Shown: in pieces, positions 1 through 64,000 of the stretch
How positions within the stretch are numbered: position 1 is the stretch's first letter
How the letters are laid out: each line of letters opens with the position of its first letter
From: Planctomycetota bacterium
Lineage (GTDB): Bacteria > Planctomycetota > PLA2 > JAEUHO01
Length of the DNA stretch: 64,000 bases
Direction: 5' to 3'
Assembly: GCA_030065025.1 (NCBI GenBank)
Contig: JASJDY010000015.1
Span: forward strand, 2,281-66,280
The notes under the pieces: generated by a model
Told to the model about the DNA's origin: nothing
Seen by the model: only the letters and a program-made list of their open reading frames with translations
Database searches by the model: none
Position numbers and translations under genes: made by a program

Positions 1-1
1 T

Positions 2-3000
2 GCCGACGAAGGAGCCCGTCCGCCCGAGAAGCACCCTGCCCGGGACGCCATCCTCGCCGCACGCGAGCGTCGAGCCCAGGCCCAGGAGGCTCTCGACGAG
101 CAGCTGGACGCGCCGCTCCCGGCCGCCGAGGTTGCTCGCATCCTCGGCGTGATCGCCGCCGATGACGAGGTGGCAGCGGCGACCGAGGCGTTCTTCCGTA
201 ACGGCAACGGCGATGTCGTCGGACCGGACGCCGACGCGCAGCGCGTCCTCGCCAAGGCTGCAGAAGCGCAGCGCTCCCCCACCGCCGTGGAAGCACGCAC
301 CGTCGCGCTCGCATTCATGGAGGCCGGACGCTTGCGCGCGTGGCTGCGCTGGCTGCGACGCGCGTTCGCCGCGGATCCCACCGACGTACGCAACGTCCAG
401 CCCCTGGCCGCCGCGCTCGTGGCGGCGCAGCGCCAGAAGGAGGCGCTGCTCGTTGTGTCGGCGCAGGAGGCGCCGGCCGACGCCGCCGTGCTCCAACTGC
501 GCGCGCAGGTGGCGACATGGCTCGGCCGCCTGCGGGTCGAGGCGTCTGCGCTGCAAGCGCTGCTCGCAGTGCAGGAATACGCGGGGAAGCGGGATCGACT
601 CATCGAGGTGCTGCGTGTGCTCGGCCGAAGCGCTGACGCCGTGCCTTACGCCAAGGCCCGCGCAGCGGCCGACCCCACGCGCGCCAACCAGGAGAGCGCC
701 GTGGCCCTGGCTCTCGAAGGCGGTCTGCTCGACGAGGCGCTGGCGATTCTCGAGGGACTGGCCGCGGGCGAGACGGACACCCGTGCGTGGCGTGAGCGCA
801 TCGTGCGCGTCGCGCTGAACGACCTGCGCCAGGATCGCGCGATCCAGGAGTTGCAGGTGCTCGTCCGGGAGCATCCGGATGGACGGTTCACGGACGAGGA
901 GGAGGGTCAGGCGTACGCCGACGTGCTGCAGGGGCTGCTGCGGGCGCGGGGGCGCGACGTGCAGCTCCTCGAACTGCTGAAGCAAAGACTGGCCGGCGAG
1001 CTTACGCCAGAACAGCGTCGCGCCACCGAGGACGAGGTGCTCTTCCTTGCCGAACAGCTCTCGCGCCCGGACGAGGCGATCGCCGTGCTACGTGCGCGGC
1101 TCGAGCGGACGTCCACCGCGGAGGCGTACATCCGCTCGTTCTTCGACTTCGACGCTGTCAAGCTGCCGGGGCACATCGAGAAGGGCGTCGCGCTGCTGGA
1201 GGCCCCCGAGACACCTCGTCAGCGCATGCGCGAGCTGTACCAACTGCTCGAAAAGCGCCTCACGGAGGCGCGACGCCGAGGCATCCTCGAGCGGCTGCTC
1301 GCACGCATGCCCGACGACCCATTCCTCGAAACCCGCCTCATGCTGCTGCTCGATGCGATCGATCCCGAAGCCAGCGCAGCACGCCTCGAGGCGCGCGCTC
1401 GGGCGAAGCCCGACGACGCTGCTCTCACGAGCCTGTGGGTGCAGCGAGCGTCGTGGATCGAGGATCTGGAGCAGCAGGTCCGCGCGCGCGAGGCACTGCG
1501 CGCGCTCGTACCGGACGACCTGAACAACGTCCGCATGCTGGCGGACATCTACGAAGCGCTGCAGCGCAAGGAAGACGCGCTCGCGGCGTGGCGCTTCCTC
1601 GCGGAGCAGGCCGGCGAGGGAACGGACATCGAAGGCCGCTTCGTCGCTGCGCTCCTCGGCAACGAACGCTACGAGGAGGCGCTCGAGATCGCACGCCGTC
1701 GGGCCGCCGCGGAGACTGCCGACGAGACCGACGCGCTGCAGCTTCTGACCGTGCTCATCGCGCTGCGGCGCTGGGAAGAGGCGCTGCCCATTCTCCGTGA
1801 CCGCGCACTCCGTCCGGACCCCGATCCCGGGGACCGCGAGCGCTACCTCGAGGTGCTGCTCGCCGCCGATCGCTTCCTCGAAGCGTTGCCGCTGCTGAAG
1901 GAACGTGCCGAAGCGGAAGGCGCGACCGACGACGACCGGGAGCGCTACATCGACGTCCTGCTCGCCGCCGAACAGTACGAAGAAGTCGTGCCGTTCCTGC
2001 GCGAGCGCGCGGATCGTTCGCGCGAGGACGAGCTGCGCTACTTGCATGTCCTGCAGGCGCTGGACCGGCGCGACGAGGTTCTCGAGGTGCTCCGCCGCCG
2101 GGCCGACGGGCCGGGCGGCACATGGGACGACCGTTTCGTGTACGCCGAGACGTTGCTCGGCGTCGAGCGCCAGGACGACGCGCTCGTCCAGTACGAGAAG
2201 CTGGAGGCCGAGCGTCCAGGGGACCCGCGCGTACTGCGCAGGCTGGCCGAGGTGCGCACGTGGACCGGCGATCCCGAGCGTGCGCTCGAGCCGGCGCGCG
2301 CCCTGCTCGCACGCCCGTACGACGCGGAGGACGAAGCAGCCCTGCGCGAGCGGGCCGTGCTGTCGTTCCTCGTCGGAGAGGCGTACACGGTTCTCGAGCG
2401 CGAGCGCGAAGCGCATGCCGCGTACTGCCGGGCGATCACGCTGTTTGAGCAGGGCGGCGCACTCTCGCCGCGAGAGCGTCGCAGCTATGCGCTGGCGCTG
2501 GCGCGCGTGGGCCGCATCGACTCGGCCGGCGTCGTGTTCGAGGCACTGGTCGAAGAGGACCCCGAGGATCTCTCCCTGCGGCTCGATCACGCGGACGCCT
2601 ACGTGAATGCCAAGCGCACGTTGCAGGCACGTCGCATCCTCGAGGCCGCGCGGCCGCTCGACGAGGACGCACCGCGCCTCTGGCGCGCCGACGCCGCCAT
2701 CGCCATGCAGGAGAAGCGCTACGAGGTCGCGGCAGGTCGACTGCGCAACGTAGTCGCCCGGAGCGAACCCGACGCCGGCCTCTATCGCGATCTCGGCTGG
2801 GCTTTCCGGCAGTCGGGTTGCTGGCGCGGCGCGCTGGGTTCGTGGTGCCGTTCCCTGCCGCTGGACTGGAACGACGACATCGCCTGGGAGATCGACCGGC
2901 TCCGCGCCGAGCTCGGACCGTATGCCAAGACGCACGCACGGCGCGCCTTCGCAGGTGACGACGAACGCACGCGCGTCGGCCTCTCGTTGCGCACGCCCCT

Positions 3001-3811
3001 GGCCGACGAACGCTGGAGCATCGCCCTGGATGTCGCTTGGGCCCGATTCGAGGGACCCGCTGCCGCCGTCGGTGGCACGGTCTCGGACGCGATCGGGATC
3101 GTGACGCTCTCGGCGCGGCGCCGCTTCGCCCGGCGCCACCACATCGAGGCCGGTGCAACGCTGATGGCCGACCGCGAGGCGGGCAGGGTGGTCGCACCGT
3201 TTGCCTCTGTTCGCCTCGAGACCATCGAGCCGTTCGCCTATGTCCAGCTCGAGGCGTTCGCCAACCGCCTGCTGGAGGACCCGGCGGGCGCCGTGGCGCT
3301 CGGCGGACGCCGCTCCGGCGTACGCGTGGAGGGTTGGCAGGACATCGGCCCGAGATGGTTCGTATCCGGTAGTTTGGCTTACGAAGACCTAGCGCTGGAC
3401 CTCCCGGGGGTCTCCGACCCCTCCGACGGCTTCGTCTCGTGGCGCGCGAGCGTCGGACGCCGCATATGGCTGGCGCCGTGTGCCTTGTCTGCCCGGCTGG
3501 ACTACACCGGCAGCCGCCTGCTGGACGATAGAGCCCTGGCAGGGTCGATTCCGTTAGGTGAGCGGTTCGACTTCATGACAGGTGCTCTGGCGCTGGAGCG
3601 CCGGATCGGGACACGGTGGGATGCGCAGATCGAGGCCTACGCGGGGGCTGACCTCGCAGGTCCAGACCTCCTCGGAGGGATCGAGGCCGCGCTCCGACTG
3701 CGTCTCCAGCGAGGCGTCCGACTCCGCTTCGCCGCCGGATACGGAAGCCAGGCCCGCTACCAGGACGGCGACTCCGGACACCTCGACGTCGAGCTCGAGC
3801 TCTTCCGCTGA
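2..3811 (+). CDS. pelB: PelB-like exopolysaccharide export scaffold: TPR-repeat region plus C-terminal porin-like domain. 5' partial, because the frame is open to the window edge; an internal GTG at 149 is the ORF-track start.
   Basis: A 1220-aa ORF with many TPR-like repeats, rich in Leu, Ala, Glu and Arg. The C-terminal ~300 aa alternates amphipathic strands typical of a beta-barrel. It sits immediately upstream of pelD, pelE, pelF and pelG homologs. There is no stop codon in frame 2 between position 2 and 149. Confidence 0.7.
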   Translation, partial: ADEGARPPEKHPARDAILAARERRAQAQEALDEQLDAPLPAAEVARILGVIAADDEVAAATEAFFRNGNGDVVGPDADAQRVLAKAAEAQRSPTAVEARTVALAFMEAGRLRAWLRWLRRAFAADPTDVRNVQPLAAALVAAQRQKEALLVVSAQEAPADAAVLQLRAQVATWLGRLRVEASALQALLAVQEYAGKRDRLIEVLRVLGRSADAVPYAKARAAADPTRANQESAVALALEGGLLDEALAILEGLAAGETDTRAWRERIVRVALNDLRQDRAIQELQVLVREHPDGRFTDEEEGQAYADVLQGLLRARGRDVQLLELLKQRLAGELTPEQRRATEDEVLFLAEQLSRPDEAIAVLRARLERTSTAEAYIRSFFDFDAVKLPGHIEKGVALLEAPETPRQRMRELYQLLEKRLTEARRRGILERLLARMPDDPFLETRLMLLLDAIDPEASAARLEARARAKPDDAALTSLWVQRASWIEDLEQQVRAREALRALVPDDLNNVRMLADIYEALQRKEDALAAWRFLAEQAGEGTDIEGRFVAALLGNERYEEALEIARRRAAAETADETDALQLLTVLIALRRWEEALPILRDRALRPDPDPGDRERYLEVLLAADRFLEALPLLKERAEAEGATDDDRERYIDVLLAAEQYEEVVPFLRERADRSREDELRYLHVLQALDRRDEVLEVLRRRADGPGGTWDDRFVYAETLLGVERQDDALVQYEKLEAERPGDPRVLRRLAEVRTWTGDPERALEPARALLARPYDAEDEAALRERAVLSFLVGEAYTVLEREREAHAAYCRAITLFEQGGALSPRERRSYALALARVGRIDSAGVVFEALVEEDPEDLSLRLDHADAYVNAKRTLQARRILEAARPLDEDAPRLWRADAAIAMQEKRYEVAAGRLRNVVARSEPDAGLYRDLGWAFRQSGCWRGALGSWCRSLPLDWNDDIAWEIDRLRAELGPYAKTHARRAFAGDDERTRVGLSLRTPLADERWSIALDVAWARFEGPAAAVGGTVSDAIGIVTLSARRRFARRHHIEAGATLMADREAGRVVAPFASVRLETIEPFAYVQLEAFANRLLEDPAGAVALGGRRSGVRVEGWQDIGPRWFVSGSLAYEDLALDLPGVSDPSDGFVSWRASVGRRIWLAPCALSARLDYTGSRLLDDRALAGSIPLGERFDFMTGALALERRIGTRWDAQIEAYAGADLAGPDLLGGIEAALRLRLQRGVRLRFAAGYGSQARYQDGDSGHLDVELELFR

Positions 3812-3893
3812 CGCCTCCGGGCGACCCGCCACCGGCCTCCGTCGCGCCCTCGTCGAGATCGGCATCCTCTACAGCGTCATCGTCGCGCTCGAG

Positions 3894-5600
3894 ATGATCG
3901 TGAATGAAGGGCGCGTCGGCGCCCTCGGCGCTCACCCCCATCCGTACTGGATCGTCGTGCTGCCGATGGCCGCCAGCCGCGGCACCATCGCCGGCATTCT
4001 CGCGGCACTCGTCGGCACCTCGCTCGAGGTCATCGGGCTCGCGCAGATCGGCCAGCTGAACCTGTCCACGTTGTTCGATCTCGGCCCGTTCGGCCAAGGC
4101 GTGCTGTTCTTCGGCGCGGCGTTCTTCATCGGCGAGATCCACGACTCGCACGCGAAGCGTCATCAGGACCTGGGCAAGGACCTCGACGAAGAACGCGAGC
4201 GGAGCGAGCGCCTGCAGCACGAGCGCGACGTTCTCGAAGCCGCGACGCACCACCTGCGCCGTACCGTGCAGGAGCGCCCGTCGCTCCGGCGCAGCCTCCT
4301 GGATGGCGCCGTGGGCATCGAGACGCACAGCCGGGAGGCGATCGCAGCGACCATCCTGGATCTTGCACACGAGCAGTGTCACGCGTCCATGGCGTCGATC
4401 TGGGTCGTGGACGGCGAGCAGCGCATCGACCTCATGCAGACGCACGGCTGGAGCGGCGACCAGGAGTCGCGGCGCATCGCGACGGTACGCGCGAGCGAGC
4501 ACGTCCGCGAGGTCATCCGAAACGCCGTCCCCCACAACAGCCTCCTCCAGACGAAGGCACCCGATCGCGACGAGCCGCTCCTCATCGCGCCGCTCTCCGA
4601 CGGCCGCGGTGTGCTCTGGGGACTCCTCTGTCTCGACGACCTCGATCCCGTGTACCTCACGACGGAGACCGCCGAGGTGTTCTTCGGCCTCGCCGAGTGG
4701 ATGACGGCGGCCCTCATGCGGCTCGACCGAGAGGAGCGTGACAGTGCGCTCCACGCCGACCTCCTCGAGCCCGAGTCGCTCGCAGAGCGACTGTGGCTGG
4801 AGTACGACCGCGCCGCCCGCTACGGAGGCCCGCTGCGCCTCATCGGCATCCACGTGGTGCCCGACGAGGCGGGTACGCGCGCCGCAACGGAGAAGGCGGA
4901 CGCCGCCCTGCTCGAGGCGCTCGCGGGCTTCCCGTTCGGCGAACGCCCGTATCGCTTCGGCTACCCGGGCTGCTACGTCCTCGCCGCTCCCATGATCCAC
5001 GACGACGACCTGGATGCGCTCCAGCGCAAGGTCGTCGCCGGCGCCGCCGAGGATGACGTGGCGCTCGAGACGTTCGTCGCCACGCTCGACGGCGAGGCCT
5101 CGGACCTCGAAGCGTTGCTCGATCAGTGTGCGCAGCGCTTCCGCGCTTCCGCGCATCTGCCGCTGGCGGCCGTAGCGCCCGTCCGGATCCCGGCGTCGCT
5201 GCAAGTCGGCGGGGCTCATGACCTCCGTGCGCGGCTCCAGGTCGAGATGGCCCTGGCCGAGCGCAACCACCGACCGCTCACCGCACTCCTGCTCCATACG
5301 GGCAGCGCCGGCCGCACCACCGAGCGTGCCCTCATTCTCGACGCAACGCGCGCCACCGGCGCGTTGCGTCCCGTCGACGGGCTCTTCCGCCTGCCCGACG
5401 GTCGTTTCGTTCTCTTGTTGCCGTTCACCGATGCCGAGGGCGCGCAGGTCACCGTCACCCGCTTCCTGCGCGTGCTCCAGGAGCGCAATCCCGACGCTTC
5501 CTATCTGCCGCTTCGCGTGAACCCCGCGACGCCCGAGCAGCTGGCCACTGATCTGGCCGGCCCGCACGCGCCGCGTGACTCCGGGGAGCCCGCCGCATGA
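3894..5600 (+). CDS. pelD: PelD-like c-di-GMP receptor: N-terminal TM helices, a GAF domain and a degenerate GGDEF domain (RYGGPLR instead of GGDEF).
   Basis: TM segments are followed by a GAF-like segment (ILDLAHEQCHASMASIWVV...LLCLDD) and a GGDEF-like segment with a degenerate active site (DRAARYGGPLRLIGIHVV). The gene order is pelB, pelD, pelE, pelF, pelG. The start is uncertain: the first canonical in-frame start after the pelB stop is ATG 3894, which would clip the first predicted TM helix. Confidence 0.55.
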   Translation: MIVNEGRVGALGAHPHPYWIVVLPMAASRGTIAGILAALVGTSLEVIGLAQIGQLNLSTLFDLGPFGQGVLFFGAAFFIGEIHDSHAKRHQDLGKDLDEERERSERLQHERDVLEAATHHLRRTVQERPSLRRSLLDGAVGIETHSREAIAATILDLAHEQCHASMASIWVVDGEQRIDLMQTHGWSGDQESRRIATVRASEHVREVIRNAVPHNSLLQTKAPDRDEPLLIAPLSDGRGVLWGLLCLDDLDPVYLTTETAEVFFGLAEWMTAALMRLDREERDSALHADLLEPESLAERLWLEYDRAARYGGPLRLIGIHVVPDEAGTRAATEKADAALLEALAGFPFGERPYRFGYPGCYVLAAPMIHDDDLDALQRKVVAGAAEDDVALETFVATLDGEASDLEALLDQCAQRFRASAHLPLAAVAPVRIPASLQVGGAHDLRARLQVEMALAERNHRPLTALLLHTGSAGRTTERALILDATRATGALRPVDGLFRLPDGRFVLLLPFTDAEGAQVTVTRFLRVLQERNPDASYLPLRVNPATPEQLATDLAGPHAPRDSGEPAA

Positions 5601-6526
5601 GCACCGGACGGGCATCCCTCTTCGTCGTGGCCATCGCCGCGGCACTCCTGGACATCGGCGCCCTGGTCCTGGGTGCCGATGGATCCTGGCTGGGGTATCT
5701 GATCGCCGTCACCGTTCACCTACTAGCAACCGAGCTGGTTCGCCACCGTGTCCACTCGGTCTGCGGTGACGGCGCATCAGGCACCCTGGCCGTCCTGGGC
5801 ACCTTCGCGGTGCCCGTCTTCGGGGCGTTCCTCGCCACCACCCTGCACGTGCCCGAGGAGGCGGGCTCGGCGGACCGGGCGAGCCGCATCCTGGAGGAGT
5901 ACGACGCGTTCGTGCACTACCGGGAGGAGCCCCACCGGCCCTCGCCCTTCACGGGGAACTTCCAGGAAGACCTGGTCACGTTCGCCTCGGTCGAGAGCCA
6001 TGGCGTCGTGATGCGCAGCGGCACGAAGGCACAGAAGCGTGAGGTGCTCAGCCGGCTCGTGGAATCGGGCCGTCCGGACCTCATCGCCCAGGTCCGCGGA
6101 GCGCTCACGGACTCCGACCCGGAGGTCCGCCTGCTCGCCTACGGCGAGCTCCTGCGGCTGGAGTCGAAGCTGTACGCCGACCTGCAGGAGGCGGCGGATC
6201 GCGCCGAGGGCGATCCGACGGCCGATGGCCTGCGCGCCGCCGTCGTCCTGGCCCACCGCCGGCTGGCCACGTCCGGCGTGCTCGATGACGCCATGAGCGA
6301 TTGGCACGCGGGCGAGGCCCAGCGCATGGAGGAGGCGATCGGCTCGATGGTCTCGACGGGTGCACCCACCGGCACCGTCGATCCCGAGCAGATGGCCGCG
6401 GCAGCCTTCCGCGAGCGCTCGTTCGCGTACGTGCGCGCCTTCGGCCGCGCCCTGGCCAAGGAGGGGAAGGACGTGCCCGAGTGGATCCGCGCCCTCGATC
6501 CGGAAGTCCGTGAGGAGGTCGCATGA
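5597..6526 (+). CDS. pelE: PelE-like inner-membrane protein with N-terminal TM helices and a helical, TPR-like cytoplasmic domain.
   Basis: 309 aa with 2-4 N-terminal TM helices and then an alpha-helical region. It shares a 4-nt overlap with both the pelD stop and the pelF start, and its position between pelD and pelF matches the Pel operon. Confidence 0.5.
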   Translation: MSTGRASLFVVAIAAALLDIGALVLGADGSWLGYLIAVTVHLLATELVRHRVHSVCGDGASGTLAVLGTFAVPVFGAFLATTLHVPEEAGSADRASRILEEYDAFVHYREEPHRPSPFTGNFQEDLVTFASVESHGVVMRSGTKAQKREVLSRLVESGRPDLIAQVRGALTDSDPEVRLLAYGELLRLESKLYADLQEAADRAEGDPTADGLRAAVVLAHRRLATSGVLDDAMSDWHAGEAQRMEEAIGSMVSTGAPTGTVDPEQMAAAAFRERSFAYVRAFGRALAKEGKDVPEWIRALDPEVREEVA

Positions 6527-8019
6527 CGGCCGATGTCTGCCTGGTCCTGGAAGGCACCTACCCGTACGTGCCGGGTGGTGTCTCGGCGTGGGTGCACACG
6601 CTGGTCACGTCGCTACCCGACCTGACGTTCCACATCCTCCACCTGAGCGCCGCGCCGGGTTCGTACCCCAAGGGCATGCGCTATGAGATGCCGTCCAACG
6701 TCGTCGGACTCGACGAAGTGCACCTGCAGACCGGCGACGAGGATCTGCTGACCCGCTTCTCGGCGAAGCAGGTCGACGAGGAAGCGATCGCGTGCTTCGC
6801 AGACTTCTTCGACCAGGTCCGCGCAGGCGATGGCGATGCCTTCGCCGCGTTCTTCGACCTCGTCAACGACCCGGAGCGTGCCCGCCTGATGCGCCGGATG
6901 CTGCTGCAGTCCCAGGACGCCTGGGACGTGATGGTCGCTGCGTACCGCGAGGAGGCACCTGAGCGCAGCTTCCTTCGCTTCGTGTGGACGTGGCGCTTCG
7001 CGTTCCTGCCGCTGTTCAACGCGCTCGCCGCGCCTGTGCCCGACGCCCGCTGCTTCCACACGGTCTGCACGGGCTACTCCGGGATCCTCGCCGCCGGCGC
7101 CAAGGCGAAGACGGGCCGCCCGATGATCCTCACGGAGCACGGCATCTACACCCGCGAGCGACGGATCGACATCCAGAGCGCGGACTGGATCCCCGACCAT
7201 GCCGCCCACGAGTCGCTCGTGCCGCGCACGCCGCCCTTCTTCCGTGCGTTCTGGATGCGCCAGTTCGAGGTCATGAGCCGCATCTGCTACGAGTCCGCCG
7301 ACGGCATCTTCACGCTCTATGAGGGCAACCGGCGACTGCAGATCGGCGACGGCGCGGACAAGGACCTCATCCGCATCGTGGTCAACGGCATCGACCTCGA
7401 GCGCTACGGCAACGCACCCGCCGACGCTGAGACGCGCGACCCGAACGCCTTCACGATCGGCTTCATCGGCCGCGTGTGTCCCATCAAGGACGTGCGCACG
7501 CTGCTCCAGTCGATGCGCCTCGTCGTGGACGAGCTGCCGCACGCGCGCTTGCGCATCTGCGGGCCGCTGGACGAAGCCGAGTACGTCGACGAGTGCCGTC
7601 GGCTCACGCGGACACTGCGCTTGGAGCAGCACGTCGTCTTCGAGGGCCTGGTGGACGTCCCCCGCGTCCTGGGAGCGCTCGACCTGTGCGTCCTCTCGAG
7701 CATCTCCGAGGCGCAGCCGCTCACGATCCTCGAAGTCGGTGCGCGCGGCATCCCCGTCGTGGCGACGGACGTCGGTGCGTGCAGCGAGCTGCTCGGCGGG
7801 CGCACGCCCGAGGACCGTGCACTGGGCGACGGTGGGCTGGTGGTCCCGATGGCCACACCGGGCGCGATGGCGCGGGCCCTCGTGAAGCTCGCCCGCGACG
7901 AGGAGCTGTGTCGCTCCATGGGTGCCGCGATGCGTCAGCGCGTGCAGCGCTTCTACGACGTCGCCGACATGGTTCGCGAGTACGGCGACATCTACCGCAG
8001 TCACGTGGAGGCGGCCTGA
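6523..8019 (+). CDS. pelF: PelF-like GT4 family glycosyltransferase.
   Basis: 498 aa. It carries the GT4 signature region (ISEAQPLTILEVGARGIPVVATDVGACSELL) and a Rossmann-like C-terminal half. The size and position match PelF. Confidence 0.8.
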   Translation: MTADVCLVLEGTYPYVPGGVSAWVHTLVTSLPDLTFHILHLSAAPGSYPKGMRYEMPSNVVGLDEVHLQTGDEDLLTRFSAKQVDEEAIACFADFFDQVRAGDGDAFAAFFDLVNDPERARLMRRMLLQSQDAWDVMVAAYREEAPERSFLRFVWTWRFAFLPLFNALAAPVPDARCFHTVCTGYSGILAAGAKAKTGRPMILTEHGIYTRERRIDIQSADWIPDHAAHESLVPRTPPFFRAFWMRQFEVMSRICYESADGIFTLYEGNRRLQIGDGADKDLIRIVVNGIDLERYGNAPADAETRDPNAFTIGFIGRVCPIKDVRTLLQSMRLVVDELPHARLRICGPLDEAEYVDECRRLTRTLRLEQHVVFEGLVDVPRVLGALDLCVLSSISEAQPLTILEVGARGIPVVATDVGACSELLGGRTPEDRALGDGGLVVPMATPGAMARALVKLARDEELCRSMGAAMRQRVQRFYDVADMVREYGDIYRSHVEAA

Positions 8020-8020
8020 C

Positions 8021-9427
8021 ATGGCGGGTATCGGCTTCGAGCTGAAACGCCTCATCACTGAGGAAGGCGGCCTGATCTCGCGCGTGCGGGGCTATGCGAT
8101 CGCAAGCCTCGTGTCCGCAGGTCCGTGGATCGTCACGATCGTGGGGCTGGTCTGCATCAGCCTCACGGCACCGGTCTTCCTGGACCAGGACACGTACGAG
8201 GCGTTCCGCGCGATCGTGACGTACGCATTCGCGTTCAGCCTGATCGTGGTCGGCGCAGTGCAGATGAGCTTCACGCGCCGGGCGGCGGACCTGCTGTACT
8301 CGAAGCACTACAAGCGTCTGCTGCCGGCCCTGGCGCACGGGTCGAAGATCATCGCCATCGTGCAGGGCTTCATCGGGACGTTCTTCTGCGCGCTGGCGGG
8401 TCTGCCCGTCGCCCTGTCGATCGCCTCCGTGACGCTCTACATCGTCATCAGCCTCACGTGGCTAGCGCTCATCTGGCTCGGCGCAACCAAGGAGCACAAG
8501 AGCGTGCTCCGCTCCTATCTCTACGGCGGCCTGGTGTCCTTCGCCGGTGTGTCGCTGGCCGCTGCCGGAGCCTGGGGCATCGACCAGAGCGCGGCCTCGC
8601 TCGTGGGCGCGTACGCCCTGGGGCAGGGCCTCACGCTCGTGCTGCTCCTGCGAGCCGCCGTGAAGGCGCTCGACATGGGTGGCGTCGAAGACGGCAGCAT
8701 CATGCGGAGCGTCCGGACGTACCCGCGCCTGGCGCTGGTCGGCTTGCTCTACAACACCGCCATCTGGGCGGACCAGATCGTCTTCTGGTGCGTGGACGGC
8801 GTGGGCACCCACGTCCGCTTCCACCCGCTCTACGACACCTGCAAGTTCCTCGCGTACGCGTCGGTGATCCCTTCGCTCGCACTGATGCTGGTGCGCGTCG
8901 AGACCAGCTTCTACGAGTGCTACCGTGCGTTCTACGGCAGCATCCTGCGGGGCTTCCCGCTCGAGACGATCGAGCGCCGCAAGCGGGCCATGCTGGAGGA
9001 CCTGCGCGAGAGCACGGTCCGGCTGCTGCGCATCCAAGGCGCCGTGACCCTGGTGATGCTGTTGCTCGCCCCGACGATCATCCGCCTGCTCGGTCTGGGC
9101 GACGCGGCCGTCGACGTGCTGAGGGCCTGCTCACTCGCGGCTTTCTTCCACGTGATGCTGCTGATCGTCATCCTCGTGCAGATGTACTTCGACCTCCGCA
9201 GCAGCGCGCTGTGGACCTCACTCGTGTTCCTGGTCGCCAACACCGTGCTCGCGCTGTGGAGTGTCGGGGCGGGTGTCAACACCTACGGCATTGGCTACGC
9301 CGCGGCGGCATTCCTCGCGCTGTGCTTCGCCTACGCCACGCTGGTACGCAACTACGACCGCCTCGAGTTCCTGTCGTTCACGCAGCGCCCGGTCGAGATC
9401 GATCCGTTGCCCGAGAGCGCACGCTAG
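8021..9427 (+). CDS. pelG: PelG-like polytopic membrane protein (PST/MATE-like, about 12 TM).
   Basis: The N-terminus MAGIGFELKRLITEEGGL is characteristic of PelG. The 468-aa product is highly hydrophobic with about 12 TM segments. The ATG lies 1 nt after the pelF stop. Confidence 0.75.
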   Translation: MAGIGFELKRLITEEGGLISRVRGYAIASLVSAGPWIVTIVGLVCISLTAPVFLDQDTYEAFRAIVTYAFAFSLIVVGAVQMSFTRRAADLLYSKHYKRLLPALAHGSKIIAIVQGFIGTFFCALAGLPVALSIASVTLYIVISLTWLALIWLGATKEHKSVLRSYLYGGLVSFAGVSLAAAGAWGIDQSAASLVGAYALGQGLTLVLLLRAAVKALDMGGVEDGSIMRSVRTYPRLALVGLLYNTAIWADQIVFWCVDGVGTHVRFHPLYDTCKFLAYASVIPSLALMLVRVETSFYECYRAFYGSILRGFPLETIERRKRAMLEDLRESTVRLLRIQGAVTLVMLLLAPTIIRLLGLGDAAVDVLRACSLAAFFHVMLLIVILVQMYFDLRSSALWTSLVFLVANTVLALWSVGAGVNTYGIGYAAAAFLALCFAYATLVRNYDRLEFLSFTQRPVEIDPLPESAR

Positions 9428-10482
9428 CGTTCTTCGAACGCGTGCTCCGGCACCCGATCCAGCGGGGTGCGACTCACGCACGGCACGAACCCGAAGCCGC
9501 GGCTCGTCCGCAGTGCCTCCGCGACGTCGTCCTGCTCGCGCGCGTAGTCCGCGGTGAACACCGGCAGGCCCGCAGCGCGGTAGCGGCTGAGCAAGGCGGC
9601 GAGCGCCTGCATGTTCCACAGGTCGCCTGCGGGCCGCCTACGACCGCCGGCCGCAGGCGCTTCCCAGTCGTCCGTCGCGCTGCCCTGGAAGACGAGTCCC
9701 TCCTGCGCCACCCCGTCGAACCAGCCGGTGCTCTCGGGGATACGGTCGATGAGGTCGCCCGGGTTCTGCACGACGACGAGGAATCCAGGCCGGCTCTCCC
9801 GGGCGTAGGCACGAAGATCACGCACGAGCTCCGCCATGGCACGCGTGGGATCGACGCCTTCGCGCTTGGCCGTGGCCATGACCACGGGATCCGCGTAGCC
9901 GAGCACCCAGTCCAGGTAGACGCCGTCGAAGCCCTGGTCGAGCATGCGATCGAGCAGGGCACCGGAGGATCCAAAGAGCAGGGGACGCCAGCCGGGATCC
10001 CAGTACGCCACGGGGAAGTTCCCCTTCCAGCCCTCGGGATCCGGGCACAGCACGAAGCTCGTGCGCCCCTCGTCCGTGCGCTCCTTCGGCCGCCAGGCCT
10101 CCTGCCAATAGGCGCGGTAGTCCTCGGCCTGGCCGACGTTCAGATAACCCAGGACGAGCGGTCTCGCCTCGGCGCGCGACTGGAGCCGCTTCACGACCCC
10201 GCGCGTGGGGAAGTCTTCCTGCCCGCGCACCGTGTCGGTGGCCTCCAGCACGTACAGGTCGACGTTCGACCGCACGAGCCGATCCACGGCGCCTTCACGG
10301 TCGAGTCCCTGGAGCTGGTAGACCCACGACCGGACACCTGCGAGCGCACGCATCTGACGCTCGACCTCATCGCGCCTGGTCGCCTCAGGCGTACCCCCGG
10401 GCATGTCCGCGAGGAGCGCGTAGAGACCGAGTGCCGCAGCGGCGGCGAGGATCACGGAAGGCACGAGGACGCGGGGCGACAC
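9424..10482 (-). CDS. pelA: GH114-family glycoside hydrolase, PelA hydrolase-domain-like, membrane-anchored; no deacetylase domain.
   Basis: 352 aa with an N-terminal signal anchor. It has a TIM-barrel GH114-like sequence (YLDWVLGYADP, LVVVQNPGDL). It is convergent with pelG, and its stop overlaps the pelG stop. Confidence 0.65.
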   Translation of the reverse strand: MSPRVLVPSVILAAAAALGLYALLADMPGGTPEATRRDEVERQMRALAGVRSWVYQLQGLDREGAVDRLVRSNVDLYVLEATDTVRGQEDFPTRGVVKRLQSRAEARPLVLGYLNVGQAEDYRAYWQEAWRPKERTDEGRTSFVLCPDPEGWKGNFPVAYWDPGWRPLLFGSSGALLDRMLDQGFDGVYLDWVLGYADPVVMATAKREGVDPTRAMAELVRDLRAYARESRPGFLVVVQNPGDLIDRIPESTGWFDGVAQEGLVFQGSATDDWEAPAAGGRRRPAGDLWNMQALAALLSRYRAAGLPVFTADYAREQDDVAEALRTSRGFGFVPCVSRTPLDRVPEHAFEER

Positions 10483-10576
10483 GCCCCCGTTCTATCCGCC
10501 GAGGGGCCTGCCGCGCACAGGGATGAGACGCATCTTCACCGGCTGCACGTGTTCCACGCCGCCCCGGCCAGACTGG

Positions 10577-11644
10577 TCAAGCAGGCTCGAGGAGACGGCC
10601 GGCGGGGATCTTCTTGTCGGGTCGCGACGGCCGTCGCACGCCGCCGTCGGTGCGACGGGATCCCGCCAGCGCATCCTCGATCACCCAGCGCCAGCGCCGG
10701 TCGCCCAGGAAGGACCATGAGGCCGGGTCCTCGAGGATCTGCCTCTCGAAGTAGGCGAACATGACCCGCATGAGCTCGTCGGCGTCGGTGCTGCGCACGG
10801 GCTCGCCGCAGTCGAGCTCGATGCCGGTGCGACGCGTGTGCGTGAAGCCCGGGACGACGGGCACGCCCGCCTTCGCCGCCATGCGGCTGGCCCAGGGCGC
10901 GACACTCGCCACGCCGCCGAACATCGGCACCAGCACGCGGTCGCTATCCCGACAGATGCGGTCCACGGTGGCCACGACCAGCGTGCCGGAGCGCAACAGG
11001 CGCAGGCAGGCGCGCGTCAGTGCGAAAGGATTGCCGTCGCGGACGAGCAGCACCTTCACGCCCAAGCTCTCGTACACGGCGAGGGCCTGCCGCGTGCGCG
11101 CGATGGAGCGGGGGTTCCTGGCGAGCAGGACCGTGGGCACGCGCCGGCTGACCTCGAGGGACATGAGGACGGCACCCGTGCAGTGCGGCACGCACAGCAC
11201 ACACCCACCGTGCTCTGCCAGGAGGCCCGCCATCAGGTCGGGCTGCCGGATCCGCAGGTGCGCGGCCGTTTCGTCGGGTCGTCCACCGAGAGCGTACGAG
11301 CCCCACTGCAGCATGCGACGCACGCCGTCCACGAAGTCGCGGTACATGCGGCGCGGCGGATGGTGGTAGCCGGCACGGGCCGCGAGCGTCGACAGGGTCC
11401 GGCAGGCGCTCAGCAGCTGGTTGCCCGGTAGCGGCGCGGCCAGCTGGACGGGTACCGAGAAGAGCCTCAGCCCCCCCCGCTGCACCGGAGCCGGCAGTTT
11501 GCGCGCGCCGGTCGCCAGGAAGCTCGAGACCCAGAGCTTGGCGAGCGCCCCGCGGAGGCGACGGCGCGCTCGGGACGGCTTCTCGACGACCTCGAGCGGT
11601 CCGAGGTGGAGCGCCGGTGAATGGAAGACCTCGGACTCCGGCAT
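10577..11644 (-). CDS. LpxL/HtrB-family (LPLAT) lipid A-type acyltransferase paralog.
   Basis: It resembles the lauroyl/myristoyl acyltransferase family and is a paralog of the adjacent gene. The start was chosen at the internal Met (MPESEVF). The upstream part of the ORF is Arg-rich and not protein-like. Confidence 0.55.
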   Translation of the reverse strand: MPESEVFHSPALHLGPLEVVEKPSRARRRLRGALAKLWVSSFLATGARKLPAPVQRGGLRLFSVPVQLAAPLPGNQLLSACRTLSTLAARAGYHHPPRRMYRDFVDGVRRMLQWGSYALGGRPDETAAHLRIRQPDLMAGLLAEHGGCVLCVPHCTGAVLMSLEVSRRVPTVLLARNPRSIARTRQALAVYESLGVKVLLVRDGNPFALTRACLRLLRSGTLVVATVDRICRDSDRVLVPMFGGVASVAPWASRMAAKAGVPVVPGFTHTRRTGIELDCGEPVRSTDADELMRVMFAYFERQILEDPASWSFLGDRRWRWVIEDALAGSRRTDGGVRRPSRPDKKIPAGRLLEPA

Positions 11645-11667
11645 GGCCCGGAGTCTAGCCCGAGAAC

Positions 11668-12660
11668 TCAGTCCGGATCGTGTTCGCTGTAGGCGGGGTA
11701 GCGGCCCCGCTCGGCCGTGGGACGGCTCTTGAATCGCTTCAGGCGCCACTGCCAGAGCTTCGGATCCTCAAGGACGTACTCCTCGAGCACCGCATTGATC
11801 CGCCGCATCACCTCGAAGGGCCGCTGCTCCTCCGGAAACGCCTCGACTCCGAGCGTCACGTCCTCGTGGGTGACGATGCGGTAGCGCCCGTCGCTTCCGG
11901 GCAGGCAGAACATCGGGTGGATGGGCTTGTCGTAGCGCAGCGCGGCCCAGGCCGCGAGAGGCGTTGTGCGGGCTTCCAGGCCGAGGAACGGCACCCAGAT
12001 GCCACCCTGGCGCCGGCGGACATTGCGGTCGACCAGCAGGGCTGCGATGCCCCCGTCGGAGACGACGCGGGCGACGGCACGTGCTCCCCCACGGCGCAGC
12101 GCCATCTGCAGGTCGCCGTGACTGCGTAGCCGCGCCAGCATGTCGTTGATCAGCTCGTGCGGTACGGCCTCGGCCAGGAACACGGTCGGGGGCAGATGGG
12201 GAAAGAGGATGCGCAGGGCGAGCAGGAGCTCCCAGTTGCCGACGTGCCCCGACACGATGACGCCTCCTTCCTTGAAGAGGCGTTGCAGGTGCGGGGTCTG
12301 CTCGAAGTCCTCCGGCACGTCGACCCAACGACGATAGCGCTCGGGCGTGACCGGCTGCAGGTAGGCGAGCAGCAACGCCGAGCGCGCGAGGCTGCGCCAC
12401 GCGGACTGGACGATGCGCTTGCACTCCGAGCGCGGGAAGTCGGGTCCGAAGACCGCCCGCAGGTTCGCGTACGCGGCACGACGCGCGCGCCCGTTGAGGA
12501 GCGCCAGGACGGTGCCGAACGCATCGCCTAGGCGGAGGACCCAACGAGCGGGAAATGCCATCAGGATCCGCACGCCGGCGACGAGCAACGTGAGCAGCAC
12601 CTGCTGCGCGAGGCGGGCGCGGCGCAGACGCTGGAGGATGGTCGAGGGTGCGCGGGACAC
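11668..12660 (-). CDS. LpxL/HtrB-family lipid A biosynthesis acyltransferase.
   Basis: It has an N-terminal TM anchor, an HxxNWE-type acyltransferase motif (SGHVGNWELL) and a conserved C-terminal region (DPKLWQWRLKRFK) typical of HtrB/LpxL. Confidence 0.65.
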   Translation of the reverse strand: MSRAPSTILQRLRRARLAQQVLLTLLVAGVRILMAFPARWVLRLGDAFGTVLALLNGRARRAAYANLRAVFGPDFPRSECKRIVQSAWRSLARSALLLAYLQPVTPERYRRWVDVPEDFEQTPHLQRLFKEGGVIVSGHVGNWELLLALRILFPHLPPTVFLAEAVPHELINDMLARLRSHGDLQMALRRGGARAVARVVSDGGIAALLVDRNVRRRQGGIWVPFLGLEARTTPLAAWAALRYDKPIHPMFCLPGSDGRYRIVTHEDVTLGVEAFPEEQRPFEVMRRINAVLEEYVLEDPKLWQWRLKRFKSRPTAERGRYPAYSEHDPD

Positions 12661-12700
12661 GTAGGCGGGATCCTATGCGATGCCCTTCGGCCGCGCCTGC

Positions 12701-14350
12701 TCAGCGCGCGGGTGCGTCGGCCGGAATGACGTAGACCGGGGCGGGGGTCAGCGCCAGCCGCAGCATGCCGTCCTTCACCTGGACGCGGCGTCGTTTCGGT
12801 GCCTCGGATCCCAAACGCAGCGACTCGAGGACGTAGTGGCCACTGGGCAGCGGTATGAGCACGTCGCGTACGGGCAGGGGCTCGCCAGGCGCGCCGGCCC
12901 AGGAGAGTCGCGCGTCGAGCATGAGCAAGGCGATCCACGGTCGCGATCGCTTCGAGGGAAGGCGGAACACGACGCTGCGTCCCGGCGCGCCGATGGAGGT
13001 CTCGCCTGCCGACCGGTGCGTACCCAGCAGACGGTGCATCTGCCGGAGGGCCCACCAGGCGGGCGTACGTCGAACGCCCGCAGCCGGCGCGTCGCGGTTC
13101 GCAGCCTCCGCGAGGAACCCCTGATCGCCCGCCTCGCGACCCCCGGGATGCCCGGCGGGCAATCGGTCGAAGGGAGCCAGGGCGAGCACGGCGTCGGCAC
13201 CGGCGGCCCGCGCCCGCGCCACACCGCGCACGAAGTCGTAGGCCTGACCTCGCCGCAGCCAGGCCTTGGCCTCGGCATGACGGCTGTGCGCGGGATTGCG
13301 GGCAGCCGGCAGCCATCGGCGCCGAAGCCTGACCTCGTCCCCCTTGGGCGCGACCGCGCCGGGGACGCGCGCGCCACCGAGCTTGCGCGTCGGGTTGTCG
13401 ACCAGCCAGATCCCGGTGTCTCCGCCGGCATGCTCGTCGAGATGCCGACGCAGGAAGCGCAGGTTGGCGACGTCGTCGGCAAGGTGCGCATTGCCTGCGT
13501 GCGCGAGCACCTCGTACAGCCGCGGCATCGCGAGCAGACGGCGGATGTGCTCGAACCGGCGCGTCACCTCCAGCCTCGCCAGCGGTGCGTCGGCCGGCAC
13601 GAGCTGTCCGATGCGGTAGTCCCACTCCCGTCGGTCGGGGTGCGGGGCGTGGCCCGTTGCTGCCAGGTCGACCGAGGCCGTGACGATGCGCGTGGTCTCG
13701 GCAGCCGACTTCGCACCCAGGCCCGCATGGTGCAAGAGACGGAGGTAGTCCTCGGCGCTGCCAAGCCACGCGGCGGGCTCGAGGCGCCCGAGGATCTGCA
13801 CGTGGCGAACAGCCCCACGGAGCCCGGGCATGTCGGCGCGTCCGTCCCCGTCGTACCGCTCGACGACATCGCGCACGAAGCGCTCCCACGCCTTCCAGCG
13901 GCCGGGCTGGGGCGGTGCACAGCCGCCGGCCGTGCGCAGGGCCGCGTCCGACTCCGCTGCCGGAAGCGTGCGACGCACGCGCTGGGCCCAGGCCGAGGCC
14001 TTGACGGGGACGCCGGCCCACCCACTGCGGGGACTGAGCACGAGCACCGGCTCGAGACCGCTCAGCTGCCAGACGAGCACGGCCTCGTCGAGGGTCTTCC
14101 AGTCGTAGCGGGGCGGGGCGGACCTGGGCGGCTGGGCCTCGATCGTGCCCCAGTCGATCGGCGTGGTGCGGGCCAGGACCCGGCCCAGGTCGGCAAGCCG
14201 CTCGAGGTGCGCAGCATCCCGATAGGCGGGATCGAAGGCGTCGAACGGCCCGAGCCCGAGGAAGGGGACGTCGGGTCGCCGGTCCCCCTCTTCCGCGCTC
14301 ACGGCTCCTGCGGTGAGGACGACGAGGCACAACGCGAGGACGGTTCTCAT
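12701..14350 (-). CDS. Secreted hypothetical protein (signal peptide MRTVLALCLVVLTAGAVSAEE).
   Basis: The ORF has a clear Sec signal peptide. Its composition is protein-like, whereas the overlapping plus-strand ORFs are Arg/Gly/Pro-rich. The start was set at the signal-peptide Met. Confidence 0.5.
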   Translation of the reverse strand: MRTVLALCLVVLTAGAVSAEEGDRRPDVPFLGLGPFDAFDPAYRDAAHLERLADLGRVLARTTPIDWGTIEAQPPRSAPPRYDWKTLDEAVLVWQLSGLEPVLVLSPRSGWAGVPVKASAWAQRVRRTLPAAESDAALRTAGGCAPPQPGRWKAWERFVRDVVERYDGDGRADMPGLRGAVRHVQILGRLEPAAWLGSAEDYLRLLHHAGLGAKSAAETTRIVTASVDLAATGHAPHPDRREWDYRIGQLVPADAPLARLEVTRRFEHIRRLLAMPRLYEVLAHAGNAHLADDVANLRFLRRHLDEHAGGDTGIWLVDNPTRKLGGARVPGAVAPKGDEVRLRRRWLPAARNPAHSRHAEAKAWLRRGQAYDFVRGVARARAAGADAVLALAPFDRLPAGHPGGREAGDQGFLAEAANRDAPAAGVRRTPAWWALRQMHRLLGTHRSAGETSIGAPGRSVVFRLPSKRSRPWIALLMLDARLSWAGAPGEPLPVRDVLIPLPSGHYVLESLRLGSEAPKRRRVQVKDGMLRLALTPAPVYVIPADAPAR

Positions 14351-14426
14351 GTGCCGAGGGACTCCCATGGGCGCAGCATAGCCGTCCGAGCGACGGCCCG
14401 TCCCCCCCTGCAGGGAGCATGGCGCC

Positions 14427-15452
14427 ATGGTTCGGGATCCCCGCCGTGTCGAAGTCGTGCCGATCCGCCACCCGCGCGGGTGCCGTTCGTACGTCGTCGT
14501 CGACCCGGAGTCGCGCGAGGCGTGCGTCGTGGACCCGCTCCTGGACCACCTCAAGGAGACGACCGAGGCGCTCTCGGAGCAGCGGGCGGCCCTCCGCTGG
14601 ATCATCGAGACCCACGCCCACGGGGACCACATCTCCGGGGCGGCGGCGCTGAGGGAGCGCGCGGGGGGCGACATCGTCACCCACCCGTCGGCGGAGTCGG
14701 AGATCGCCACGGTCCGCCCCGACGACGGCGCCGAGCTTGCGCTGGGCGAGCAGGCGCTGCGCGTCCATCACGCGGCCGGGATCACGCAGGACGCGCTCGT
14801 GCTGGAGGCGCCGGGCGCGCTGTTCACCGGCGACACCCTGCTCATCGGCACGGTCGGCCTGCGCGACGCGCCCGGCAGCGATCCGCACGCCTGGTACGAG
14901 ACGCTGCGGCGCATCTTCGACGAGCGCGAGGAGGAGACGGTCGTCCACCCCGGCCATGACGACATGGGTCGGGACATGACCACGGTCAAGGCGGAGCGCC
15001 GGGGCAACCGCTGGCTGCGGGAGGACGACCGCGATGCGTTCCTCGCCCTCTTCCGCGCCGACGACCGCACGCCGCGGAAGGACGCGGATCGCATCCTGGC
15101 GGCCAACCGCCAGGGACTGTCGAAGCTGCCACGGGACGTCGAGGCGGCCTCGGGGTTCGCAGCCCCCACCGAGACGGTCGGCGAGGGCGCGCCGGCGCGC
15201 TTCGAGGAGCCGGCCGGGCCGAAGCCCGGAGGTCAGGCGCCGCTCCTGATCCTCTGCGGTGCGCTGTGCGCCGGCGGCACCATCCTGGGCTGGCTCCTGC
15301 TGCCCATCTTCCACGCCCTCTCCCTCGTCGCGGCGGTGCTGCTGCTGGGCGTCGGCCTGCCGATGATCGAGGGCCGACGCAAGCGGGGTACGGGCGACAC
15401 GCCCGACTTCTACTACACCGGCCCCTCGCGCCACACCGGGCCTGCTCCCTAG
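14427..15452 (+). CDS. Metallo-beta-lactamase-fold hydrolase with a C-terminal TM segment.
   Basis: It has the HxHxDH motif (ETHAHGDHISG), downstream His/Asp ligands (HPGHDD) and a hydrophobic tail (LLILCGALCAGGTILGWLLLPIF). Confidence 0.7.
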   Translation: MVRDPRRVEVVPIRHPRGCRSYVVVDPESREACVVDPLLDHLKETTEALSEQRAALRWIIETHAHGDHISGAAALRERAGGDIVTHPSAESEIATVRPDDGAELALGEQALRVHHAAGITQDALVLEAPGALFTGDTLLIGTVGLRDAPGSDPHAWYETLRRIFDEREEETVVHPGHDDMGRDMTTVKAERRGNRWLREDDRDAFLALFRADDRTPRKDADRILAANRQGLSKLPRDVEAASGFAAPTETVGEGAPARFEEPAGPKPGGQAPLLILCGALCAGGTILGWLLLPIFHALSLVAAVLLLGVGLPMIEGRRKRGTGDTPDFYYTGPSRHTGPAP

Positions 15453-15526
15453 GACGGCCTCCTGCCCTCGCACGGTGCGCTCGCCGTAGGCGCGACCCGC
15501 GCCGTGACGGCGGGTACCCTGCCGCC

Positions 15527-16753
15527 ATGAGCGACGACCCCACGAAGCCCTCCGGGGATGGCGATGAGCTGGAGCGCGAGATCGCAGACGCGCTGGGCGA
15601 CAACACCGTGCTGGAGATCGCAGGCCGCGAGCTCCTCGGCACCACGCAGCGCCCGGAGGTCGAAGTGCGTCCGGGCCGCTTCCACGAAGCCCTCGTGAGC
15701 GCGGTCGGGAAGCAGGACGTCTTCCTCGAGTTCGGACCGCGCACACAGGGTGTGGTGCCCGCCGCGCAGTTCGCCGAGCTGCCGGAGCCCGGCACGCGCA
15801 TCAAGGTGTTCGTGGAGGACTTCGACGACAAGGAGTCGCTCTACCTGTGCTCCGTGCGACGCACGGCGCAGGCCGCGGAATGGGACGGCCTCGAGGTCGG
15901 CTCGCTCTTCGCCGCCGAGGTCAAGGCCGTGAACAAGGGCGGCCTCGAGCTCCAGGCCGGCGTGCTCACGGCGTTCCTGCCCGTGTCGCACATCGAGCTG
16001 GATCGCGTCGAGGAGCTGGACCCGTACATCGGCCGCAAGTTCGAGGTCGAGGTGATCGAGGTCGAGCGTGAGAAGCGGCGCCTCGTCGTCTCCCGGCGCG
16101 GGATCCTTGCGCGCGAGCGCGACCAGCGGCGCACGGATGCTGCAAGCACGCTCGGTGTCGGCCAGGTCGTCAAGGGCCAGGTGACGCGCATCGAGGCCTA
16201 CGGCGCGTTCGTCGATCTCGGCGGCGTCGAGGGTCTGTTGCACGTCAGCGAGATCGCCCACAAGCGCGTCGAGGACCCCAAGGACCATCTCGAGGAGGGC
16301 GAGCTCGTCGAGGTCCAGATCCTGAAGATCGAGGAAGGCGGCAAGCGGATCTCGCTCAGCAAGAAGGCGCTCATCGAGGATCCGTGGGACGCGTTCGTGC
16401 GCGACCACCCGCGCGGGCAGGTCGTACCGGGCAAGGTGACCCGCATCGCCTCCTACGGCGCGTTTGTCGAGGTGGCGGACGGCATCGAGGGCCTCGCGCA
16501 CATCTCGCAGCTCTCGCCCGTCGCCATCAACACGCCGAAGGACGTCGTGCGTGTCGGCCAGGAGCTGGCCGTGCGCATCCACGAGGTGGACTACGAGCGC
16601 CGGCGGATCGGACTCTCGCTCCTGACGGAGCGCGGCGATCGTCTCACCGACGACGTGGCGGACGACGACACGATCCGCGAGGTGCTCGAGCGCGATCGCC
16701 CGGCCGAGCCCACGCTGGGCGACATCCTCAAGAAGGCCCTTGGGGACTCGTAG
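15527..16753 (+). CDS. S1 RNA-binding domain protein (about 4 tandem S1 domains, ribosomal protein S1-like).
   Basis: It has repeated S1 motifs (GQVVKGQVTRIEAYGAFVDLGG..GLLHVSEI and GQVVPGKVTRIASYGAFVEV..GLAHISQL). The start was set at MSDDPTK. The upstream part of the ORF is Arg/Pro-rich. Confidence 0.7.
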   Translation: MSDDPTKPSGDGDELEREIADALGDNTVLEIAGRELLGTTQRPEVEVRPGRFHEALVSAVGKQDVFLEFGPRTQGVVPAAQFAELPEPGTRIKVFVEDFDDKESLYLCSVRRTAQAAEWDGLEVGSLFAAEVKAVNKGGLELQAGVLTAFLPVSHIELDRVEELDPYIGRKFEVEVIEVEREKRRLVVSRRGILARERDQRRTDAASTLGVGQVVKGQVTRIEAYGAFVDLGGVEGLLHVSEIAHKRVEDPKDHLEEGELVEVQILKIEEGGKRISLSKKALIEDPWDAFVRDHPRGQVVPGKVTRIASYGAFVEVADGIEGLAHISQLSPVAINTPKDVVRVGQELAVRIHEVDYERRRIGLSLLTERGDRLTDDVADDDTIREVLERDRPAEPTLGDILKKALGDS

Positions 16754-16759
16754 GCGGGT

Positions 16760-17995
16760 CTAATCCCCCTCTTCCAGCGCCGGCAGGTCGAACGCCTCCA
16801 GCTCCGGCAGGCTCGCACCGACGATGCCCTGCAGATCGCCGTAGAGCCCCGAGGTCGAGCCGAGCGCTCGCTCGATCTGCTTCTCACGCGCCGCCCAGAG
16901 ACGCTGGATGGCGCGCTTCTCCTTCTCGAGGTCGGCACGCATGGCAGAGAAGGGCTCGAGCAGCCCCTCGATGCGGTTCTTGAACTCGGGTCCGGAGAAG
17001 TAGGCATAGAGCATGTCGATCTTCTCGCTCTTGCCCACCAGCGCCTGCTTCGCCTTCGCGGCCTCGAGGAGGCTGAGACGCAGCAGTCGCGCAAGGCCGG
17101 AGACACACGCGTAGTCGCTGACCCACACGCCGTCGATCTGCGAGACGGGCTTCGCGTCCTTGGGCAGCACGGTCGACACGAGCGCGGCCAGCTCGGCCTT
17201 CAGCGCACGCTGGTCGTCGCGCAGCTTCGGCAGCCAGCCGGCCGTCCAGTGCTTCGTGCGCTTCGCCTCCCACAGGATCGTGCCGCACTCGATGCCCGCC
17301 TCCGTGCGGACGCGCTGGACGACGTCGGCGCCGGTGATGCCCTTCGGCACGGACTCGATCTCGTCCAACGGGAACTCGCGCTGCAGGAGCTCCTCGAGCG
17401 TCACCTCGAGCGCCTCGCCCTGCGACTGCTGGGAGCCCTGCTTGAGACGACGGTTGAGATCCTCCACCTGCTTCTTGAGCCCGTCACGCTCGACGTCCTT
17501 CTGTTTGAGCAGAAGACTGAACTCCTCGTCCTTGCGCCGGAGCTCGGCGGCCTGAGCCTCGGCGGCGGCCTTCTCGGCCGCGGCGACGGCTTCTGCACGC
17601 AGCGCCTCACGCTGCCGCTCCTTCTCGAGGTCCCAGTCCTGCTTCTCCTGCTCGAAGCTCTCCATCGCCTTGCGCAGCGTGAGCTCACGTGCCTTGGCGT
17701 CCTTCGACTCGGCGATCGCCGACGCGGCGCGCTCTTTCAGGGCGTCGATCTCGAGCTGTGCAGAAGCGGCGGCGTCCTCACGCGCTCGGGCTCGCTCCTC
17801 GCGGATGCGGGTCTTGAACTTCTCCGCCGCCTTCGCGGTGGCATCGCGCAGCGCCTGCTCCCGGATGCCCTTCGTGAGGGCCTCCGTGACCTCGAACGTG
17901 CTGCCGCACTCGGGACACTCGACCTCGTTGGAGGCCGCGGGCGAGGAAGGGCCGGAAGTGGGCTGTCCCGTGCCGCGGGGCGTGGGTTCGATCAT
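16760..17995 (-). CDS. DUF2130-family protein (N-terminal zinc ribbon CPECG, long coiled coil, C-terminal conserved domain).
   Basis: It has a CxxC motif at the N-terminus, an extended coiled-coil region rich in Glu, Ala, Lys and Arg, and a C-terminal region (ILWEAKRTKHWTAGWLPKLRDDQ) typical of DUF2130. Confidence 0.6.
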   Translation of the reverse strand: MIEPTPRGTGQPTSGPSSPAASNEVECPECGSTFEVTEALTKGIREQALRDATAKAAEKFKTRIREERARAREDAAASAQLEIDALKERAASAIAESKDAKARELTLRKAMESFEQEKQDWDLEKERQREALRAEAVAAAEKAAAEAQAAELRRKDEEFSLLLKQKDVERDGLKKQVEDLNRRLKQGSQQSQGEALEVTLEELLQREFPLDEIESVPKGITGADVVQRVRTEAGIECGTILWEAKRTKHWTAGWLPKLRDDQRALKAELAALVSTVLPKDAKPVSQIDGVWVSDYACVSGLARLLRLSLLEAAKAKQALVGKSEKIDMLYAYFSGPEFKNRIEGLLEPFSAMRADLEKEKRAIQRLWAAREKQIERALGSTSGLYGDLQGIVGASLPELEAFDLPALEEGD

Positions 17996-18040
17996 GGGGC
18001 ACCTCTAGATGCCACCACGCTAGAGCACGCCACCGACAGG

Positions 18041-19171
18041 CTATTTGTTGGTCTTCCGTACGTAGATTCGCCCCACCCGATCGAGGCCGTCGAACCAGAA
18101 GCCGATGTCGCCGTAGTGCCACCACGCCGCGCTCACCTTCGCGTCCTTCGGCTGTCCATACGCCTTGAGCACGGCCCAGCGCGGGGATCCGACGCGAATG
18201 CCCGCACGCGTCGCGCCGGCGAAGCCGGAGCGGGTCTGCACGGTGTTCACCGATCCGTCGCTGCGGCGATTGATCATGAGCCCGGCGGCGAGCATGACGT
18301 TCGTGTTGGACTTGCCCGCGGGCCGGCTCTGCACGATCGGGCCGGCCAGCCGCACACAGGTGTCGAAGTCCTGTGCACCGGCGAGACCGCTCCCCCGCAC
18401 GAGCACGAGGTCCTTGCCGGCGGCGATCGGCTGCGGCAGTGTGCGCGCGGGATCCGTCGCCTGCTTCGGAACCTCGATGCCCAGCTCCGGTGACAGCACC
18501 TCGTAGCGATCGTCGCGACCGAGTCGAACCGTCAACGACCAGCGCAACGAGTTGCGAAAGCGCACCTTGTCATACAGCGTCCGGCTCGGTCCATAGCGCG
18601 CCAGGTACTCGAAGAGCGTCGATGCCTTCCACGGCCAGGCGTCGCCCTCCGCCGTACCCGGCACATCCGCGAAGCCGATCTCGTACTCCTTCACGATCTC
18701 GCGGCGTTCACGCTCGCCCAGCGTGTACCCGCCGTGATGCTGATCCCCGCGCTTCTGCTCGCCGGCGAACAGCTTGAAGGCCTCGACCTGATAGGTCACC
18801 TTCGTCTCGGGCTCACTCGCTCCCGCTGTCCAGTTCCGCTCCGTCCTCTTGATGCGTTGCACGATCCACTGTCGCGCGCCGTAGGCGCGCTCGAGCTTCT
18901 TGTAGAAGACGTAGAACAGGCGTCCTCCACGCATGCCGTGCGCTACGACCGGATCGTCCGTGATGTTCGCCAGGTCGACGCCGGCGGCACGCGCGCGCCG
19001 GTACTCGTCCTTCTTGCGCAACGCCGCTGCATCACCGCCTCGGTTCAGCACGTCGCGCACGCCTTCGGCAAGGGGGAGCAGCCGCAGGACCGGTTGCTGC
19101 GTTACCGGTTCGCCACGTGCGGACGTCCAGCAGAGACACAGCAACGTGACGACCAGGAGTCCTCTGCGCAT
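18041..19171 (-). CDS. Secreted hypothetical protein.
   Basis: It has a signal peptide (MRRGLLVVTLLCLCWTSARG) and a protein-like composition. Confidence 0.5.
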   Translation of the reverse strand: MRRGLLVVTLLCLCWTSARGEPVTQQPVLRLLPLAEGVRDVLNRGGDAAALRKKDEYRRARAAGVDLANITDDPVVAHGMRGGRLFYVFYKKLERAYGARQWIVQRIKRTERNWTAGASEPETKVTYQVEAFKLFAGEQKRGDQHHGGYTLGERERREIVKEYEIGFADVPGTAEGDAWPWKASTLFEYLARYGPSRTLYDKVRFRNSLRWSLTVRLGRDDRYEVLSPELGIEVPKQATDPARTLPQPIAAGKDLVLVRGSGLAGAQDFDTCVRLAGPIVQSRPAGKSNTNVMLAAGLMINRRSDGSVNTVQTRSGFAGATRAGIRVGSPRWAVLKAYGQPKDAKVSAAWWHYGDIGFWFDGLDRVGRIYVRKTNK

Positions 19172-19246
19172 GCCGTAGCCTAGCCGGACCGCCTGCACGA
19201 GCGCTCGCCGTGTGCGATACTGGGGCGCTCGACTTGGAGATCCCGC

Positions 19247-20935
19247 ATGGCACGCACCACCCGCCTACCGGCCTTGCTGCTCATCGCTGCCGGACTGCTC
19301 CTCCCCGCCGGCGTCGCAGACGCCGAGCTTCCGGAGTGGAGGCCGCTCGAGAGCGAGTTCAAGAAGGGCTTCAAGCCCGACAAGTCCGGTCTCCAGACCC
19401 GCTCCGGCCTCGTGAAGAAGCTCGCGCGCAGCAAGGACGGGCGCGCGGTGAAGCTGCTCATGGACGCCCTCAAGCGCCAGCGCCGCCACGCCGCCGATCT
19501 GCTCGCTGCGTACGACGAAGGCATGCAGGCGTGGCAGGAGAAGACGTCGCGGCTGGAGCGCCAGCGCGAAGAGCGCGTGCGCAAGCACAGGGAGCGCTAC
19601 GAGAAGAAGGGTGAGAAGCCGCCGCCCTTCAGCGTCAACCTCAACAGCGAAGAGGGCAAGTGGCTCGGTGCGCTGCCGAAGCACCCGGGCGAGATGATCA
19701 AGGCCCGTGAGCGCCTCATGCAGCGCTACGACCGTGCGATGCAGGAGCACGACCTCGTGCGCGCCGTGAAGATGGCCGCGATCCGCGTCCTGCGCGACGT
19801 GAAGGGCGAAGAGTTCGACAAGGCCGTGAAGGAGCTGCTGCGTGTGGCCGCTCGCGGCAAGGGTCCCGAGCAGGCCGAGCTCGTGGCGACGCTGGGCTAC
19901 GTACGCGGCGATGCCGTGACGGACATTCTGATCAAGCACGCGGAGTCGCGGGATCCGCATCTGCAGCACGCTGCGCTCGAAGCTCTCGGCCGCCAGAACA
20001 GCGAACGCGGCAAGGATGTCCTGCTGCGCGCACTCGAGAACGAGTCGTGGCAGGTGCGCTCGTCTGCGCTTGACGGCCTGGTCTTCTACCGCGACGTGGC
20101 GGTGATGGACGCGCTTCTGGCTCGGGCCGCCAAGGAGGAAGGCGTCGTTCGCAGGCGGATCTTCCAGACGATGTCGGCCATCGTCGGCGAGACCGTCAAG
20201 GCGGTCCTCGAAGCCTGGCAGTCCTGGTGGCCGTCCAACCGCGACGACGTGATCGCACGTTGGAAGCGCATCCCGCGCGAAGGTCCGGTGCTGGACGATC
20301 CGCCGCGCATGCCGGTCAAGACGGAGGCAAACGCCGACAGCACGTCGTTCTACGGCATCCGTACGGACAGCAAGCACATCATCTTCGTCGCCGACATCTC
20401 CGGCTCGATGCGCCGAACCGACGACGATCCCAAGGACAAGCCGGCGAAGATCGACGTGTGCCGCGACGAGCTCAAGAAGGCGATCCGCGGGCTCTCTGCG
20501 CGCGACGAGGACGAGCGCGGCGCTGCCAGCTTCAACGTGGTGCTCTTCTCGACGGACGTGCTGGTCTACAAGCCCGGCAAGATGGTCGTCGCCACGAAGA
20601 AGAACAAGGAGAAGGTCTACGACTGGATCGACAAGCACGTCCAGGCGGACATGCAGACCAACATCTACGACGCCATGGTGCAGGCCTTCAACATCATCAG
20701 CGGCACGAGCGCGAGCAAGAACCGCGACAAGGGCGCCGACACGGTGTTCCTGATGACGGACGGCGCACCCTCGCGTGGCAAGTTCATCCGCCCGGGCGTG
20801 ATCCTGCGCGAGGTCAACAAGATGAACAAGTCGCGCGGCATCACGATCCACACCATCGGCGTGGGCGAGAACCACAACAAGGGGTTCCTGGAGCGCCTGG
20901 CGACCGACAACGGCGGGCAATACCTAGCTCGCTGA
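19247..20935 (+). CDS. Secreted HEAT-repeat protein with a C-terminal von Willebrand factor A (vWA) domain.
   Basis: It has a signal peptide, HEAT-like repeats (HAESRDPHLQHAALEALG) and a vWA MIDAS motif (IIFVADISGSMRR...LMTDGAPS). Confidence 0.65.
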   Translation: MARTTRLPALLLIAAGLLLPAGVADAELPEWRPLESEFKKGFKPDKSGLQTRSGLVKKLARSKDGRAVKLLMDALKRQRRHAADLLAAYDEGMQAWQEKTSRLERQREERVRKHRERYEKKGEKPPPFSVNLNSEEGKWLGALPKHPGEMIKARERLMQRYDRAMQEHDLVRAVKMAAIRVLRDVKGEEFDKAVKELLRVAARGKGPEQAELVATLGYVRGDAVTDILIKHAESRDPHLQHAALEALGRQNSERGKDVLLRALENESWQVRSSALDGLVFYRDVAVMDALLARAAKEEGVVRRRIFQTMSAIVGETVKAVLEAWQSWWPSNRDDVIARWKRIPREGPVLDDPPRMPVKTEANADSTSFYGIRTDSKHIIFVADISGSMRRTDDDPKDKPAKIDVCRDELKKAIRGLSARDEDERGAASFNVVLFSTDVLVYKPGKMVVATKKNKEKVYDWIDKHVQADMQTNIYDAMVQAFNIISGTSASKNRDKGADTVFLMTDGAPSRGKFIRPGVILREVNKMNKSRGITIHTIGVGENHNKGFLERLATDNGGQYLAR

Positions 20936-21055
20936 CGCGAGGGATCTCGCTCGCTGACGCGAGGGACCTTGCTCGCTGACGCGAGGGATCTCGCTCGCTA
21001 GCGCGAGGGACTTGGCTCGCTGACGCAAGGACCTAGCTCGCTGACCCGAACGCAA
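20928..21055. repeat. Six tandem copies of a 22-nt unit (CTCGCTGACGCGAGGGAYCTYG), each with the internal palindrome CTCGC-TGAC-GCGAG.
   Basis: Direct reading finds unit starts at about 20928, 20950, 20972, 20994, 21016 and 21037, so the period is 22 and the last copies are degenerate. The first copy overlaps the TGA stop of the upstream gene. Confidence 0.75.
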
Positions 21056-21191
21056 GCGCGGGAGATTCCGCACTCGGGCTGCGCGCGGCGACCCAGTGCG
21101 CAGTCCGTGTGCGCCCTAGCCGCCTGACATCCGCCACGGCACGGCAGGTGTAGGGGTTCCCCTGCGCTGCGCCGCGACCGGAGGATCCGCC

Positions 21192-21605
21192 ATGGCGTTC
21201 ACGGTCCGTCGCAGCAACTACTACTACATGTCGATCAAGGACGAACCCGGCGAGGGGCACCGCGTCCTCAACAGCTTCGCGGGACTCGGCGTGAACCTGC
21301 TCGCCTTCACGGCCATACCCCTGGGGCCCACGCGCACGCAGTTCGCTCTGTTCCCGGACGATGAGGGCAAGCTCCGCCACGCGGCCGAGCAGGCCGGCGC
21401 TCCGCTGGACGGTCCGCACCCCGCCCTGCTCGTGCAGGGCGATGATGAGCTCGGCGTGCTCGCGAACATCCACGCCCTGCTGCACCAGGCCGACGTGGAC
21501 GTCTACGCCTCGACCGCGGTGACCGACGGCCGCGGCAGCTTCGGCTACATCCTGTACGTCCAGCCCGGGCAGTACGACCGCGCGGCGGCGGCGCTCGACA
21601 TCTGA
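21192..21605 (+). CDS. Small hypothetical protein (137 aa, possibly ACT-like).
   Basis: It is an ORF with protein-like composition sitting at the head of the long co-directional array. No confident family assignment was made. Confidence 0.4.
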   Translation: MAFTVRRSNYYYMSIKDEPGEGHRVLNSFAGLGVNLLAFTAIPLGPTRTQFALFPDDEGKLRHAAEQAGAPLDGPHPALLVQGDDELGVLANIHALLHQADVDVYASTAVTDGRGSFGYILYVQPGQYDRAAAALDI

Positions 21606-21807
21606 ACCGCGAGGGGGAGGCCGCCGTTGTCCCCCACAGGGCACCGCTGCGTGCCGGCCACGAGACGGTGCGCAAGCCCATGGGGTCGAACGGCGTCCAT
21701 GCTGGTGGCGTCCGCGCGGATTCCCGGATCTGACAGACCTGTTGCACAACGACGGCTACGATTCGTTGCAAGATGCATCTGGGTGATCCGCTCAGGGTGG
21801 AGGTTGC

Positions 21808-23814
21808 ATGCCCCGGTCTCGACACGCACTCCGTGGCCCTGTCGCCGCCCTGCTCGTGCTCTCCCTGCTGAGTGCCGCCCTGCTGCTGGGGCCGGTCGTC
21901 CGGCCCGCGGAGGCCAAGGAGAAGCTGAAGCCGCTCGCCACGAACCAGATGAACCGCGGCGACCAGCTGGGCTTCAACTGGGATCCGAACACCCAGGGCG
22001 TCATCCGCGACGGCACGAACGACTGCTTCGACGGCGCCATGAACATGAAGGTGAACGGCGGCGACTTCCGCGCCAGCGGGCCGCCGATGCAGACCAAGGA
22101 CGGCGGCGAGTACGTTCTGCGGGGCGCGGTGGGCGACATCGCGATCACGCGTCGCATCCGTCTCGACCTCGTCAAGGGCGCCGCCCGCTACGTCGAGGTC
22201 CTGCAGAACAAGAGCAAGCGGGCCGTCACCGTGACCCTCGAGATGCGCTCGATGCTCGGCAGCAGTTGCCAGCAGGTGATGACGGATCAGGGTCGCGGCG
22301 TCCTCAACGGCCCGCTGGAGAAGAAGGAGTCCGGCCTGATCGCCGTCCACGGCGGCGGCTCGCGACCCAGCGTCCTGTTCCAGCTGCGGACGCCCCGCTC
22401 GAAGGTCGTGCCGCAGATCCAGGTCAAGAGCAACCGCACGTTCACCTTCACCTGGGTCGTCAAGATCGCTGCCGGCAAGTCGGCCGCAGTGCTTCACAGC
22501 GTCGCGCAACGACGTTGGGGCGGCCCGCCCATGGGCAAGCAACTGAAGGCCGAGTTCGAGCCGTTCCTCGAGCGCAAGTGGGCAGCGGGGCTGCCCGGCG
22601 CGGTGCGCAGTGCACTCGTCAACCACGTCGGCTCGGCCGGCGGCACGGCCTCCCTCTCCGCGAACCGCCCGGCCGACCAGGCGATTCGCGAGGTCGCGGC
22701 GGCCTACGAGGTTGAGCGCGGCGACGACTCCGTCGTGCTCATCGAGCGCGACAAGCCGCTCAAGGGCGAGGTGCTGGGCGAGACGCTGCAGGTCGCGACG
22801 CGGCTCGGCGAGGCGAGCGTGCCCTTCGATGAGGTCGCGGTGCTGCTGGGCGGCGCGAACCGCGGTCGCTCGATGCGGCTGTACCTGCGCGACGGCGAGG
22901 TGCTCGCAGGCGCCGTCCGCGCCGAGCAGCTTCAGTTCGTCACGCAGGCCGGTCTCGAGATCCCGCTCGATCCCGCCGGGATCGATGCGCTCTTCCTCCC
23001 CAAGGACGCAGCGGACGGGAAGCTCAAGCCGGGCTCGGCGGCCTTCCTCACGCAGCTCGACGGCACACGACTCGCGCTAGCCAAGGCGGAAGGCGGGCAG
23101 CTCGACGCCGTCACGCCGTGGGGCGATCTCGACCTCCCGCTGGAGGAGGCGGTCCGCATCGACTTCATGCGCGAGCCCGTGCCGGGGCTCTGGATCCTCA
23201 CGCGCAACGGCTCCCGCGTTCCCGTCGCGATCCAGGGTGGCTCCCTGAAGGTCGAGAGCCTGCGCTTCGGTCCTGTCGAGGTGGAGCCCGGCTCCATCGC
23301 TGCGTGGCAGCGCAACGGCGTCGACGTTCCGCTCGCCAAGAACGAGGATGGCGAGACGACGGGCCCGCTGGCGACGCACACGCGCCTGGCCGGCGAGTGC
23401 TTCCTCGTCGGCGCGCTGGCCGACGAGCAGCTTCACGCCGACACCCTCGCCGGCTCGACCGCCATCCGGATCGACCAGATCCTGAAGATCGAACGCGACG
23501 ACGAGGACGAGAGCATCCGCCCGGCCTTCGTGTTCACGCTGAAGTCGGGCGAGACCCTGAACGGGCGGCTCCGTGAGCGACTGATCTCGGTGCAGACGCC
23601 GTACGGGCTCTGCCGCGCCCCAGTGCTCCACCTCCGCGGCTACCGCTGGTATCCGCCCCCCGCGGAGCCCGGGCCGGATGAACCGGGAGACGGCAAGGTG
23701 GACGAGGCCAAGCCGGAGGACGCGAAGCCCGAGAGCGGAGACGCGCCCAAGGACGCCCCGCCGAAGGACAGTGCCCCGAAGAAGGACGCGCCCGGCGGGA
23801 AGGGGGGCAACTGA
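21808..23814 (+). CDS. Secreted hypothetical protein, paralog A (668 aa).
   Basis: It has a signal peptide and is clearly paralogous to the next gene (YLRDGEVLAGAVRAEQLQF versus YLRDGQKLVGAITAKALRF). Its C-terminus is low-complexity and Pro/Lys/Asp-rich. Confidence 0.55.
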   Translation: MPRSRHALRGPVAALLVLSLLSAALLLGPVVRPAEAKEKLKPLATNQMNRGDQLGFNWDPNTQGVIRDGTNDCFDGAMNMKVNGGDFRASGPPMQTKDGGEYVLRGAVGDIAITRRIRLDLVKGAARYVEVLQNKSKRAVTVTLEMRSMLGSSCQQVMTDQGRGVLNGPLEKKESGLIAVHGGGSRPSVLFQLRTPRSKVVPQIQVKSNRTFTFTWVVKIAAGKSAAVLHSVAQRRWGGPPMGKQLKAEFEPFLERKWAAGLPGAVRSALVNHVGSAGGTASLSANRPADQAIREVAAAYEVERGDDSVVLIERDKPLKGEVLGETLQVATRLGEASVPFDEVAVLLGGANRGRSMRLYLRDGEVLAGAVRAEQLQFVTQAGLEIPLDPAGIDALFLPKDAADGKLKPGSAAFLTQLDGTRLALAKAEGGQLDAVTPWGDLDLPLEEAVRIDFMREPVPGLWILTRNGSRVPVAIQGGSLKVESLRFGPVEVEPGSIAAWQRNGVDVPLAKNEDGETTGPLATHTRLAGECFLVGALADEQLHADTLAGSTAIRIDQILKIERDDEDESIRPAFVFTLKSGETLNGRLRERLISVQTPYGLCRAPVLHLRGYRWYPPPAEPGPDEPGDGKVDEAKPEDAKPESGDAPKDAPPKDSAPKKDAPGGKGGN

Positions 23815-25817
23815 TGCGCCATCTTCCGCTCGCCCTGCTCGCTCTCGCCTCGCTGGCGCTGCTCGGTACAGGTCCCGATGCCGCGGCGGCCGAGAAGCTC
23901 GTACCGGCCAACTACCGGGCGCAGAACGACGTCCACGGCATGGCCTACACCTGCGACCAGCACGGCCGCGTGCAGTCGCAGTACGGCTGGCTCTACTCCG
24001 GATTCACGATCAACCGCAGCGGGCTGAACGTACAGCGGCGTCTCATGAAGCCCGGTGGCGGAGAGTACGTCCTCGAGGGCCGGATCGGCGCGATCGAGGT
24101 GCAGCGCCGCTTCAAGGTCGACCGCAAGCTGGGCGGCGTGCGCGTCGTGGAGGTGCTGCGCAACACCTCCGCCCAGCCGGTGCAGGCCTCCGTCATCGTC
24201 TTCGCACAGCTGAACAGCCGCTACCAGCGGGTGGTTACGAACACCGGCCGGGCCGTGTCGGGCGTGCTGCAGAAGAAGGAGTCCGGGGTCGCGGGCCTCA
24301 TGCGCTCTCCGGTCCAGGGCGCGGCGCTCTACTACCTCTGCAGCGCATCGAGCCGGGTGAAGCCCTCGGTGCTCAACAGCAACAATCACCAGCTGCAGTT
24401 CCACTACAACCTCCAGCTGCCTCCGCGCTCCCGCGTGGCGCTGGCCCACGGGGGCGTCATCCTGCGCATGGCCTCGATGCCGTCCCCCTCGGCCTTGGAC
24501 AAGCACTTCAAGCCCTTCCGCAGCCGGCGCTGGACACGCGACCTGCCGAAGGACGTGCGTCGCGGTCTCGTCAACACGCGCTCGCGCGGCGCAGGCTCCG
24601 ACGGCGGCATCCCGACGATCGAGCAGGTCCTGGAGATCCCCCCGACCTCCCTCGACCAGCTGGCCTTCTCGGACCAGACGCTTCTGCAGGGCACGGCGAC
24701 CTGCGCGCAGCTGGAGGTGGAGACGGCGCATGGACGGGTCGACGTGCCGTTCGATCGCGTCGCCGCGCTCGTCGGCTCGCGCCACGCCCAGCTCGAGCCG
24801 CGCGTCTACCTGCGCGACGGCCAGAAGCTGGTCGGGGCCATCACCGCCAAGGCCCTACGCTTCGAGATGTCCTCGGGCATGGCGATCGACCTCGACATCG
24901 AGAAGGTCGACCGCCTCGTCCTGCGCGAGAAGACGCGCAAGTCCGGCGATGCCGAGGGGGACTCCCCGGCGCTCGTGCCGGCAGGCGCCGACGTCGCGTA
25001 CCTGATCGAGACCTTCGAGGGCAACCGCCTGCGCACGGAGAAGGAGACCGAGTCCATCCGTGTGGCCACGCAGTGGGGCGAGATGACGATCGCCATCGAG
25101 GAGCTGCAGCGCCTCTACCTCGCCGGCGAGGACCTGCCCGGGTACTGGGTGGAGTTGCGCGACGAGAGCCGCTTCCGTGCCTTCGTGCGCGACGGTCCGC
25201 TCGCCATGAAGAGCGACCTCTTCGGTAGCGTGACGTTCCGTCCGCACCAGATCCGCCGGATCGCCGTCGTGCGTCGCAAGCGCCCGGGTCAGGAAGACGA
25301 CATCGGCGAGCTCCTGCGCCCCCACCTGGTCCTCGCAGGCGGTGACCTGTTCGTCGGCCGCATCGACCTGGACGCGCTCCACTTCCTCGCCCCCGGGGGC
25401 ACCGTGCCGCAGCCGCCGTCGCAGCTGCGCGTGCTCCACAACGAGCTGGACGGCGAGCGGCCCGGGCCCGCTGACACGTTGCGCTTCAGGGCGGAGGTCT
25501 GGGGCGGCGGCCACATCACCGGTGAGCTACGCGAGCTCGTGGTCCCTGTGGAGACCGCACGCGGAACGCTGCGCGTTCCCGTCCGCGACATCGTGGACGT
25601 GCTCGTCCCCACCCCCATCGTCCCCGAGGTCCTGCGCGTCCGCATCCGCACGCTCATCCGCGACCTCGGGCACCCGAGCTGGGAGAAGCGCGAGGCCGCG
25701 AGCTCCGCGCTGGCCGAGCTCGGCGAGCTGACCAAGCAGTCCCTGCAGCAGGCGCTGCGGGAGACCAAGGACCCCGAAGTCGAACGCCGCATTCGCAGGC
25801 TTCTGGACAAGATCTAG
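23814..25817 (+). CDS. Secreted hypothetical protein, paralog B (667 aa) with a C-terminal HEAT-like motif.
   Basis: It has a signal peptide (MRHLPLALLALASLALLG). Its start overlaps the stop of paralog A by 1 nt (TGATG). The C-terminus reads SWEKREAASSALAELGELTKQ. Confidence 0.55.
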   Translation: MRHLPLALLALASLALLGTGPDAAAAEKLVPANYRAQNDVHGMAYTCDQHGRVQSQYGWLYSGFTINRSGLNVQRRLMKPGGGEYVLEGRIGAIEVQRRFKVDRKLGGVRVVEVLRNTSAQPVQASVIVFAQLNSRYQRVVTNTGRAVSGVLQKKESGVAGLMRSPVQGAALYYLCSASSRVKPSVLNSNNHQLQFHYNLQLPPRSRVALAHGGVILRMASMPSPSALDKHFKPFRSRRWTRDLPKDVRRGLVNTRSRGAGSDGGIPTIEQVLEIPPTSLDQLAFSDQTLLQGTATCAQLEVETAHGRVDVPFDRVAALVGSRHAQLEPRVYLRDGQKLVGAITAKALRFEMSSGMAIDLDIEKVDRLVLREKTRKSGDAEGDSPALVPAGADVAYLIETFEGNRLRTEKETESIRVATQWGEMTIAIEELQRLYLAGEDLPGYWVELRDESRFRAFVRDGPLAMKSDLFGSVTFRPHQIRRIAVVRRKRPGQEDDIGELLRPHLVLAGGDLFVGRIDLDALHFLAPGGTVPQPPSQLRVLHNELDGERPGPADTLRFRAEVWGGGHITGELRELVVPVETARGTLRVPVRDIVDVLVPTPIVPEVLRVRIRTLIRDLGHPSWEKREAASSALAELGELTKQSLQQALRETKDPEVERRIRRLLDKI

Positions 25818-25849
25818 TTCGTCCGATCCACTAGAAAAGGCCCTGCCTC

Positions 25850-27295
25850 ATGATTCACGCCGATCCCCGCCCGGCCAAGCCGCCCCCCGAGGCGGACGCT
25901 GCCGCGCCGTTCCTGGGGCTGTCGCGTCGCGTCGAGCGCCGCATCTGGACGGCCCGCTGGCTCGACGCGCTCCGCGCCACGGCACTGCCCCTCTTCGGCC
26001 TGGCGGTCGTGGGCCTCGCCGCCGCCTGGCTGACTGGCACGAGCGAGCTGCCCGTCATCGCCCGTGCGGTCTTCGCCACAGCCATCGTGGCCGTGCTCCT
26101 GTGGGTCGCCGGCTGTGCCGTCTGGAGCCGCCTGCGCGACCCGGGTCACACCGCCGCCCTCGCCCTCTTCGACGAGCGCTCGGGCACGCATGAGATGTTC
26201 GTCTCCGCCTACGCCCTGGCGCGCGACCCCCAGCGGGGGCCCGGCGCGGAGCTCCACCTGCGGCGGGCTCACGCCGCCCTCGAGTCGGCAGCACGCAAGC
26301 TCGACGAGGCCGTGCCCGTGCGGGCCGCTCCCGCGAGCATCGTGGCACCGTTCGTGTTCCTGGTCGTCGCCTTCTTCGGGCTGCCGGCAGCAGCGCTGCC
26401 CCCGGCCGAGGAAGACGCCACGGAGCAGGCCGCCGTCGTCGGCGAGTCGCTCGACGAGGAAGCCCGCACGCTGGAGAAGCTCGAGAAGGGCCTCTCCGAC
26501 GAGGAGCGCGAGAAGCTCGAAGAGCTGAAGGCAAAGCTCAAGGACAGCGCCCAGAAGATGGCCAACCTGGAGAAGGACAAGTCCGCGCGCGACGTCCTGC
26601 AGGAGCTGGAGAAGCGCGCCCGCGACGCCGAGAAGCTGGCGGAGATGCTGGGCGCCGGCAGCGAGAAGCTGACGAGCGCCATGCTCGCCGAGCTGGAGCG
26701 CCACGCTGACACGGCGGAACTCGCCGGCGCACTGCGCGGCCAGAAGCTCGACGACGCATCCACCGAGTCGCAGAAGCTGGCGCGCCGGTTGCGCGCCGAG
26801 AACCTCTCCCTCGAAGCGCGCAAGCGCATCGAGAGCGCCTTCACGAAGGGCCTCGAGGCCGCGACGGCGGACGACCTCAAGACGCTGCTCGGACAGCACA
26901 TGACGGCGGCGCAGGCCGAGCTCGACGAGAGCAAGCCCCAGCGTGCCGCCGACGAGTTCGATCGTCTCGCGCGCCGCTATCAGCAGATGGCCCGGCGGCT
27001 GCGCAACATGGACGCGCTCAAGCGCCTCGCGCAGAACCTGCGCGCGTCCGGCCAGAAGGCCCTCGGCAACAATCAGGGCGCGATGCGGCGCATCGCCGGC
27101 CTCTCGAAGGGCGGCCTCTCGCGCGTCGGCTCGCAGCCTGTGAAGTTCTCGCTGGGCAGCCAGCGCCCGGGCAGCAACAACTCGTCCAGCACTCCGGGAA
27201 CGGGTCAGCCGGGCAACAACTCGAACAGCGGGCAGAACAGCGGCGCACCCGTTCCTGGAACCGCTGGACCGCCCAAGCCTCCGTGCCCGACCTGA
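25850..27295 (+). CDS. Membrane coiled-coil protein (TM helices plus a long Glu/Lys/Ala-rich coiled coil plus a G/S/N/P-rich tail). It ends at the first of four in-frame TGA codons; possibly a disrupted longer gene.
   Basis: It has 3-4 TM helices near the N-terminus and then a coiled-coil region. Protein-like coding continues in the same frame to 27826. Confidence 0.5.
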   Translation: MIHADPRPAKPPPEADAAAPFLGLSRRVERRIWTARWLDALRATALPLFGLAVVGLAAAWLTGTSELPVIARAVFATAIVAVLLWVAGCAVWSRLRDPGHTAALALFDERSGTHEMFVSAYALARDPQRGPGAELHLRRAHAALESAARKLDEAVPVRAAPASIVAPFVFLVVAFFGLPAAALPPAEEDATEQAAVVGESLDEEARTLEKLEKGLSDEEREKLEELKAKLKDSAQKMANLEKDKSARDVLQELEKRARDAEKLAEMLGAGSEKLTSAMLAELERHADTAELAGALRGQKLDDASTESQKLARRLRAENLSLEARKRIESAFTKGLEAATADDLKTLLGQHMTAAQAELDESKPQRAADEFDRLARRYQQMARRLRNMDALKRLAQNLRASGQKALGNNQGAMRRIAGLSKGGLSRVGSQPVKFSLGSQRPGSNNSSSTPGTGQPGNNSNSGQNSGAPVPGTAGPPKPPCPT

Positions 27296-27826
27296 GCGTC
27301 GAAGAGTGGGCAGGCGGGTCCGCCTCCGATTCCCGGCACGCGCCCAGGCAGCGGCGGTCAGCCGCCGACACCCGGCACCCCGCCTGGCGGCACCTGAAGC
27401 AGCCAGAGCGGCGGCACCTGAAGCGGCTCGGGTGGTACCTGAGGCGGTTCAGGTGCGGGCTCCAGTTCGGGGTCCACAGGCAGCAGCGGCGGATCGACCG
27501 GCAGTCAGGGCGGTGGTGGCACCGGCGGCCTGACGGCCGGCACGGGGACGGCCGGGCTCGGCAGCTCCCCCACGCGCCGGCTGAAGACGAACAAGGACGA
27601 GACCGTCGAGGCGCGCATCGGCAACGACGGTCCCTCCACGATGTCCGTGCGCGATCCGCAGGATCGCCGCGAGCGTTCCACGCGCAGCAAGCGCGACATC
27701 GCCATCGAGTTCTTGAAGGTGCAGGAGGAGGCGCTGGCGTCCGAGCCGCTGCCCCTCTCGCGCCGTGAGCACGTCTTGCGCTACTTCACGGCCTTGCGCA
27801 AGCAGCTGGAGTCCGAGAGCAAGTGA
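27296..27826 (+). pseudogene. In-frame continuation of the upstream gene: a G/S/T/P linker with TGA codons at about 27395, 27419 and 27440, then a conserved-looking C-terminal module ending in a TGA that overlaps the MoxR GTG.
   Basis: It is in the same reading frame as 25850-27295. Translation reads ...GGT*SSQSGGT*SGSGGT*GGSGAG...TRRLKTNKDETVEARIGNDGPSTMSVRDPQDRRERSTRSKRDIAIEFLKVQEEALASEPLPLSRREHVLRYFTALRKQLESESK. The other two frames are Arg-rich nonsense. Confidence 0.4.
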
Positions 27827-28953
27827 CGCCCACGCGGGGGCGTCCTCCGCCCCCGCAGCGCACTCCGCTCGCCCCGCGCCGGCCGGCGCACCCCAGGGAG
27901 GTTCCCGTGACGACCAACGACAACGACGCGGCAACGGCCACCGTCCAACCCGAGAAGCTCGAGGCCCGCTTCGCGGAGTTCCGGGAGCGCTTCGCCGCGA
28001 TGCAGACGGAGCTGCAGCGGGCGATCGTCGGCTACGAGGAGATGCTCCAGGACGTGCTCGTGGCCATCGTGTCGCATGGCCACGTGCTCCTCGAAGGCGT
28101 GCCCGGCCTCGGCAAGACGTACCTCGTGCGCATGCTCGCCCGGGCGCTCGGCGTGCAGTTCGGTCGCGTGCAGTGCACGCCCGACCTGATGCCCGCTGAC
28201 ATCCTCGGCACGCACATCGTCAACGAGGACAGCAGCGGCCACCGCGCCTTCTCGTTCGAGAAGGGCCCGGTGTTCACGAACCTGCTGCTCGTCGACGAGA
28301 TCAACCGCGCGACCCCGAAGACGCAGGCCGCCCTGCTCGAGGTCATGCAGGAGGAGCACGTGACCGTCGGCGGCGAGACGTTCTCGCTGCCGCGTCCCTT
28401 CTTCGTGATGGCGACGCAGAACCCGCTGGAGATGGAAGGCACCTATCCCCTGCCCGAAGCGCAGCTGGACCGTTTCTTCTACAAGCTCAAGGTCCCCTAC
28501 CCGAGCCAGGCCGAGCTCGTCGAGATCTCGCGCCGCACGACCGGTGCACAGGAGCCCGAGCTCGACGTCTCGATGCAGGGCGAAGAGCTGATCGCCTTCC
28601 AGGACCTCCTCAAGCACGTCCCGGTCGCCGATCCGCTGGCGTCCTACGCGGCGGCGCTCGTCCTTGCCTCGCACCCCGAGGAGAAGGACGGTCCCGTTGC
28701 CGACGTCAAGCGATTCGTGTCGTACGGGGCCAGCCCGCGCGGCATGCAGACGCTCATCCGGGCCGCACGCGTCCACTGCGTCCTCGACGGCCGCACCGCC
28801 GTCTCGATCGCCGACATCCAGCGCGTCGCGAAGCCCGCCCTGCGACATCGCATCCTCCTCAACTTCGAAGGCGAGGCCGAGGCCGTGGACGTGGACGGCG
28901 TCATCGACCAGATGCTCAAGGGTGTCCCGACGCCCGCGGGAGACGCTGCATGA
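27823..28953 (+). CDS. MoxR-family AAA+ ATPase.
   Basis: It has Walker A (LLEGVPGLGKT), Walker B (LLVDEINRA), the MoxR-type second region (VMATQNPLEMEGTYPLPEAQLDRF) and a C-terminal helical domain. Confidence 0.8.
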   Translation: MTPTRGRPPPPQRTPLAPRRPAHPREVPVTTNDNDAATATVQPEKLEARFAEFRERFAAMQTELQRAIVGYEEMLQDVLVAIVSHGHVLLEGVPGLGKTYLVRMLARALGVQFGRVQCTPDLMPADILGTHIVNEDSSGHRAFSFEKGPVFTNLLLVDEINRATPKTQAALLEVMQEEHVTVGGETFSLPRPFFVMATQNPLEMEGTYPLPEAQLDRFFYKLKVPYPSQAELVEISRRTTGAQEPELDVSMQGEELIAFQDLLKHVPVADPLASYAAALVLASHPEEKDGPVADVKRFVSYGASPRGMQTLIRAARVHCVLDGRTAVSIADIQRVAKPALRHRILLNFEGEAEAVDVDGVIDQMLKGVPTPAGDAA

Positions 28954-31900
28954 GCCGAGTGGGCCTCCATCGACGACGGCTGCTCCGGGCGCTCTGCCTG
29001 GGGCTGCTGCTGCTCCTCGCGACGGCCCCCCGTGCCGCCGCCGAGGATCCGCTATCGCCGGAGGAGGTCCGCAAGCGCTCGCTGCCCCTGCGTACGGCGC
29101 TGCACCACGATCCGACGCTGGGCTCGCCCCTGGAGCGGCTGGTCGAGCTCTACCGCAAGGCCGATCGCGTCGAAGAGCTCGTCGCGGTGTACCGCTCGCA
29201 CCTCCAGAGCTACCCGCAGGATCTCTCGGCGCGCACGGTGTACACGCGCCTGTTGCTCGCGACCAACGACCCGGAGGGGCCGCGCGAAGTCCGCGCCGCC
29301 GTCGAGCGCCATCCGAAGAACGGCTACCTGCACCACCTGCTGTACACGCTGCTGGACGACGCGGGCGATGCCCGCGCGCTCGAAGCGCTGGACAAGGCCG
29401 TCTCCCTCGAGACCCTGCCCACGCGCAAGCGCCGGTGGATCGAGCAGCTGCTCACCCAGGCGCTCCAGGAAGACCGGCGCGACCTCGCCGGCAAGCATCT
29501 CGGCGCACTCGCCGAGCTGATGGGCGGCGGCGCCGAGGCGCACCTCGGGGCAGCGCGCAAGATGCAGGAGTTCGGCTTCCACGAGCGCGCCTTGAAGGAG
29601 CTCGTGACCGCGCGCGAGGCCCGGCCTTCGCCAGAGCATGGCGTCGAGATCGAGCTGCTGGCCTCGTCCCTCGAGGTCGCGCTCGGCAAGCGGATCGAGG
29701 CGGCTCGGCGTCTGGACGAGCTGCTCGCGCGGTTGACGGCCGACTACTGGCGCCGCTCCGAGATCCTCCGGCGGCGCGCGCGTCTCGTCTCCTCGGCCGA
29801 GGAGCGGGACCGCATGCTCGCCGACGCGCGCACGCGCAGCGACGAGCGCCCGCAGGACGAGTCGGCGGCGCTCGATCACGCGCGCCTGCTGAGCGGCTTC
29901 GAGCGCCATCGTGAAGCGCTGGAGGTGCTGCGTCAGGCGGGGAAACGCCTGCCCGCGTCCGCGCAGCTCGAGCGGGAGATCCTCGCGACCTTCGATCGGC
30001 TGCGTGACGAACGCGGGCGCGCCGCGTACCTGGAGCAGCGCCTGGAGGCGTTCCCGGAGCGACAGGATCTCGTGGAGCGGCGCGTGCGCTCGCTGTTCAT
30101 GCTCGGTCGCAAGGAGAAGGCCAAGGAGGTGCTCGACGGCCTGCTCGCGAAGCTGCAAGACGGCGTGCGCGTCCAGCGGCTGCTCGAGACCGCACGCTTT
30201 CTCCGCGGACGTGGGTTGCCGACGACCGCCGCCGACCTCTACGCGCGCGTGGTCGACATCGTGCCCGCGCGCCTCGACATCCGCCGCGAGTGGGCGGAGT
30301 GCCACCTCGCGGTCGGAGATCGAACGGGGGCACGCCGCGTACTCGCAGCCCCGATTCCCGCCGAGACGCCGAAGGACGTCTTCCTGGACCTCATCCAGCT
30401 GCTCATGCAGCAGTGGCTCTACCCCGAAGCGCGCAAGGCGCTCAACGAGCGCATGCAGACACAGGGTGACGACCTCGACGTGCACCTCGCGCTGATCGAG
30501 GTCGAGGGCAGCCTGGGCTACGGCACGAGCGGCGCGCGCTGGGTCGACGCGGCACGGCCGCTCGCCGACACGCCTGCCCGCTATCGCCGCTGGCTCGAGC
30601 AGGCCGTCGACTTCCACATCTTCTACGACAGCGAGGTCGCGTTCCTGGAGGCCGAGCAGGGCCGCATCGAAGCGGAGGCCGGCGAGTGGTCCCCGACGCG
30701 CGTGGGCCGTCTCGAGGTGTTCGCCGAGCTCAGCGCGGACAACGACCGCGTCGAGCCGGTCGCGGGCCTGCTGCAGAACCATCTTTCCGAGGACCTGCCG
30801 AACGAGGTGCGCGTCAGCCTGCGCCGCAAGCTGGCAGCACTCCTCGAAGAGTCGGGTCGCGGCTGGTTCTCGCGCAACGACGCCCACCTGGGGGCCGCCT
30901 CGGACGAGCTCCGCAGCCTGCTGCGCGACGATCCCGACCACGCGAACGAGTACCGCGCGCGCCTCGCGTTGATCCACATCGCGCGGCAACGCAGCGACCT
31001 CGCGCGCCCGCTGCTCGAGAAGGTCGAGGTGCGCCGGCTGAGCGACGTCCGCATGCTCGAGCGCCTCATCCGCGCCTACACCGACCTCGACGACGGCGTT
31101 CACGTGCTCCGCTGCCTCGAGCGCCTCACGATCGTGGCCGCCTCCGATCGCGGCCACTGGGAGGACTGGATCGTCGCGCTGACGAGCACGGGCGAAGAGC
31201 ACAAGCTGCGCAGTGCGATCCGCCGGCTCCTCCGCGGCGTGCCGCGCATGAAGCTCAGTCGCGACACCGAGATCGACCTGAAGGACCATCTGCGCGACTC
31301 CTACTGGCGCTCCATCGGACGCCAGGTCGCGCTGCGCACCGAAGCCGGTCATCTCGAAGCGCTGGCGCTCCTGGACGAGGTCGAGCGGCTCTCCGCCGCC
31401 GAGGACCTGCCGCTGTGGATCTCGTGGTCGCGCGCATTCGTGTTCAACGCACTCGAGCGAGCGCACGCCCGCGACGCGGCCATCGGCGAGCTCGACCGCA
31501 TCCTGGCCGAGCGGCGCAAGGCCGCCCGCGAAGAGCTCGAGCACGACGCCGAACCGGATGCCGAGCTCGACCTCACCGAGATGCTGGCGGCACTCGACCG
31601 ACGCCTCGATCGCATCGCGTTCCCCGACGGACTCGCCGCGTCGTGGTCCTCGGCCCGTGAGCTGCTGACTCGCGAGGCGCCGGTGCCGCCCGCCGGCGGC
31701 ACGCCGAGCGACCGCCGCGGCCCCGAGGGCCGGCTGGGCGTGCGCTGGGTGTTCGAGACCGACGGCCAGGCAGCCGTCACCGCAATCAAGCCGCTCGATG
31801 CGCAGCGACTGCTCGTCGCCGACACCGACGGTGACCTGTACGGACTCGATCGGCGCAGCGGCAAGGTCCTCTGGGCCCACACCGGGGTGTTCGAGACCCG

Positions 31901-33329
31901 ACCGGGCACGAATCCCCAGACGCAGGCGTACGCCCCGATGCAGGTTCCCGTGCTCGGGCCTGCGGGCAGCTTCTTCGTGCCCGGCTCCGGTCGCGTGCTC
32001 TGCTTCGGACCCGACGGCGCACGTCGGTGGGAAGCGCAGATCGGCGACGGCTCCGCGGCACTGGCGCTGGCCGCCGGGCCCGAGGGGCTGTTCGTGCACG
32101 ACCCGGGCTCGGGCGAGGTCGCGTCCCTCGACCTCGCGGACGGCAAGGTCCGCTGGCACCGGACGCTCGAGATGAGCTCCCGCTCGGCGCCCGTGGCGCA
32201 GGGCTCCGGTCTGTCACTCGAGGGCGGGCGACTCCTGGTGTTCGGGCCGCGCACGGCGATCCTGGGTGCGAGCGACGGCCGCGTGCACTGGACGTTCGAT
32301 CCGGAGAGCGCGCGGCGCGTGCCGATCACGCTGGAGGAACCGGACGGGCGCTACCGCGGGCTGTTCGGCAGGCGCAGTCGCCGGCCGCGCATGGCGGCCG
32401 CCGGCGGCGCGGCGGCGCGCCCTGGCAGCGCGCCCCTGCCCGGTGCCCCCTTCGGATCGGTTCCGCCGACCGTGTTCCTCGGTGGACGCAGTCGGCCGGC
32501 CATCGGCATTGGTGGTGGGTCGTGGTCCGGTCCGGTACCGCCTGGCTGGAGTGGTGGCCCCCCGGCCGCCTACTACGGCCCCGGCGCCGTCGCCCCCACC
32601 GTCACCACCTTCCTCACGCCCGGGGGCCGCTCGCCCCAGACGTGGTCGCCCAAGAACCCGGGCCGCGCCACGGCCGTGGTCGCCCCCGCGGCGCGGTGGG
32701 CCGCCCCCCTGCCGTATGGCGCATCGCGGACGGGCTTGCTGTTCGGCCACCGCCTCCTGCTGCTGCGTGCCGCCCCCCCGGCGGGCGCGAACCCGACCAA
32801 CGTCGAGGCGCTCGTCGTCGATCTCGATCTGCCGCTGTTCGGCAGCGAGGTGCGCGTCACGGGCACGCCGCTCGGTCGCATCGGCAGCCGTCTCGTGCTG
32901 CTCCAGGGCGGACGCGTGGTGCTGTGGGACGTCGAGCGCGGGACCCAGTCGGCGTACGACCTCGAGCGGGTGAGCGCGGGCTTCCAGCGCTACCAGGTGC
33001 ACGCTGCGCGCGAGGGCGCGTTCCTCTACGCCAGCGGACCCGGCGGCGTGCTCTGCCTCAACCTGAACACGCTGAAGGAAGTGTTCCACGCGTCGTGGCC
33101 CGACTCCGTGCGGCCGCTGCGCAACGACGAGCCGACATGGGTGCAGTACCTGCTCCATGGCATGACAGAGTTCCGCCAGGGCAGCGCCATGACCCCCGTC
33201 CTGCGCCCCAGCGGACACGCCGACGAGGACACGCTCTACACCGTGTCCGATCCCTACCGCGTCGTCGCCCTCGAGGATCGCACGTCCGAAGGCGCGGCTG
33301 CCGACGAGGAGGATGCCGGTGGCCGCTGA
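28950..33329 (+). CDS. Large secreted protein (1459 aa): N-terminal TPR region (about 900 aa) plus a PQQ/BamB-like beta-propeller with a Pro/Gly-rich insertion.
   Basis: It has a signal peptide (LLLLLATAPRAAAEDP), many TPR-like helical repeats and propeller blades (GDLYGLDRRSGKVLWAH and ADGKVRWHRTLE). Its ATG overlaps the MoxR stop in an ATGA arrangement. Confidence 0.65.
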   Translation: MSRVGLHRRRLLRALCLGLLLLLATAPRAAAEDPLSPEEVRKRSLPLRTALHHDPTLGSPLERLVELYRKADRVEELVAVYRSHLQSYPQDLSARTVYTRLLLATNDPEGPREVRAAVERHPKNGYLHHLLYTLLDDAGDARALEALDKAVSLETLPTRKRRWIEQLLTQALQEDRRDLAGKHLGALAELMGGGAEAHLGAARKMQEFGFHERALKELVTAREARPSPEHGVEIELLASSLEVALGKRIEAARRLDELLARLTADYWRRSEILRRRARLVSSAEERDRMLADARTRSDERPQDESAALDHARLLSGFERHREALEVLRQAGKRLPASAQLEREILATFDRLRDERGRAAYLEQRLEAFPERQDLVERRVRSLFMLGRKEKAKEVLDGLLAKLQDGVRVQRLLETARFLRGRGLPTTAADLYARVVDIVPARLDIRREWAECHLAVGDRTGARRVLAAPIPAETPKDVFLDLIQLLMQQWLYPEARKALNERMQTQGDDLDVHLALIEVEGSLGYGTSGARWVDAARPLADTPARYRRWLEQAVDFHIFYDSEVAFLEAEQGRIEAEAGEWSPTRVGRLEVFAELSADNDRVEPVAGLLQNHLSEDLPNEVRVSLRRKLAALLEESGRGWFSRNDAHLGAASDELRSLLRDDPDHANEYRARLALIHIARQRSDLARPLLEKVEVRRLSDVRMLERLIRAYTDLDDGVHVLRCLERLTIVAASDRGHWEDWIVALTSTGEEHKLRSAIRRLLRGVPRMKLSRDTEIDLKDHLRDSYWRSIGRQVALRTEAGHLEALALLDEVERLSAAEDLPLWISWSRAFVFNALERAHARDAAIGELDRILAERRKAAREELEHDAEPDAELDLTEMLAALDRRLDRIAFPDGLAASWSSARELLTREAPVPPAGGTPSDRRGPEGRLGVRWVFETDGQAAVTAIKPLDAQRLLVADTDGDLYGLDRRSGKVLWAHTGVFETRPGTNPQTQAYAPMQVPVLGPAGSFFVPGSGRVLCFGPDGARRWEAQIGDGSAALALAAGPEGLFVHDPGSGEVASLDLADGKVRWHRTLEMSSRSAPVAQGSGLSLEGGRLLVFGPRTAILGASDGRVHWTFDPESARRVPITLEEPDGRYRGLFGRRSRRPRMAAAGGAAARPGSAPLPGAPFGSVPPTVFLGGRSRPAIGIGGGSWSGPVPPGWSGGPPAAYYGPGAVAPTVTTFLTPGGRSPQTWSPKNPGRATAVVAPAARWAAPLPYGASRTGLLFGHRLLLLRAAPPAGANPTNVEALVVDLDLPLFGSEVRVTGTPLGRIGSRLVLLQGGRVVLWDVERGTQSAYDLERVSAGFQRYQVHAAREGAFLYASGPGGVLCLNLNTLKEVFHASWPDSVRPLRNDEPTWVQYLLHGMTEFRQGSAMTPVLRPSGHADEDTLYTVSDPYRVVALEDRTSEGAAADEEDAGGR

Positions 33330-34218
33330 CGTCGATCAGGTCTTCGATCCGGACTTCCTGCAGCGGCTCCGCACGCTGTTCTTCAAGCTGCGCCGGCGCA
33401 AGCTGCTCAAGCAGAAGGGCATCCAGCAGACGCAGGCGCTCGGCTTCACGCGCGAGTTCAAGGACTACCGCCACTACACCCGCAGCGACGACTTCCGCGC
33501 CATCGACTGGCGCCTCTTCGCGCGCATCGAGCGGCTCTTCGTGAAGCTGTATGAGGAGATCCAAGAGTTCCACGTCCACATCCTGATCGATCGCAGCGGC
33601 TCGATGGTGGAGCCGTTCCCGCGCAAGCGCGTCGCCACGCTGCGACTCTCGGTGGCGCTGGCCTACCTCGGCCTCATGAACCAGCACCGCGTCTCGCTGC
33701 TCTCGTTCGGGGAAGAGCTCCGTCAGGAGGTCCCTCCCATCAAGGGCCAGGGGCACATCCACCGCATGCTGCAGCACCTGACGGCGCTGCCCTTCGAGGG
33801 CATCACCGACCTCTCGTGCCTGAAGCAGTTCCGCCCCAAGCGCGACCGGCGCGGCATCGTGTTCATCCTTTCCGATCTGCTCGGACGGGAGCCCGAGGAA
33901 GCCGCCGCCGCGCTCGAGATCTCGACGTCGTGGCCGGCCGAGACCCACGTGGTCCACATCCTCGAGCCGGAGGAGATCCACCCGGACATCGACGGCGAGG
34001 TGCGGCTCATCGACGTGGAGACCCAGGAGCAGCGCCAGCTCACGCTCACACGCCGCGACATGGATCGCTACCAGGAGGCATTCGAGCGCTTCCTCGAAGA
34101 GCTCGCACAGTCGTGCATGCGCCGGCGCGTCGACTACGTCACGTGGCGCACCGACCTGGCCTTCGAGAAGATGTTCCTCGAGCTGCTCTCGCGCGGCAGC
34201 GCACTGTCGCAGGGCTGA
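33313..34218 (+). CDS. DUF58-family protein (partner of MoxR in MoxR-vWA systems).
   Basis: It has characteristic DUF58 sequence (FKDYRHYTRSDDFRAIDWRLFARIERLFVKLYEEIQEFHVHILIDRSGSM) and sits in the canonical position after MoxR. Confidence 0.75.
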   Translation: MPVAADVDQVFDPDFLQRLRTLFFKLRRRKLLKQKGIQQTQALGFTREFKDYRHYTRSDDFRAIDWRLFARIERLFVKLYEEIQEFHVHILIDRSGSMVEPFPRKRVATLRLSVALAYLGLMNQHRVSLLSFGEELRQEVPPIKGQGHIHRMLQHLTALPFEGITDLSCLKQFRPKRDRRGIVFILSDLLGREPEEAAAALEISTSWPAETHVVHILEPEEIHPDIDGEVRLIDVETQEQRQLTLTRRDMDRYQEAFERFLEELAQSCMRRRVDYVTWRTDLAFEKMFLELLSRGSALSQG

Positions 34219-34231
34219 GGGGAGGGACGGA

Positions 34232-36154
34232 GTGCACTTCCAGTTCCCCGCACAGCTCGCCTGGGCCTGGCTCCTCGTGCCCGTCGTGCTCCTCTTCCTC
34301 GTCCGCCGCCGGCCGAAGAAGGTCAAGGTCAGCACGCTCGCCTTCTTCAAGTCGCTGGCCCACGTCTACCGCGAGTCGCCGTGGCTCCGGCGCCTCAAGA
34401 AGCTGCTCGCCCTGCTGATCGCCGCGGCCACGGTGGGCTTCGGCGTGTTCGCCCTGGCGCAGCTCGTCGTGGCGCCCGAGGCCGGGGACCTGCGCAGCGT
34501 GCTCGTGGTCGTCGATGGCTCGGCCTCGATGGCCGCCGTGGACGAGGACGGCCGCAGCCGCCTCGAGGTCGCAAAGGAACGCATCCGCACCCGGCTCGCC
34601 GGCCTGCAGTCGAGCGTCGGCGTGCTGCTGATGCGCTACGACCGGCGCCCCGAGATCCTCGTGCCCACGAGCTACGACCGCCGCAGCCTGCTACGTGAGC
34701 TCGACGGGCTCGCCGTACGCCCTGTGCCGGGCGATGCCGATACGGCGCTGCGTCTCGCGGCGCGCCTCGCGGCGCTGAACGCGCCTGCAGCGATCTGGCA
34801 CGTGACCGACGCGCCGCTGCAGGTCGATGGCGGCGCGGACGACGCGACGCCGGAATCCGACACCGAGGAAGTGGTCGTCGCGACGCTGGAGGAACGCCTC
34901 GGCATCGCGAACGACGTCGAGCTGGAGTCGATGGTCGTCGGTCTCCCGCGCGCGACCAACGCGGGCATCACCGGCTTCCAGATCAGGCCACGACCGCTCG
35001 AACGCGGACGCTTCGACGCGTTCGTCGAGGTGCACGCGCAAGGGCCGGCCGACGTCGAGGTGAAGCTGGAAGTCCGGCTCGACCAGAAGCTCGTCTCCCT
35101 GCGCGACCTGACCGTGCCGCCCGGGGGGAGCGAACGCCTGCTCATTCCCGTGGAGGGGGGCCGCGGGTCCGTGCTGACGCTGGAGGCCCGCACGGAGGGC
35201 GACGTCCTCGCCGAGGACGACAGCGTCCACGCGCGCATTCCCGAAGCGCGTCCGGTACGCCTGCTCTGGGTACGCGCGAAGGAGAGCGTCGACCCGTTCA
35301 CGCAGCTGGCGCTCGTCGCCCTGGGTGAGGAGGGCGTCCTGGAGGCGTTCGAGACCTCGCCCGAGACCTACGACGCGAAGAAGGAGACGTTCGACGTCAT
35401 CCTCTTCGACGGCTGGCTGCCGGAGACGTGGCCGACGCAGACGCCGGTGCTCGTGATGAAGCCGCCGCGCTCCCTCGGCCCGGTGCGCACCGCCCCCATC
35501 GCCGGCGACGGCCTGCCGATCGACGAGCTGCGCGCGGTGGATGAACGCCACCCCGTGCTCTACGGCGTGGCGAGCGACCGCGTCGCGGTCACGCAGACCG
35601 CCGTCCTCGAGGCCGGTGGCTCGCTGGCTCCGCTGTGGACGGGTGCCATGGGCCCCCTGCTCGTGGCCGGCGAGGTGCGCGGCCAGAAGCTCGTGGTGAT
35701 GGCCTTCGCCGCCGACCGCTCCGAGCGCTTGGGGCTCATGGCGTCCTATCCCCTCCTGCTGGGCAACGCCGTGTTCTGGCTGTCCCAGGGCGAGGAGGAG
35801 GAACGCCAGGGCAACAACCTGCGCACCGGCCGCGTCGTCGAGGCCGAAGGCGATGCCATCGTGTGGGAAGACGACGCCGGCACCGAGGTCGGCCGGACGC
35901 CGCTGGCCGGAGGCGGAACCGTGGCGGAGCTGGACCGTCTCGGGCTGTGGCGCATCGGTGAGAAGTCGGGCAGCGCGTCCCTGCTCTCCAAGAGCGAGAC
36001 ACTGATCACGACCTCCAGCGACGAGGTGGAGGCCGGCGCGGCGACGGCCACGAGCGGTTTCCTGAGCGGCGACATGCGTCCGCTGCTCTTGTGGCTGCTC
36101 CTCGCGCTGCTCGTGGTCGAGGCGTGGCTGTTCCACCGGCACGCGGTGTATTGA
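34232..36154 (+). CDS. BatA/BatB-like membrane protein with a vWA domain.
   Basis: It has the N-terminal BatA-type segment (LAWAWLLVPVVLLFLVRRR), a vWA MIDAS motif (VVVDGSASM) and a C-terminal TM helix. Confidence 0.65.
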   Translation: MHFQFPAQLAWAWLLVPVVLLFLVRRRPKKVKVSTLAFFKSLAHVYRESPWLRRLKKLLALLIAAATVGFGVFALAQLVVAPEAGDLRSVLVVVDGSASMAAVDEDGRSRLEVAKERIRTRLAGLQSSVGVLLMRYDRRPEILVPTSYDRRSLLRELDGLAVRPVPGDADTALRLAARLAALNAPAAIWHVTDAPLQVDGGADDATPESDTEEVVVATLEERLGIANDVELESMVVGLPRATNAGITGFQIRPRPLERGRFDAFVEVHAQGPADVEVKLEVRLDQKLVSLRDLTVPPGGSERLLIPVEGGRGSVLTLEARTEGDVLAEDDSVHARIPEARPVRLLWVRAKESVDPFTQLALVALGEEGVLEAFETSPETYDAKKETFDVILFDGWLPETWPTQTPVLVMKPPRSLGPVRTAPIAGDGLPIDELRAVDERHPVLYGVASDRVAVTQTAVLEAGGSLAPLWTGAMGPLLVAGEVRGQKLVVMAFAADRSERLGLMASYPLLLGNAVFWLSQGEEEERQGNNLRTGRVVEAEGDAIVWEDDAGTEVGRTPLAGGGTVAELDRLGLWRIGEKSGSASLLSKSETLITTSSDEVEAGAATATSGFLSGDMRPLLLWLLLALLVVEAWLFHRHAVY

Positions 36155-36166
36155 GGCGAGGCGTAC

Positions 36167-38776
36167 GTGGACTGGGCCAACCCCTATCTGCTCCTCTGGA
36201 TCCTCCCGGCCGCGGGCCTGCTGTGGCTCACGACGCGCGGCTCGCTGCACCCCATGTCCGCACAGCGTCGGCGCGCGCTTCTGGTCGTGCGCGCCTTCTG
36301 CATCCTGCTCGTGCTGCTGGCGCTGGCCGCGCCCGCGTGGGAGCTGGAGACGGAAGAGGAGACGATCGTCTTCATCCTCGACCACTCGAAGAGCCTCGGC
36401 GTCGAAGGACAGCGTGCCGCGGTCGAGCGCATGAACGCCCTGCTCGACGAGCTGCCGGGCGACACGCGCGTCGGCATCGTCTCGGTCGGCGCATCGACGA
36501 AGGTGCTCCGCAACGTGGGCACGGATCACGATCCCCTCGAACCCGACCCCGCGCTGATCGAGGCGGACGGTTCCGAGAGCGACCTCTCGGGTGCCGTGGC
36601 GCTGGCGTCGGGGCTGTTCCCGCCGGGGACGGCCAGGCGCCTCGTCCTCGTCAGCGACGGGCTCGAGACGCGCGGCGACCTGGAAGAGACGGCCCGCGAG
36701 GCGGCTCTGCAGGGCATTCGTCTCGACGCCGTACCGGTGCGCGGCCCCAGCCGTCCGGACGCGCGCATCGTCCGCCTGCGCTCGAGTCGCTCCCGCTCGC
36801 ACGAAGGCGCGAGCATCGCGCTCTCCGCGGAGATCGAGAGCTCCACCGACGGCAAGGCGCGCCTGCGCCTGTTCGAGAACGGCGTCGAGGTCGAGGTACG
36901 CGACGTCGAGCTGAAGGCGGGCGAGCCGAAGCTGGAGGTGTTCCAGCGCACGCCGGAGGAGCGCAACCTCTACCGGTACCTCGTGCGCATCGAGGACTTC
37001 CCCGCCGACGCGATCGCGGAGAACAACGAGGCCATGAGCCTCGTCGAGGTGCGCGGCCGGCCGTTGCTGCTGCTGGTGGAGGGCGAGCCGGAGGAAGCCC
37101 ACTACCTGACCGCGGCCATGGCCAAGGAGGGGATCCGGCTGCACCTCAGGCCTCCGGAGTCCGTACCGCAGACCCTCCAGGAGCTCGCCGCCTACGACGG
37201 CATCGTGCTGTCCGACGTGCCGGCGTTCCAGCTCGCGGACCGCACCATGACGCTGATCCACGACTACGTGGAGCAGCTCGGCGGCGGGTTCCTCATGATC
37301 GGCGGCCTGCGCAGCTTCGGCGTCGGCGGCTACTACCGGACGCCCATCGAGGACATCCTCCCGGTGCGCATGCAGCCGCCCGACAAGGAGGAGCGCTACT
37401 CCACTGCGCTGGCGCTCGTCATCGACCGCTCGGGCTCGATGCGCGGCAACAAGATCGAGATCTGCAAGTCCGCGGCCATCGCCACGGGCGAGATGCTGAG
37501 CCGCAAGGACCACATCGGCGTCGTGGCCTTCGACAGCCGGGCGCACTGGGTCGTACCGATGATGCGCGCGGGCAAGAAGGGCGACCTCGCCGCACGCATC
37601 GCGACGCTCAACGCCGGTGGCGGCACGAACATCTATCCCGGCATGTCGGCGGCGTACGAGGCGCTCAAGGGCGTCAACGCGCGCGTGAAGCACATGATCA
37701 TCCTGACGGATGGGCAGACGCAGGGCGGCGGCTACCAGCAGCTGGCCCAGCAAGCCCAGCAGGACGACATCACCGTCTCGACGGTCGGCGTCGGGCAGGG
37801 CGCCGCGAACCAGCTGCTGGCGAGCATCGCGCAGGCAGGCGGCGGCAAGCACTACGCGACGAACGACCCCAGCAACATCCCGCGCATCTTCACGCAGGAC
37901 GCTGCCACGCATCTCGGCAAGCTCGTGCGCGAGCAGGCCTTCCGGCCGCAGGCGGTGGAGAGCCACCCGATGCTCGCGGGCTGGGACGCCGCGCAGGCAC
38001 CGGAGCTCCTCGGCTACGTGAAGACCATCCGCAAGGCGACGACGCAGGTGCCGCTGGTCACGGACCTCGGCGATCCCCTGCTCGCGCACTGGCGCTTCGG
38101 CCTGGGCAAGGTGACGGCGTTCACGTCGGACTGCAAGTCGCGCTGGGCGGCCTTGTGGATCGCCGGCTGGCCGGGCTACAGCCAGTTTTGGGGTCAGGTG
38201 CTGCGCGAGATGGCGCGCAATCCCCAAGGCCGCAACATGGACATCCACCTGGCACGCGACGCCCGCGGCGCGCGCATCGTGGTCGACGTGTTCGAAGACG
38301 CCGCCCAGTTCAAGAACGCCGCCGACGTGCTCGCGGACGTGTACTTCGTCCCGCGCGGCGCGCTCGGCTCGGCCATGAAGAACATCCACACCACGCGCGT
38401 CGAACAGGTGGGCCCCGGACGCTACGAGGCGCGCTTCCGTCCGGACAAGCCCGGCGTCTATCTCGTGCGTGCCCGCTCCGGAGCGGACATGGTCTCGGCC
38501 GGTCTCGTCTACGACGTGTCCGGCGAGACGGCTTCTGCCCGCGTCGACGACGAGCTGCTCCAGCGCGTGACGAAGGCCAGCGGCGGCAGCATCGTGCCGG
38601 ACGACACGACGGAGCTCGGCTCTGCTCGCACGGCGAAGGCACGCTTCGTCGATCTCACGCCCTGGTTCCTCGTGTTGTTCCTCCTGCTGTTCCTCGTCGA
38701 CATCGGGATCCGTCGCTGGGAGAACGTGTTGGGCGTGTACGACTGGACCGTCGGTCTGCTCCTCAAGCGCGCGTAG
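36167..38776 (+). CDS. BatA-like membrane protein with a vWA domain and large extracytoplasmic regions (869 aa).
   Basis: The N-terminus MDWANPYLLLWILPAAGLLWL is aerotolerance-BatA-like. It has a vWA motif (LVIDRSGSMRGNKIEICKSAA...ILTDGQTQ) and a C-terminal TM helix. Confidence 0.7.
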   Translation: MDWANPYLLLWILPAAGLLWLTTRGSLHPMSAQRRRALLVVRAFCILLVLLALAAPAWELETEEETIVFILDHSKSLGVEGQRAAVERMNALLDELPGDTRVGIVSVGASTKVLRNVGTDHDPLEPDPALIEADGSESDLSGAVALASGLFPPGTARRLVLVSDGLETRGDLEETAREAALQGIRLDAVPVRGPSRPDARIVRLRSSRSRSHEGASIALSAEIESSTDGKARLRLFENGVEVEVRDVELKAGEPKLEVFQRTPEERNLYRYLVRIEDFPADAIAENNEAMSLVEVRGRPLLLLVEGEPEEAHYLTAAMAKEGIRLHLRPPESVPQTLQELAAYDGIVLSDVPAFQLADRTMTLIHDYVEQLGGGFLMIGGLRSFGVGGYYRTPIEDILPVRMQPPDKEERYSTALALVIDRSGSMRGNKIEICKSAAIATGEMLSRKDHIGVVAFDSRAHWVVPMMRAGKKGDLAARIATLNAGGGTNIYPGMSAAYEALKGVNARVKHMIILTDGQTQGGGYQQLAQQAQQDDITVSTVGVGQGAANQLLASIAQAGGGKHYATNDPSNIPRIFTQDAATHLGKLVREQAFRPQAVESHPMLAGWDAAQAPELLGYVKTIRKATTQVPLVTDLGDPLLAHWRFGLGKVTAFTSDCKSRWAALWIAGWPGYSQFWGQVLREMARNPQGRNMDIHLARDARGARIVVDVFEDAAQFKNAADVLADVYFVPRGALGSAMKNIHTTRVEQVGPGRYEARFRPDKPGVYLVRARSGADMVSAGLVYDVSGETASARVDDELLQRVTKASGGSIVPDDTTELGSARTAKARFVDLTPWFLVLFLLLFLVDIGIRRWENVLGVYDWTVGLLLKRA

Positions 38777-38785
38777 AGTCGGGGC

Positions 38786-39727
38786 GTGAGCTCGACCACC
38801 TCTCGGACACTGGTCTACGACGGCGACTGCTCCATGTGTCGCCGGCTGAGTGCTCTCGCGGAGCGCCGGTGGCTCGTCGGGAGCGCTCGCAGGCTGCCGC
38901 ATGACGCCTTCGAAGGCGAGGAGGCCGAGCGGCTGGAGGCTGCGGACATCCGCAACGAGCTGGCTGTGATCGACGAGTCGAGCGGCGAGATCCGCTCGGG
39001 CTACGACGGGATCCTGTGGCTGCTCGAGGGCGGCCTGCTGCGCTGGCTCGTTCCGCTGTTGCGCTTCCCGCCGGTGCGCTGGCTGCTGCGTCACGACTAC
39101 CGCCTGGTCGCGTACAACCGACGCATCCTGGCGCCGCCGCGTCGGAACGTGGCCTGCGCCTGCGATCCGGATCTCCATCGCGGCTACCGCTGGGCGTTCA
39201 TCGTGGCCGCCCTGCTGTGGACCGGGATCTTCGGCGCGATTGCGGGTCTCGGGCTATGGACCGATCAGGAGCTCTACGGGCAGAGGCCCGTGCCGCTGGG
39301 CGGCGTTCACGGCACAGCGTGGACCGGCGTCTTCCTGCTCGTGGGCTGGGCCGCGACGGCCTTGCTCGCCTTGCGCCTCCCGGCGCCCCGCGGTCTCGAC
39401 TATCTCGGCCACATGGCGTGGACGTATGCGGCCATGGTGTTGCCGCTGATCCTGGCGGTGTTCCTGGTGCTGCTCGGGTTCCTGCTCGCGGTCGCGGGCC
39501 TGCTGCCGTTCGACGCGACGCCGTTCTTCTCGAACCCATCCGTGCCCGCCCGCATCGCCGTGGTGGCGTGGGGCCTCGCCCTGCCGATCGCGATCGGCTC
39601 CTGCCTGTGGCGCCTGCCACGGGTGGGGCTCGCGAAACACACGGCCCTGATCGTCGCTCTTGTTTCCTGGTTGCTCCCTACCGCGCTTCTCCTCGGATTG
39701 CTCCCCACCCCCATCCATGTGGCCTGA
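38786..39727 (+). CDS. DCC-family (DUF393) thiol-disulfide oxidoreductase-like domain fused to a polytopic membrane domain.
   Basis: The N-terminal VYDGDCSMCRR motif is typical of DCC/DUF393. About 5-6 TM helices follow. Confidence 0.6.
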   Translation: MSSTTSRTLVYDGDCSMCRRLSALAERRWLVGSARRLPHDAFEGEEAERLEAADIRNELAVIDESSGEIRSGYDGILWLLEGGLLRWLVPLLRFPPVRWLLRHDYRLVAYNRRILAPPRRNVACACDPDLHRGYRWAFIVAALLWTGIFGAIAGLGLWTDQELYGQRPVPLGGVHGTAWTGVFLLVGWAATALLALRLPAPRGLDYLGHMAWTYAAMVLPLILAVFLVLLGFLLAVAGLLPFDATPFFSNPSVPARIAVVAWGLALPIAIGSCLWRLPRVGLAKHTALIVALVSWLLPTALLLGLLPTPIHVA

Positions 39728-40637
39728 GATACACTCCAACCGTCGTTCGGCCCGCCGCGGGCAATCGACGAGGGGAAGTGCGAACGCTCGAGAGGGTCGT
39801 TTGCGCATCGCGCCGGGATCCAGCTTCCGCCATCTCGAAATCGGTCCTGAGATCGGTCGGGGCGCCTTTGCGACCGTGTACCTCGCGACCGACACGCTCA
39901 TGGAGCGCACCGTCGCGCTGAAGATGCACCGCATGGTGCCGTCCATCTCGAGCGAGATGGAGCGCAAGCTCGCGCTCCGTGAGGCGCGTCTCGTCGGACG
40001 CCTTTCGAGCCCCCACGTGGTCACGCTCTACCAGGTGCACGATCTCGGCGAGGCCGGCTGGCTCATGGAGATGGAGTACGTCGACGGCCAGTCCCTCGAG
40101 CAGCTCCTCGCCGAACGCGAGCGGCTGACGGTCGGCGAGACGCTGCGCATCCTGCGTGGGGTCCTGACCGGGCTGCACGTCGCGCACGAGCACAACATCG
40201 TGCACCGCGACGTGAAGCCGGGGAACGTGCTGCTGGGAAGCGGCGACGGCGCCATCAAGCTCACGGACTTCGGGCTCAGCTGCACGGTCGGCGACCTGAC
40301 GCTCTCGGTCAGCAGCATCGACGGCTTCCTCGGCACCCCCCAGTACGTGGCCCCCGAGGTCATCGACGGCAAGCGTCCGACGCGCGCGTCCGACATCTGG
40401 AGCACGGGTGTGCTCGCCTACCGCATGCTGTGCGGCCGGCTTCCGTTCCCGGCGCAGACGCTCCCCGACCTCTTCGAGGAGATCCGCGTCGGCGAGCCGT
40501 CGTGCATGATGAAGGAGCAGGTACCGGACGGCCTGAAGATGCTCGTCCGCGACTGCCTGCAGAAGGACCCCGCCTCACGGCCGCTCTCCCCGTCGCGGCT
40601 GCTCGCCCGCCTCGAGGACGTAGCGCGGGCCTTCTGA
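39660..40637 (+). CDS. Ser/Thr protein kinase (Hanks-type, kinase domain only).
   Basis: It has a Gly-rich loop (GRGAFATVY), VALK, the catalytic loop HRDVKPGNVLL, DFG, and APE (VAPEV). The start is uncertain: the ORF overlaps the upstream gene by 68 nt, and a TTG at about 39799 is an alternative start. Confidence 0.7.
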   Translation: MFPGCSLPRFSSDCSPPPSMWPEIHSNRRSARRGQSTRGSANAREGRLRIAPGSSFRHLEIGPEIGRGAFATVYLATDTLMERTVALKMHRMVPSISSEMERKLALREARLVGRLSSPHVVTLYQVHDLGEAGWLMEMEYVDGQSLEQLLAERERLTVGETLRILRGVLTGLHVAHEHNIVHRDVKPGNVLLGSGDGAIKLTDFGLSCTVGDLTLSVSSIDGFLGTPQYVAPEVIDGKRPTRASDIWSTGVLAYRMLCGRLPFPAQTLPDLFEEIRVGEPSCMMKEQVPDGLKMLVRDCLQKDPASRPLSPSRLLARLEDVARAF

Positions 40638-40646
40638 GGTGGCCGC

Positions 40647-43600
40647 TCAGCGGCCCTCGTTCCAAGCCGTGAGGGCCCGGCAGTAGCCCTGACCCTCTGC
40701 ATAGCTCGGATGGCCTGCGCGGATGCCGCTGTCGAAGCCGACGCGCTGAAGCCACGCGTCCGCGGCCGTCATGGTCGCTGCGATCGATGACGGGTCATGG
40801 CCCGCGCCGACGTTCAGCTTCGCGCCGATGAGCGACCACGCCACGAGCATGGACATGTCCACCTGGACAGCAGTCCGCGCGGCACTGCGCCCGTAGCGAG
40901 AGGCCTGGATGAGATTGCCGTGGTCGAGAATGGCCCGCGCCTCGGCCTGTGTGTAGGTCGTGCCGCCGAGCAGGATGCTCGTGAGCGGCCAGGCAGAGGT
41001 GTTCGTCCCCCACCAGCCGCAGACGTTGCGTGCGCCACCGGCCGCTCCCAGGAAGCCGAAGTCCAGATCGAAGTTGTCGGCCGTGATGGTGGCCGAGGCG
41101 TTCGTGCCCGCTCCGGTGCTCGTCAGCCCGACGAGCGGTCCTCCCGTCTGGAAGTTCGACGGATCGATCTCCACGCGGTAGTCGCCTGCCGGAACGAAGA
41201 AGCGGTACTCACCGGCCGCGTTGGTCGTGTCTGTGCCCACGACCGCACCGGATCCGTCCCGCATCACGACCAGCACGCCCGGGATGGGTCGCTCGCCGAG
41301 CGCAGGCTCGTACACGCCGTCCCGATCGGAGTCGAGCCAGATGACGTCGCCCACGGTGTAGAGCACGAGGGCGTAGCCGAAGTCGGCATCGTCGACGTCC
41401 TGTCCACCGGCAAGCGCGACGTCGCGCGGCTCGGAGCCGCCGGTCAGCGTCAGGTCGGGCGGGAGCGTGCTCTCGCGGACGTCGAGGCGGTAGAGCCCGG
41501 GCGGCAAGCCCGTTACGTCGTAGCTGCCATCGGCCGCCGTGGTGACGCTGCCCTGCGGGTCGTCGTCGGCCGTACCGAACACGCCGTCCGGGCCGGCCTC
41601 GATCACATCGATCGTCACGCCGCCGATGCCCGGCTCGCCGGCGTCCTGAACGCCGTCCTCGTCCGTGTCGTTCCACACGCGATCGCCGATGGATCCCGTG
41701 AACTGATAGCCGACGTCCACGTCCAGGCGGTCCTCGCTCGGCGCAAGCGTGACGTCCAGTGGCTGGTTGGCGGACGTGAGCACCAGGCCTGCCGGCAGCG
41801 TGCCCACATCGACGAGCATCCGGTAGGAGCCGGCGGGCAGGCCTTCGAAGAGGTAGTCGCCGCCTGCGCCGGTCGTGCGGCTGCCGACAGCGACGTCGTC
41901 GGCGGTTCCCAGCACCGTGTCCGGCCCCGCTTCGGTCAGCAGGACGGTCACGCCAGCCAGACCGGGCTCACCCGGATCCTGCGTGCCGTCGAAGTCCACG
42001 TCCTGCCAGATGCGATCACCGATCGACCCCGCGAAGCGGTAGCCGACGTCGAGGTCGTTCCGCTGCTCGCCCGTCCCCAGCGTGACGTCGAGCGGCAACG
42101 CAGCGCTGGTGCGCTCCATGCCCAGCGGGAGCGTGCTCGGATCAACGTCCACGCGGTAGAGGCCGGGAGGCAAGTTGGTGTAGCCGTAGTCACCGTCGCC
42201 GCTCGTCACGGCGTCGGGCAGGAGCACGTCATCCGCGGTGCCCAGCGTGCCGTCGGGCCCCGCTTCGCGCAGCCGGACGGTCACGCCGTTCAGCCCCGGC
42301 TCGCCGACGTCCTGGACGCCATCTCCGTCGAGGTCGTTCCAGATGCGATCGCCGATGGCACCCGCGTACTGGAAGCCGAAGTCGGCGAGCGCAGATCCCC
42401 CGCCGGCGGCCAAGGGCACGTCGAGCGGATCGTTCGAGGTCGTCAGGATCATGCCGGCGGGTGCAGTCGACACGTCGACGTCCACGCGGTAGAGACCCGC
42501 AGGGAGTCCGGCGAACAGATACGCCCCGTCCGCGCCTGTGACCGCATCCGGGAAGGTCACATCATCGGCCGTGCCGAACGCACCGTCGGGGCCCGCCTCG
42601 AGCAGCACCACGGTGACGCCCGTGAGGCCCGGCTCGCCGGGGTCCTGCACGCCGTCCCGGTCCACATCGCGCCAGACGCGATCGCCGATGGCACCGACGC
42701 GACGGAAGCCGAAATCGGCAGTCGTGACGACCTGGCCCGGGCTCAAGGGCACGCCCAGGAGCCCGCCGCCGGTCGTCGGCACGTAGCCAGCGGGGAGGCT
42801 CGCGCCGTCCACGATGACGCAGTAGTCCGCGGGCGGCAGCCCCTCGACGGCGTAGAGCCCGCCCCCGGAGGTCGTAGCGGCGGTCTGCGGGCCATCGTCG
42901 GCGGTGCCGCACACGCCGTCCGGGCCGCGGGTACCCACGAGCACCGTGATGCCGTCGAGCCCCGGCTCGCCGGGATCCTGGACGCCGTCGCCGTCGAGGT
43001 CGTCCCACACGCGATCACCGATGCGGCCGCTGTGACGGAAGCCGAAGTCCACGGTCGTGAAGACGTCGCCTGCGTTCACGGTGACGTCCAGCGGATCGGT
43101 GGTGGTGGCCGCCATGCCCGCCGGCACGGTCCCGTCGCTGACGTCGATCCGGTAGAGGCCCGGGGGCAGACCGGTGAAGCCATAGTCACCGTCACCGGCC
43201 GTCACCTGCGCGCCGACGCTGACGTCGTCCGCCGTGCCGAGCACGCCGTCGGAGCCTGCCTCGGTCAGGTTCACGGTCGCGCCGTTGATCCCCGGCTCAC
43301 CCGGGTCCTGGATGCCGTCGGCGTCCAGGTCCTCCCACACGCGGTCACCGAGCGATCCCGCAAGCCAGTAGCCGAAGTCGAACGTCGTGACGTCCTCGCC
43401 GGCGGCGATCGTCACGTCACGCGGATCGGGGGTCGTACCTGCGTACCCCGCAGGCAACGACGCGTCGTTCACGTCGACGCGATAGAGCCCCGCAGCGAGG
43501 TCCGCGAACAGGTAGGCTCCGCCGGCTCCGGTCGTCGTGGAGCCGAGTGCGATGTCGTCTGCGGTGCCCAGCGTTCCGTCGGCGCCGGCGCCGGTCAGCG

Positions 43601-46600
43601 TCAGATCGACGCCGCTCAGCCCGGGCTCACCGGGGTCCTGGGTCCCATCGCCGTCGACGTCGTCCCAGACGCGATCGCCGATGGAGGCGGGAGCCCAGAA
43701 GCCGAAGTCGGCGTCGGCGAACGTCTCGCCCAGCGCGAGCGACCGATCCAGAGGATCGTTGGCGGTGCTCGAGACCAGACCCGCGGGCAGCGTTCCGTCG
43801 CTGACGTCGACGCGGTAGAGGCCCGCCGAGAGGCCGGTGAAGGCGTAGTCGCCGTCCCCCGCGGTCACCTGCGAGCCGCCGGGGACGTCGTCGGCGGTGC
43901 CGAAGGCCCCGTCCGGGCCGGCCTCGGTGAGAACCACCGTGACGCCGTTGAGTCCGGGCTCTCCGCCGTCCTGGACGCCGTCGCCGTTCGTGTCGAGCCA
44001 GACGCGGTCGCCCAGGCTCCCTCCGATCACGTAGCCGAAGTCGGCGTCGTCGTAGTCCTGACGCGGCCCGAGCACGACGTCGGCGGGCTCGTTCCCCGTC
44101 GTGAGCGAGGCGCCTGCGGGCAGGGTGCTCTCCAGCACGTCGACCCGATACAGTCCGGAAGCGAGGCCGGGGAAGTCGTACGCGCCGCTGGCCGTCGTCG
44201 TCGTCGTGAACAGGCTCACGTCGTCTGCTGTGCCCAGGACGTCGTCCGGTCCCGCCTCGGTCAGCTGCAGCTGAACGCCACCCAGGCCACTGTCGCCGGC
44301 ATCATCGACGCCATTGCCGTTCGCGTCGTTCCAGACGCGATCCCCGATCGAGGCGTCGTCCGCGGCGTAGCCGAAGTCCACGGTGGTGTCGTTCGTGCCC
44401 GTGGGCAGCGCGACGTCCAGGGGCTCGTTGCCGGACGTGAGACTGGTGAGGCCCGGAGGCAGGGTCGACGCATCGACGCTCACGCGGTAGCTGCCGGATA
44501 CGAGCCCTGGGAACGTGTAGAGACCGCCGGCGTCCGTGACCTGCGGCGGAAAACCGACATCGTCGGCGGTGCCCAGGGTGCCGTCCGGTCCGGCCTCCAC
44601 GAGAGTCAGCGTCACGCCGGGGATGCCCAGCTCCCCGCCGTCCTGGATGCCGTCCGTGTTGTCGTCGTTCCAGACGCGGTCACCGAGCGACGCGTTGCCG
44701 ACGAAACCGAAGTCCGCATCTCGCAGGGTCTGCCCCTGGCGCAGGTTGAGACGCAGCTCCGTCGTGAAGGTGGTGAGCGTCGCGCCCGTAGGCACGTCCG
44801 TCACGTCGACCGTGACGGAGTAGGAGCCGGCAGGGAGATTCCCGAACTCGTACGACCCGTCGGCCGCCGTCGTCGTCGTGCCGGCCGTCACGTCATCCGC
44901 CGTACCGAAGTAGCCGTCGGGGCCGGGCTGCGTGAGCGTCAGATCGACATTGGCTAGACCGGGCTCGCCTGCATCCACGACGCCGTCGGCGTCGACGTCC
45001 AGCCAGACGAGATCGCCGATCCGGCCGGGGTAGACGTAACCGAAGTCGCCGTCGAGATCGTTGCTCCCGGCGGTGATCGTCGCGGCGTACGGCTCGTTGG
45101 CCGTGGTCAGCGTCGCACCCGGGGGCAGCGTGGACTCGTCCACGTCGACGCAATAGGGACCGTCCGAGAGGCCGGAGAACAGATAGTAGCCCCCACCATC
45201 GGTCGTCGTGGTCGCCTGGAACACGTCGTCGGCTGTGCCGCACAGGCCATCGAGCCCGGGATCGTAGAGATCGACCTTGATCCCACGCAGCCCTGGCTCC
45301 GTCGGGCCCTGCAAGCCGTCGCTGTCGGCGTCGAAGAAGACCGTGTCGCCGAGCGTGGCGACGGCGCCGGTCTTGACGAAGTCGAGGCCATTCACGGTGT
45401 TGCCGAAGCCCGTCACGCTCACGGGCTGGACGTTGGCCTGGGTGAGAACGAAGTCGGCGGGCAGGGTCGACGTGTCGAGCGTGATCACGTAGTCGCCGGT
45501 GGAGGCCACACCGAAGCAGTAGTCGCCCGAGGCGTCGGTCACGGTGCTGACCAGGGCCGGGTCGAGATCGGCGTCGAGCACGTCGTTGTCGTCGAGGTCG
45601 CGCCAGAGCACGACCGTGACACCGCTGACGCCCAGCTCGCCCGGATCCTGGATGCCGTTGCCGTTGTCATCGCACCAGACGCGGCCACAGAACTCGTTCA
45701 GATCGGCGGTCAGGAATGCCATGGACTCGAAGTCGCTTCCGCCGACCGTCAGGCTGCGACGATCGAACGCCTCGCCGGTGACGCGGTTGATCGAGAAGAC
45801 GGCATTGTTGTTGCTCGAGCCGTCGGCCGCGGTGTTGCTGCCGCTACCCGTGACGCCCCACATGGTGGCGTCGTTGTAGAAGGCGAAGCCCTCCATGTCG
45901 TTGACGCCGAGCGCCCCGACGTCGGATGCGACGCCGGTAGCCTTGTCGATGCGCACGAGGCGATCGGCGAGCCCACCGCCGTTCGCGATGCCGTAGAGTT
46001 GTCCGTCGTAGGGATCGATGGCGATGTCGTCGATGTCGAGGTTGCCCGGCTCGACAGGCGGCACGCGGAAGTAGTCGTACGAGCTGCCGCCGATGGAGAA
46101 GGCGCCACGCACGATATGGCCCGTCCCGGTGTCGAAGATGAACAGCGCGTCTGCGCCACCGATGCGGGCCACACCGTAGGCGACACCGGTGTTCGGATCG
46201 AAGGCCACGCTGTCGATGTCGCTGAAGCTGTTCGGCGCGAGCGACTCCGGCGCCCTGCTCGCAGAGAGCCCGACCAAGTTGGCCGTGTTGCCGTCGTTCC
46301 ACACGTCCGTCGTGACGCTCTGCGTCCACACGCCGGTCGTCAGACTGATGGTGCCCAAGCGGTCGTTGTTGAAGGCATACAGTGTGTCGCTGCCGGGCCA
46401 GAACGCCGAGCCCTCGATGTTGTTCGTTCCTGTCCCAGCACCGATCGCGGTCTGCGCGTTCTGCGGAACGGGGAGGGTGATGTCGACGCTGAACAGGCGG
46501 TCGTTGCCTCCCCCGCCCCCGCCGGCGTCGGCAATGACGTACCAGACCGGTGTGCTCAGGGCAGAGGGACCGCCGGCACCGGGCGCCTCGACGGGGAGCC

Positions 46601-46724
46601 TCGACTCGCTTGCGCCCCCACAGCCGCCTACGGCGAGCATGACGGCGAACAGAAGGCCAGCAAGGGTAGTGAGACGCACGGAGGTCCTCCCTGGCCCGAG
46701 CGTTCGGGGCGCAGGGGTGCCCAT
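40647..46724 (-). CDS. Giant surface lipoprotein/adhesin (about 2025 aa): an N-terminal beta-propeller-like region, about 20 tandem SdrD/Cna-B-type repeats, and a C-terminal domain of unknown function.
   Basis: It has a signal peptide with a lipobox (LLFAVMLAVGGC). Units of about 95 aa recur (GDRVW.D.[DN].DG.QD.GE.G..GVTV.L...G.DG..GTADD). The ORF-track N-terminal extension overlaps the divergent porin gene and was rejected. Confidence 0.7.
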   Translation of the reverse strand: MGTPAPRTLGPGRTSVRLTTLAGLLFAVMLAVGGCGGASESRLPVEAPGAGGPSALSTPVWYVIADAGGGGGGNDRLFSVDITLPVPQNAQTAIGAGTGTNNIEGSAFWPGSDTLYAFNNDRLGTISLTTGVWTQSVTTDVWNDGNTANLVGLSASRAPESLAPNSFSDIDSVAFDPNTGVAYGVARIGGADALFIFDTGTGHIVRGAFSIGGSSYDYFRVPPVEPGNLDIDDIAIDPYDGQLYGIANGGGLADRLVRIDKATGVASDVGALGVNDMEGFAFYNDATMWGVTGSGSNTAADGSSNNNAVFSINRVTGEAFDRRSLTVGGSDFESMAFLTADLNEFCGRVWCDDNGNGIQDPGELGVSGVTVVLWRDLDDNDVLDADLDPALVSTVTDASGDYCFGVASTGDYVITLDTSTLPADFVLTQANVQPVSVTGFGNTVNGLDFVKTGAVATLGDTVFFDADSDGLQGPTEPGLRGIKVDLYDPGLDGLCGTADDVFQATTTTDGGGYYLFSGLSDGPYCVDVDESTLPPGATLTTANEPYAATITAGSNDLDGDFGYVYPGRIGDLVWLDVDADGVVDAGEPGLANVDLTLTQPGPDGYFGTADDVTAGTTTTAADGSYEFGNLPAGSYSVTVDVTDVPTGATLTTFTTELRLNLRQGQTLRDADFGFVGNASLGDRVWNDDNTDGIQDGGELGIPGVTLTLVEAGPDGTLGTADDVGFPPQVTDAGGLYTFPGLVSGSYRVSVDASTLPPGLTSLTSGNEPLDVALPTGTNDTTVDFGYAADDASIGDRVWNDANGNGVDDAGDSGLGGVQLQLTEAGPDDVLGTADDVSLFTTTTTASGAYDFPGLASGLYRVDVLESTLPAGASLTTGNEPADVVLGPRQDYDDADFGYVIGGSLGDRVWLDTNGDGVQDGGEPGLNGVTVVLTEAGPDGAFGTADDVPGGSQVTAGDGDYAFTGLSAGLYRVDVSDGTLPAGLVSSTANDPLDRSLALGETFADADFGFWAPASIGDRVWDDVDGDGTQDPGEPGLSGVDLTLTGAGADGTLGTADDIALGSTTTGAGGAYLFADLAAGLYRVDVNDASLPAGYAGTTPDPRDVTIAAGEDVTTFDFGYWLAGSLGDRVWEDLDADGIQDPGEPGINGATVNLTEAGSDGVLGTADDVSVGAQVTAGDGDYGFTGLPPGLYRIDVSDGTVPAGMAATTTDPLDVTVNAGDVFTTVDFGFRHSGRIGDRVWDDLDGDGVQDPGEPGLDGITVLVGTRGPDGVCGTADDGPQTAATTSGGGLYAVEGLPPADYCVIVDGASLPAGYVPTTGGGLLGVPLSPGQVVTTADFGFRRVGAIGDRVWRDVDRDGVQDPGEPGLTGVTVVLLEAGPDGAFGTADDVTFPDAVTGADGAYLFAGLPAGLYRVDVDVSTAPAGMILTTSNDPLDVPLAAGGGSALADFGFQYAGAIGDRIWNDLDGDGVQDVGEPGLNGVTVRLREAGPDGTLGTADDVLLPDAVTSGDGDYGYTNLPPGLYRVDVDPSTLPLGMERTSAALPLDVTLGTGEQRNDLDVGYRFAGSIGDRIWQDVDFDGTQDPGEPGLAGVTVLLTEAGPDTVLGTADDVAVGSRTTGAGGDYLFEGLPAGSYRMLVDVGTLPAGLVLTSANQPLDVTLAPSEDRLDVDVGYQFTGSIGDRVWNDTDEDGVQDAGEPGIGGVTIDVIEAGPDGVFGTADDDPQGSVTTAADGSYDVTGLPPGLYRLDVRESTLPPDLTLTGGSEPRDVALAGGQDVDDADFGYALVLYTVGDVIWLDSDRDGVYEPALGERPIPGVLVVMRDGSGAVVGTDTTNAAGEYRFFVPAGDYRVEIDPSNFQTGGPLVGLTSTGAGTNASATITADNFDLDFGFLGAAGGARNVCGWWGTNTSAWPLTSILLGGTTYTQAEARAILDHGNLIQASRYGRSAARTAVQVDMSMLVAWSLIGAKLNVGAGHDPSSIAATMTAADAWLQRVGFDSGIRAGHPSYAEGQGYCRALTAWNEGR

Positions 46725-46887
46725 GCGAGGCCCAGCCGGTGCGTACGTATCGGCGGATCCGGGCGGCATCTGCACCGCCAACCGGCATTCGCTTGCCGGA
46801 TTGCCCTCGGTTCTCCGATTCGGCCGTTTCTGCACGCTCAAGCGGCCGAGGGACCCACCGATCCACACGAACAGGAGGCAGATCCCC

Positions 46888-48441
46888 ATGCGCATCGCAG
46901 CTGCAGCCCTCGCGTTGGTGCTCGCCGCCCCCGTCGCGGCCCAGGGCCAGGAGAAGACGCTGCCGCCTCCGCAGGTGATCCGGCGGGGAGCGCCGGTGCC
47001 TGCCGCGCCCGTCACCACGCCGCCCGCCCCGCTGGCTGCGCCCCGCGAGGCCGCGCCACCGACGCCGCCTCTCCCCCCGGCGCCACTGCCTCCCCAGCCG
47101 CCTGCCCTGCCGGCAACCCAGCCGCCCGAGCTACCGCCGGCCGTGCCCGCGCCGCCCATGTGGGGTGGTGCCGGAGCGGCACCGTCCGCGCCGCGCAGCG
47201 TGCTGGATACCGACACGCGCATCCTGATTCCTGCCGAGGACGTGGCCGGCACAGCAGGCTATGACGACGGCTTCCTGATCCGCGGCTCGGGCTTCAGCCT
47301 GCGTATCAACCTGCTCCTCCAGGCGCGCTTCGAAGCGTTCGAGTGGAACGACGAGGCTCCGACGCCCGGCGGCAACCGCTCCGGGTTCTCGGTACCGCGC
47401 GCGGGCGTTCGCTTCTCCGGCACGGCACCGTGCAGCATGAACTACCTGCTCGAGCTCGAGTTCGGCAACGAGGGAGGTCCGCTCGCGTACGACGACCTGG
47501 ACGACTGCATCGGGTGCACGAACAACAACCTCGGCCCCGACTCCCAGTCGCGTGAGTACGACCCGCTGCGTGAAGCATGGATCGAGTATGCGCCGAGCCG
47601 CGCTCTGCGCGCGCGCGTCGGCCTGCTTCGTACACCGGCCACGAGGCAGCTCATGACGCGGCCCGAGCTCCAGCAATTCGTGGACATCTCGCTCGCCTCG
47701 GCGTGGACGGGTCTCGGCATGCCGGGCTACACGGACCGCAACCGCGACTTCGGCCTGATGCTCCACGGTCAGGTGGGATCCAGTGATCAGGTCGGCTGGA
47801 TCTTCACCGTCACGAACGGGGATGGCGGCGACGGCATCCGCAACGTGCTCGACCGCCGCTCCTCGGACAACCTGGCGTTCGGCGCGCGCGTCAACTGGGC
47901 GTTCGAGCAGCCGCTGGGCTACCAGGAGGGCGCGCTGCGCCAGATGACGAATCGCTGGTACGGCGAGGTCGGCGCCTGGGTCTTCTACTACGCCGACCGC
48001 ACCGATCGGCCGCATGTCACGGAGGGTGACTACCTGCGCGGCGGTATCGACTTGGCACTCGGGTACGGACCGTGGTCGTTCACGGGCGCACTCACCTGGA
48101 CGGATGATCAGGACGTCGGTGGAACGAGCGACGACACGAGCACGGCGTGGCTCGCGCAAGTTGGCCACCACTTCGTGGGGACGGCTTTCGAGGTTGCTGC
48201 CCGGTGGAGCGGATACGACACCGAAGGGGACCTGACCGGCGACGGCAAGGCCCAGGAGGTGGGCGCCGCCATCAACTACTACCTGAACGGCCACGGGAAC
48301 AAGGTGCAGGTGGACGTCGCGTACATCGACACGGACAGCGGCGGCTTCCTGATCCTCGACCCGTATCCCGCCTACCCGGCGTTTCTCGGGAACGGCGACT
48401 CGGGCTGGCTGTTCCGCGTCCAGTGGCAGCTCGCCCTGTAG
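46888..48441 (+). CDS. Phosphate-selective porin O/P (OprO/OprP)-like outer-membrane beta-barrel with a Pro-rich N-terminal linker.
   Basis: It has a signal peptide (MRIAAAALALVLAAPVAAQG) with an AGGAGG RBS 8 nt upstream. A Pro/Ala-rich linker follows, then alternating beta-strand sequence that ends in an aromatic residue pattern (FRVQWQLAL). Confidence 0.65.
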   Translation: MRIAAAALALVLAAPVAAQGQEKTLPPPQVIRRGAPVPAAPVTTPPAPLAAPREAAPPTPPLPPAPLPPQPPALPATQPPELPPAVPAPPMWGGAGAAPSAPRSVLDTDTRILIPAEDVAGTAGYDDGFLIRGSGFSLRINLLLQARFEAFEWNDEAPTPGGNRSGFSVPRAGVRFSGTAPCSMNYLLELEFGNEGGPLAYDDLDDCIGCTNNNLGPDSQSREYDPLREAWIEYAPSRALRARVGLLRTPATRQLMTRPELQQFVDISLASAWTGLGMPGYTDRNRDFGLMLHGQVGSSDQVGWIFTVTNGDGGDGIRNVLDRRSSDNLAFGARVNWAFEQPLGYQEGALRQMTNRWYGEVGAWVFYYADRTDRPHVTEGDYLRGGIDLALGYGPWSFTGALTWTDDQDVGGTSDDTSTAWLAQVGHHFVGTAFEVAARWSGYDTEGDLTGDGKAQEVGAAINYYLNGHGNKVQVDVAYIDTDSGGFLILDPYPAYPAFLGNGDSGWLFRVQWQLAL

Positions 48442-48471
48442 CGGTCACGGCGAAGCCGGTAGCATCGGCGC

Positions 48472-48843
48472 ATGAGCACCTTCGACGCCGGCATCACGTT
48501 CTGCTACGTACCCGATCTGCAAGCGGCGGCGCGCTTCTACGAAGAGGTGCTGGGCCTGCCCCTGGTGCTCGACCAGGGCGGGTGCCGCATCTACCGCGTC
48601 GCCGGCGAGAGCTACTTCGGCTTCTGCGAGCGCGACGTACCGCCGCAGACGGAGTCGGTGCTGCTGACGCTCGTCACGGACGACGTCGACGGCGTGCATG
48701 AGCGCCTGACGGCTGCAGGAGCCACCGTGGACCAGCCGCCGCAGGACAACGCGACCTACGGCATCTACCACGCCTTCTACCGCGACCCGGCCGGCTACCG
48801 CGTCGAGGTGCAGCGCTTCCACGATCCAGCGTGGAGCGCCTAG
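48472..48843 (+). CDS. VOC/glyoxalase-family protein.
   Basis: It is 123 aa with a glyoxalase-like fold pattern (FCYVPDLQAAARFYEEVLGL...FYRDPAGYRVEV). Confidence 0.65.
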   Translation: MSTFDAGITFCYVPDLQAAARFYEEVLGLPLVLDQGGCRIYRVAGESYFGFCERDVPPQTESVLLTLVTDDVDGVHERLTAAGATVDQPPQDNATYGIYHAFYRDPAGYRVEVQRFHDPAWSA

Positions 48844-48862
48844 CTCCGTGTAGATTCCCCCG

Positions 48863-50809
48863 ATGGCCCTGATCACCGCCAACGGCCTGCGCATGCACTT
48901 CGGGGGGCCCCTGCTGCTCGATGGCGTGAACGTCAAGGTGGAGCCGGGGGCGCGCATCGGACTCATCGGCCGCAACGGCACCGGCAAGTCCACGCTGCTC
49001 AAGCTGCTGGCCGGGCGCCTGGAGCCCACCGATGGCAGCGTAGCGCGGCAGAGCGGTGCGCGCGTGGCCTACCAGGCCCAGGAGCTGCTGTTCGAGCCCG
49101 GACGCACGGTGTTCCAGGAGATGCAGCGTGCGTTCGAGGCGGAGACGGCGCGCGAGCGCGAGCTCCGCAACCTCGAGCAGGCCCTCGCGACGGAGCAGGA
49201 TGAGCAGACGCGCGGGCGCCTCCTCCGGGAGTACGAGGCCCTGCAAGCGGAGCAGGAACAGGCGGGCGTCTACGACGTGGACCGCCGCATCGAGTCGGTG
49301 CTCAGCAGCCTTGGCCTGCCCGAGTCCGCATGGCACCAGCCAATGGACGGCTTCTCGGGCGGCGAACGCAACGTGATCGGTCTCGCCCGCGCGCTGCTCG
49401 GCGATCCGGACGTGCTGCTGCTCGACGAGCCGACGAACCACCTCGACATGGAAGGCGTGGAGTGGTTCATCGACTTCGTACGCAAGTCGAAGGCCGCCAT
49501 CCTCATGGTGAGTCACAACCGCCACCTCCTCGACGCCGTCGGCAAGGAGATCTGGGAGCTGCGTGGAGCCCGCGTCACGCCGTGGACGGGCAACTACAGC
49601 GACTTCCAGCGCCAGAAGGCCGAGGCCCTCGCGAGACAGGAGCGCCAGTACAAGGCCCAGCAGCGGCTCATCGCCCGCATCGAGTTCCAGGCGCGTCGCC
49701 TGCGGGACATGGCGAACGCCTATGACGACCCAGCCCAGGCCAAGCGCGCCAAGTCCATGCTGAAGCGCATCGAGCGCATGGACAAGGTCGAGCGCCCCGA
49801 CGACAAGGACCGCACCTTCGGTGCGTCGATGTCCGGCGGCAACCGCCACGGCCGCATCGCGCTGAGCGTCAAGGACTTCTCCTTCGCGTACGGCGAGCGC
49901 GTCCTCTTCGACAAGGCCTGTCTCGAGATCGAGTTCGGCGACCGGGTCTGCCTCGTTGGCTCGAACGGCAGCGGCAAGAGCACGCTGTTCCACGAGATCC
50001 TCGAGCACGGCGGATGGGACAACCACACGCTCCGGCTCGGCAAGTCCGTCAAGGTCGGGGACTACAGCCAGCTGCGAGAGAACCTCGATCCCGCCGAGAC
50101 GCTCGAGGACTGGGCCGTGCGCACGACGCGCCTGCCGCCCAAGCAAGCCGTGTTGCTCCTGCATCGCTTCCTGTTCACGCGCGAGGATCTGCCGCGCCCC
50201 ATCGGCTCGCTGTCCGGTGGCGAGAAGAGCCGTCTCCAGCTCGCCCGGCTGGTGCATGAGAAGGTCAACTTCCTCATGCTCGACGAGCCGACGAACCACC
50301 TCGACATCCAGGCGTGCGAACAGCTGGAGGAGATGCTGCAGGACTTCGAGGGCACGCTCTTCGTCATCAGCCACGACCGCTACTTCCTGGACAAGCTCGT
50401 GGATCGCGTCGTCGAGGTGAAGGACCGGCAGCTGGTGGACCACCCGATGCGCTTCGCGCCGTGGTGGCGTCAGAAAGTCGACTCCGGCGAGTTCGGCCGG
50501 CACACGGCACTGCGCGATCGACACACGGAAGCGGAAGGCAAGCAGGACGCGCGCAAGGCCTTCGAGGACCGCCGCACGCGCCAGCGCGAGCTGAACCGGC
50601 TACGCAACCGCTACCGCGACCTCGAGGCGCGGATCACGGAGCTGGAGGATCGCATCCGCGACATGGAGCAGCGCTTGGAAGGCGCCTACGCTCCCGGCCA
50701 CGATCCGGCGCAGGCCGAGGCGCTGCTCGGCGATCTGCAGAGCGGGCGCACGGAGCTGCAGAAGCTCTACGAGGATTGGGAGACGGTCGCGGCAGCCCTC
50801 GAGGACTGA
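48863..50809 (+). CDS. ABC-F family ATPase (two tandem ABC domains, no TM domain; EttA/Uup-like).
   Basis: It has two Walker A motifs (GRNGTGKST and GSNGSGKST), two ABC signatures (FSGGERN and LSGGEKSRL), an inter-domain linker and a C-terminal coiled coil. Confidence 0.8.
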   Translation: MALITANGLRMHFGGPLLLDGVNVKVEPGARIGLIGRNGTGKSTLLKLLAGRLEPTDGSVARQSGARVAYQAQELLFEPGRTVFQEMQRAFEAETARERELRNLEQALATEQDEQTRGRLLREYEALQAEQEQAGVYDVDRRIESVLSSLGLPESAWHQPMDGFSGGERNVIGLARALLGDPDVLLLDEPTNHLDMEGVEWFIDFVRKSKAAILMVSHNRHLLDAVGKEIWELRGARVTPWTGNYSDFQRQKAEALARQERQYKAQQRLIARIEFQARRLRDMANAYDDPAQAKRAKSMLKRIERMDKVERPDDKDRTFGASMSGGNRHGRIALSVKDFSFAYGERVLFDKACLEIEFGDRVCLVGSNGSGKSTLFHEILEHGGWDNHTLRLGKSVKVGDYSQLRENLDPAETLEDWAVRTTRLPPKQAVLLLHRFLFTREDLPRPIGSLSGGEKSRLQLARLVHEKVNFLMLDEPTNHLDIQACEQLEEMLQDFEGTLFVISHDRYFLDKLVDRVVEVKDRQLVDHPMRFAPWWRQKVDSGEFGRHTALRDRHTEAEGKQDARKAFEDRRTRQRELNRLRNRYRDLEARITELEDRIRDMEQRLEGAYAPGHDPAQAEALLGDLQSGRTELQKLYEDWETVAAALED

Positions 50810-50928
50810 GGCGCGCGCTCACGGACGGCGGGCTGGATGGGGAGCGGAGTGCCGATGAGGAGGCCGTGGCGTGGTTGACCCACGCGAGGCCGATGAAGCG
50901 GTGCGATCGCCTCCAGCCCAGCTCGCCG

Positions 50929-51885
50929 TCAGAACCACTTCCTTCGGCGGAAGGCGTACAACATCACGCCGGCGATCGCGCCCATCGACAGGAGCGTCAG
51001 CCAGAACGAGAGCGGACTGGTCAGCGGCCCGATGTCGCCGAAGTTGTTCATCCCGAAGATGCCCGCCAGCAGCGAGAGCGGCATCATCACCGTCGCGATG
51101 ATCGTGAGCGTCCGCATGATCTCGCTGAGGCGGTTGTTCACCACCGCCAGGTAGGCGTCACGTGTCACGGACAAGCCGTCACGGGCCGATTCCAGCAGCT
51201 CGAAGACGCGCAGCACGTGGTCGTAGACGTCGCGCATGTACGGCACGACCTCCGCCCGGATCGCAGCATGGGGAATGCGGCACAGCGAGCCGCACACGTC
51301 GCGCTGACTGCGCGTCACGCGCGCGAGGCCGATCACACGGCGGCGCATGCGCAGGATCGCCTCCATGCTCGACGGCGTGGGATCGCTCAGTACCCGGTCC
51401 TCGAGCTTGGTCATGTCCTCGAGGACCTCGGTCGTCAGGCTCTCGAAGCCCGCGGTCATGTGATCGATGACGACGTGGGCCAGCGCATCGGGCGAGGGGA
51501 TCAGGTGCTCGGGCGCCTGCTCGACGCGAGCCGCGATCTCGTCCATCGCGTCGGACTCCGTCGTCTGGATCGTGACGATCCACATCTTGCCCAGGAACAC
51601 AGCGATGCGGCGCGTCTGCGTGAAGGCCTTCTTGACCGGCGTGTGCACGATGAAGAAGAGGTAGTCGTCGTAGTCGTCGATCTTGGGCGGGAGGTCCTCG
51701 TCGAGCGCGTCGCGCACCGCGAGCGGATGCAGCTTCATCTGGTCGCAGAGCGCATCGATCTCTTCCTGCGTGGGCGCGATGGCCGAGATCCAGTCGGGCT
51801 CGGGTACAGCCAGTGCATCGCGCAGGGCGTCGGTTCCCTCGCGCATGAGCAGCTTGCCGTCACGCATGCTACGGACCCGGATCAT
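50929..51885 (-). CDS. corA: CorA-family Mg2+/Co2+ transporter.
   Basis: It has two C-terminal TM helices with the GMN motif (LLAGIFGMNNF) and an N-terminal cytoplasmic domain. Confidence 0.8.
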   Translation of the reverse strand: MIRVRSMRDGKLLMREGTDALRDALAVPEPDWISAIAPTQEEIDALCDQMKLHPLAVRDALDEDLPPKIDDYDDYLFFIVHTPVKKAFTQTRRIAVFLGKMWIVTIQTTESDAMDEIAARVEQAPEHLIPSPDALAHVVIDHMTAGFESLTTEVLEDMTKLEDRVLSDPTPSSMEAILRMRRRVIGLARVTRSQRDVCGSLCRIPHAAIRAEVVPYMRDVYDHVLRVFELLESARDGLSVTRDAYLAVVNNRLSEIMRTLTIIATVMMPLSLLAGIFGMNNFGDIGPLTSPLSFWLTLLSMGAIAGVMLYAFRRRKWF

Positions 51886-51930
51886 CGCTCAGCCCTCCTG
51901 CAAGGCGCGAGGATCGTACCCGACAGACCT

Positions 51931-53460
51931 TCAGGAGACGAAGTCGACGGTTCCGTCCTCAGACACGACGACGGCTAGACACGGCACTTCGCTGGCATGC
52001 ACGTAGCGCAGCGCCGAGTTGTAGCGTGCGCCGCGAGCCGGATTGGCCTTCGTCGAGGCCTGACCGTCCAGGATCACACTGAACGCGTGCACGGTGGCCG
52101 ACGGATCCGCGAGGAGCGCACCGTCGACGGCCGTCAGCGCGAGCACGCCGGCCTCGTCGATCTGCGTCGGCGTGATGCGTGCGGACTGCTGGGCGAGCCG
52201 CTGCGCCTCGGACACGGCGTTCTCCGAGATGACGAGCAACGTCCCGTGCTCCTGCCGCGTGGCGGCCTCGGCGAGGGCCCACAGCGACTCGACCTGCTCC
52301 CGCGGCAAGTCACCGAACACCCGCCCCACCAGCTCCGCGAACACATCGCGCCGGAGAGAGGCCTCGGGCAGGCGCGGATGCCCGTAGCTCACACGCATGA
52401 GCGGCCGTAGGCCGTACGCGAGCTCCCACGTGTAGTGCTGGAGGAAGCCGACGTTGAAGAGGTTGCGGTCGGGGATCGAGGACATGAGGTTCTCGTGGCC
52501 CAGACCGTAGATCGTGTTGCCGTCGCTCAGCAGGCTGTAGCCCGGCTGGTGCGTCTCGAGCAGCTTGCGCACGGCCACGTGATCGCTCATCGGCACGGGC
52601 CGCTGGAACCGGACCTTGCAGACGATGGCGTCATGCTCCGGGACCGAGATCAGGATCTGCCCGCGGCTGCTCTGCCCCTCGTAGCGCAGCGACGAGATGG
52701 TGTTGGCCGCGTGCCACAGCCCGCGCAGGTTCAGGTCGCGCTGGGCGCCGAGCGCGGGCGCGTCGGTGACGAGGCGACCCGCCGCTCGCAGGATCTCCTC
52801 CGGATCTGCATCCACCATCGAAGCCGAGAGTCCGGAGTGGTGCTCGGCCATGCCGACGATGCAGCGGCGCATGAACTGCTCGACGGTCGCGTCCAGGAGC
52901 GACTCCGGCCGGCGCTCGCGACGATCGATGTCGTTCTTGCGCAGCGCGTAGCGCGACTTCCATGCGCCGCGGTTGAGCCGCAGCACGGTGCAGACGAGGA
53001 ACTCCTTCACCGGCCTCGGCGAGGAACAGAACGAGATCACGTCACGTTCCTTGTCGCTGGCCTCGAGCGCCTCCTCCACGGCCCGCCGCCAAGCCTCGAG
53101 CACGATGGTGCGCTTGGTATCACCCTCCGGCTTCTTGCCCTCGTCCTTCTTCGCGTCCTTGTAGAGCTCCTTGCGGATGGCCTTCGCCCGGCGCGAGGCC
53201 TCGGTGAAGAGGGTCGACGACGACTCCCCGCCCTGGGTGTCGAGGAACAGCGGGTACACGCCGTCCTCGTGGTCCGCGACGAGGCCGAGCAGCAGGACCT
53301 CAGGCTGCAGTCGCGGATCGAGCTCCTCGAAGATCGCCGACGCGAGGGTCTGGATCTCCGTGCGGAAGGCCGACTGGCTGCCCCAGTGCGAGGGGATGAT
53401 GCGGCTCATCGCAGGGGCCTCCGGTGGCGCGCGCAGATTGGGAACATCGGTAGGCGACAC
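51931..53460 (-). CDS. Protein with a C-terminal diadenylate cyclase (DAC/DisA_N)-like domain carrying a variant catalytic motif (DGA present; RHR replaced by RYN) and an N-terminal domain of unknown function of about 370 aa.
   Basis: The C-terminus reads HGTLLVIS...VDGALLADPSATVHAFSVIL...ARGARYNSALRYVHASEVPCLAVVVSEDGTVDFVS. It aligns motif by motif with the DAC consensus GALIVI...DGAIII...GTRHRAA.GISE.TDA.VVVVSEETG.IS. Confidence 0.55.
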   Translation of the reverse strand: MSPTDVPNLRAPPEAPAMSRIIPSHWGSQSAFRTEIQTLASAIFEELDPRLQPEVLLLGLVADHEDGVYPLFLDTQGGESSSTLFTEASRRAKAIRKELYKDAKKDEGKKPEGDTKRTIVLEAWRRAVEEALEASDKERDVISFCSSPRPVKEFLVCTVLRLNRGAWKSRYALRKNDIDRRERRPESLLDATVEQFMRRCIVGMAEHHSGLSASMVDADPEEILRAAGRLVTDAPALGAQRDLNLRGLWHAANTISSLRYEGQSSRGQILISVPEHDAIVCKVRFQRPVPMSDHVAVRKLLETHQPGYSLLSDGNTIYGLGHENLMSSIPDRNLFNVGFLQHYTWELAYGLRPLMRVSYGHPRLPEASLRRDVFAELVGRVFGDLPREQVESLWALAEAATRQEHGTLLVISENAVSEAQRLAQQSARITPTQIDEAGVLALTAVDGALLADPSATVHAFSVILDGQASTKANPARGARYNSALRYVHASEVPCLAVVVSEDGTVDFVS

Positions 53461-53537
53461 ACGCTGCTGCGCCGCTCAGGATGGTACCGGATCGCGCACG
53501 GCTGCGGGAGGCGCGGCTCGGATCGGCGCTGGATGGG

Positions 53538-54158
53538 TCAGGCGGCCTTGCCCGGCTTCAGCCAGCCGAGGACGGTCTGCCAGAAGGTGCGGGGACCGAC
53601 CTCGTCGTCATCCTCGTCCTCGGGCTCGGGCGGCGCGACGGACAGCGTGCAACGCTCCTCGCGAACCGCCGGCACACCCGCAGGCACCTGATCGACGGGC
53701 GCCTCGGCGCGATCTTCCTCGCGCTCCCCCAGCGCCTCCTCGGGCACGGGACCGCCGCGACCGCGGAAGCGGCCCAGGAGACGGATCATCTCCTCGCGGC
53801 GACGCAGCCCCTCGGTGATCACGCGCTCGAGCACCTCACGATCCACCGGCTTGTTCAGGTAGTCGTAGGCACCGGCCTCGAGCGCGGCCGCGATGCCGTC
53901 GCTCTCGTCGACCGAGCTCAGGATGACGATGGGTGTGCGGCCCTTGAGGTAGGGCAACGCACGATCAAGCAGCTGGAAGCCGTTGAGCTTCGGCATCATC
54001 ACGTCGGTGAAGATGAGATCGAAATCGCGCTCATGGAGGCGCTCCAGTGCCTCGATGCCGTTGCCGGCCTCGATGCAGCGGTGCCCCATGTCGCTCAGTT
54101 GGCGGGCCAGCGTGTCGCGGACCGCGGATTCGTCGTCGACGACCAGGATGTGCGCCAT
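53538..54158 (-). CDS. Single-domain response regulator (CheY-like receiver) with an acidic, disordered C-terminal tail of about 85 aa.
   Basis: It reads MAHILVVDDE...DLIFTDVMMP...YLNKP, so the phospho-acceptor Asp and the conserved Lys are present. The start was set at the internal Met. The upstream part of the ORF is Ser/Arg-rich and not protein-like. Confidence 0.7.
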   Translation of the reverse strand: MAHILVVDDESAVRDTLARQLSDMGHRCIEAGNGIEALERLHERDFDLIFTDVMMPKLNGFQLLDRALPYLKGRTPIVILSSVDESDGIAAALEAGAYDYLNKPVDREVLERVITEGLRRREEMIRLLGRFRGRGGPVPEEALGEREEDRAEAPVDQVPAGVPAVREERCTLSVAPPEPEDEDDDEVGPRTFWQTVLGWLKPGKAA

Positions 54159-54276
54159 GGTTCCAGGGCCTTCGTCTTGCCTAGCCTCGCACTCCGCTAT
54201 CGACATCCCGGCGGGCCGAACCCAAGGCTGCGGCGCGAACTGTGACGAGACGCTCGCAAAGCCCTGCCAATGGGGC

Positions 54277-55242
54277 TCACTCAGGACGCGGCGGGGGTTG
54301 CCCGAGCCGCCACGGGGCCCGCTTCCAGCGCCAGAACGACAGCAGCAGCTCGGTGACGGACACGAACCGATAGGCGAACAGGTTGCGATAGCTCCGCACC
54401 TGAGGCCTGAGGAAGGACCGGACCGAGCCGTAGAAGCCGCGGCGGTAGATTCGCTGGATGGTGCGCCCGTAGTCGCCCAGCACGTCGTTCCAGACGATGC
54501 GACCGACGAAGCGGACGGTCGCCCCCGCCCCCACGACGCCGCCCTTGAGGATGTTGCCCGCGCTACGCATGGTGCCGAGAGCGACCGCGCCCGTGGTCTC
54601 GAGCAGGGAGTGGTTCGCGTCACGTGCCAGTCCGGTGAGCTCGTCCGCCAGCCCGTCGACATCCGCGGCGGCCAGCGCGGCTGCGCCGCCGGCCTTCATC
54701 TCCGCGCCGATGCCCTCGATGGTCTGCTTCATGTCCGCCACCGAGAGCGGCGGCATGTCGACGGTGTCGGACAGCTTGTCGGAGAGTCGACCGAGGCCGG
54801 ACAGCACCTCGTCGAGGGAGTCCAGCCGGGAGCCCTCTTCCATGACGCCGGCCTTCTTCAGCTCGCCGGCGAGCTCGCGCATGTACGTCTGCGCACCCTT
54901 GCTCACGTCGGAGGCCGCCAGCAGGATCCACAGGGGCGACGCGTGGAGCCCGACCATCATGAGGTTGTCGACGGCGCCGCCCACGGCCATGCGCTTGGCG
55001 GAATCTGCATCCAACGCCTGCGCTCCGGGGAAGAGGCCCGCCATGCCGACGTCGTCCGTGAGCATCTTGATCTGCCGCTCGACCGCCAGCTTGTAGAACT
55101 TGCCCTCGCGCAGCGGACGGGGCAGCAGGCGCGTGAGCGCGTGTCCCAGGAGGCCCAGGAGCGTCACCAGCCAGCGCAGCAGGCGCTCCGGCAGGGAGAG
55201 CGTGAAGGCCAGCAGGTGATGCGGGTGTAGGGGGCGTCGCAT
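54277..55242 (-). CDS. Hypothetical protein (321 aa).
   Basis: Its composition is protein-like after the chosen start MRRPLHPHHLLAF. It is co-directional with its neighbours. No family assignment was made. Confidence 0.45.
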   Translation of the reverse strand: MRRPLHPHHLLAFTLSLPERLLRWLVTLLGLLGHALTRLLPRPLREGKFYKLAVERQIKMLTDDVGMAGLFPGAQALDADSAKRMAVGGAVDNLMMVGLHASPLWILLAASDVSKGAQTYMRELAGELKKAGVMEEGSRLDSLDEVLSGLGRLSDKLSDTVDMPPLSVADMKQTIEGIGAEMKAGGAAALAAADVDGLADELTGLARDANHSLLETTGAVALGTMRSAGNILKGGVVGAGATVRFVGRIVWNDVLGDYGRTIQRIYRRGFYGSVRSFLRPQVRSYRNLFAYRFVSVTELLLSFWRWKRAPWRLGQPPPRPE

Positions 55243-55258
55243 CGGCGTGGGGCTCGTG

Positions 55259-58200
55259 CTACTCGTCGCGGCCGCTGTCGTACGGCTCGTAGCGGAAGGC
55301 CTTCTTCGCCTTCTTGGCCGCCGCGCCCTCCTCGGCCTCGTCCTCGTGGGGCATCCAGTCGGGGTCGCTGTGATCGGGGTCCATCTCGACGCGCAAGTCG
55401 ACCTCATAGGCCTTCGCGCCGACCGTGAGCACGACCTTGTACGTGCCCGGCTGCACGCGCGCACCGAAGCGGCGGCGCGGTCGCGGATTGGCTCGGAGAT
55501 TCCACGTCACGGCGTGGAGGCCGGGGCCGCCTTCGGCTTCCAGCGTGCGCACCACCGTGCCGTCGAGCTTGCGGATCTCGAGCTTCGCCGCGGGCACCCT
55601 GCCCAAGACGTAGTGGATGGTGGCGCCCGTCGGCGGGTTCTTGCCCACGAACGTGCGCGAGCGACCTCGGGAGGGCTCCGGACGCCACTGGATCGCGACG
55701 TTGGGCTTGAACAGGTGGCCCGCGCTCGTGGCCAGGACGTCCTTCGTGACCTGCCGCAGCGTCGTCACGTCCATGATCCACAGGCTGCGGCCGTGCGTTC
55801 CGGCCACGATCTCACCCGCCGTCGGGTGCTGTGCGATCTGGTGCACGGCCACCGTCGGGAGGTTGGTGTTCATGCTGGTCCAGGTCGCCCCGCGATCGAT
55901 CGAGACGTACGCCCCCATCTCCGTTCCGAGATAGAGGATGTCGGGGTTGACGATGTCCTCGCGCAGCACGCGCGTCGTACCGGCGGCGGCCGGGATGTTC
56001 GCGTGCAGCGCCTTCCAGCTCGTGCCCTTGTCCTCCGAGACGAACACCAGCGCGCGATCGTCGTCGCTGCGGTGACCGTCGAACACCAGGTACACCCGAT
56101 CGGTCGCGTGGCGCGACGGCTCGATCCAGCTCACGTAGCGGCGGTCCGACTGGATGTGCAGCAGCGAAGGCCCCTTGGGCTTGGGCGGCGGCTTGGGACG
56201 GGCCCGCTTGCCCTTCTTCGGTGCGTCCGCCGCCTTCTTCGCGTCCCCGTTGCCGCTCTCTCGCTCCGCGATGTCCGGCTTGGCTCCGCCCGCCTCGCGA
56301 GGCGTGGGATCGGGCTTCGACGGCGGGGCGTACAGGTCGATCCACGTGTGTCCGCCATCGCGGGTCATCCACACGCCGCCGTCGTCCGTGCCGACGTAGA
56401 GCAGATCCGGATTCCGCGGCGACTCCGCGAGTGCCGTGGCGCTACCGCGCTTCGTCGGCGTGATCTCGGGCGAGATCGAGCGCATACCGTTGCCCCGGTC
56501 GAGCGAGCGGAAGACGTGGTTGCCGGCTGTGTAGTAGATGCGGCTGTTGTGGTGCGAGAGGATGAACGGCGTGTACCAGTTGAAGCGGTACTGGGAACCC
56601 TTCGGCGGGCGCGGCCGCATCATCGCCCGCTCCCCCGTCCGCAGGTGACGGCGGCCGACGTTGCCGTTCTGCGACTCGAAGTAGATACGGTAGGGGTCGT
56701 GCTTGTCGACGCGCACGCGGAAGCCGTCACCTCCGCCGATGCGGATCCAGTCCTCGTTCGTCGGACCCGACGCATGTCGAACGCGGCTCGGACCACCCCA
56801 ACTGCCGTTGTCCTGCAGGCCGCCGTAGACGCGGTAGTTGCGACGGGGGCCGACGCCGACGTCGTAGAACTGTCCGATCGCGACGTGGTTCAGATGGTCG
56901 AAGTGCTTGCCGCGGTCGTAGCTGATGTACACGCCGCCGTCGTTGCCGAGGATCAGGTGCCGGCCGTTGTCCGGGTCGATCCACAGCGCGTGGTGATCCA
57001 CGTGCACGTTGCCGGGCGCACCGTCATTCGTGAACGTCTTCCCGCCGTCCTTCGACTTCCAGAGCCGGATGCCCAGCACCCAGACGTGGTTCTCGTCGCT
57101 CGGATCCACGCGCAGCTCGCTGAAGTACATGGGCCGCGGGTTGACGGTGTTGATGCGTGTCCAGGACTCGCCGCCGTCGGTCGACCGGTAGACGCCGCCG
57201 TACTCGTGGCCGTCCTTGCCCTGCTGGTCCTGCAGATTGGCGCGCTGCCCTCCGAGGAACGCGCCGAACGGACTCCGCATGCGCGCCTGCCGGCCGCCGC
57301 CCTTGGGCGCCGCGCCCTTGCGCGCCTTGGGCTGCGGACGCTTGCCGAGTGTGAGCTCGAGGAACACGCTCTTGCGCTCCCGTGAGACCTCGACCTTGAC
57401 CTTGTCCCCCGCGACGTGGCGGCGGATCCCCCGCAGCAGCTCCGTGTACGAGTGCACCGTCTCGTCGTCGATGCCGATGATGACGTCGTCCTTGCGCAGG
57501 CCCGCCTTGGCTGCCGGTCCGCCCTTGACGACGTTGGTGAGCCGCGCGCCGACGTCCGCGTTCTGCCCCGTGATGCCCATGTAGGGAGCGTTCGGCGGCT
57601 CCGTGCCGATCTTCTCGGACTCGAGCACCAGGTAGACGTGATCCGGGTTCTTGCGGAAGTACTCGATCCCGATGCGACCCAGCTTCCCAGTCGGCAGTCC
57701 GGTGGTGATGCGCTTGAAGTTCTGGCCGCCGTCCGTCGTCTTCCAGAGGCCGCTGCCGGGACCCCACTTCTTGGCCGGGTCGTTCGTGTCGAACTCGTCC
57801 CGCTGGCGCTCGTACGTCGCGATCAGCAGGGTGTCCGGATCCTGCGGGTGCATCTGGACGTCGATGACCCCGGTCTTGTCGTCCAGGTACCAGATCTTCT
57901 CCCACGTTGTGCCGCCGTCCGTCGTCTTGAAGAGACCGCGCTCGGCGTTGGGCCCCCACAGCCGTCCGAGCGCGCCCACGTAGACGATGTCCGGGTTCTT
58001 CGGATGGATGCGCACGGCGCCGATCTGGAAGCTGCCCTTCAGGCCCATGTGCTTCCACGTGGCGCCGCCGTCGGTCGACTTGTAGACGCCGTTGCCCCAC
58101 GAGACGGAGTTGCGCGGGTTGCACTCGCCGGTGCCGACCCACACGATGTTCGGGTCGGTCTGGGCTACGGCCACGTCACCGATCGACACGACGGCCTCAC

Positions 58201-58483
58201 GATCGAACTGATGCTCGAAGGTGATGCCGTTGTCGACGGTCTTGAGGAGACCGCCCGACGCCGTGGCGGCCCACCAGAGCGTCGGGTCCTTCTCGTACAC
58301 GGCGAGCGAGGTGATGCGGCCGCCCATATTCGCCGGGCCGACCGGACGCCAGGGCATGCGCTCGAGCCAGGCCTTCGGCAGCAGGCCCTGCGGCTGCTTC
58401 TTGTCGGCCTTGGGCTTCTCGTCGGCCAGGGCCGCTCCCAGGCACACGAGGACGACGAGCGAGACGGCAGCGAGACGACGCAT
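55259..58483 (-). CDS. Secreted BNR/Asp-box repeat (Sortilin/VPS10-like) beta-propeller protein with an inserted PDZ domain.
   Basis: It has a signal peptide (MRRLAAVSLVVLVCLGAALA). There are at least 8 Asp-box motifs (STDGGATW, TTDGGTTW, STDGGESW, SKDGGKTF, TRDGGHTW, SIDRGATW). The PDZ segment reads GARLTNVVKGGPAAKAGLRKDDVIIGIDDETV. Confidence 0.7.
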   Translation of the reverse strand: MRRLAAVSLVVLVCLGAALADEKPKADKKQPQGLLPKAWLERMPWRPVGPANMGGRITSLAVYEKDPTLWWAATASGGLLKTVDNGITFEHQFDREAVVSIGDVAVAQTDPNIVWVGTGECNPRNSVSWGNGVYKSTDGGATWKHMGLKGSFQIGAVRIHPKNPDIVYVGALGRLWGPNAERGLFKTTDGGTTWEKIWYLDDKTGVIDVQMHPQDPDTLLIATYERQRDEFDTNDPAKKWGPGSGLWKTTDGGQNFKRITTGLPTGKLGRIGIEYFRKNPDHVYLVLESEKIGTEPPNAPYMGITGQNADVGARLTNVVKGGPAAKAGLRKDDVIIGIDDETVHSYTELLRGIRRHVAGDKVKVEVSRERKSVFLELTLGKRPQPKARKGAAPKGGGRQARMRSPFGAFLGGQRANLQDQQGKDGHEYGGVYRSTDGGESWTRINTVNPRPMYFSELRVDPSDENHVWVLGIRLWKSKDGGKTFTNDGAPGNVHVDHHALWIDPDNGRHLILGNDGGVYISYDRGKHFDHLNHVAIGQFYDVGVGPRRNYRVYGGLQDNGSWGGPSRVRHASGPTNEDWIRIGGGDGFRVRVDKHDPYRIYFESQNGNVGRRHLRTGERAMMRPRPPKGSQYRFNWYTPFILSHHNSRIYYTAGNHVFRSLDRGNGMRSISPEITPTKRGSATALAESPRNPDLLYVGTDDGGVWMTRDGGHTWIDLYAPPSKPDPTPREAGGAKPDIAERESGNGDAKKAADAPKKGKRARPKPPPKPKGPSLLHIQSDRRYVSWIEPSRHATDRVYLVFDGHRSDDDRALVFVSEDKGTSWKALHANIPAAAGTTRVLREDIVNPDILYLGTEMGAYVSIDRGATWTSMNTNLPTVAVHQIAQHPTAGEIVAGTHGRSLWIMDVTTLRQVTKDVLATSAGHLFKPNVAIQWRPEPSRGRSRTFVGKNPPTGATIHYVLGRVPAAKLEIRKLDGTVVRTLEAEGGPGLHAVTWNLRANPRPRRRFGARVQPGTYKVVLTVGAKAYEVDLRVEMDPDHSDPDWMPHEDEAEEGAAAKKAKKAFRYEPYDSGRDE

Positions 58484-58604
58484 GGCGGGCTCCAGGTGGC
58501 GCATGGACGCAGGACCCCCCATTGCACCACCTGGCCGGCGCAGACGTCAACGCCGCCGGCCGGCCGCGTTCAGCTGGACGCGACCGGCCTACCTGACAGG
58601 GCCG

Positions 58605-61394
58605 TTACTGGTCGGACTCGTAGCGGATCAGCCAGTCGTCGATGTACGAGCCGGCGTCCAGCGCCCCGAAGCCCGTGGGCAGGAAGAACGTGATCCGGAT
58701 CTGGATGTACTCGCTGCCGTTCAGGTTCGAGATGCCGTCACCCACGTTGTCCAGCGGCCTCAGAGCCGGTGCGACCTGGCCCGTGTGCCAGTCCGGCATC
58801 GTGTCCTGACCGCTCGTCGTGAAGTAGCCCACGGTGTGCCAGCCCACGGTCGGCGCCGCGGAAGGCGTCCCGTTGCGCAGGAGCTCGAAGCCCCGCGCCT
58901 CGATCAGCATCCGCGTGTCGCCGGGCGCTCCGGCCGCGAGCACCGGAATGCCCGCGCGGAAGTCCGTCTGACCGCCGTAGACCTGCTCCGGATCCTTGAA
59001 CTCGGGATCGAACGCCCCGACGAGGATCGGCTCCGAGAGCGCGACGGGCCTCAAGCCACCGCCCGCGAAGCGGGACGCGTCGAACACGCCGCGGTAGAAG
59101 CCCTGCTGCCCTTCGACCGGCGAGAGGCTCGCGCTGCCCTGCCCGGAGATGATCGAGTCGCCATCCTCGAGCACGAGGCGGCCGGTGCCGCCCGCGCCAC
59201 CGTCGTTGGACTGCGCCGCGCCACCGTAGGTCGACGTCGCGCCCAGGCCGCCCACACCACCGGAGCAGTTGAGCGTACCGCCCGAAACGTCGATGTTGTG
59301 CGGCGTCAGCAGGCGGATGCCGCCGCCGGAGCCACCGCCACCACCGCCCGTAAACGGACGGTTGATGTAGTACAGCGAGCCCTGGCCGCCATCGCCGCCG
59401 GACGCGTCGATCGTGCCGTAGATCCGGATGTTGCCGTTGCTCGTGATGTCCACGAAGCCGCCGCCGCCGCCGCCGGCACCGCCGGAGTGTCGGTAGTACG
59501 ACGAGTTGTTCGGACCGGTGCACCAGCCCGCGGCGCCGCCGCCCGAGCCGGCCGAAGGCTGCAGCATGCGCTCGACGCTGGCGCCGAGCGGATACACCGC
59601 GCCGCCCGCGCCGTCGCGCGGCGCCTGCCACACGCCGCCGCTGGCCGCGTTCGCTTCGCCGGACTCACCGGCCGTCGCGTGGCCGCCGCCACCGCCCGAA
59701 GCGGAGCTCGGGTACGAGGTGTAGGACGAGGTGCTGACCGCCGCGTTGCCGTGGCCGGCCCCGTGACCGCCCTGCGGCAGCACGTCGTAGTCCGGAGAGC
59801 CGTAGCCGACGTAGCCGTGCTCGCCGAGCTTCGCGGTCCCGTTCGCCGCCGGCGAGTCGCCGCCGGCACCGCCGCCCGCTACGCCATCACCGCCGCGCGC
59901 TGCTGCGGCCTGACCCTGCGGGTAGTTCTTGCCGTCCTGACCGTCGTCTCCGCGCAGGACCAAGCGCCCGCCCTCCTCGATCGTGACGTCGCCACGCACG
60001 AGGATGATCGCGGGATTCACGCCCACGATCTGCACGGTGATCGACGGACCGATGTAGAAGCTCGCGAACTCCCACACGACGGCCGTCGAGCCGTCCACGG
60101 CGTTCGGGCACGTGTTGACGACCGAGCCCGTGTCGAGGACCGCGTTGCCGGTCGGCGCGAAGTGGTCGAGGCTGCCGTCGTTCACGTCACGCATGAGCGT
60201 GCAGGCGGGCGGATCGTCCTCGGGCGCCGTCGGCGTGAGGATGCCGCTGCCGTTGTCGCCGTCGCCCGCGAAGAGCAGGAAGCCCTGCACCTTGCTCGGG
60301 CAGATCCCCTCCACGTTCACCTTGGCCGTGGTCAGTGCGGGGTCGTACTCGGTCTCCCCCTCGTTCTCGAGCAGGTAGCTGCCCTCCTCGCGCGGCCGGT
60401 TCTCGGTCGTGAAGCTGATCGTGTAGGGCGTGAGGGCCTGGTTGCCGAGGTCCTCCAGGCCGAACGTCATCTCGACCACGATCAAGGCGTTCTCGGGGAA
60501 GCGTCCGAAGAGCGGCGTGACGCGCATCCGCGTGCCCTGGAACGACTGGTCGAGGCTGAGCGTCGCGGGGATGACCTGCGGGTTGGGCATCAGGCTGGTC
60601 GTGCCGAGGGCGCCCCAGGTGTACGGATCGGGCGACTGGTCGGACGTGTCGCCCGAAGCCGTGGCGAAGCCCGAGTCGCGGTCGTTCGGCGCCTTCACCT
60701 TGACGTTCGGATCACCCGTCTCGCACATGAGGAAGCGCACGGACGCCGTGTCGATCGAGCACGGATGCAGGTTCTCGCTGAACTCCACGACGACCGCGTT
60801 GCCGGCCTCGACGGCCACGGCCTGGCTGCCGTTCTCCGGGAACGTACCCGTCACGACAGGGCCGGACGACGGGACCGGGTCCATGAACAGGTCGGGCGCG
60901 TCATCGGCCAGCGTGTGGAACTCGTACGTCAGCGTGGTCGTGAGCGACTGACCCGAGGTGTTGCGGACCGCGAACTCCTCGGGGCTGCCGATGATCTGGA
61001 CGCGGTACTGCGTGTCCGGTGTGAGACCCGCATCCGACAGGTCGCAGAGCCCGGGCAGCCTGGGTTCGTACCAGACCGTCGCACCATCGACGATCAGCTC
61101 ACCAGGAGCGGTCACGCCGAACGACGGACCCTGGCGGATCTGGATCGACGCGTTGTTGATCGTCGCCGGATCGACCGGCTCGCTGAAGTCCAGACGGAGC
61201 CTGCAGTTGAGCGGCACGTTGTCGAGCGCAGCATCCGAGAAGCTGAGCAACTCGAGGCCTTGACCGGCGCCGTCCGGGCCGGGGCCTCCGCCGGCCCCGC
61301 CGCAGGCGGCCGGACCGAGTGCCATGAAGAGAACGATCCCCGCAAGTGCGAGGCGCGAGCCGAGCGTGAACATCCGCAACCCTTCTACGGTCAT
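58605..61394 (-). CDS. Large secreted, probably lipidated protein with a Gly-rich repetitive C-terminal half (beta-helix/beta-roll-like).
   Basis: It has a signal peptide with a Cys (LFMALGPAACGG). The C-terminal region is dominated by GGxGG and GGAGG repeats. The start was set at MTVEGLRMF, with an alternative ATG 21 nt downstream. Confidence 0.6.
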   Translation of the reverse strand: MTVEGLRMFTLGSRLALAGIVLFMALGPAACGGAGGGPGPDGAGQGLELLSFSDAALDNVPLNCRLRLDFSEPVDPATINNASIQIRQGPSFGVTAPGELIVDGATVWYEPRLPGLCDLSDAGLTPDTQYRVQIIGSPEEFAVRNTSGQSLTTTLTYEFHTLADDAPDLFMDPVPSSGPVVTGTFPENGSQAVAVEAGNAVVVEFSENLHPCSIDTASVRFLMCETGDPNVKVKAPNDRDSGFATASGDTSDQSPDPYTWGALGTTSLMPNPQVIPATLSLDQSFQGTRMRVTPLFGRFPENALIVVEMTFGLEDLGNQALTPYTISFTTENRPREEGSYLLENEGETEYDPALTTAKVNVEGICPSKVQGFLLFAGDGDNGSGILTPTAPEDDPPACTLMRDVNDGSLDHFAPTGNAVLDTGSVVNTCPNAVDGSTAVVWEFASFYIGPSITVQIVGVNPAIILVRGDVTIEEGGRLVLRGDDGQDGKNYPQGQAAAARGGDGVAGGGAGGDSPAANGTAKLGEHGYVGYGSPDYDVLPQGGHGAGHGNAAVSTSSYTSYPSSASGGGGGHATAGESGEANAASGGVWQAPRDGAGGAVYPLGASVERMLQPSAGSGGGAAGWCTGPNNSSYYRHSGGAGGGGGGFVDITSNGNIRIYGTIDASGGDGGQGSLYYINRPFTGGGGGGSGGGIRLLTPHNIDVSGGTLNCSGGVGGLGATSTYGGAAQSNDGGAGGTGRLVLEDGDSIISGQGSASLSPVEGQQGFYRGVFDASRFAGGGLRPVALSEPILVGAFDPEFKDPEQVYGGQTDFRAGIPVLAAGAPGDTRMLIEARGFELLRNGTPSAAPTVGWHTVGYFTTSGQDTMPDWHTGQVAPALRPLDNVGDGISNLNGSEYIQIRITFFLPTGFGALDAGSYIDDWLIRYESDQ

Positions 61395-61605
61395 ACGGTC
61401 GGGGTCAGGGCCGTCCGGCTCGCAATGGATGGCCCGCCCCGGTCGCGATGAACCGACTGTCTGTGGGTATGCGGCACCCACGCTCCCGTAGCTCGAGCAA
61501 CGGGTGCCTACATACGGAACGCCGGATTATCGCACGTATTCCTCTGCTCCGTCTGCAATCCCGGCGCAGAAAGGACCATCGTGACACTGCGCAAGGTGCG
61601 TGAGA

Positions 61606-61620
61606 TTGCGCACTGCGCAA
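61606..61620. promoter_or_regulatory. Perfect 15-bp palindrome TTGCGCACTGCGCAA, with an additional ACTGCGCAA half-site about 20 bp upstream (around 61586-61594); candidate operator.
   Basis: It was read directly in the 254-bp intergenic region upstream of the large lipoprotein gene (minus strand), about 210 bp from its start codon, and just downstream of the apbE stop. Confidence 0.35.
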
Positions 61621-61647
61621 TGTCGCGCACACGCGTTCGACGTACGA

Positions 61648-62610
61648 CTACGTCGCTTCGGTGAACGCCGCGGTCGCGGCCGCGTCGGCCTCCATGCACG
61701 TGGCGCGTACGACGGTCACGCTGTGCGTGTCGCCGGCATGCGGTGCCGCCGTCTCGGGGTCGAGCAGATGGTGATAGCGCCGTCCCGCGTGATCGAAGTA
61801 GCGCCGGTAGTCGCCGCTCGTGGCGACGGCCTCGTCACGCACTTCGAGCGTGCGGGAGAGCCGGGCTGGATCGTGCGCGTCGCGCACGCCGACGCGCCAG
61901 GCGTCGCCGTCGGCGCTGTGCCCCAGCGCGACGAGATCACCACCGACGTTGACGAGCGCGTCCTCGATGCCGTGCGCGTGCAGGGCGGCCGCGGCGCGGT
62001 CGACAGCCCACCCCTTGGCGATGCCGCCGAGGTCGAGAGCAACGCCACGGTCGCGGAAGCGCACGGCTCCGCCGCGCTCGTCGCGGTCGAGCTCGAGCGC
62101 CTGCCACAGGCCCCGTCCGGCCAGTGCGTCGACGCGGTCGGCGGACGGCGGCGTGCGCCGCCGGGTGACGTCCCACAGCTCGCTGGCACGACCGAGACAG
62201 GGATCGAACCGGCCGTCCGTCGCCCGCGCCCAGCGGAGCGCGGCTGCGATCACCTCGGCCGTCTCCGGCGCGATGCGCACGACATCGTCGTGGGCCAGAC
62301 GGTTGGCCCGGCCGACGTCGGAGTCGGACAGGAAGCGCGACATGCGCCGCTCGGTGACGCGCAGCACGTCGAAAGCGGCGTCGATGGCGATGCGCGCCTG
62401 CTCGGCATCTGCGTGCACCACGGCGACCTCGGCGATCGTCCCCATCACGGGCACGCGGCGGCGGTGGATGCGTCGGCGGCCGCGCGCGGCCCACGGCACG
62501 GCCGCGGCGACGAACACGCCGGCGCCGAGCGTGAGCAGGTGACGTCGGTCGAGAGCGAGCGGGGATCGCTTCCTCTGCGGGTCAGTCATGGATGCGCTCC
62601 GGTCGGTCAC
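61648..62610 (-). CDS. apbE: ApbE-family FAD:protein FMN transferase (flavin transferase) with a Tat-type signal.
   Basis: It has a twin-arginine motif (DRRHLLTLGAG) and ApbE-like sequence (GGIAKGWAVDRAAAAL...SGDYRRYFDH). It is adjacent to Rnf/Nqr-type genes. Confidence 0.75.
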   Translation of the reverse strand: MTDRSASMTDPQRKRSPLALDRRHLLTLGAGVFVAAAVPWAARGRRRIHRRRVPVMGTIAEVAVVHADAEQARIAIDAAFDVLRVTERRMSRFLSDSDVGRANRLAHDDVVRIAPETAEVIAAALRWARATDGRFDPCLGRASELWDVTRRRTPPSADRVDALAGRGLWQALELDRDERGGAVRFRDRGVALDLGGIAKGWAVDRAAAALHAHGIEDALVNVGGDLVALGHSADGDAWRVGVRDAHDPARLSRTLEVRDEAVATSGDYRRYFDHAGRRYHHLLDPETAAPHAGDTHSVTVVRATCMEADAAATAAFTEAT

Positions 62611-62755
62611 AGGGGGTCTCGCAGGCGCTGCAGCGCTCGGAGAGACGCCCTTCGTCGGTGAAGTCGAAGGCGAGGCGCGGCGCGCGGCCTCGCGTCAGGA
62701 GCCCGAGCACGACGAAAGCCGCGGTCAGGCCGAGGATGGTCCACAGTGCGCTCAT
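62582..62755 (-). CDS. Small membrane protein (57 aa) with one TM helix and a Cys cluster (CSACETPC); NqrM-like, tentative.
   Basis: It is the C-terminal segment of ORF 62582-63352, starting at the internal Met (MSALWTILGLTAAFVVLGLL). Its ATG overlaps the rnfA stop in an ATGA arrangement. It is sandwiched between rnfA and apbE. Confidence 0.4.
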   Translation of the reverse strand: MSALWTILGLTAAFVVLGLLTRGRAPRLAFDFTDEGRLSERCSACETPCDRPERIHD

Positions 62756-63333
62756 GCGGAGCTCAGCAATCCGGCGAAGCCCATGAAGGCCAGGGACAGA
62801 CTCCCGGCGATGATGAGGACGAGGGCCATACCCCGCGCGATGCGCGGCACGTCGGCGCGATCGGTTTCCTCGCGGATGCTCGCCATGAGCACGAGCGCGA
62901 GCGTCAGGCCGAGCCCGGCGCCGATCGCGTAGAAGAGGCCCTCGAAGAAGCCGTACGCCTTGTTGGTCTGGAAGATGGCGAGACCCAGGATCGCGCAGTT
63001 CGTCGTGATCAACGGCAGGAAGATGCCGAGCTGGCGGAACAGCGTCGGGCTCAGCTTCTTGATCGCCATCTCGACGATCTGCACGAGCGAGGCGATCACG
63101 ACGATGAACGAGATCACGCGCAGGAACGGTGCGTGGGGCAGGACGAAGTTGTTGAGGATCCACGCGCTGATCGACGTGAGCGTCAGCACGAAGATGTTGG
63201 CCATGCCCATGCGGACCGCGGTGGCGATGCGCCCCGAGACCCCCATGAACGGGCACAGGCCGAGGAAGTAGTAGAGCGTGAAGTTGTTGACGACCATCGC
63301 GCCGATCAGGATGCCGAAGAGGGAGTCGCTCAT
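62752..63333 (-). CDS. rnfA: Rnf complex subunit A (RnfA/NqrE family).
   Basis: It reads MSDSLFGILIGAMVVNNFTLYYFLGLCPFMGVS...GIFLPLITTNCAILG...SLAFMGF, a very close match to RnfA signature segments. Confidence 0.8.
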   Translation of the reverse strand: MSDSLFGILIGAMVVNNFTLYYFLGLCPFMGVSGRIATAVRMGMANIFVLTLTSISAWILNNFVLPHAPFLRVISFIVVIASLVQIVEMAIKKLSPTLFRQLGIFLPLITTNCAILGLAIFQTNKAYGFFEGLFYAIGAGLGLTLALVLMASIREETDRADVPRIARGMALVLIIAGSLSLAFMGFAGLLSSA

Positions 63334-63956
63334 GCCGCGCCCTCCGCCGCACGCCGCTCGCGACGCTGCGTCCACCAGTTGAGACCGAGCAGCCAGAACC
63401 CCAGCGCGAGGAAGCCGCCCGGCGGCAGCACCATCACGAGCCACGGCTCGAAGTTGTCGCCGAACAGCGAGACCCCGAGGAAGCTCCCGCTGCCGAGGAT
63501 CTCGCGGACCGCGCCCATCATCACGAGCGCGATGATGAAGCCGAAGCCGGTGCCCAGCGCGTCGAGCAGCGCGCGTCCGACGCTCTGCTTCGAGGCGTAC
63601 GCTTCCTGACGGCCGAGGATCATGCAGTTGACGACGATGAGCGCGATGTAGGCGCCGAGCGCCTTGTGCAGGCCGGGCGTCCAGGCCGCGAGGCTCATGT
63701 CCACGATCGTGACGAACGTCGCGATGATCAGGATGTACGTGGTGATGCGTACCTCGTGCGGGATGAAGCGCTTGAACGTGGAGACCAGCAGGCTCGAGCC
63801 GGTCAGCACGAACAGCGTCGCCATGCCCATGGCGATGCTGTTCATCACGGTGTTCGTGACGGCGAGCGCCGGGCAGAGACCCAGCATGTGGATCATGACT
63901 GGGTTCTCGCGCCAGACGCCGCGGAAGAGGGTCTCGGAGCGCGTGGGATCACTCAT
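63330..63956 (-). CDS. rnfE: Rnf complex subunit E (RnfE/NqrD family).
   Basis: It reads LGLCPALAVT...ALIVVNCMILGRQEAYA...VLPPGGFLALG. The LPPGxF segment favours RnfE over NqrD. The start was set at MSDPTRSE. Confidence 0.75.
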   Translation of the reverse strand: MSDPTRSETLFRGVWRENPVMIHMLGLCPALAVTNTVMNSIAMGMATLFVLTGSSLLVSTFKRFIPHEVRITTYILIIATFVTIVDMSLAAWTPGLHKALGAYIALIVVNCMILGRQEAYASKQSVGRALLDALGTGFGFIIALVMMGAVREILGSGSFLGVSLFGDNFEPWLVMVLPPGGFLALGFWLLGLNWWTQRRERRAAEGAA

Positions 63957-64000
63957 CGCCCGCCCTCCGCCTGCGCGAGCCACGCGTCGATCCGAGGCCC

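Follow-up and report, generated by a model that had tools for sequence, protein, structure and literature searches.

A complete Pel-type gene cluster of Planctomycetota with a split PelA and no pelC found at the locus

Introduction

Can a Pel-type polysaccharide be exported by PelB in the absence of the lipoprotein PelC, and would such a polymer be deacetylated? PelC, which sits at the outer membrane and belongs to the GNA1162 family, is essential in Pseudomonas aeruginosa and has been called a hallmark of Gram-negative Pel systems (PMC12141448). Its role is debated, and the proposals include an electrostatic funnel, a brace for the TPR region of PelB and a platform for PelA; the exporters BcsC and PgaA need no lipoprotein (PMC12141448). 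The question is raised by a complete gene cluster for a Pel-type biofilm polysaccharide in a Planctomycetota genome, which was analysed in a stretch of 64,000 nucleotides (the window) and in the matching public contig of a Planctomycetota MAG (L001). An initial annotation of the window held that both pelC and the PelA deacetylase are missing. Here, we describe the components of the cluster, discuss what became of these two claims and outline how the polymer might be made and exported.

Layout of the Pel module

The module comprises seven genes in the order pelA(DA)-pelB-pelD-pelE-pelF-pelG, followed by a convergent gene for a GH191-type hydrolase. All seven reading frames are intact, and the Pel genes overlap or abut each other (GTGA, ATGA, ATGA, then a 1-nt gap). 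Within the window, the gene calls bear out the order pelB-pelD-pelE-pelF-pelG with a convergent 352-aa hydrolase gene, as initially annotated. The features are as follows (window coordinates, unless L001 is given).

L001 2040-4148, outside the window and upstream of pelB: pelA(DA), secreted deacetylase, 702 aa (match to PDB 9cgy)
2..3811, open at the window edge, + strand: pelB, partial (residues 88-1356 of 1356 aa), with TPR-family Pfam matches; full length at L001 4145-8215
2879..3808, + strand: C-terminal 16-strand beta-barrel of PelB, residues 1047-1356, the last 310 aa (AF2 and Foldseek)
3894 (ATG)..5600, + strand: pelD as annotated, 568 aa (GAF Pfam match, phmmer, AF2/Foldseek)
about 4332-4751, + strand: GAF domain of PelD (Pfam match)
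about 4770-5150, + strand: GGDEF-like domain 1 of PelD (AF2 and Foldseek, hhalign)
about 5214-5555, + strand: GGDEF-like domain 2 of PelD (AF2 and Foldseek, hhalign)
5367..5378, + strand: RPVD, a motif resembling the RxxD inhibitory site, in the second GGDEF-like domain (PelD alignment)
5597..6526, + strand: pelE, inner-membrane protein, 309 aa (phmmer to Azospirillum PelE, conserved position)
6523..8019, + strand: pelF, GT4 glycosyltransferase, 498 aa (NF038011; DUF3492 and Glycos_transf_1)
8021..9427, + strand: pelG, inner-membrane exporter-family protein, 468 aa (PF16933)
9424..10482, - strand: convergent gene for a TM1410/GH191-type putative endo-alpha-1,4-galactosaminidase, 352 aa (PF03537, PDB matches)

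Lipid A acyltransferase genes adjoin the locus, and the host is a diderm bacterium.

The class of the locus is indicated by PelF and PelG. PelF, composed of a DUF3492 and a Glycos_transf_1 domain, reaches 451.5 bits against the PelF family NF038011 (curated cut-off 100) and hence scores as a PelF equivalog; it is approximately 40% identical to annotated PelF proteins on plasmids. PelG covers the full length of the PF16933 profile with 385 bits (cut-off 29). With both proteins above the curated family cut-offs, the locus is, as judged by sequence, of the Pel type. The assignments of PelD, PelE and the TPR region of PelB draw on weak similarity together with gene order and should be read as putative. 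In PelE, hydrophobic segments at the N terminus are followed by a C-terminal part made up of helical repeats. A HEAT_2 match is weak, and similarity to known proteins is low (phmmer E-values: Azospirillum PelE 8.6e-8, two further sequences 0.013). Its gene lies between pelD and pelF in all loci compared, and shares an ATGA overlap with each neighbour.

The PelB exporter

The initial annotation described a PelB-like protein of at least 1270 aa that runs past the window edge, and the public contig supplies the remainder: full-length PelB (L001 4145-8215) has 1356 aa and is recorded as [quoted passage not shown]. A membrane anchor at its N terminus, whose coding sequence falls outside the window, is followed by a long stretch of TPRs and, at the C terminus, by a barrel. 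A sequence search against solved structures returned generic TPR matches only and no solved PelB. The last 310 residues, where the initial annotation had called for a check on a barrel, are modelled by AF2 as a barrel of 16 strands (pLDDT 80.9, pTM 0.77). In Foldseek the best solved match of this model is P. aeruginosa PelB from the PelBC complex (9h80_M, E 1.8e-12, TMq 0.73), followed by BcsC (6tzk) in second place, and by PgaA (4y25) in seventh place by E-value (TMq 0.72). Judging from the predicted model, the protein matches solved PelB by fold and not by sequence.

The rough extracellular ends of the modelled barrel carry 18 Asp/Glu versus 7 Arg/Lys residues, and are in this respect comparable to the anionic exit of P. 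aeruginosa PelB (PMC12141448). Plug positions have also been described for PelB (PMC12141448), and equivalent positions may exist in the planctomycete protein by analogy. The periplasmic rim of the barrel is rich in arginine (e.g., RRRFARR, GRR, ERRIGTR); in P. aeruginosa PelB, rim arginines contact Asp119 of PelC. Rim charge was considered as a trait separating loci with and without PelC and was rejected: the mean number of Arg and Lys residues is 5.4 in PelC-positive and 6.3 in PelC-negative loci with overlapping ranges, and the comparison is uninformative either way as to a hidden PelC partner.

PelD and its duplicated GGDEF-like domain

PelD is related to Azospirillum PelD (phmmer E 4e-15), and Foldseek matches its AF2 model to P. 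aeruginosa PelD (4etz/4dmz/4dn0) at about 1e-6; the Pfam family PelD_GGDEF gave no match at E <= 0.01. The protein is built from transmembrane helices, a GAF domain and two tandem GGDEF-like domains, which hhalign relates to each other with a probability of 94.9% (E 4.7e-8). Thus, PelD carries an extra, duplicated GGDEF-like domain, and both copies are degenerate. The RxxD motif is the c-di-GMP site of P. aeruginosa PelD. In the PelD alignment it is present only in the second GGDEF-like domain and is lost from the first in this genome. By analogy, RPVD at 5367..5378 is a candidate c-di-GMP contact, where the ligand may bind.

The start of pelD was initially placed less than 90 nt after the pelB stop. 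This is accurate for the annotated ATG at 3894, which lies 82 nt from the stop at 3811, and probably not for the true start. Since the codons for the first transmembrane helix, which is conserved in PelD, precede ATG 3894, and the only in-frame ATG, GTG or TTG codons of this upstream part are at 3621 and 3582, pelD probably begins at ATG 3621 and overlaps the 3' end of pelB instead of starting 82 nt after it.

PelA is split into two genes

The window itself contains a single PelA-related gene, that of the 352-aa hydrolase, and this protein lacks an esterase domain. This is what favoured the initial reading of a Pel-like polymer that is made without deacetylation, the deacetylase module of PelA being missing. 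The apparent loss is due to the window edge, which cuts off the upstream pelA(DA) gene. A gene for a 702-aa PelA-type deacetylase overlaps the pelB start by 4 nt and lies about 256 nt outside window position 1. The 702-aa protein carries a signal peptide and aligns to residues 283-837 of PelA (PDB chain 9cgy_A) with an E-value of 2e-54; it had no match in a Pfam scan even at E = 10, and its identity came from the PDB sequence search. All seven catalytic or metal-binding residues are kept, namely H281/D283/D285, H354/H358, E474 and H512, corresponding to H526/D528/D530, H600/H604, E723 and H761 of P. aeruginosa PelA (roles in PMC12022489). Their spacing is canonical (69 residues from D285 to H354, 38 from E474 to H512). 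The protein is of the CE21 type and retains the reductase-like and beta-rich domains of PelA; its alignment starts at PelA residue 283, and it showed no hydrolase domain. The gene occupies the same position in seven of seven Planctomycetota loci. Given this adjoining gene, its intact active site and signal peptide and its conserved position, we attach next to no probability to a system that lacks the PelA deacetylase. Nor is the 352-aa hydrolase the only PelA-like gene, as had been stated.

The hydrolase itself was described as PelA-like, a view that was not confirmed. It scores 72 bits against PF03537 and 117 bits against TIGR01370, below the cut-off of 181. In the PDB it matches the founding GH191 members Env-GH191 (9ep5_A, E 1.5e-24) and TM1410 (E 3.7e-20); the hydrolase domain of PelA was not among its matches at E < 0.01. 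The protein is closest to the TM1410/GH191 type, not the PelA (GH166) type, and is a putative galactosaminidase. In GH191 a catalytic Asp and Glu are placed on a (beta/alpha)8 barrel. Env-GH191, a member of the TM1410/GH191 type, has been shown to cleave Pel, and its catalytic residues were reported as D323/E391 (PMC12054363, also the source of the family assignment). The predicted catalytic residues here, Asp191 (9910-9912) and Glu261 (9700-9702), align with chain positions D155 and E223 of Env-GH191. The hydrolase has an N-terminal hydrophobic segment, and the stop codon of its gene overlaps that of pelG. Taken together, PelA is split into two genes, a deacetylase gene upstream of pelB and a separate hydrolase gene downstream of pelG.

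A remnant that is decaying or no longer functions, or a system for some polymer different from Pel, has to be considered in view of PelD, PelE and PelB, which are very divergent from characterised proteins, the failure of PelD_GGDEF to match and the finding of neither a UDP-GalNAc epimerase gene nor a diguanylate cyclase gene in the window. Against this stand the intact reading frames of all seven genes, the conserved catalytic residues of deacetylase and hydrolase, a layout that is kept across relatives with 25-71% PelB identity, the equivalog score of PelF and the fact that the deacetylase and hydrolase families act on alpha-1,4-GalNAc/GalN chains. We therefore regard this explanation as improbable.

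Search for PelC

The initial claim that pelC is absent stands for the locus and for the 68 kb examined with the PelC HMM. The 82-nt gap between the pelB stop and the annotated pelD ATG leaves no room for a pelC gene. In six-frame translations of the 64-kb window and 4.4 kb upstream, the best E-value was about 1 with a three-sequence seed HMM and 40 with an iterated profile of 33 sequences. The 10-kb surroundings of six other Planctomycetota pel loci gave no significant match either, with E-values no better than 0.2 for the seed HMM and no better than 16 for the iterated profile. Genuine PelC sequences reach 1e-35 or lower, and the E-values from 88 loci have a bimodal distribution, with one group at or below 1e-35 and the other at or above 2, so that the negatives are no near misses. 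The initial annotation had named pelC and a deacetylase-bearing pelA, upstream or elsewhere, as the finds that would speak against it: the deacetylase gene is there, and no pelC was detected in 68 kb.

Substitutes for PelC were also considered. A lipobox scan of L001 for a lipoprotein in the module yielded one implausible antisense ORF. A 157-aa lipoprotein encoded after pelG in a related locus (L007) was rejected as a candidate, since it bears no relation to PelC and none of the other loci encodes it.

Related loci and the distribution of pelC

Related loci were gathered with a PelF alignment, and 88 of them were scored with the PelC HMM. The gene order found here recurs in L006, L007 and L008, whose PelB proteins are 44%, 25% and 71% identical to the present one, and in L009-L011, and the 10 kb to each side of these loci contain no pelC. 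Flanking genes differ among the Planctomycetota pel loci, and therefore the conserved unit is exactly the Pel module. In 16 loci outside the phylum, the PelB barrel gene and pelD are 33-253 bp apart, and the fetched stretches contain no pelC. PelC-less loci include those of cultured isolates, e.g., Roseospira goensis and Paeniroseomonas aquatica.

In this sample, PelC accompanies all ten loci with a fused PelA; deacetylase-only loci have PelC in 16 cases and lack it in 22. The association (Fisher p = 9e-4) is not independent evidence, as the fused loci are close to each other in the PelF tree, nine of the ten in a single region and the remaining one (L085) nearby. The pattern agrees with a published proposal in which PelC may assist in positioning the large bifunctional PelA. 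Tentatively, and at somewhat less than even odds, Pel export without pelC could be normal and functional in many diderm lineages, including all sampled Planctomycetota and members of the Alphaproteobacteria, Acidobacteriota, Kiritimatiellia and others. The PelC ring and the fused bifunctional PelA might in that case be specialised features of a clade that consists mainly of beta- and gammaproteobacteria, and planctomycete PelD might have gained a second copy of its c-di-GMP receptor domain by duplication, with the RxxD motif shifted to the new copy.

The competing explanation is a mechanistically canonical system, in which an unlinked PelC, encoded elsewhere in the genome, still rings PelB. 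The genome is a MAG, of which the pelC search covered 68 kb, and in other loci pelC is found upstream of pelA (L013 and L036) or 5 kb downstream of pelG (L038). The Arg-rich periplasmic rim of the barrel would suit such a partner, with the proviso that rim charge does not separate PelC-positive from PelC-negative loci, and so would the essentiality of PelC in P. aeruginosa (PMC12141448). Yet, pelC lies within 10 kb in none of seven Planctomycetota loci with PelB identities down to 25% and unrelated flanks, 16 loci in other phyla are likewise without it, and all other Pel components are tightly clustered and translationally coupled. An unlinked PelC is thus rather unlikely, while carrying appreciable weight.

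Proposed mechanism and implications

The reading that we prefer, with a probability of roughly 0.6, is that the product of the cluster is a Pel-like polymer in a partly deacetylated form, which is exported via PelB alone, as in BcsC and PgaA. We infer the polymer chemistry, the control by c-di-GMP and the independence from PelC as follows. PelF would polymerise a GalNAc-rich chain at the inner membrane together with PelD, PelE and PelG, where PelD, with its two tandem degenerate GGDEF-like domains and RxxD in the second only, would act as the c-di-GMP receptor. The secreted stand-alone PelA deacetylase, presumably docked on the TPR scaffold of PelB, would partly deacetylate the chain in the periplasm, and the polymer, now cationic, would exit through the 16-strand PelB barrel. 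A separate GH191-type galactosaminidase, either membrane-anchored or secreted, might trim the polymer. No PelC ring would be involved, and PelB would act on its own like the TPR-barrel exporters BcsC and PgaA.

PelC-less systems with PelB, a deacetylase and a synthase complex would make it possible to test the purpose of PelC directly by comparison. Moreover, Pel-type matrix genes reach into the Planctomycetota, and the split deacetylase/hydrolase arrangement known from Gram-positive bacteria is common in diderms. Otherwise, the locus is an ordinary member of a widespread, little-described Pel variant.

Comparison with known systems

The planctomycete cluster shares with the P. aeruginosa pelABCDEFG operon PelF, PelG, a putative PelE and a putative PelD with transmembrane helices, GAF and degenerate GGDEF domains, as well as a PelB in which TPRs are joined to a 16-strand barrel, a CE21 PelA deacetylase with identical catalytic residues and, except for pelC, the gene order. 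It differs by the lack of pelC at the locus, by a split PelA, where the deacetylase is devoid of GH166 and hydrolysis is assigned to a separate convergent gene of the GH191 type, and by the second GGDEF-like domain of PelD.

A stand-alone deacetylase, a separate hydrolase gene and the lack of pelC at the locus are also features of Bacillus cereus, which harbours pelDEA(DA)FG and an unlinked pelA(H) (PMC7112168). Gram-positive loci of this pelDEA(DA)FG type, however, have no genes for export across an outer membrane and thus also lack PelB, there being no outer membrane, whereas the diderm planctomycete locus keeps a full PelB with TPR region and barrel. In addition, the deacetylase described here retains the reductase-like and beta-rich domains of PelA (residues 283-837), in contrast to that of B. 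cereus.

With the exporters of cellulose (BcsC) and PNAG (PgaA) the system shares a periplasmic TPR scaffold and a 16-strand barrel on a single polypeptide and, in the reading preferred here, operation without a lipoprotein ring. These exporters serve other synthase systems and other polymers, and hence the likeness concerns the mode of export and not family membership.

Finally, in Azospirillum-type alphaproteobacterial loci (L004, L060, L068) a deacetylase-only PelA gene heads the operon as it does here, and no sequences from beyond the Planctomycetota came closer to the present PelD and PelE than theirs. These loci differ in that pelC, annotated as a GNA1162 family protein, is located between pelB and pelD, and in that PelB is split into two genes.

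Organization of the pel locus

Genes were called from six-frame open reading frames (ORFs), third-position GC content and translations; the G+C content is about 70% across the window. ORFs and translations bear out the order pelB, pelD, pelE, pelF, pelG and the convergent 352-aa gene described in the initial annotation.

Genes of the pel locus (window coordinates, strand, identity)
2 to 3811, +, pelB-like open frame (ORF, third-position GC, translation)
annotated ATG 3894, end 5600, +, pelD-like gene (same ORF analysis)
5597-6526, +, pelE-like gene (ORF analysis)
6523-8019, +, pelF (ORF analysis; NF038011)
8021-9427, +, pelG (ORF analysis; PF16933)
9424-10482, -, convergent gene for a 352-aa hydrolase (ORF analysis; PF03537)

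Adjacent pel genes are joined by ATGA overlaps or 1-nt spacing, and pelG and the hydrolase gene overlap at their stop codons. PelF scores 451 bits against NCBIfam NF038011 (cut-off 100) and PelG 385 bits against PF16933 (cut-off 29); the Pfam/NCBIfam scan returned a GAF domain alone for the PelD-like protein and TPR families alone for the PelB-like protein.

Window positions 1-16526 and positions 4405-20930 of a public locus, L001 (GCA_029980125.1, contig JARPMZ010000020.1), differ at 17 bases in 16.5 kb; L001 was located through an exact match to the PelE-like protein. The window thus comes from a second, near-identical assembly, and both represent the same population. L001 adds 4.4 kb to the left of the window edge; this assembly's PelB-like protein bears the name [quoted passage not shown].

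Deacetylase and hydrolase

In L001 a gene for a 702-aa protein (2040-4148) precedes pelB, and its stop overlaps the pelB start. The protein carries a Sec-type signal peptide and has zero Pfam matches, even at E = 10, but its residues 72-635 match PelA 283-837 of P. thermotolerans (solved structure 9cgy_A, E 2e-54), which is all of PelA except the N-terminal hydrolase domain. In an alignment that includes three orthologues from planctomycetes and two canonical PelA proteins, H281-x-D283-x-D285, H354-x3-H358, E474 and H512 stand opposite H526/D528/D530, H600/H604, E723 and H761 of P. aeruginosa PelA, with identical spacings. The latter residues supply the metal triad and the catalytic base and acid in a family now termed CE21 (PMC12022489). 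The initial annotation had assumed a missing deacetylase and possibly an undeacetylated polymer; this does not hold, since a PelA-type deacetylase gene lies directly upstream of pelB, and the inference is an artefact of a window that starts after that gene. No CE4 gene was found in the remaining 53 kb of the window.

The closest solved relatives of the 352-aa protein are Env-GH191 (9ep5_A, 1.5e-24) and Thermotoga TM1410 (3.7e-20), enzymes assigned in 2025 to the new CAZy family GH191; Env-GH191 cleaves Pel and favours stretches rich in GalN (PMC12054363). No PelA hydrolase chain appears among the solved-structure matches at E < 0.01; the protein is not an orthologue of the PelA hydrolase (GH166). 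Asp191 and Glu261 align with the predicted catalytic Asp and Glu. Canonical loci carried by Burkholderia and Pseudoalteromonas plasmids also have stand-alone hydrolase genes of this kind after pelG, in convergent orientation in Pseudoalteromonas. Canonical loci with a bifunctional PelA often harbour an extra stand-alone GH114/GH191-type gene just past pelG (L003 13049-13960, L005 12862-13686), and the alphaproteobacterial locus L042, with a deacetylase-only PelA, has three in tandem (12837-16054).

The PelB exporter

The full pelB gene product comprises 1356 aa (L001 4145-8215). Sequence comparison with solved structures yielded generic TPR matches alone. The last 310 residues, modelled with AF2 from 4 homologues, form 16 strands (mean pLDDT 80.9, pTM 0.77), and among solved structures Foldseek ranks PelB from the PelB-PelC (PelBC) complex, determined by cryo-EM, first (9h80_M, E 1.8e-12, TMq 0.73), followed by BcsC at ranks 2-3 and PgaA (4y25, TMq 0.72) at rank 7. 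The model thereby supports a PelB-like C-terminal barrel. Long extracellular loops of the model connect strands 7-8, 11-12 and 15-16, where P. aeruginosa PelB carries Plug-I, Plug-O and the gating Plug-S (PMC12141448); the modelled loops may be equivalent to these plugs. A barrel profile searched against 1.84 billion proteins retrieved 94 cluster representatives, most of 1150-1440 aa with a C-terminal barrel, and the window PelB is a member of a distinct but sizeable PelB subfamily.

Absence of pelC from the locus

Only 82 nt separate the annotated pelD ATG from the pelB stop, which leaves no space for pelC. A PelC seed HMM (three sequences from annotated canonical plasmid loci, one labelled GNA1162 family protein) gave a best E of ~1 over six-frame translations of the window and L001, and PelC was not found in the remaining 53 kb of the window. 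On this point the initial annotation stands. Nor did the seed HMM find PelC in the three nearest planctomycete relatives of the locus (L006, L007 and L008), whose PelB proteins are 44%, 25% and 71% identical to the window PelB; gene order there is pelA (deacetylase)-pelB-pelD-pelE-pelF-pelG, as here, and the flanking genes are unrelated. In L007, the most divergent planctomycete relative, pelG is followed in place of the hydrolase by a 157-aa lipoprotein (20211-20684; lipobox LVAGC) with a repetitive, probably helical sequence, which has no sequence relationship to PelC and is missing from the other loci.

A PelF-alignment scan with one genome per species added 80 loci from many phyla, annotated with iterated local HMMs. 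The final PelC profile (33 sequences) separated bimodally, with E-values of <= 1e-35 or >= 2. All seven Planctomycetota loci form one clade in a PelF neighbour-joining tree, possess a deacetylase-only PelA and lack pelC within 10 kb. Outside this clade, pelC is missing from the fetched stretch at 16 loci in which 33-253 bp separate the PelB barrel gene and pelD; among these are Roseospira goensis JA135 and Paeniroseomonas aquatica, both isolates, as well as MAGs from Acidobacteriota, Kiritimatiellia, Minwuia and others. pelC is present in about 30 loci, among them 10/10 with a fused hydrolase-deacetylase PelA, versus 16 with and 22 without pelC among deacetylase-only loci (Fisher p = 9e-4); as the PelF tree places nine of the ten fused loci in one group and the remaining one close by, this association is largely a lineage effect. 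Two tandem pelC paralogues lie between pelB and pelD in a Chromatiales MAG (L061 6146-7329) and a Gammaproteobacteria MAG (L074 6151-7331).

The best-supported reading is that the cluster encodes a functional, synthase-dependent Pel-type system. PelF, with PelD, PelE and PelG, would synthesize the polymer, the stand-alone periplasmic PelA would partially deacetylate it, PelB would export it and the separate GH191-type hydrolase would trim it. With no PelC ring involved, the exporter would act like BcsC or PgaA, which work without a lipoprotein according to the PelBC authors (PMC12141448). The main rival explanation is a pelC encoded elsewhere in the genome, unlinked to the locus: pelC is displaced within the locus at L013, L036 and L038, so absence from the locus is not absence from the genome. 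An analysis of barrel rim charges was uninformative on an unlinked pelC.

A duplicated PelD receptor domain

Planctomycete PelD is longer than canonical PelD and aligns with an extra C-terminal domain. In its AF2 model (pLDDT 71.9), two alike alpha/beta domains come after a GAF domain, and the model matches P. aeruginosa PelD structures at ~1e-6. Profile comparison of the two domains (94.9% probability, E 4.7e-8) indicates that the receptor domain is duplicated.

Duplicated domains of PelD (window coordinates, strand, identity)
4770-5555 (residues 293-554), +, tandem degenerate GGDEF-like domains (canonical PelD has one)

In this genome the second copy retains the c-di-GMP-site motif RxxD as RPVD (5367-5378), and the first has lost it; in the more distant relatives L007 and L009-L011 it occurs in the first copy, also or only there. 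The conserved first transmembrane helix is encoded at ~3825-3893, 5' of the annotated ATG 3894, and in-frame ATG/GTG/TTG codons occur upstream at just two positions, 3621 and 3582. Hence, the 3' end of pelB and the start of pelD probably overlap by 190-230 nt, or pelD uses a non-canonical start. In a second planctomycete subclade (L009-L011), PelD reaches 920-992 aa (e.g., L010 ORF ~5700-7126) through low-complexity, acidic, proline-rich N-terminal extensions of several hundred residues, which have no counterpart in canonical PelD.

Other genes in the window

Further features (window coordinates, strand, identity)
10577-12672, -, two adjacent lipid A biosynthesis acyltransferase-family (LpxL-like) genes, directly downstream of the hydrolase gene
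27769-38776, +, MoxR AAA ATPase, DUF58, BatA and VWA cluster (Bat/aerotolerance-like)
40647-47258, -, giant protein of ~2200 aa with at least 14 SdrD B-like repeats and carboxypeptidase-regulatory-like domains
46180-48441, +, candidate ORF for a phosphate-selective-porin-like barrel, overlapping the giant gene
51931-53475, -, protein combining DACNG and DACNH sensor domains with a DisA-type diadenylate cyclase domain

The LpxL-like pair is consistent with this planctomycete having an outer membrane that bears LPS, and the giant repeat protein is probably a surface adhesin. Within the Bat-like cluster, an overlapping long ORF candidate (28200-33329) encodes TPR and BamB/PQQ-like repeats. The DisA-type protein suggests c-di-AMP signalling. 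The window contains no diguanylate cyclase gene, although c-di-GMP is presumably needed for the Pel system.

Comparison with known systems

A 2025 study of the PelBC complex names PelC as a hallmark of Pel systems in Gram-negative bacteria (PMC12141448). Passages of a 2020 operon survey describe locus losses as frequent in pel operons; those retrieved by term search do not single out pelC-less diderm loci, and the term “Planctomyc” is absent from its main text. Within an incomplete coverage of the literature, we found no paper on PelC-less diderm pel loci or planctomycete Pel. The locus belongs to a widespread, little-described class and is useful chiefly for comparative work, as a natural case, on the role of PelC. 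In Gram-positive pel loci PelA is likewise split into a deacetylase and a separate hydrolase (PMC7112168).

Follow-up and report, generated by a model that had tools for sequence, protein, structure and literature searches.

In bacteria, the SECIS element that directs selenocysteine (Sec) insertion must adjoin the UGA codon that it serves, a requirement thought to hinder the evolution of proteins with several Sec residues. Eukaryotic selenoprotein P (SELENOP), by comparison, carries many clustered UGA-encoded Sec residues, and truncated isoforms of it arise by termination at UGA. To our knowledge, no component of the Bat (Bacteroides aerotolerance) operons, in which MoxR, DUF58, and vWA proteins are encoded together, has been described as a selenoprotein. 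A 2026 catalogue of prokaryotic selenoproteins lists 119 families with at most two to three Sec residues per protein (PMC13188914); its multi-Sec examples are a fusion of arsenite methyltransferase and AhpD (3 Sec), MbdU, TsoB (UxxxxU), and a selenobacteriocin (SGUG, 2 Sec) (PMC13188914).

The DNA analysed here is a stretch of 64,000 nucleotides from a Planctomycetota bacterium, referred to below as the window, and it contains a gene interrupted by four in-frame TGA codons. Having compared the gene with its orthologs, we think it likely that it encodes one membrane-anchored protein of 658 residues, all four internal UGA codons of which would be read as Sec through SelB and SECIS elements. Our best reading of the locus is a MoxR-vWA operon that would include a new family of proteins with several selenocysteines, here at residues 482, 516, 524, and 531.

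Reading frame and protein layout

The full frame of the proposed selenoprotein runs from 25850 to 27826 on the forward strand, as do all features described below, and frame and GC3 delimit 658 codons including four UGA, followed by a true stop. Translation of this interval bears out the four in-frame TGA codons that had been noticed by the sequence-only reading, at 27293, 27395, 27419, and 27440, and ends at a TGA at 27824-27826. Public annotation represents the gene as a protein of 481 aa and a 61-aa fragment. The close relatives are all cut in annotation at about 73% coverage, whereas the distant relatives are single ORFs of 580-640 aa. The other two frames had been called nonsense, but they are not filled with stops; at a GC content of 72%, their open stretches of 75-161 codons are to be expected. 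What identifies the coding frame is codon-position composition together with conservation. In the frame of the gene, positions 27572-27823 have a GC3 of 0.94, comparable to that of proven genes of the window. TGA is, as had been stated, a normal stop elsewhere, closing 20 of the 31 GC3-supported ORFs in the window and being the main ordinary stop there, and a global reassignment of TGA was rejected for this reason. Frameshifting around the stops was also rejected, since frame 1 is kept between the TGA codons. When the window was scanned for further genes with an in-frame stop between coding parts of high GC3, only ordinary gene junctions were found.

Inspection of the translation by eye suggests an N-terminal membrane region (25979-26398), in which residues 44-64, 68-92, and 163-183 (approximate limits) are hydrophobic. 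By the positive-inside rule, the coiled coil, the linker, and the C-terminal module would then lie outside the cytoplasm. The translation and its invariant columns then define a charged, Glu/Lys/Ala/Leu-rich coiled-coil-like region (26402-27049), which includes an AELERHAD motif that is invariant across the family. The first TGA (TGA1, 27293-27295) closes the sequence TGC CCG ACC TGA (27284-27295), which would encode a CxxU motif, Cys-Pro-Thr-Sec. The three others lie in successive GGT-U units, TGA2 (27395-27397) in the first (PPGGT-U-SS), TGA3 (27419-27421) in the second, and TGA4 (27440-27442) in the third, and share the context GGY ACC TGA RGC. Of the tandem repeat reported earlier, Tandem Repeats Finder detects no more than 1.9 copies with a period of 21 (27416-27455, score 59); at the RNA level, the repeat is three abutting hairpins. 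A conserved C-terminal module (27572-27823; …DETVEARIG…FLKVQEEALASEPLPLSRREHVLRYFTALRKQLE…) is defined by its GC3, its dN/dS, and its fusion to the N-terminal part in distant orthologs. Neither Pfam nor NCBIfam has a family model that the protein matches, the NF04xxxx selenoprotein models included. One homolog shows a weak DUF3347 match.

Thirteen distinct orthologs with interrupted frames were compared, namely the window sequence (together with the 99.7% identical L065), L001, L003, L004, L049-L054, and L055-L057. Between the N-terminal part and the C-terminal module, they contain 36 in-frame stops, 2-4 per ortholog, and every one of the 36 is TGA. The stops share one frame and occupy fixed alignment columns, down to about 41% protein identity, so that the UGA codons show the conservation expected of a bacterial selenoprotein. 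The columns of TGA2 and TGA3 read TGA in all ten aligned orthologs, and TGA4 occurs only in the window, L065, and L003.

Sec/Cys pairing and stem-loops at the UGA codons

In sister orthologs, the position of TGA1 is taken by the second Cys of a CxxC motif (CPTU versus CPGC). Its column is TGA in the window, L003, L001, L051, L054, and L057 (CPTU, CPGUANCG, PCUPNCG) and Cys, encoded by TGC, in L004, L049, L055, and L056 (CPGCPNCG). The aligned Cys that marks a bacterial selenoprotein is thus present at this column (site A), with a conserved block around it. L053 also has a CxxC in this region (CPICGRP), whose second Cys is assigned to the column by motif only because the alignment has a gap there, and the outgroup L005 has CESCEGKGCAEC in the CxxU region. 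At the GGT-U units, intact homologs read PGGTC (P0020) and PGTC or PGSC (P0023) where the UGA clade has PGGTU, a pairing that we treat as supportive only, given the low-complexity sequence and its uncertain alignment. The linker lacks any Cys in 33 of the 35 distant ortholog loci.

The published model of the bacterial SECIS (bSECIS) asks for a stem of 4 bp or more, a loop 3-9 nt long with a G in its first two positions, a spacing of 16-37 nt, and a minimum free energy of -7.5 kcal/mol or lower (PMC13188914). Our scan was a stricter form of this model (PMC13188914), restricted to contiguous stems and not a reimplementation of bSECISearch; it is conservative, as it misses the bulged SECIS elements of E. 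coli fdhF and fdnG. It was passed by 22 of 28 UGA codons, compared with 12.9% of the sense codons of the same genes and 11.4% of the linker codons of intact orthologs. A hairpin at a spacing of 19-22 nt was present for 20 of the 28 UGA codons versus 2.8% and 2.5% of these two controls, and the enrichment at UGA codons is 25-fold over background. The remaining six miss the energy threshold with their contiguous stem, each having a weaker hairpin of -5.5 kcal/mol or lower at a spacing of 16-37 nt. Four of these six were refolded with their flanks (TGA1 of the window, of L001, and of L051, and TGA2 of L052, leaving out TGA1 and TGA2 of L003) and reach -12 to -20 kcal/mol. All eight UGA codons added by a later metagenome scan (L055-L057) have a hairpin at a spacing of 19 or 22. 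The search for SECIS-like structures suggested by the sequence-only reading thus returned a hairpin after every TGA, and the stem-loop expected of a bacterial selenoprotein is present. Where the codon aligned with TGA1 encodes Cys, the hairpin is missing in three of four orthologs.

Hairpin 1 (AGGCG-GGUC-CGCCU, 27312-27325) has its loop 21 nt after TGA1, and lower stems extend it to 27304-27332, with an energy of -15.8 kcal/mol for the extended fold. Its stem-loop is kept in L003 and L001, and its GGUC tetraloop is that of the E. coli fdhF SECIS, as read from NC_000913.3; the last hairpin of seven orthologs also has a GGUC loop. Hairpin 2 (CACCUGA-AGCGGC-UCGGGUG, 27415-27434, -8.6 kcal/mol) lies 24 nt after TGA2 and holds TGA3 in its 5' arm. 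Hairpin 3 (GUACCUGAG-GCGG-UUCAGGUGC, 27435-27456, 9 bp, -11.7 kcal/mol), whose loop lies 22 nt after TGA3, likewise holds TGA4 in its 5' arm, and it is abutted by hairpin 4 (GGGCUCC-AGUUC-GGGGUCC, 27457-27475), with its loop 21 nt after TGA4. Hairpins 2-4 thereby form one head-to-tail array at 27415-27475.

Covariation was judged by comparing stems between orthologs, among which the hairpin register shifts by 1-3 nt, so that an ungapped alignment would give a false picture of them. At the offset of hairpin 4, orthologs form the stems GGCUCCG/CGGAGCC, UCCCCC/GGGGGG, GUUCCUC/GAGGAGC, AGGAGC/GCUCCU, and GCUUCCC/GGGAGGC, and the encoded peptides differ. For the peptide GGTUxGSG, two alternative codon sets are in use, both self-complementary, GCACCUGAA…UUCAGGUGC (Ser UCA) and CGGAACC…GGUUCCG (Gly GGA, Ser UCC). 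Against dinucleotide shuffles, the hairpin segments have z-scores of -0.3 to -3.2, all negative but modest, and since their stability is unexceptional for GC-rich sequence, the RNA evidence lies in position, loop motif, and covariation and not in energy. Rfam searches of the whole window at gathering thresholds, and of 27250-27560 at E values up to 10, returned no SECIS or other credible RNA family; matches to mir-4449 and isrG were rejected as chance.

These observations suggest how the gene may be decoded. Each UGA has its own small stem-loop, the loop starting about 19-24 nt past the codon with a G (GGUC, GCGG, AGUUC). At the measured spacing, according to the standard bacterial model, the hairpin would stand at the mRNA entrance of the ribosome and let SelB·GTP·Sec-tRNA(Sec) beat release factor 2. 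The first Sec would complete the motif that is CxxC in sister species, and the other three would fall in 7-8-residue GGT-U-SGS units that are, in the RNA, three head-to-tail hairpins. After inserting one Sec, the ribosome would melt the hairpin and meet the UGA inside it, with the next hairpin then correctly spaced. When selenium is scarce, termination at UGA would yield a truncated isoform without the C-terminal module. Sec insertion in E. coli is inefficient, and four Sec residues in series would therefore leave little full-length protein unless the system works better here. The recoding proposed by the sequence-only reading is thus supported and narrowed to Sec insertion by the Sec/Cys alignment and the SECIS-like hairpins; its confinement to the repeat is not, as the CxxU motif with TGA1 is a separate element some 100 nt further upstream.

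Among the alternatives, the one that survives best, although we consider it unlikely, is that the UGA codons are recoded with a residue other than Sec, either by a near-cognate tRNA (Cys, Trp) aided by the hairpins or by a Cys-charged tRNA with a UCA anticodon delivered by SelB. The data on conservation, frame, and selection would fit this equally well, the Cys at the aligned column matches near-cognate Cys insertion, and the DNA covered here yielded no Sec machinery. Neither ordinary tRNAs nor tRNA-Sec were detected by ARAGORN in the 64-kb window, and no sel genes, tRNA-Sec, or other selenium-related genes occur in the window or in the stretches of up to 10 kb around each ortholog. Two 94-96-nt "tRNAs" that ARAGORN placed inside coding sequence of ortholog loci were rejected as implausible. 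All 8000 scored candidates obtained with E. coli SelA as query were enterobacterial, so that any Planctomycetota SelA would have been masked. Full sets of selA, selB, and selD together with selenoproteins are known in several Planctomycetes (PMC4807772). We infer that the genomes studied here encode SelB and tRNA(Sec) and incorporate selenium.

What argues against insertion of another residue is, in the first place, the lack of a common leaky context, the base after UGA being A, G, or C. SECIS-independent readthrough is recognized by a single stop in a conserved leaky context such as UGA-C or UGA-CUA; no such arrangement was found at these sites, nor any shared downstream hexamer. Passive readthrough would be negligible through two to four serial stops, yet the C-terminal module is strongly constrained. 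If Cys were the intended residue, a single base substitution (TGA to TGC or TGT) would supply it at no cost; several lineages have made it at site A, whereas none of the 13 orthologs has done so at the GGT-U sites. Finally, the hairpin spacing and the loops that begin with G, GGUC included, specifically match the SECIS model for SelB binding.

Two further schemes seem to us quite unlikely. A SelB-independent array, with G-loop hairpins about 20 nt past the UGA codons, might insert an ordinary or another non-canonical residue at several consecutive stops, in a genome whose main terminator is otherwise TGA; or, less radically, a single SelB-bound array might serve UGA codons 21 nt apart by processive Sec insertion. 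In the processive version, if true, selenium would gate a switch of this MoxR-vWA envelope component from its truncated to its full-length isoform and back.

Conservation of the downstream reading frame

If translation simply stopped at TGA1, the product would have 481 residues, and the C-terminal module would be made by reinitiation or from an internal start, or never made. We regard this as very unlikely, even though gene callers and NCBI annotate a protein of 467-527 aa plus an ORF of 55-107 aa and a Met occurs inside the module in 7 of 10 orthologs. Conserved residues reach 15-60 codons upstream of the first usable start, and in 7 of 10 close orthologs no in-frame ATG, GTG, or TTG lies between the last UGA and the DETV motif. 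Although the linker carries many indels, the 13 UGA-bearing orthologs all keep the module in the frame of the N-terminal part. From TGA1 to TGA2, the protein sequence is conserved while its codons change synonymously. A search of 25600-28100 for promoter-like and terminator-like sites found none. In more distant orthologs, one uninterrupted ORF with the module fused was found in 35 of 35 checkable cases, which speaks against the possibility, raised earlier, that the module is an independent small gene with a start codon to itself.

The selective constraint points in the same direction. At dS values of 0.4-1.0, dN/dS is 0.12-0.26 for the C-terminal module, equal to or below that of the N-terminal part (0.15-0.31), and 0.28-0.56 for the linker between and past the UGA codons. 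Judged by these ratios, the module is kept by purifying selection. The codons flanking the TGAs vary synonymously (Thr ACC/ACG/ACA, Ala GCG/GCT/GCA, Cys TGC/TGT).

We give next to no probability to the idea that the gene is decaying into a pseudogene, or that sequencing or assembly went wrong, with nonsense mutations spread by repeat expansion. Low-complexity repeats are indeed prone to error and slippage, and three of the TGA codons share a repeat unit. Nevertheless, all four TGAs recur in the independent assembly GCA_029980125.1, which is 99.7% identical (18 differences in 6446 bases), and are thus no assembly error. They are also found in 12 further orthologs, which come from different samples and sequencing projects and reach dS values of about 1; frameshifts are absent, and none of the 36 stops is TAA or TAG. 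With the TGA columns shared by 13 orthologs and selection downstream persisting, neither the relaxed selection nor the lineage-specific mixture of stops and frameshifts that would mark a pseudogene was found, and the recent pseudogene with an expanded nonsense-bearing repeat, one of the options first put forward, is refuted.

Equally hard to credit is phase variation through changes in repeat number, another of the options first put forward. Species do differ in how many GGT-TGA units they have (2 or 3), but units of 21 or 24 nt, present in only 2-3 copies with a TGA in every one, can never shift the frame by a change in copy number, nor would such a change remove the stops. The same low probability goes to translational bypassing by hopping from ACC to ACC, for which the take-off site of phage T4 gene 60 is the comparison: the Thr codon before each TGA and the hairpin in or next to it are superficially similar, yet a hop between identical ACC-UGA units would land ahead of another UGA, the variation of the Thr codon among ACC, ACG, and ACA would spoil the match of take-off and landing sites, and TGA1 lies outside the repeat.

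Operon context and comparison with known systems

The gene lies directly upstream of a MoxR-type AAA+ ATPase gene (27907-28953; AAA_3 at 9e-62, AAA_lid_2, bpMoxR) in a row encoding MoxR, TPR-PQQ, DUF58, BatA-vWA, and vWA proteins, which ends with a DCC1-like thiol-disulfide oxidoreductase and also includes two paralogous 667-aa proteins of unknown function. The synteny is kept in all orthologs. The frame had been described as ending exactly at the MoxR GTG; it does overlap a GTG, at 27823, with which the longest possible MoxR ORF begins, but the likely MoxR start is the GTG at 27907, which sits just downstream of AGGGAGG, and gene calls in orthologs leave a comparable gap of about 80-90 nt before MoxR.

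This neighbourhood is that of a Bat/MoxR-vWA component. Like the Bat operons, the row contains a MoxR AAA_3 ATPase, DUF58, a BatA-N plus vWA protein, a second vWA protein, and a TPR protein; in contrast to them, it has the 667-aa paralogs and the DCC1-like oxidoreductase in addition, and the protein described here matches no Bat family model. Because the operon is an envelope operon with a DCC1-like oxidoreductase, the flexible Sec/Cys tether is most likely a redox-active or a metal- or chalcogen-binding element of the envelope system, an assignment we make with low confidence. If Sec is inserted as proposed, selenium chemistry, in the form of a CxxU motif and a Sec-rich tether, would operate in Bat-like MoxR/vWA envelope systems beside a thiol-disulfide oxidoreductase, and a testable redox hypothesis for these systems would follow.

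The closest comparison for decoding is E. coli fdhF, the gene of formate dehydrogenase H. Both genes have a UGA followed by an in-gene stem-loop with a G-first apical loop, and both have homologs with Cys in place of Sec. The hairpin follows at 18 nt in fdhF, compared with 19-22 nt here, and the stems here are simple and contiguous, without the bulged U of fdhF. The present gene has four UGA codons instead of one; three of its hairpins directly adjoin one another, and in two of them the next UGA is embedded. Sec would lie here in a Gly/Ser/Pro-rich and probably disordered tether, and not in an enzyme active site as in fdhF, so that selenoprotein searches centred on thioredoxin-fold active sites may miss low-complexity Sec of this kind.

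SELENOP is not homologous to this protein, and its two SECIS elements lie in the 3' UTR and act at a distance via SBP2 and eEFSec, whereas an adjacent hairpin follows each UGA here. The module of 21 nt, in which a SECIS hairpin encodes the Gly/Ser/Thr linker and embeds the next UGA, would solve the adjacency problem of bacteria and offer a natural template for multi-Sec engineering in them. The multi-Sec proteins of the 2026 catalogue resemble this one in having more than one Sec and CxxU-type or Gly-flanked motifs, and differ from it in that up to four Sec residues would be present here, in tandem 7-8-residue repeats, each with its own SECIS. If our reading is true, a selenoprotein family without a Pfam or NCBIfam model would be added to the 119 of that catalogue, from which it is missing, and the known prokaryotic maximum of Sec per protein would rise from three to four.

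Continuous translation across four TGA codons

The membrane protein gene at window positions 25850-27826 (+) has a frame of 658 codons, opened by the ATG at 25850 and ended by the TGA at 27824-27826, whose translation on the plus strand meets in-frame TGA codons at 27293, 27395, 27419, and 27440 (TGA1 to TGA4), and the public annotation cuts the protein short. GGY-ACC-TGA-RGC is the common context of the last three, and Tandem Repeats Finder detected a 21-nt period (1.9 copies) at 27416-27455. In this window of about 70% GC, GC3 in the subject frame is 0.94 for the conserved C-terminal module (27572-27823), and 0.90-0.94 for the part before the TGAs (N part) and the neighbouring genes; this codon-position composition shows that the stretch past the TGAs is coding in the same frame as the N part. 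Internal stops with coding signal on both sides were seen in no other gene of the window. The sequence-only reading had the frame ending exactly at the GTG of MoxR, which holds for the longest possible MoxR ORF only, whose GTG at 27823 overlaps the upstream stop (GTGA); the start is more likely GTG 27907, just 3' of AGGGAGG, and a comparable distance of about 80-90 nt precedes MoxR in the gene calls of orthologs.

Using the read-through translation as query, a sharp split between close and distant relatives was obtained. The 15 closest (47-100% identity, Planctomycetota MAGs) are all annotated as proteins of 467-527 aa covering about 73% of the query, whereas relatives at about 30-40% identity mostly have 580-657 aa, many spanning 95-98% of it as a single ORF. 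DNA fetched for the close relatives places N part and C module in-frame with each other in every case, with 2-4 in-frame stops between them, and all 36 stops over 13 distinct sequences are TGA. The ORF is uninterrupted in 35/35 more distant orthologs in which the two parts could be located (Planctomycetota and Verrucomicrobiota). Codons flanking the TGAs change synonymously (Thr ACC/ACG/ACA, Ala GCG/GCT/GCA, Cys TGC/TGT), and pairwise dN/dS of the C module is 0.12-0.26 at dS 0.4-1.0, equal to or below that of the N part (0.15-0.31), with 0.28-0.56 for the linker between and after the TGAs. In 7 of 10 orthologs, none of ATG, GTG, or TTG occurs in-frame from the last TGA to the conserved DETV motif, and no promoter-like or terminator-like site was found across 25600-28100. 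Together, the dN/dS values, the single ORFs, the scarcity of internal starts, and the missing promoter indicate that translation carries on in-frame from the upstream part into the part past the TGAs.

A recent pseudogene, one of the options initially raised, is contradicted by the exclusive use of TGA among the 36 stops, the preserved frame, and the low dN/dS of the C module. Global reassignment of TGA is ruled out because TGA ends 20 of the 31 GC3-supported ORFs of the window, and an assembly artefact because TGAs occur in all 13 distinct sequences and the same four recur in a second assembly (GCA_029980125.1, JARPMZ010000020.1), which is 99.7% identical to the window across 6.4 kb (18 of 6446 bases differ).

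Probable selenocysteine, and cysteine, at the TGA positions

Alternation of selenocysteine (Sec, U) with Cys is a classical signature for defining new selenoproteins (PMC12013277). In a protein alignment of 10 orthologs, with loci L055-L057 outside it, the TGA1 column holds U in the window, L003, and L001 (CPT-U-ASK), in L051 (CPG-U-ANCG), and in L054 (PC-U-PNCG), C in L004 and L049 (CPG-C-PNCG), and a gap in L053 (CPI-C-GRP); outside it, CPGCPNCG occurs in L055 and L056, and CPG-U-ANCN in L057. Given this distribution, TGA1 alternates with a CxxC motif's second Cys via one third-position change. In the nearest intact outgroup, the UGA-free locus L005 (JANQEJ010000250.1), a double CxxC cluster, CESCEGKGCAEC, stands in the place of the CPTU or CPGCPNC of the Sec clade, and this suggests that an ancestral knuckle with a metal-binding or redox role was later converted in part to Sec.

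The PGGT-U and SGGT-U columns have TGA in 10/10 aligned orthologs, L055-L057 contain two or three GGT-U units apiece, and a third unit occurs in the window, L003, L050, and L055. Intact homologs have PGGTC (P0020, Brocadiia) and PGTC or PGSC (P0023) directly 5' of a conserved GGLxAGxGTA motif. Most distant orthologs contain no Cys within the linker, so the Cys/Sec decoration is a lineage-specific elaboration.

SECIS-like hairpins and the tandem repeat

The bacterial SECIS consensus comprises an apical loop of 3-9 nt with G at one of its first two positions, an upper stem of 4-16 bp, a UGA-loop distance of 16-37 nt, and an MFE of -7.5 kcal/mol or lower (2026 review, PMC13188914). Our scan was stricter than this model, accepting contiguous stems only and scoring the energy of the hairpin alone. 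The model was satisfied at 22/28 in-frame UGAs, compared with 12.9% of sense codons in the same genes and 11.4% of linker codons in intact orthologs; with spacing limited to 19-22 nt, the values were 20/28, 2.8%, and 2.5%. At 28/28 UGAs, a hairpin with an energy of -5.5 kcal/mol or lower lay within range, and four of the six sub-threshold sites reached -12 to -20 kcal/mol when folded with their flanks. All 8 new UGAs of L055-L057, which were obtained later, have a hairpin at a spacing of 19 or 22, with G first in the loop. Of the four Cys-type orthologs, three lack such a hairpin at the Cys codon replacing TGA1. Hairpin stability is ordinary for this composition (z-scores -0.3 to -3.2), and Rfam SECIS models gave no match.

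Loops are of the types GGUC, GUU, GYGG, AGGUA, or AGUUC. At the last UGA, stem and encoded peptide both vary among lineages (GGGCUCC/GGGGUCC, UCCCCC/GGGGGG, GGCUCCG/CGGAGCC, GUUCCUC/GAGGAGC, UCCCG/CGGGA, AGGAGC/GCUCCU, GCUUCCC/GGGAGGC), while position and loop are retained. Two versions of the inner hairpin occur, which use differing synonymous codons for one and the same peptide, GGTUxGSG: in GCACCUGAA-GYGG-UUCAGGUGC, Ser UCA pairs with UGA, and in CGGAACC-UGANNN-GGUUCCG, Gly GGA pairs with Ser UCC.

Hairpin 1 (27312-27325, AGGCG-GGUC-CGCCU) follows TGA1; hairpin 2 (27415-27434) serves TGA2 and holds TGA3 in its 5' arm, hairpin 3 (27435-27456) serves TGA3 and holds TGA4 likewise, and hairpin 4 occupies 27457-27475. 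Since hairpins 2-4 abut head to tail and embed TGA3 and TGA4, the repeat forms a series of predicted UGA-plus-SECIS modules, of 21-24-nt period, whose codons read Gly-Gly-Thr-Sec-Ser-Gly-Ser. In the second assembly (locus L065), one of the 18 differences, a G to C change at position 4098 (window 27447; Gly to Ala), turns the loop of hairpin 3 from GCGG into GCGC and leaves the stem intact. ARAGORN calls of 94-96 nt inside coding sequence, a 'tRNA-Gly' and a 'tRNA-Gln' (L056 188-281, in the Gly/Ser-linker region, and L053 1094-1189), are probably false positives from hairpin-rich, GC-rich sequence.

UGA conservation, the Sec/Cys column, and the hairpins make it probable that these UGAs are read as Sec. 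They support the recoding that the sequence-only reading had considered, except for its confinement to the repeat, as TGA1 sits about 100 nt 5' of it in a CxxU motif of its own. SECIS-independent or Cys-inserting recoding, the main rival, is improbable. No selA, selB, selC, or selD lies within the window or the fetched ortholog loci; full Sec-insertion gene sets and selenoproteins have been published for several Planctomycetes (PMC4807772), and we infer that the genomes carrying this gene possess all four and that selenium is really incorporated. SelB/SECIS-dependent Sec insertion would then occur at every UGA, four times over; after each insertion the ribosome would melt the hairpin holding the next UGA, and the following hairpin would then stand at its mRNA entrance. 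Under selenium limitation, termination at the UGAs would yield an isoform without the C module.

The gene neighbourhood and known selenoproteins

At its N-terminus the protein carries three hydrophobic segments; a long, charged stretch resembling a coiled coil follows, then a Pro/Gly/Ser/Thr tether in which PxPG(T/S) units recur, and finally the conserved C module of about 85 residues. Pfam and NCBIfam gave no family match. Judged by the positive-inside rule, the tether would be extracytoplasmic. Synteny is kept across the ortholog loci. Directly upstream are two paralogous proteins of 667-668 aa (21808-23814 and 23814-25817, +; 29% identity across 588 aa, E 2e-58), syntenic in every ortholog locus and without a Pfam or NCBIfam family, the second ending in a HEAT-like repeat. 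MoxR, a 1459-aa TPR/PQQ protein, DUF58, BatA-vWA, and a vWA protein with a GATase1-like domain follow; a DCC1-like thiol-disulfide oxidoreductase (38786-39727, +; PF04134, 2e-10) closes this same-strand row, before a Ser/Thr kinase, and could be a redox partner of the CxxU motif and the Sec tether. For these, a redox-active, metal- or chalcogen-binding role in this Bat-like envelope system would be plausible.

Elsewhere in the window, a partial Pel-type exopolysaccharide cluster (6523-10482) encodes DUF3492 and GT1 glycosyltransferase (PelF-like) domains, PelG (7e-115), and, on the opposite strand, a GH114 hydrolase, in agreement with the pelB named earlier. A giant protein of 2201 aa (40647-47252, -) with 14 SdrD B-like repeats, CarboxypepD_reg, and SpaA-like domains is probably a surface adhesin. 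A diadenylate cyclase (DAC domain) fused with DACNG and DACNH sensor domains (51931-53460, -) adjoins a CorA Mg2+ transporter gene (50929-51885).

The 2026 catalogue of prokaryotic selenoproteins (PMC13188914), with 119 families of which a small subset have 2-3 Sec, does not include the subject gene family. In the literature searched, we found no description of a tandem, abutting, UGA-embedding SECIS array, or of Sec placed in a low-complexity tether. The recoding mechanism itself is the known bacterial one. The SECIS of E. coli fdhF (NC_000913.3) likewise has the apical loop GGUC, at spacing 18; its bulged U causes it to be missed by our contiguous-stem scan, which is therefore conservative.

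Follow-up and report, generated by a model that had tools for sequence, protein, structure and literature searches.

A planctomycete gene with an R-Y-N loop in place of Arg-His-Arg is predicted to encode a diadenylate cyclase of the CdaG family

[quoted passage not shown] The gene lies on the minus strand of a 64,000-nt stretch of the Planctomycetota contig JASJDY010000015.1, referred to throughout as the window. A first-pass annotation, made from the letters of the window, treated the substitution as a peculiarity of this one gene and proposed an altered-specificity cyclase, a c-di-AMP-binding pseudo-enzyme or an uncharacterised signalling output. The reading favoured here, with a probability of roughly 75%, is that the gene encodes a predicted active diadenylate cyclase of the CdaG family, that is, a c-di-AMP synthase.

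The open reading frame (ORF), as listed, spans 51931..53460 on the minus strand and gives 509 aa from a GTG at 53460, but this is a formal extension of the frame. The cyclase likely starts instead at the ATG at 53409, which yields a short-form CdaG protein of 492 aa (51931..53409, minus strand). This ATG carries GGAGG 7 nt to its 5' side, its product begins with MSRIIPSHWG, which is the N-terminus of all the orthologs, and an identical 492-aa protein is annotated by NCBI as 'MAG: diadenylate cyclase [Planctomycetota bacterium]'. The GC content at third codon positions of the ORF (GC3 of 0.91) is typical of real genes in this window of ~70% GC. An Rfam scan of the window returned neither a c-di-AMP riboswitch nor any other family.

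According to their Pfam matches, three domains follow one another along the protein, each above its curated cut-off and in the order that is found in CdaG. These are DACNG (PF21752, E 2.5e-44) at residues 9-213 (52720..53334), DACNH (PF21750, E 4.1e-25) at residues 230-331 (52366..52671) and DAC (PF02457, E 4.2e-9) at residues 381-488 (51946..52269), all of them in the 492-aa numbering and on the minus strand; in the 509-aa ORF the same matches fall at residues 26-230, 247-348 and 398-505, respectively. The N-terminal ~350 aa, previously described as an unknown domain of ~370 aa, are therefore the named pair DACNG and DACNH, and with this pair the architecture becomes that of CdaG/DS-2C. The assignment of the C-terminus to the DAC (DisA_N) domain held, as ~110 aa match PF02457 with 36.5 bits (gathering score 27) over positions 5-111 of the 119 in the profile. 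The arrangement DACNG-DACNH-DAC corresponds to the CdaG family of Galperin 2023 (J Bacteriol), as that work is cited in bioRxiv 10.64898/2026.08.10.743972 and PMC13092281, and CdaG proteins are named DS-2C when they are found in a CBASS-variant defence operon (PMC13092281). The window protein aligns over its full length to hundreds of members of this family, with which it shares the three domains, their order and the invariant residues, including R-[Y/F]-N-S-A. Earlier work has already covered this architecture, the names of its domains, the family and the c-di-AMP activity (PF21752/PF21750; Galperin 2023, to the extent cited in the two sources above; DefensePredictor 2026; and two preprints of August 2026).

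CdaG proteins differ in length at their C-terminal end. Long members, of ~575-590 aa, carry a C-terminal helical extension, whereas the window protein ends 6 residues past its VVVSEDG motif and has no such extension. In an alignment of 49 sequences the extension, of ~90 aa, is confined to the long forms, and a C-terminal helix bundle has been mentioned for CdaG proteins (bioRxiv 10.64898/2026.08.10.743972). A full-HMM search without a word index, run over 1.84 billion cluster representatives, returned 1393 clusters at E<=1e-30, and among the best 150 of these 1393 representatives 51 are no longer than 530 aa and 96 are at least 550 aa long. With short forms making up about a third of these best representatives, the missing C-terminal bundle marks a difference between subfamilies and does not exclude the window protein from CdaG. 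The homologs from Hymenobacter are also short (~507-525 aa), read RGARYNSA in the loop and are 36-39% identical to the window protein.

Within the DAC domain, the motifs (492-aa numbering) are HGT at residues 371-373, DGA at 412-414, ILDG at 429-432, R-G-A-R-Y-N-S-A at 442-449 and VVVSEDG at 480-486, while in the 509-aa ORF the GARYNSA motif was recorded at residue 477. A single-sequence phmmer search against the PDB sequences matched no chain, and the residue-level alignment to the DAC of B. cereus (2fb5) required a profile of the family rather than the single sequence. This profile sets G-A-R-Y-N-S-A opposite G-T-R-H-R-A-A, DGA opposite DGA, HGTLLVI opposite HGALIVV and VVVSED opposite LVVSEE, and the AVDGALL of the window protein aligns to the hDGAVL of 2fb5. 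Both the motif-by-motif correspondence with DAC domains and the replacement of RHR by RYN, proposed in the first-pass annotation, are confirmed by this alignment. The R-Y-N codons occupy 52063..52071 on the minus strand. The canonical RHR is therefore absent from the window protein, which retains only its first Arg. Canonical DACs (DisA, CdaA/DacA, CdaS and CdaM) have the same catalytic fold and the motifs HG[AT]L[IV]V, DGA and VVSE[ED] in common with it, but the window protein differs from them in R-Y-N for RHR and in its accessory domains, and it lacks both transmembrane helices and a HhH.

The conservation of the loop across homologs shows whether R-Y-N is an accident of one gene. In a first set of 121 homologs collected with phmmer, GARYNSA is present in 102 and R-[Y/F]-N in 120, and the sole exception is a misaligned or truncated sequence. 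The best 150 of the 1393 representatives give the same picture, with 118 RYN, 31 RFN and one truncated sequence (R-[Y/F]-N in 149/150). The 49-sequence alignment, whose members are 34-84% identical, shows no variation at G, R, N, S and A of the RGARYNSA loop or at the Arg residues that flank it; G-T, the D and G of DGA, ILDG and S-x-D-G are likewise invariant. The window protein has every one of the columns that are invariant across these 49 diverse members, including R-G-x-R-x-N-S-A-x-R-Y, and it carries the CdaG signature R-G-[AS]-R-[YF]-N-S-A. Loci recovered in a scan of genome contigs were excluded from this evidence, because RGAR[YF]NSA was itself the search pattern of that scan. The position is thus conserved rather than simply variable among orthologs, and the idea of a substitution peculiar to one gene gives way to a family-wide R-[Y/F]-N. 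Such conservation points to strong purifying selection acting on the predicted active-site loop, and R-[Y/F]-N-S-A, not RHR, is the loop by which a putative CdaG active site is diagnosed.

Structure prediction agrees with the assignment of the C-terminal domain. An AlphaFold2 model built from the 49-sequence alignment (pLDDT 84.5, pTM 0.79) has a C-terminus with the DAC fold, for which the 25 best PDB matches found by Foldseek are all DacA, CdaA, DisA or CdaM (E 8.5e-6 to 1.6e-3, probability 1.00), at an identity of only 13-20%. The DACNG domain is modelled as a mixed helix/strand domain, and the PDB fold search of the full model gave no significant match outside the DAC region. When DACNH was modelled alone (pLDDT 82), its 8 best PDB matches were all DAC enzymes, although these matches are weak (E 0.03-0.2, TM ~0.5, 8-10% identity), and hhalign found no similarity between DACNH and the family's own DAC domain. 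DACNH has been remarked to be a distant, motif-less relative of DAC (bioRxiv 10.64898/2026.08.10.743972), a remark with which the fold search agrees weakly. Judging from the models, DACNH is probably a degenerate DAC-like fold that lacks the DGA and RHR-type motifs.

From the perspective of activity, a degenerate RHR could mean that the window protein is a dead pseudo-cyclase that serves as a receptor for c-di-AMP or ATP. Replacing RHR by AAA leaves DisA from M. tuberculosis inactive and unable to bind ATP (PMC3328451), and since two of the three RHR residues are replaced in the window protein, some compensation would be needed there. Nevertheless, the substitution is family-wide and does not look like the decay of one copy, the Asp of DGA and other catalytic-loop residues are invariant, and members of the same motif class have been reported to make c-di-AMP. 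In particular, the DS-2C proteins of Hymenobacter wooponensis and Hymenobacter elongatus produced c-di-AMP as detected by LC-MS (Kranzusch-lab preprint, bioRxiv 10.64898/2026.08.10.743927). A homolog from H. wooponensis that reads RGARYNSA is 37% identical to the window protein (best tblastn segment); it comes from the same species as one of the assayed proteins but is not established as the same protein, and many Hymenobacter genomes carry two CdaG paralogs. Defence by the E. coli DS-2C is reported to be abolished by each of two changes to predicted catalytic residues of the DAC, which the strain table of that study gives as D433A and R468A (DefensePredictor, PMC13092281). The corresponding protein, WP_001593457.1, was recovered from a complete E. 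coli genome; it has the architecture and the DGA and RYN motifs of the window protein, with which it shares 31% identity over 488 aa (E 1e-77), reads RGSRYNSG in the loop, and its D433 is the Asp of DGA. R468 could not be mapped in the same way, because position 468 of WP_001593457.1 holds the Asn of RYN, with the closest Arg residues at 466 and 473. A receptor-only role for the window protein is therefore regarded as very improbable, and the window cyclase, which retains all the family-invariant residues, is for that reason most likely active. As a whole, these observations make RYN the normal, selection-maintained loop of an active family.

The replaced loop might alternatively have changed the product, so that the window protein would be a cyclase of altered specificity, with 3'3'-cUA or some other mixed dinucleotide as a conceivable product. 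DAC domains are able to synthesise 3'3'-cUA, as in the case of PanS (bioRxiv 10.64898/2026.08.10.743927), and the nucleotide-binding loop of CdaG does differ from that of canonical DACs, but the DS-2C proteins that were assayed gave c-di-AMP and not cUA. Moreover, the loop of the window protein equals the family consensus and offers no clade-specific departure from which a new specificity might be suspected; this alternative appears quite improbable. It also follows from the family-wide occurrence of RYN that motif-based calls of 'degenerate DAC' on CdaG proteins are wrong.

If the window protein is the c-di-AMP synthase that is favoured here, its C-terminal DAC domain would face a second DAC domain head to head, as in other DACs, and would convert two ATP into 3'3'-c-di-AMP. 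The phosphate-binding loop would then be R-G-A-R-[Y/F]-N-S-A instead of G-T-R-H-R-A-A, with the first Arg kept, and the lost His and Arg might be compensated by the invariant Arg 3 positions upstream and by the Arg of NSAxRY. The most likely role of the DACNG domain and of the DAC-like, motif-less DACNH would be to regulate the catalytic domain or to serve as its scaffold. The context of the gene, described below, suggests that such an enzyme would most likely be a chromosomal, non-defence source of c-di-AMP, and the adjacent single-domain response regulator may conceivably modulate it.

The relatives in enterobacteria raise the further question of whether the window gene belongs to an anti-phage system of the DS-2 type (CBASS-associated), as the DAC component does in E. 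coli. The E. coli gene, the third of its DS-2 system, lies behind patatin and nucleotidyltransferase (CD-NTase) genes and adjoins a canonical CapV-DncV-Cap2-Cap3 CBASS, and a Citrobacter plasmid carries a patatin-SMODS-DAC operon with the same motif (loci L095 and L093, respectively). The three-domain architecture and the motif are common to the window protein and the E. coli DS-2C, the only NCBIfam match of the former is DS2_3_antiphage (NF053872, E 1e-125), and one long-form relative sits in a mobile, defence-like island. However, the NF053872 score of 419.9 bits lies below the equivalog cut-off of 630, and the match covers positions 6-486 of the 576 in the profile, so that the last ~90 positions are missing; the E. 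coli protein, at 581 aa, has the C-terminal helical extension that the window protein lacks. PADLOC v2 (2023), which has no model for this protein, gave no match, and the genes scanned in the window from 36 kb to its end at 64 kb include no CD-NTase, patatin, phospholipase effector or other defence gene.

The surroundings of the gene point in the same direction. In the window, the order is a giant SdrD_B adhesin, Porin_O_P, a glyoxalase, an ABC-F ATPase, CorA, CdaG and the receiver, and past the receiver it continues with a 321-aa protein for which no Pfam family was matched, sortilin/BNR-PDZ, Big_5, ApbE and Rnf/Nqr subunits. The same neighbourhood, with lineage-specific insertions, is found around orthologs at 65-83% identity, which makes it a stable core-gene locus down to 65%, and the planctomycete orthologs at 44-58% identity likewise have no CBASS neighbours. 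The short forms of Hymenobacter, a genus of the phylum Bacteroidota, make up two groups of paralogs, a single genome often encoding two such proteins, and each group has its own conserved chromosomal context; at the loci examined these contexts are non-CBASS, like that of the window, but they differ from it in having no adjacent receiver of the window type. Because of the short form, the core-gene context free of CBASS and the sub-cut-off NF053872 score, the window gene is not filed as a defence gene; it probably is not one in its organism, and membership of a DS-2-type system is considered very unlikely. More generally, the occurrence of short forms in stable core contexts without CBASS, both in Planctomycetota and in Hymenobacter, means that the 'defence-associated' label of the enterobacterial DS-2 proteins is not automatically transferable.

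The gene upstream of the cyclase (53538..54158, minus strand) encodes a single-domain response regulator of 206 aa (Pfam Response_reg, E 1.2e-25), whose acceptor Asp lies in ...LIFTDVMMP... and is followed by a C-terminal extension of ~85 aa. The first-pass annotation was right that this receiver is co-directional with the cyclase and 5' of it, but with the cyclase start placed at the ATG at 53409 the gap becomes 128 nt instead of 77. It had also noted an acidic tail: the extension is real, but it is not just acidic, as the alignment of orthologs reveals a conserved Gly/Pro-rich motif in it. These features could be taken to mean that receiver and CdaG form a dedicated two-component module, in which c-di-AMP synthesis would be switched through binding of the phosphorylated receiver to DACNG/DACNH. 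The receiver lacks an output domain but has a conserved C-terminal motif, and it is located directly upstream of CdaG in six genomes (L001, L004, L005/6, L096 and L097; 65-77% CdaG identity), among them L096, whose more distant upstream region differs. On the other hand, an opposite-strand S9/esterase-like gene parts the receiver from CdaG in L009, which at 83% is the nearest of the other relatives, and no receiver neighbour is found beside the CdaG orthologs at 58%, 55% and 44% identity. A scan for promoters and terminators over 50.7-54.4 kb found nothing informative in this respect. Furthermore, the genomes with the pair all come from a single clade in which a wider synteny is shared, and the adjacency may therefore be simple inherited gene order. 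The link between receiver and CdaG is thus modest, being modestly supported and limited to one clade, and the receiver is best described as a neighbour and a possible partner, whereas a dedicated module is unlikely.

A bolder form of this proposal, in which the short-form planctomycete CdaG would be a core, non-immune c-di-AMP synthase set by the output-less receiver through DACNG/DACNH, is likewise unlikely. Were it true, a two-component system would feed directly into c-di-AMP synthesis, and CdaG would have its first physiological role beyond phage defence. No study devoted to c-di-AMP signalling in Planctomycetota turned up in a literature search, and for regulated synthesis of c-di-AMP in this phylum the receiver-CdaG pair is a candidate that can be tested.

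On the other side of the cyclase, 45 nt past its stop codon, begins the gene of a CorA Mg2+/Co2+ channel (50929..51885, minus strand; Pfam CorA, E 1e-53; TIGR00383 198 bits, against a cut-off of 200.75). As first noted, CorA is downstream on the same strand, but the adjacency is not conserved, since the two genes are directly next to each other only in the window and in L009. In L001, L004, L005/6, L096 and L097 a porin gene follows CdaG directly, at the position that CorA has in the window, and CorA is encoded farther downstream, beyond the porin, in L001, L005/6 and L096; in L004 and L097 the DNA examined ends before any CorA gene. A functional link between CdaG and CorA through c-di-AMP and ion homeostasis was considered and rejected as unsupported, given that direct adjacency is limited to these two cases, and CorA is a syntenic neighbour only, a matter of gene order. 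Among the remaining neighbours, the giant adhesin gene also follows CdaG in L001 and L004, and L005, L096 and L097 have an S-methyltransferase gene on the upstream side of the receiver.

The association between the receiver (a single-domain response regulator) and CdaG, the window's diadenylate cyclase, is not strict among related genomes. In the closest other relative (locus L009, 83% CdaG identity), a gene for an S9/esterase-like alpha/beta-hydrolase of 421 aa (L009 1644-2909, minus strand) is inserted between the two, splitting the receiver gene from CdaG. As this insertion lies on the strand opposite to both of them, receiver and CdaG cannot constitute one obligate operon. Just upstream of the receiver gene, the window encodes a 321-aa protein that belongs to no Pfam family (54277-55242, minus strand), whose gene is conserved in that position at 65-86% identity in the ortholog loci L001, L004, L005/6, L009 and L097.

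The receiver itself carries a C-terminal extension of about 85 aa (window 53538-53800), which was aligned with its orthologs (L001 9237-9857, L004 7349-7960 and L005 7307-7915). The first-pass annotation described this tail as acidic, which it is, but it is not merely acidic: although overall identity is only 59-73%, the alignment contains a nearly invariant stretch, RGRGGPVPxEALGxR..D..EAP..Q.PAGVPA.R, and a conserved Trp close to the C-terminus. This stretch resembles a linear motif or a docking motif.

On the other side of CdaG, gene order varies among relatives. A 2201-aa SdrD_B-repeat adhesin gene and a Porin_O_P gene (window 40647-48441) are located past the ABC-F gene, as seen from CdaG, in the window, while in L001 they intervene between CdaG and CorA, and in L004 they come after CdaG, in a locus sequence that stops inside the adhesin gene, short of any CorA. 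This differing placement indicates that the region underwent local rearrangement.

In many Hymenobacter genomes (loci L018-L088) there are two CdaG paralogs, each in its own conserved chromosomal context, as exemplified by the pairs L019/L027, L028/L036, L035/L044, L050/L076 and L077/L082. The first group neighbours an HI0933-like flavoprotein, a ClC channel with CBS domains and SCO1/SenC, and the second TonB_C, DUF4442 and a MutS_V protein. Beside the Hymenobacter paralogs in these loci no CBASS genes were seen, which fits poorly with the term 'defence-island' that a 2026 preprint (bioRxiv 10.64898/2026.08.10.743927) uses for Hymenobacter DS-2C, the CdaG-type cyclase.

On the E. coli AR_0128 chromosome (L095 3069-11746), the DS-2 operon (patatin, nucleotidyltransferase and DS-2C) is directly followed by a second, canonical CBASS, composed of a cGAMP-activated phospholipase, DncV, an E2/UBC protein and Cap3, so that the cyclase gene is flanked by two CD-NTase systems. 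DefensePredictor Table S11 (PMC13092281) lists the DS-2 mutants D433A and R468A, whose positions were compared with WP_001593457.1 as encoded at L095 5001-6746. D433A agrees with the Asp of DGA, whereas R468A finds no Arg: position 468 is occupied by the Asn of RYN, with the closest Arg residues at 466 and 473.

Mobile elements also carry homologs (plasmid and phage matches H5 and H7-H12). The homolog on a Phycisphaera mikurensis plasmid (L094 5989-7815) is of the long form and has R-L-N in place of R-Y-N. The matches on Bacillus and Priestia plasmids and in Bacillus phage PHBA67-J are shorter, covering only the DACNH-DAC part. A full-length CdaG homolog with 30% identity is found on the chromosome of an archaeon, Methanobrevibacter sp. 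DSM 116169 (L072 8001-9449).
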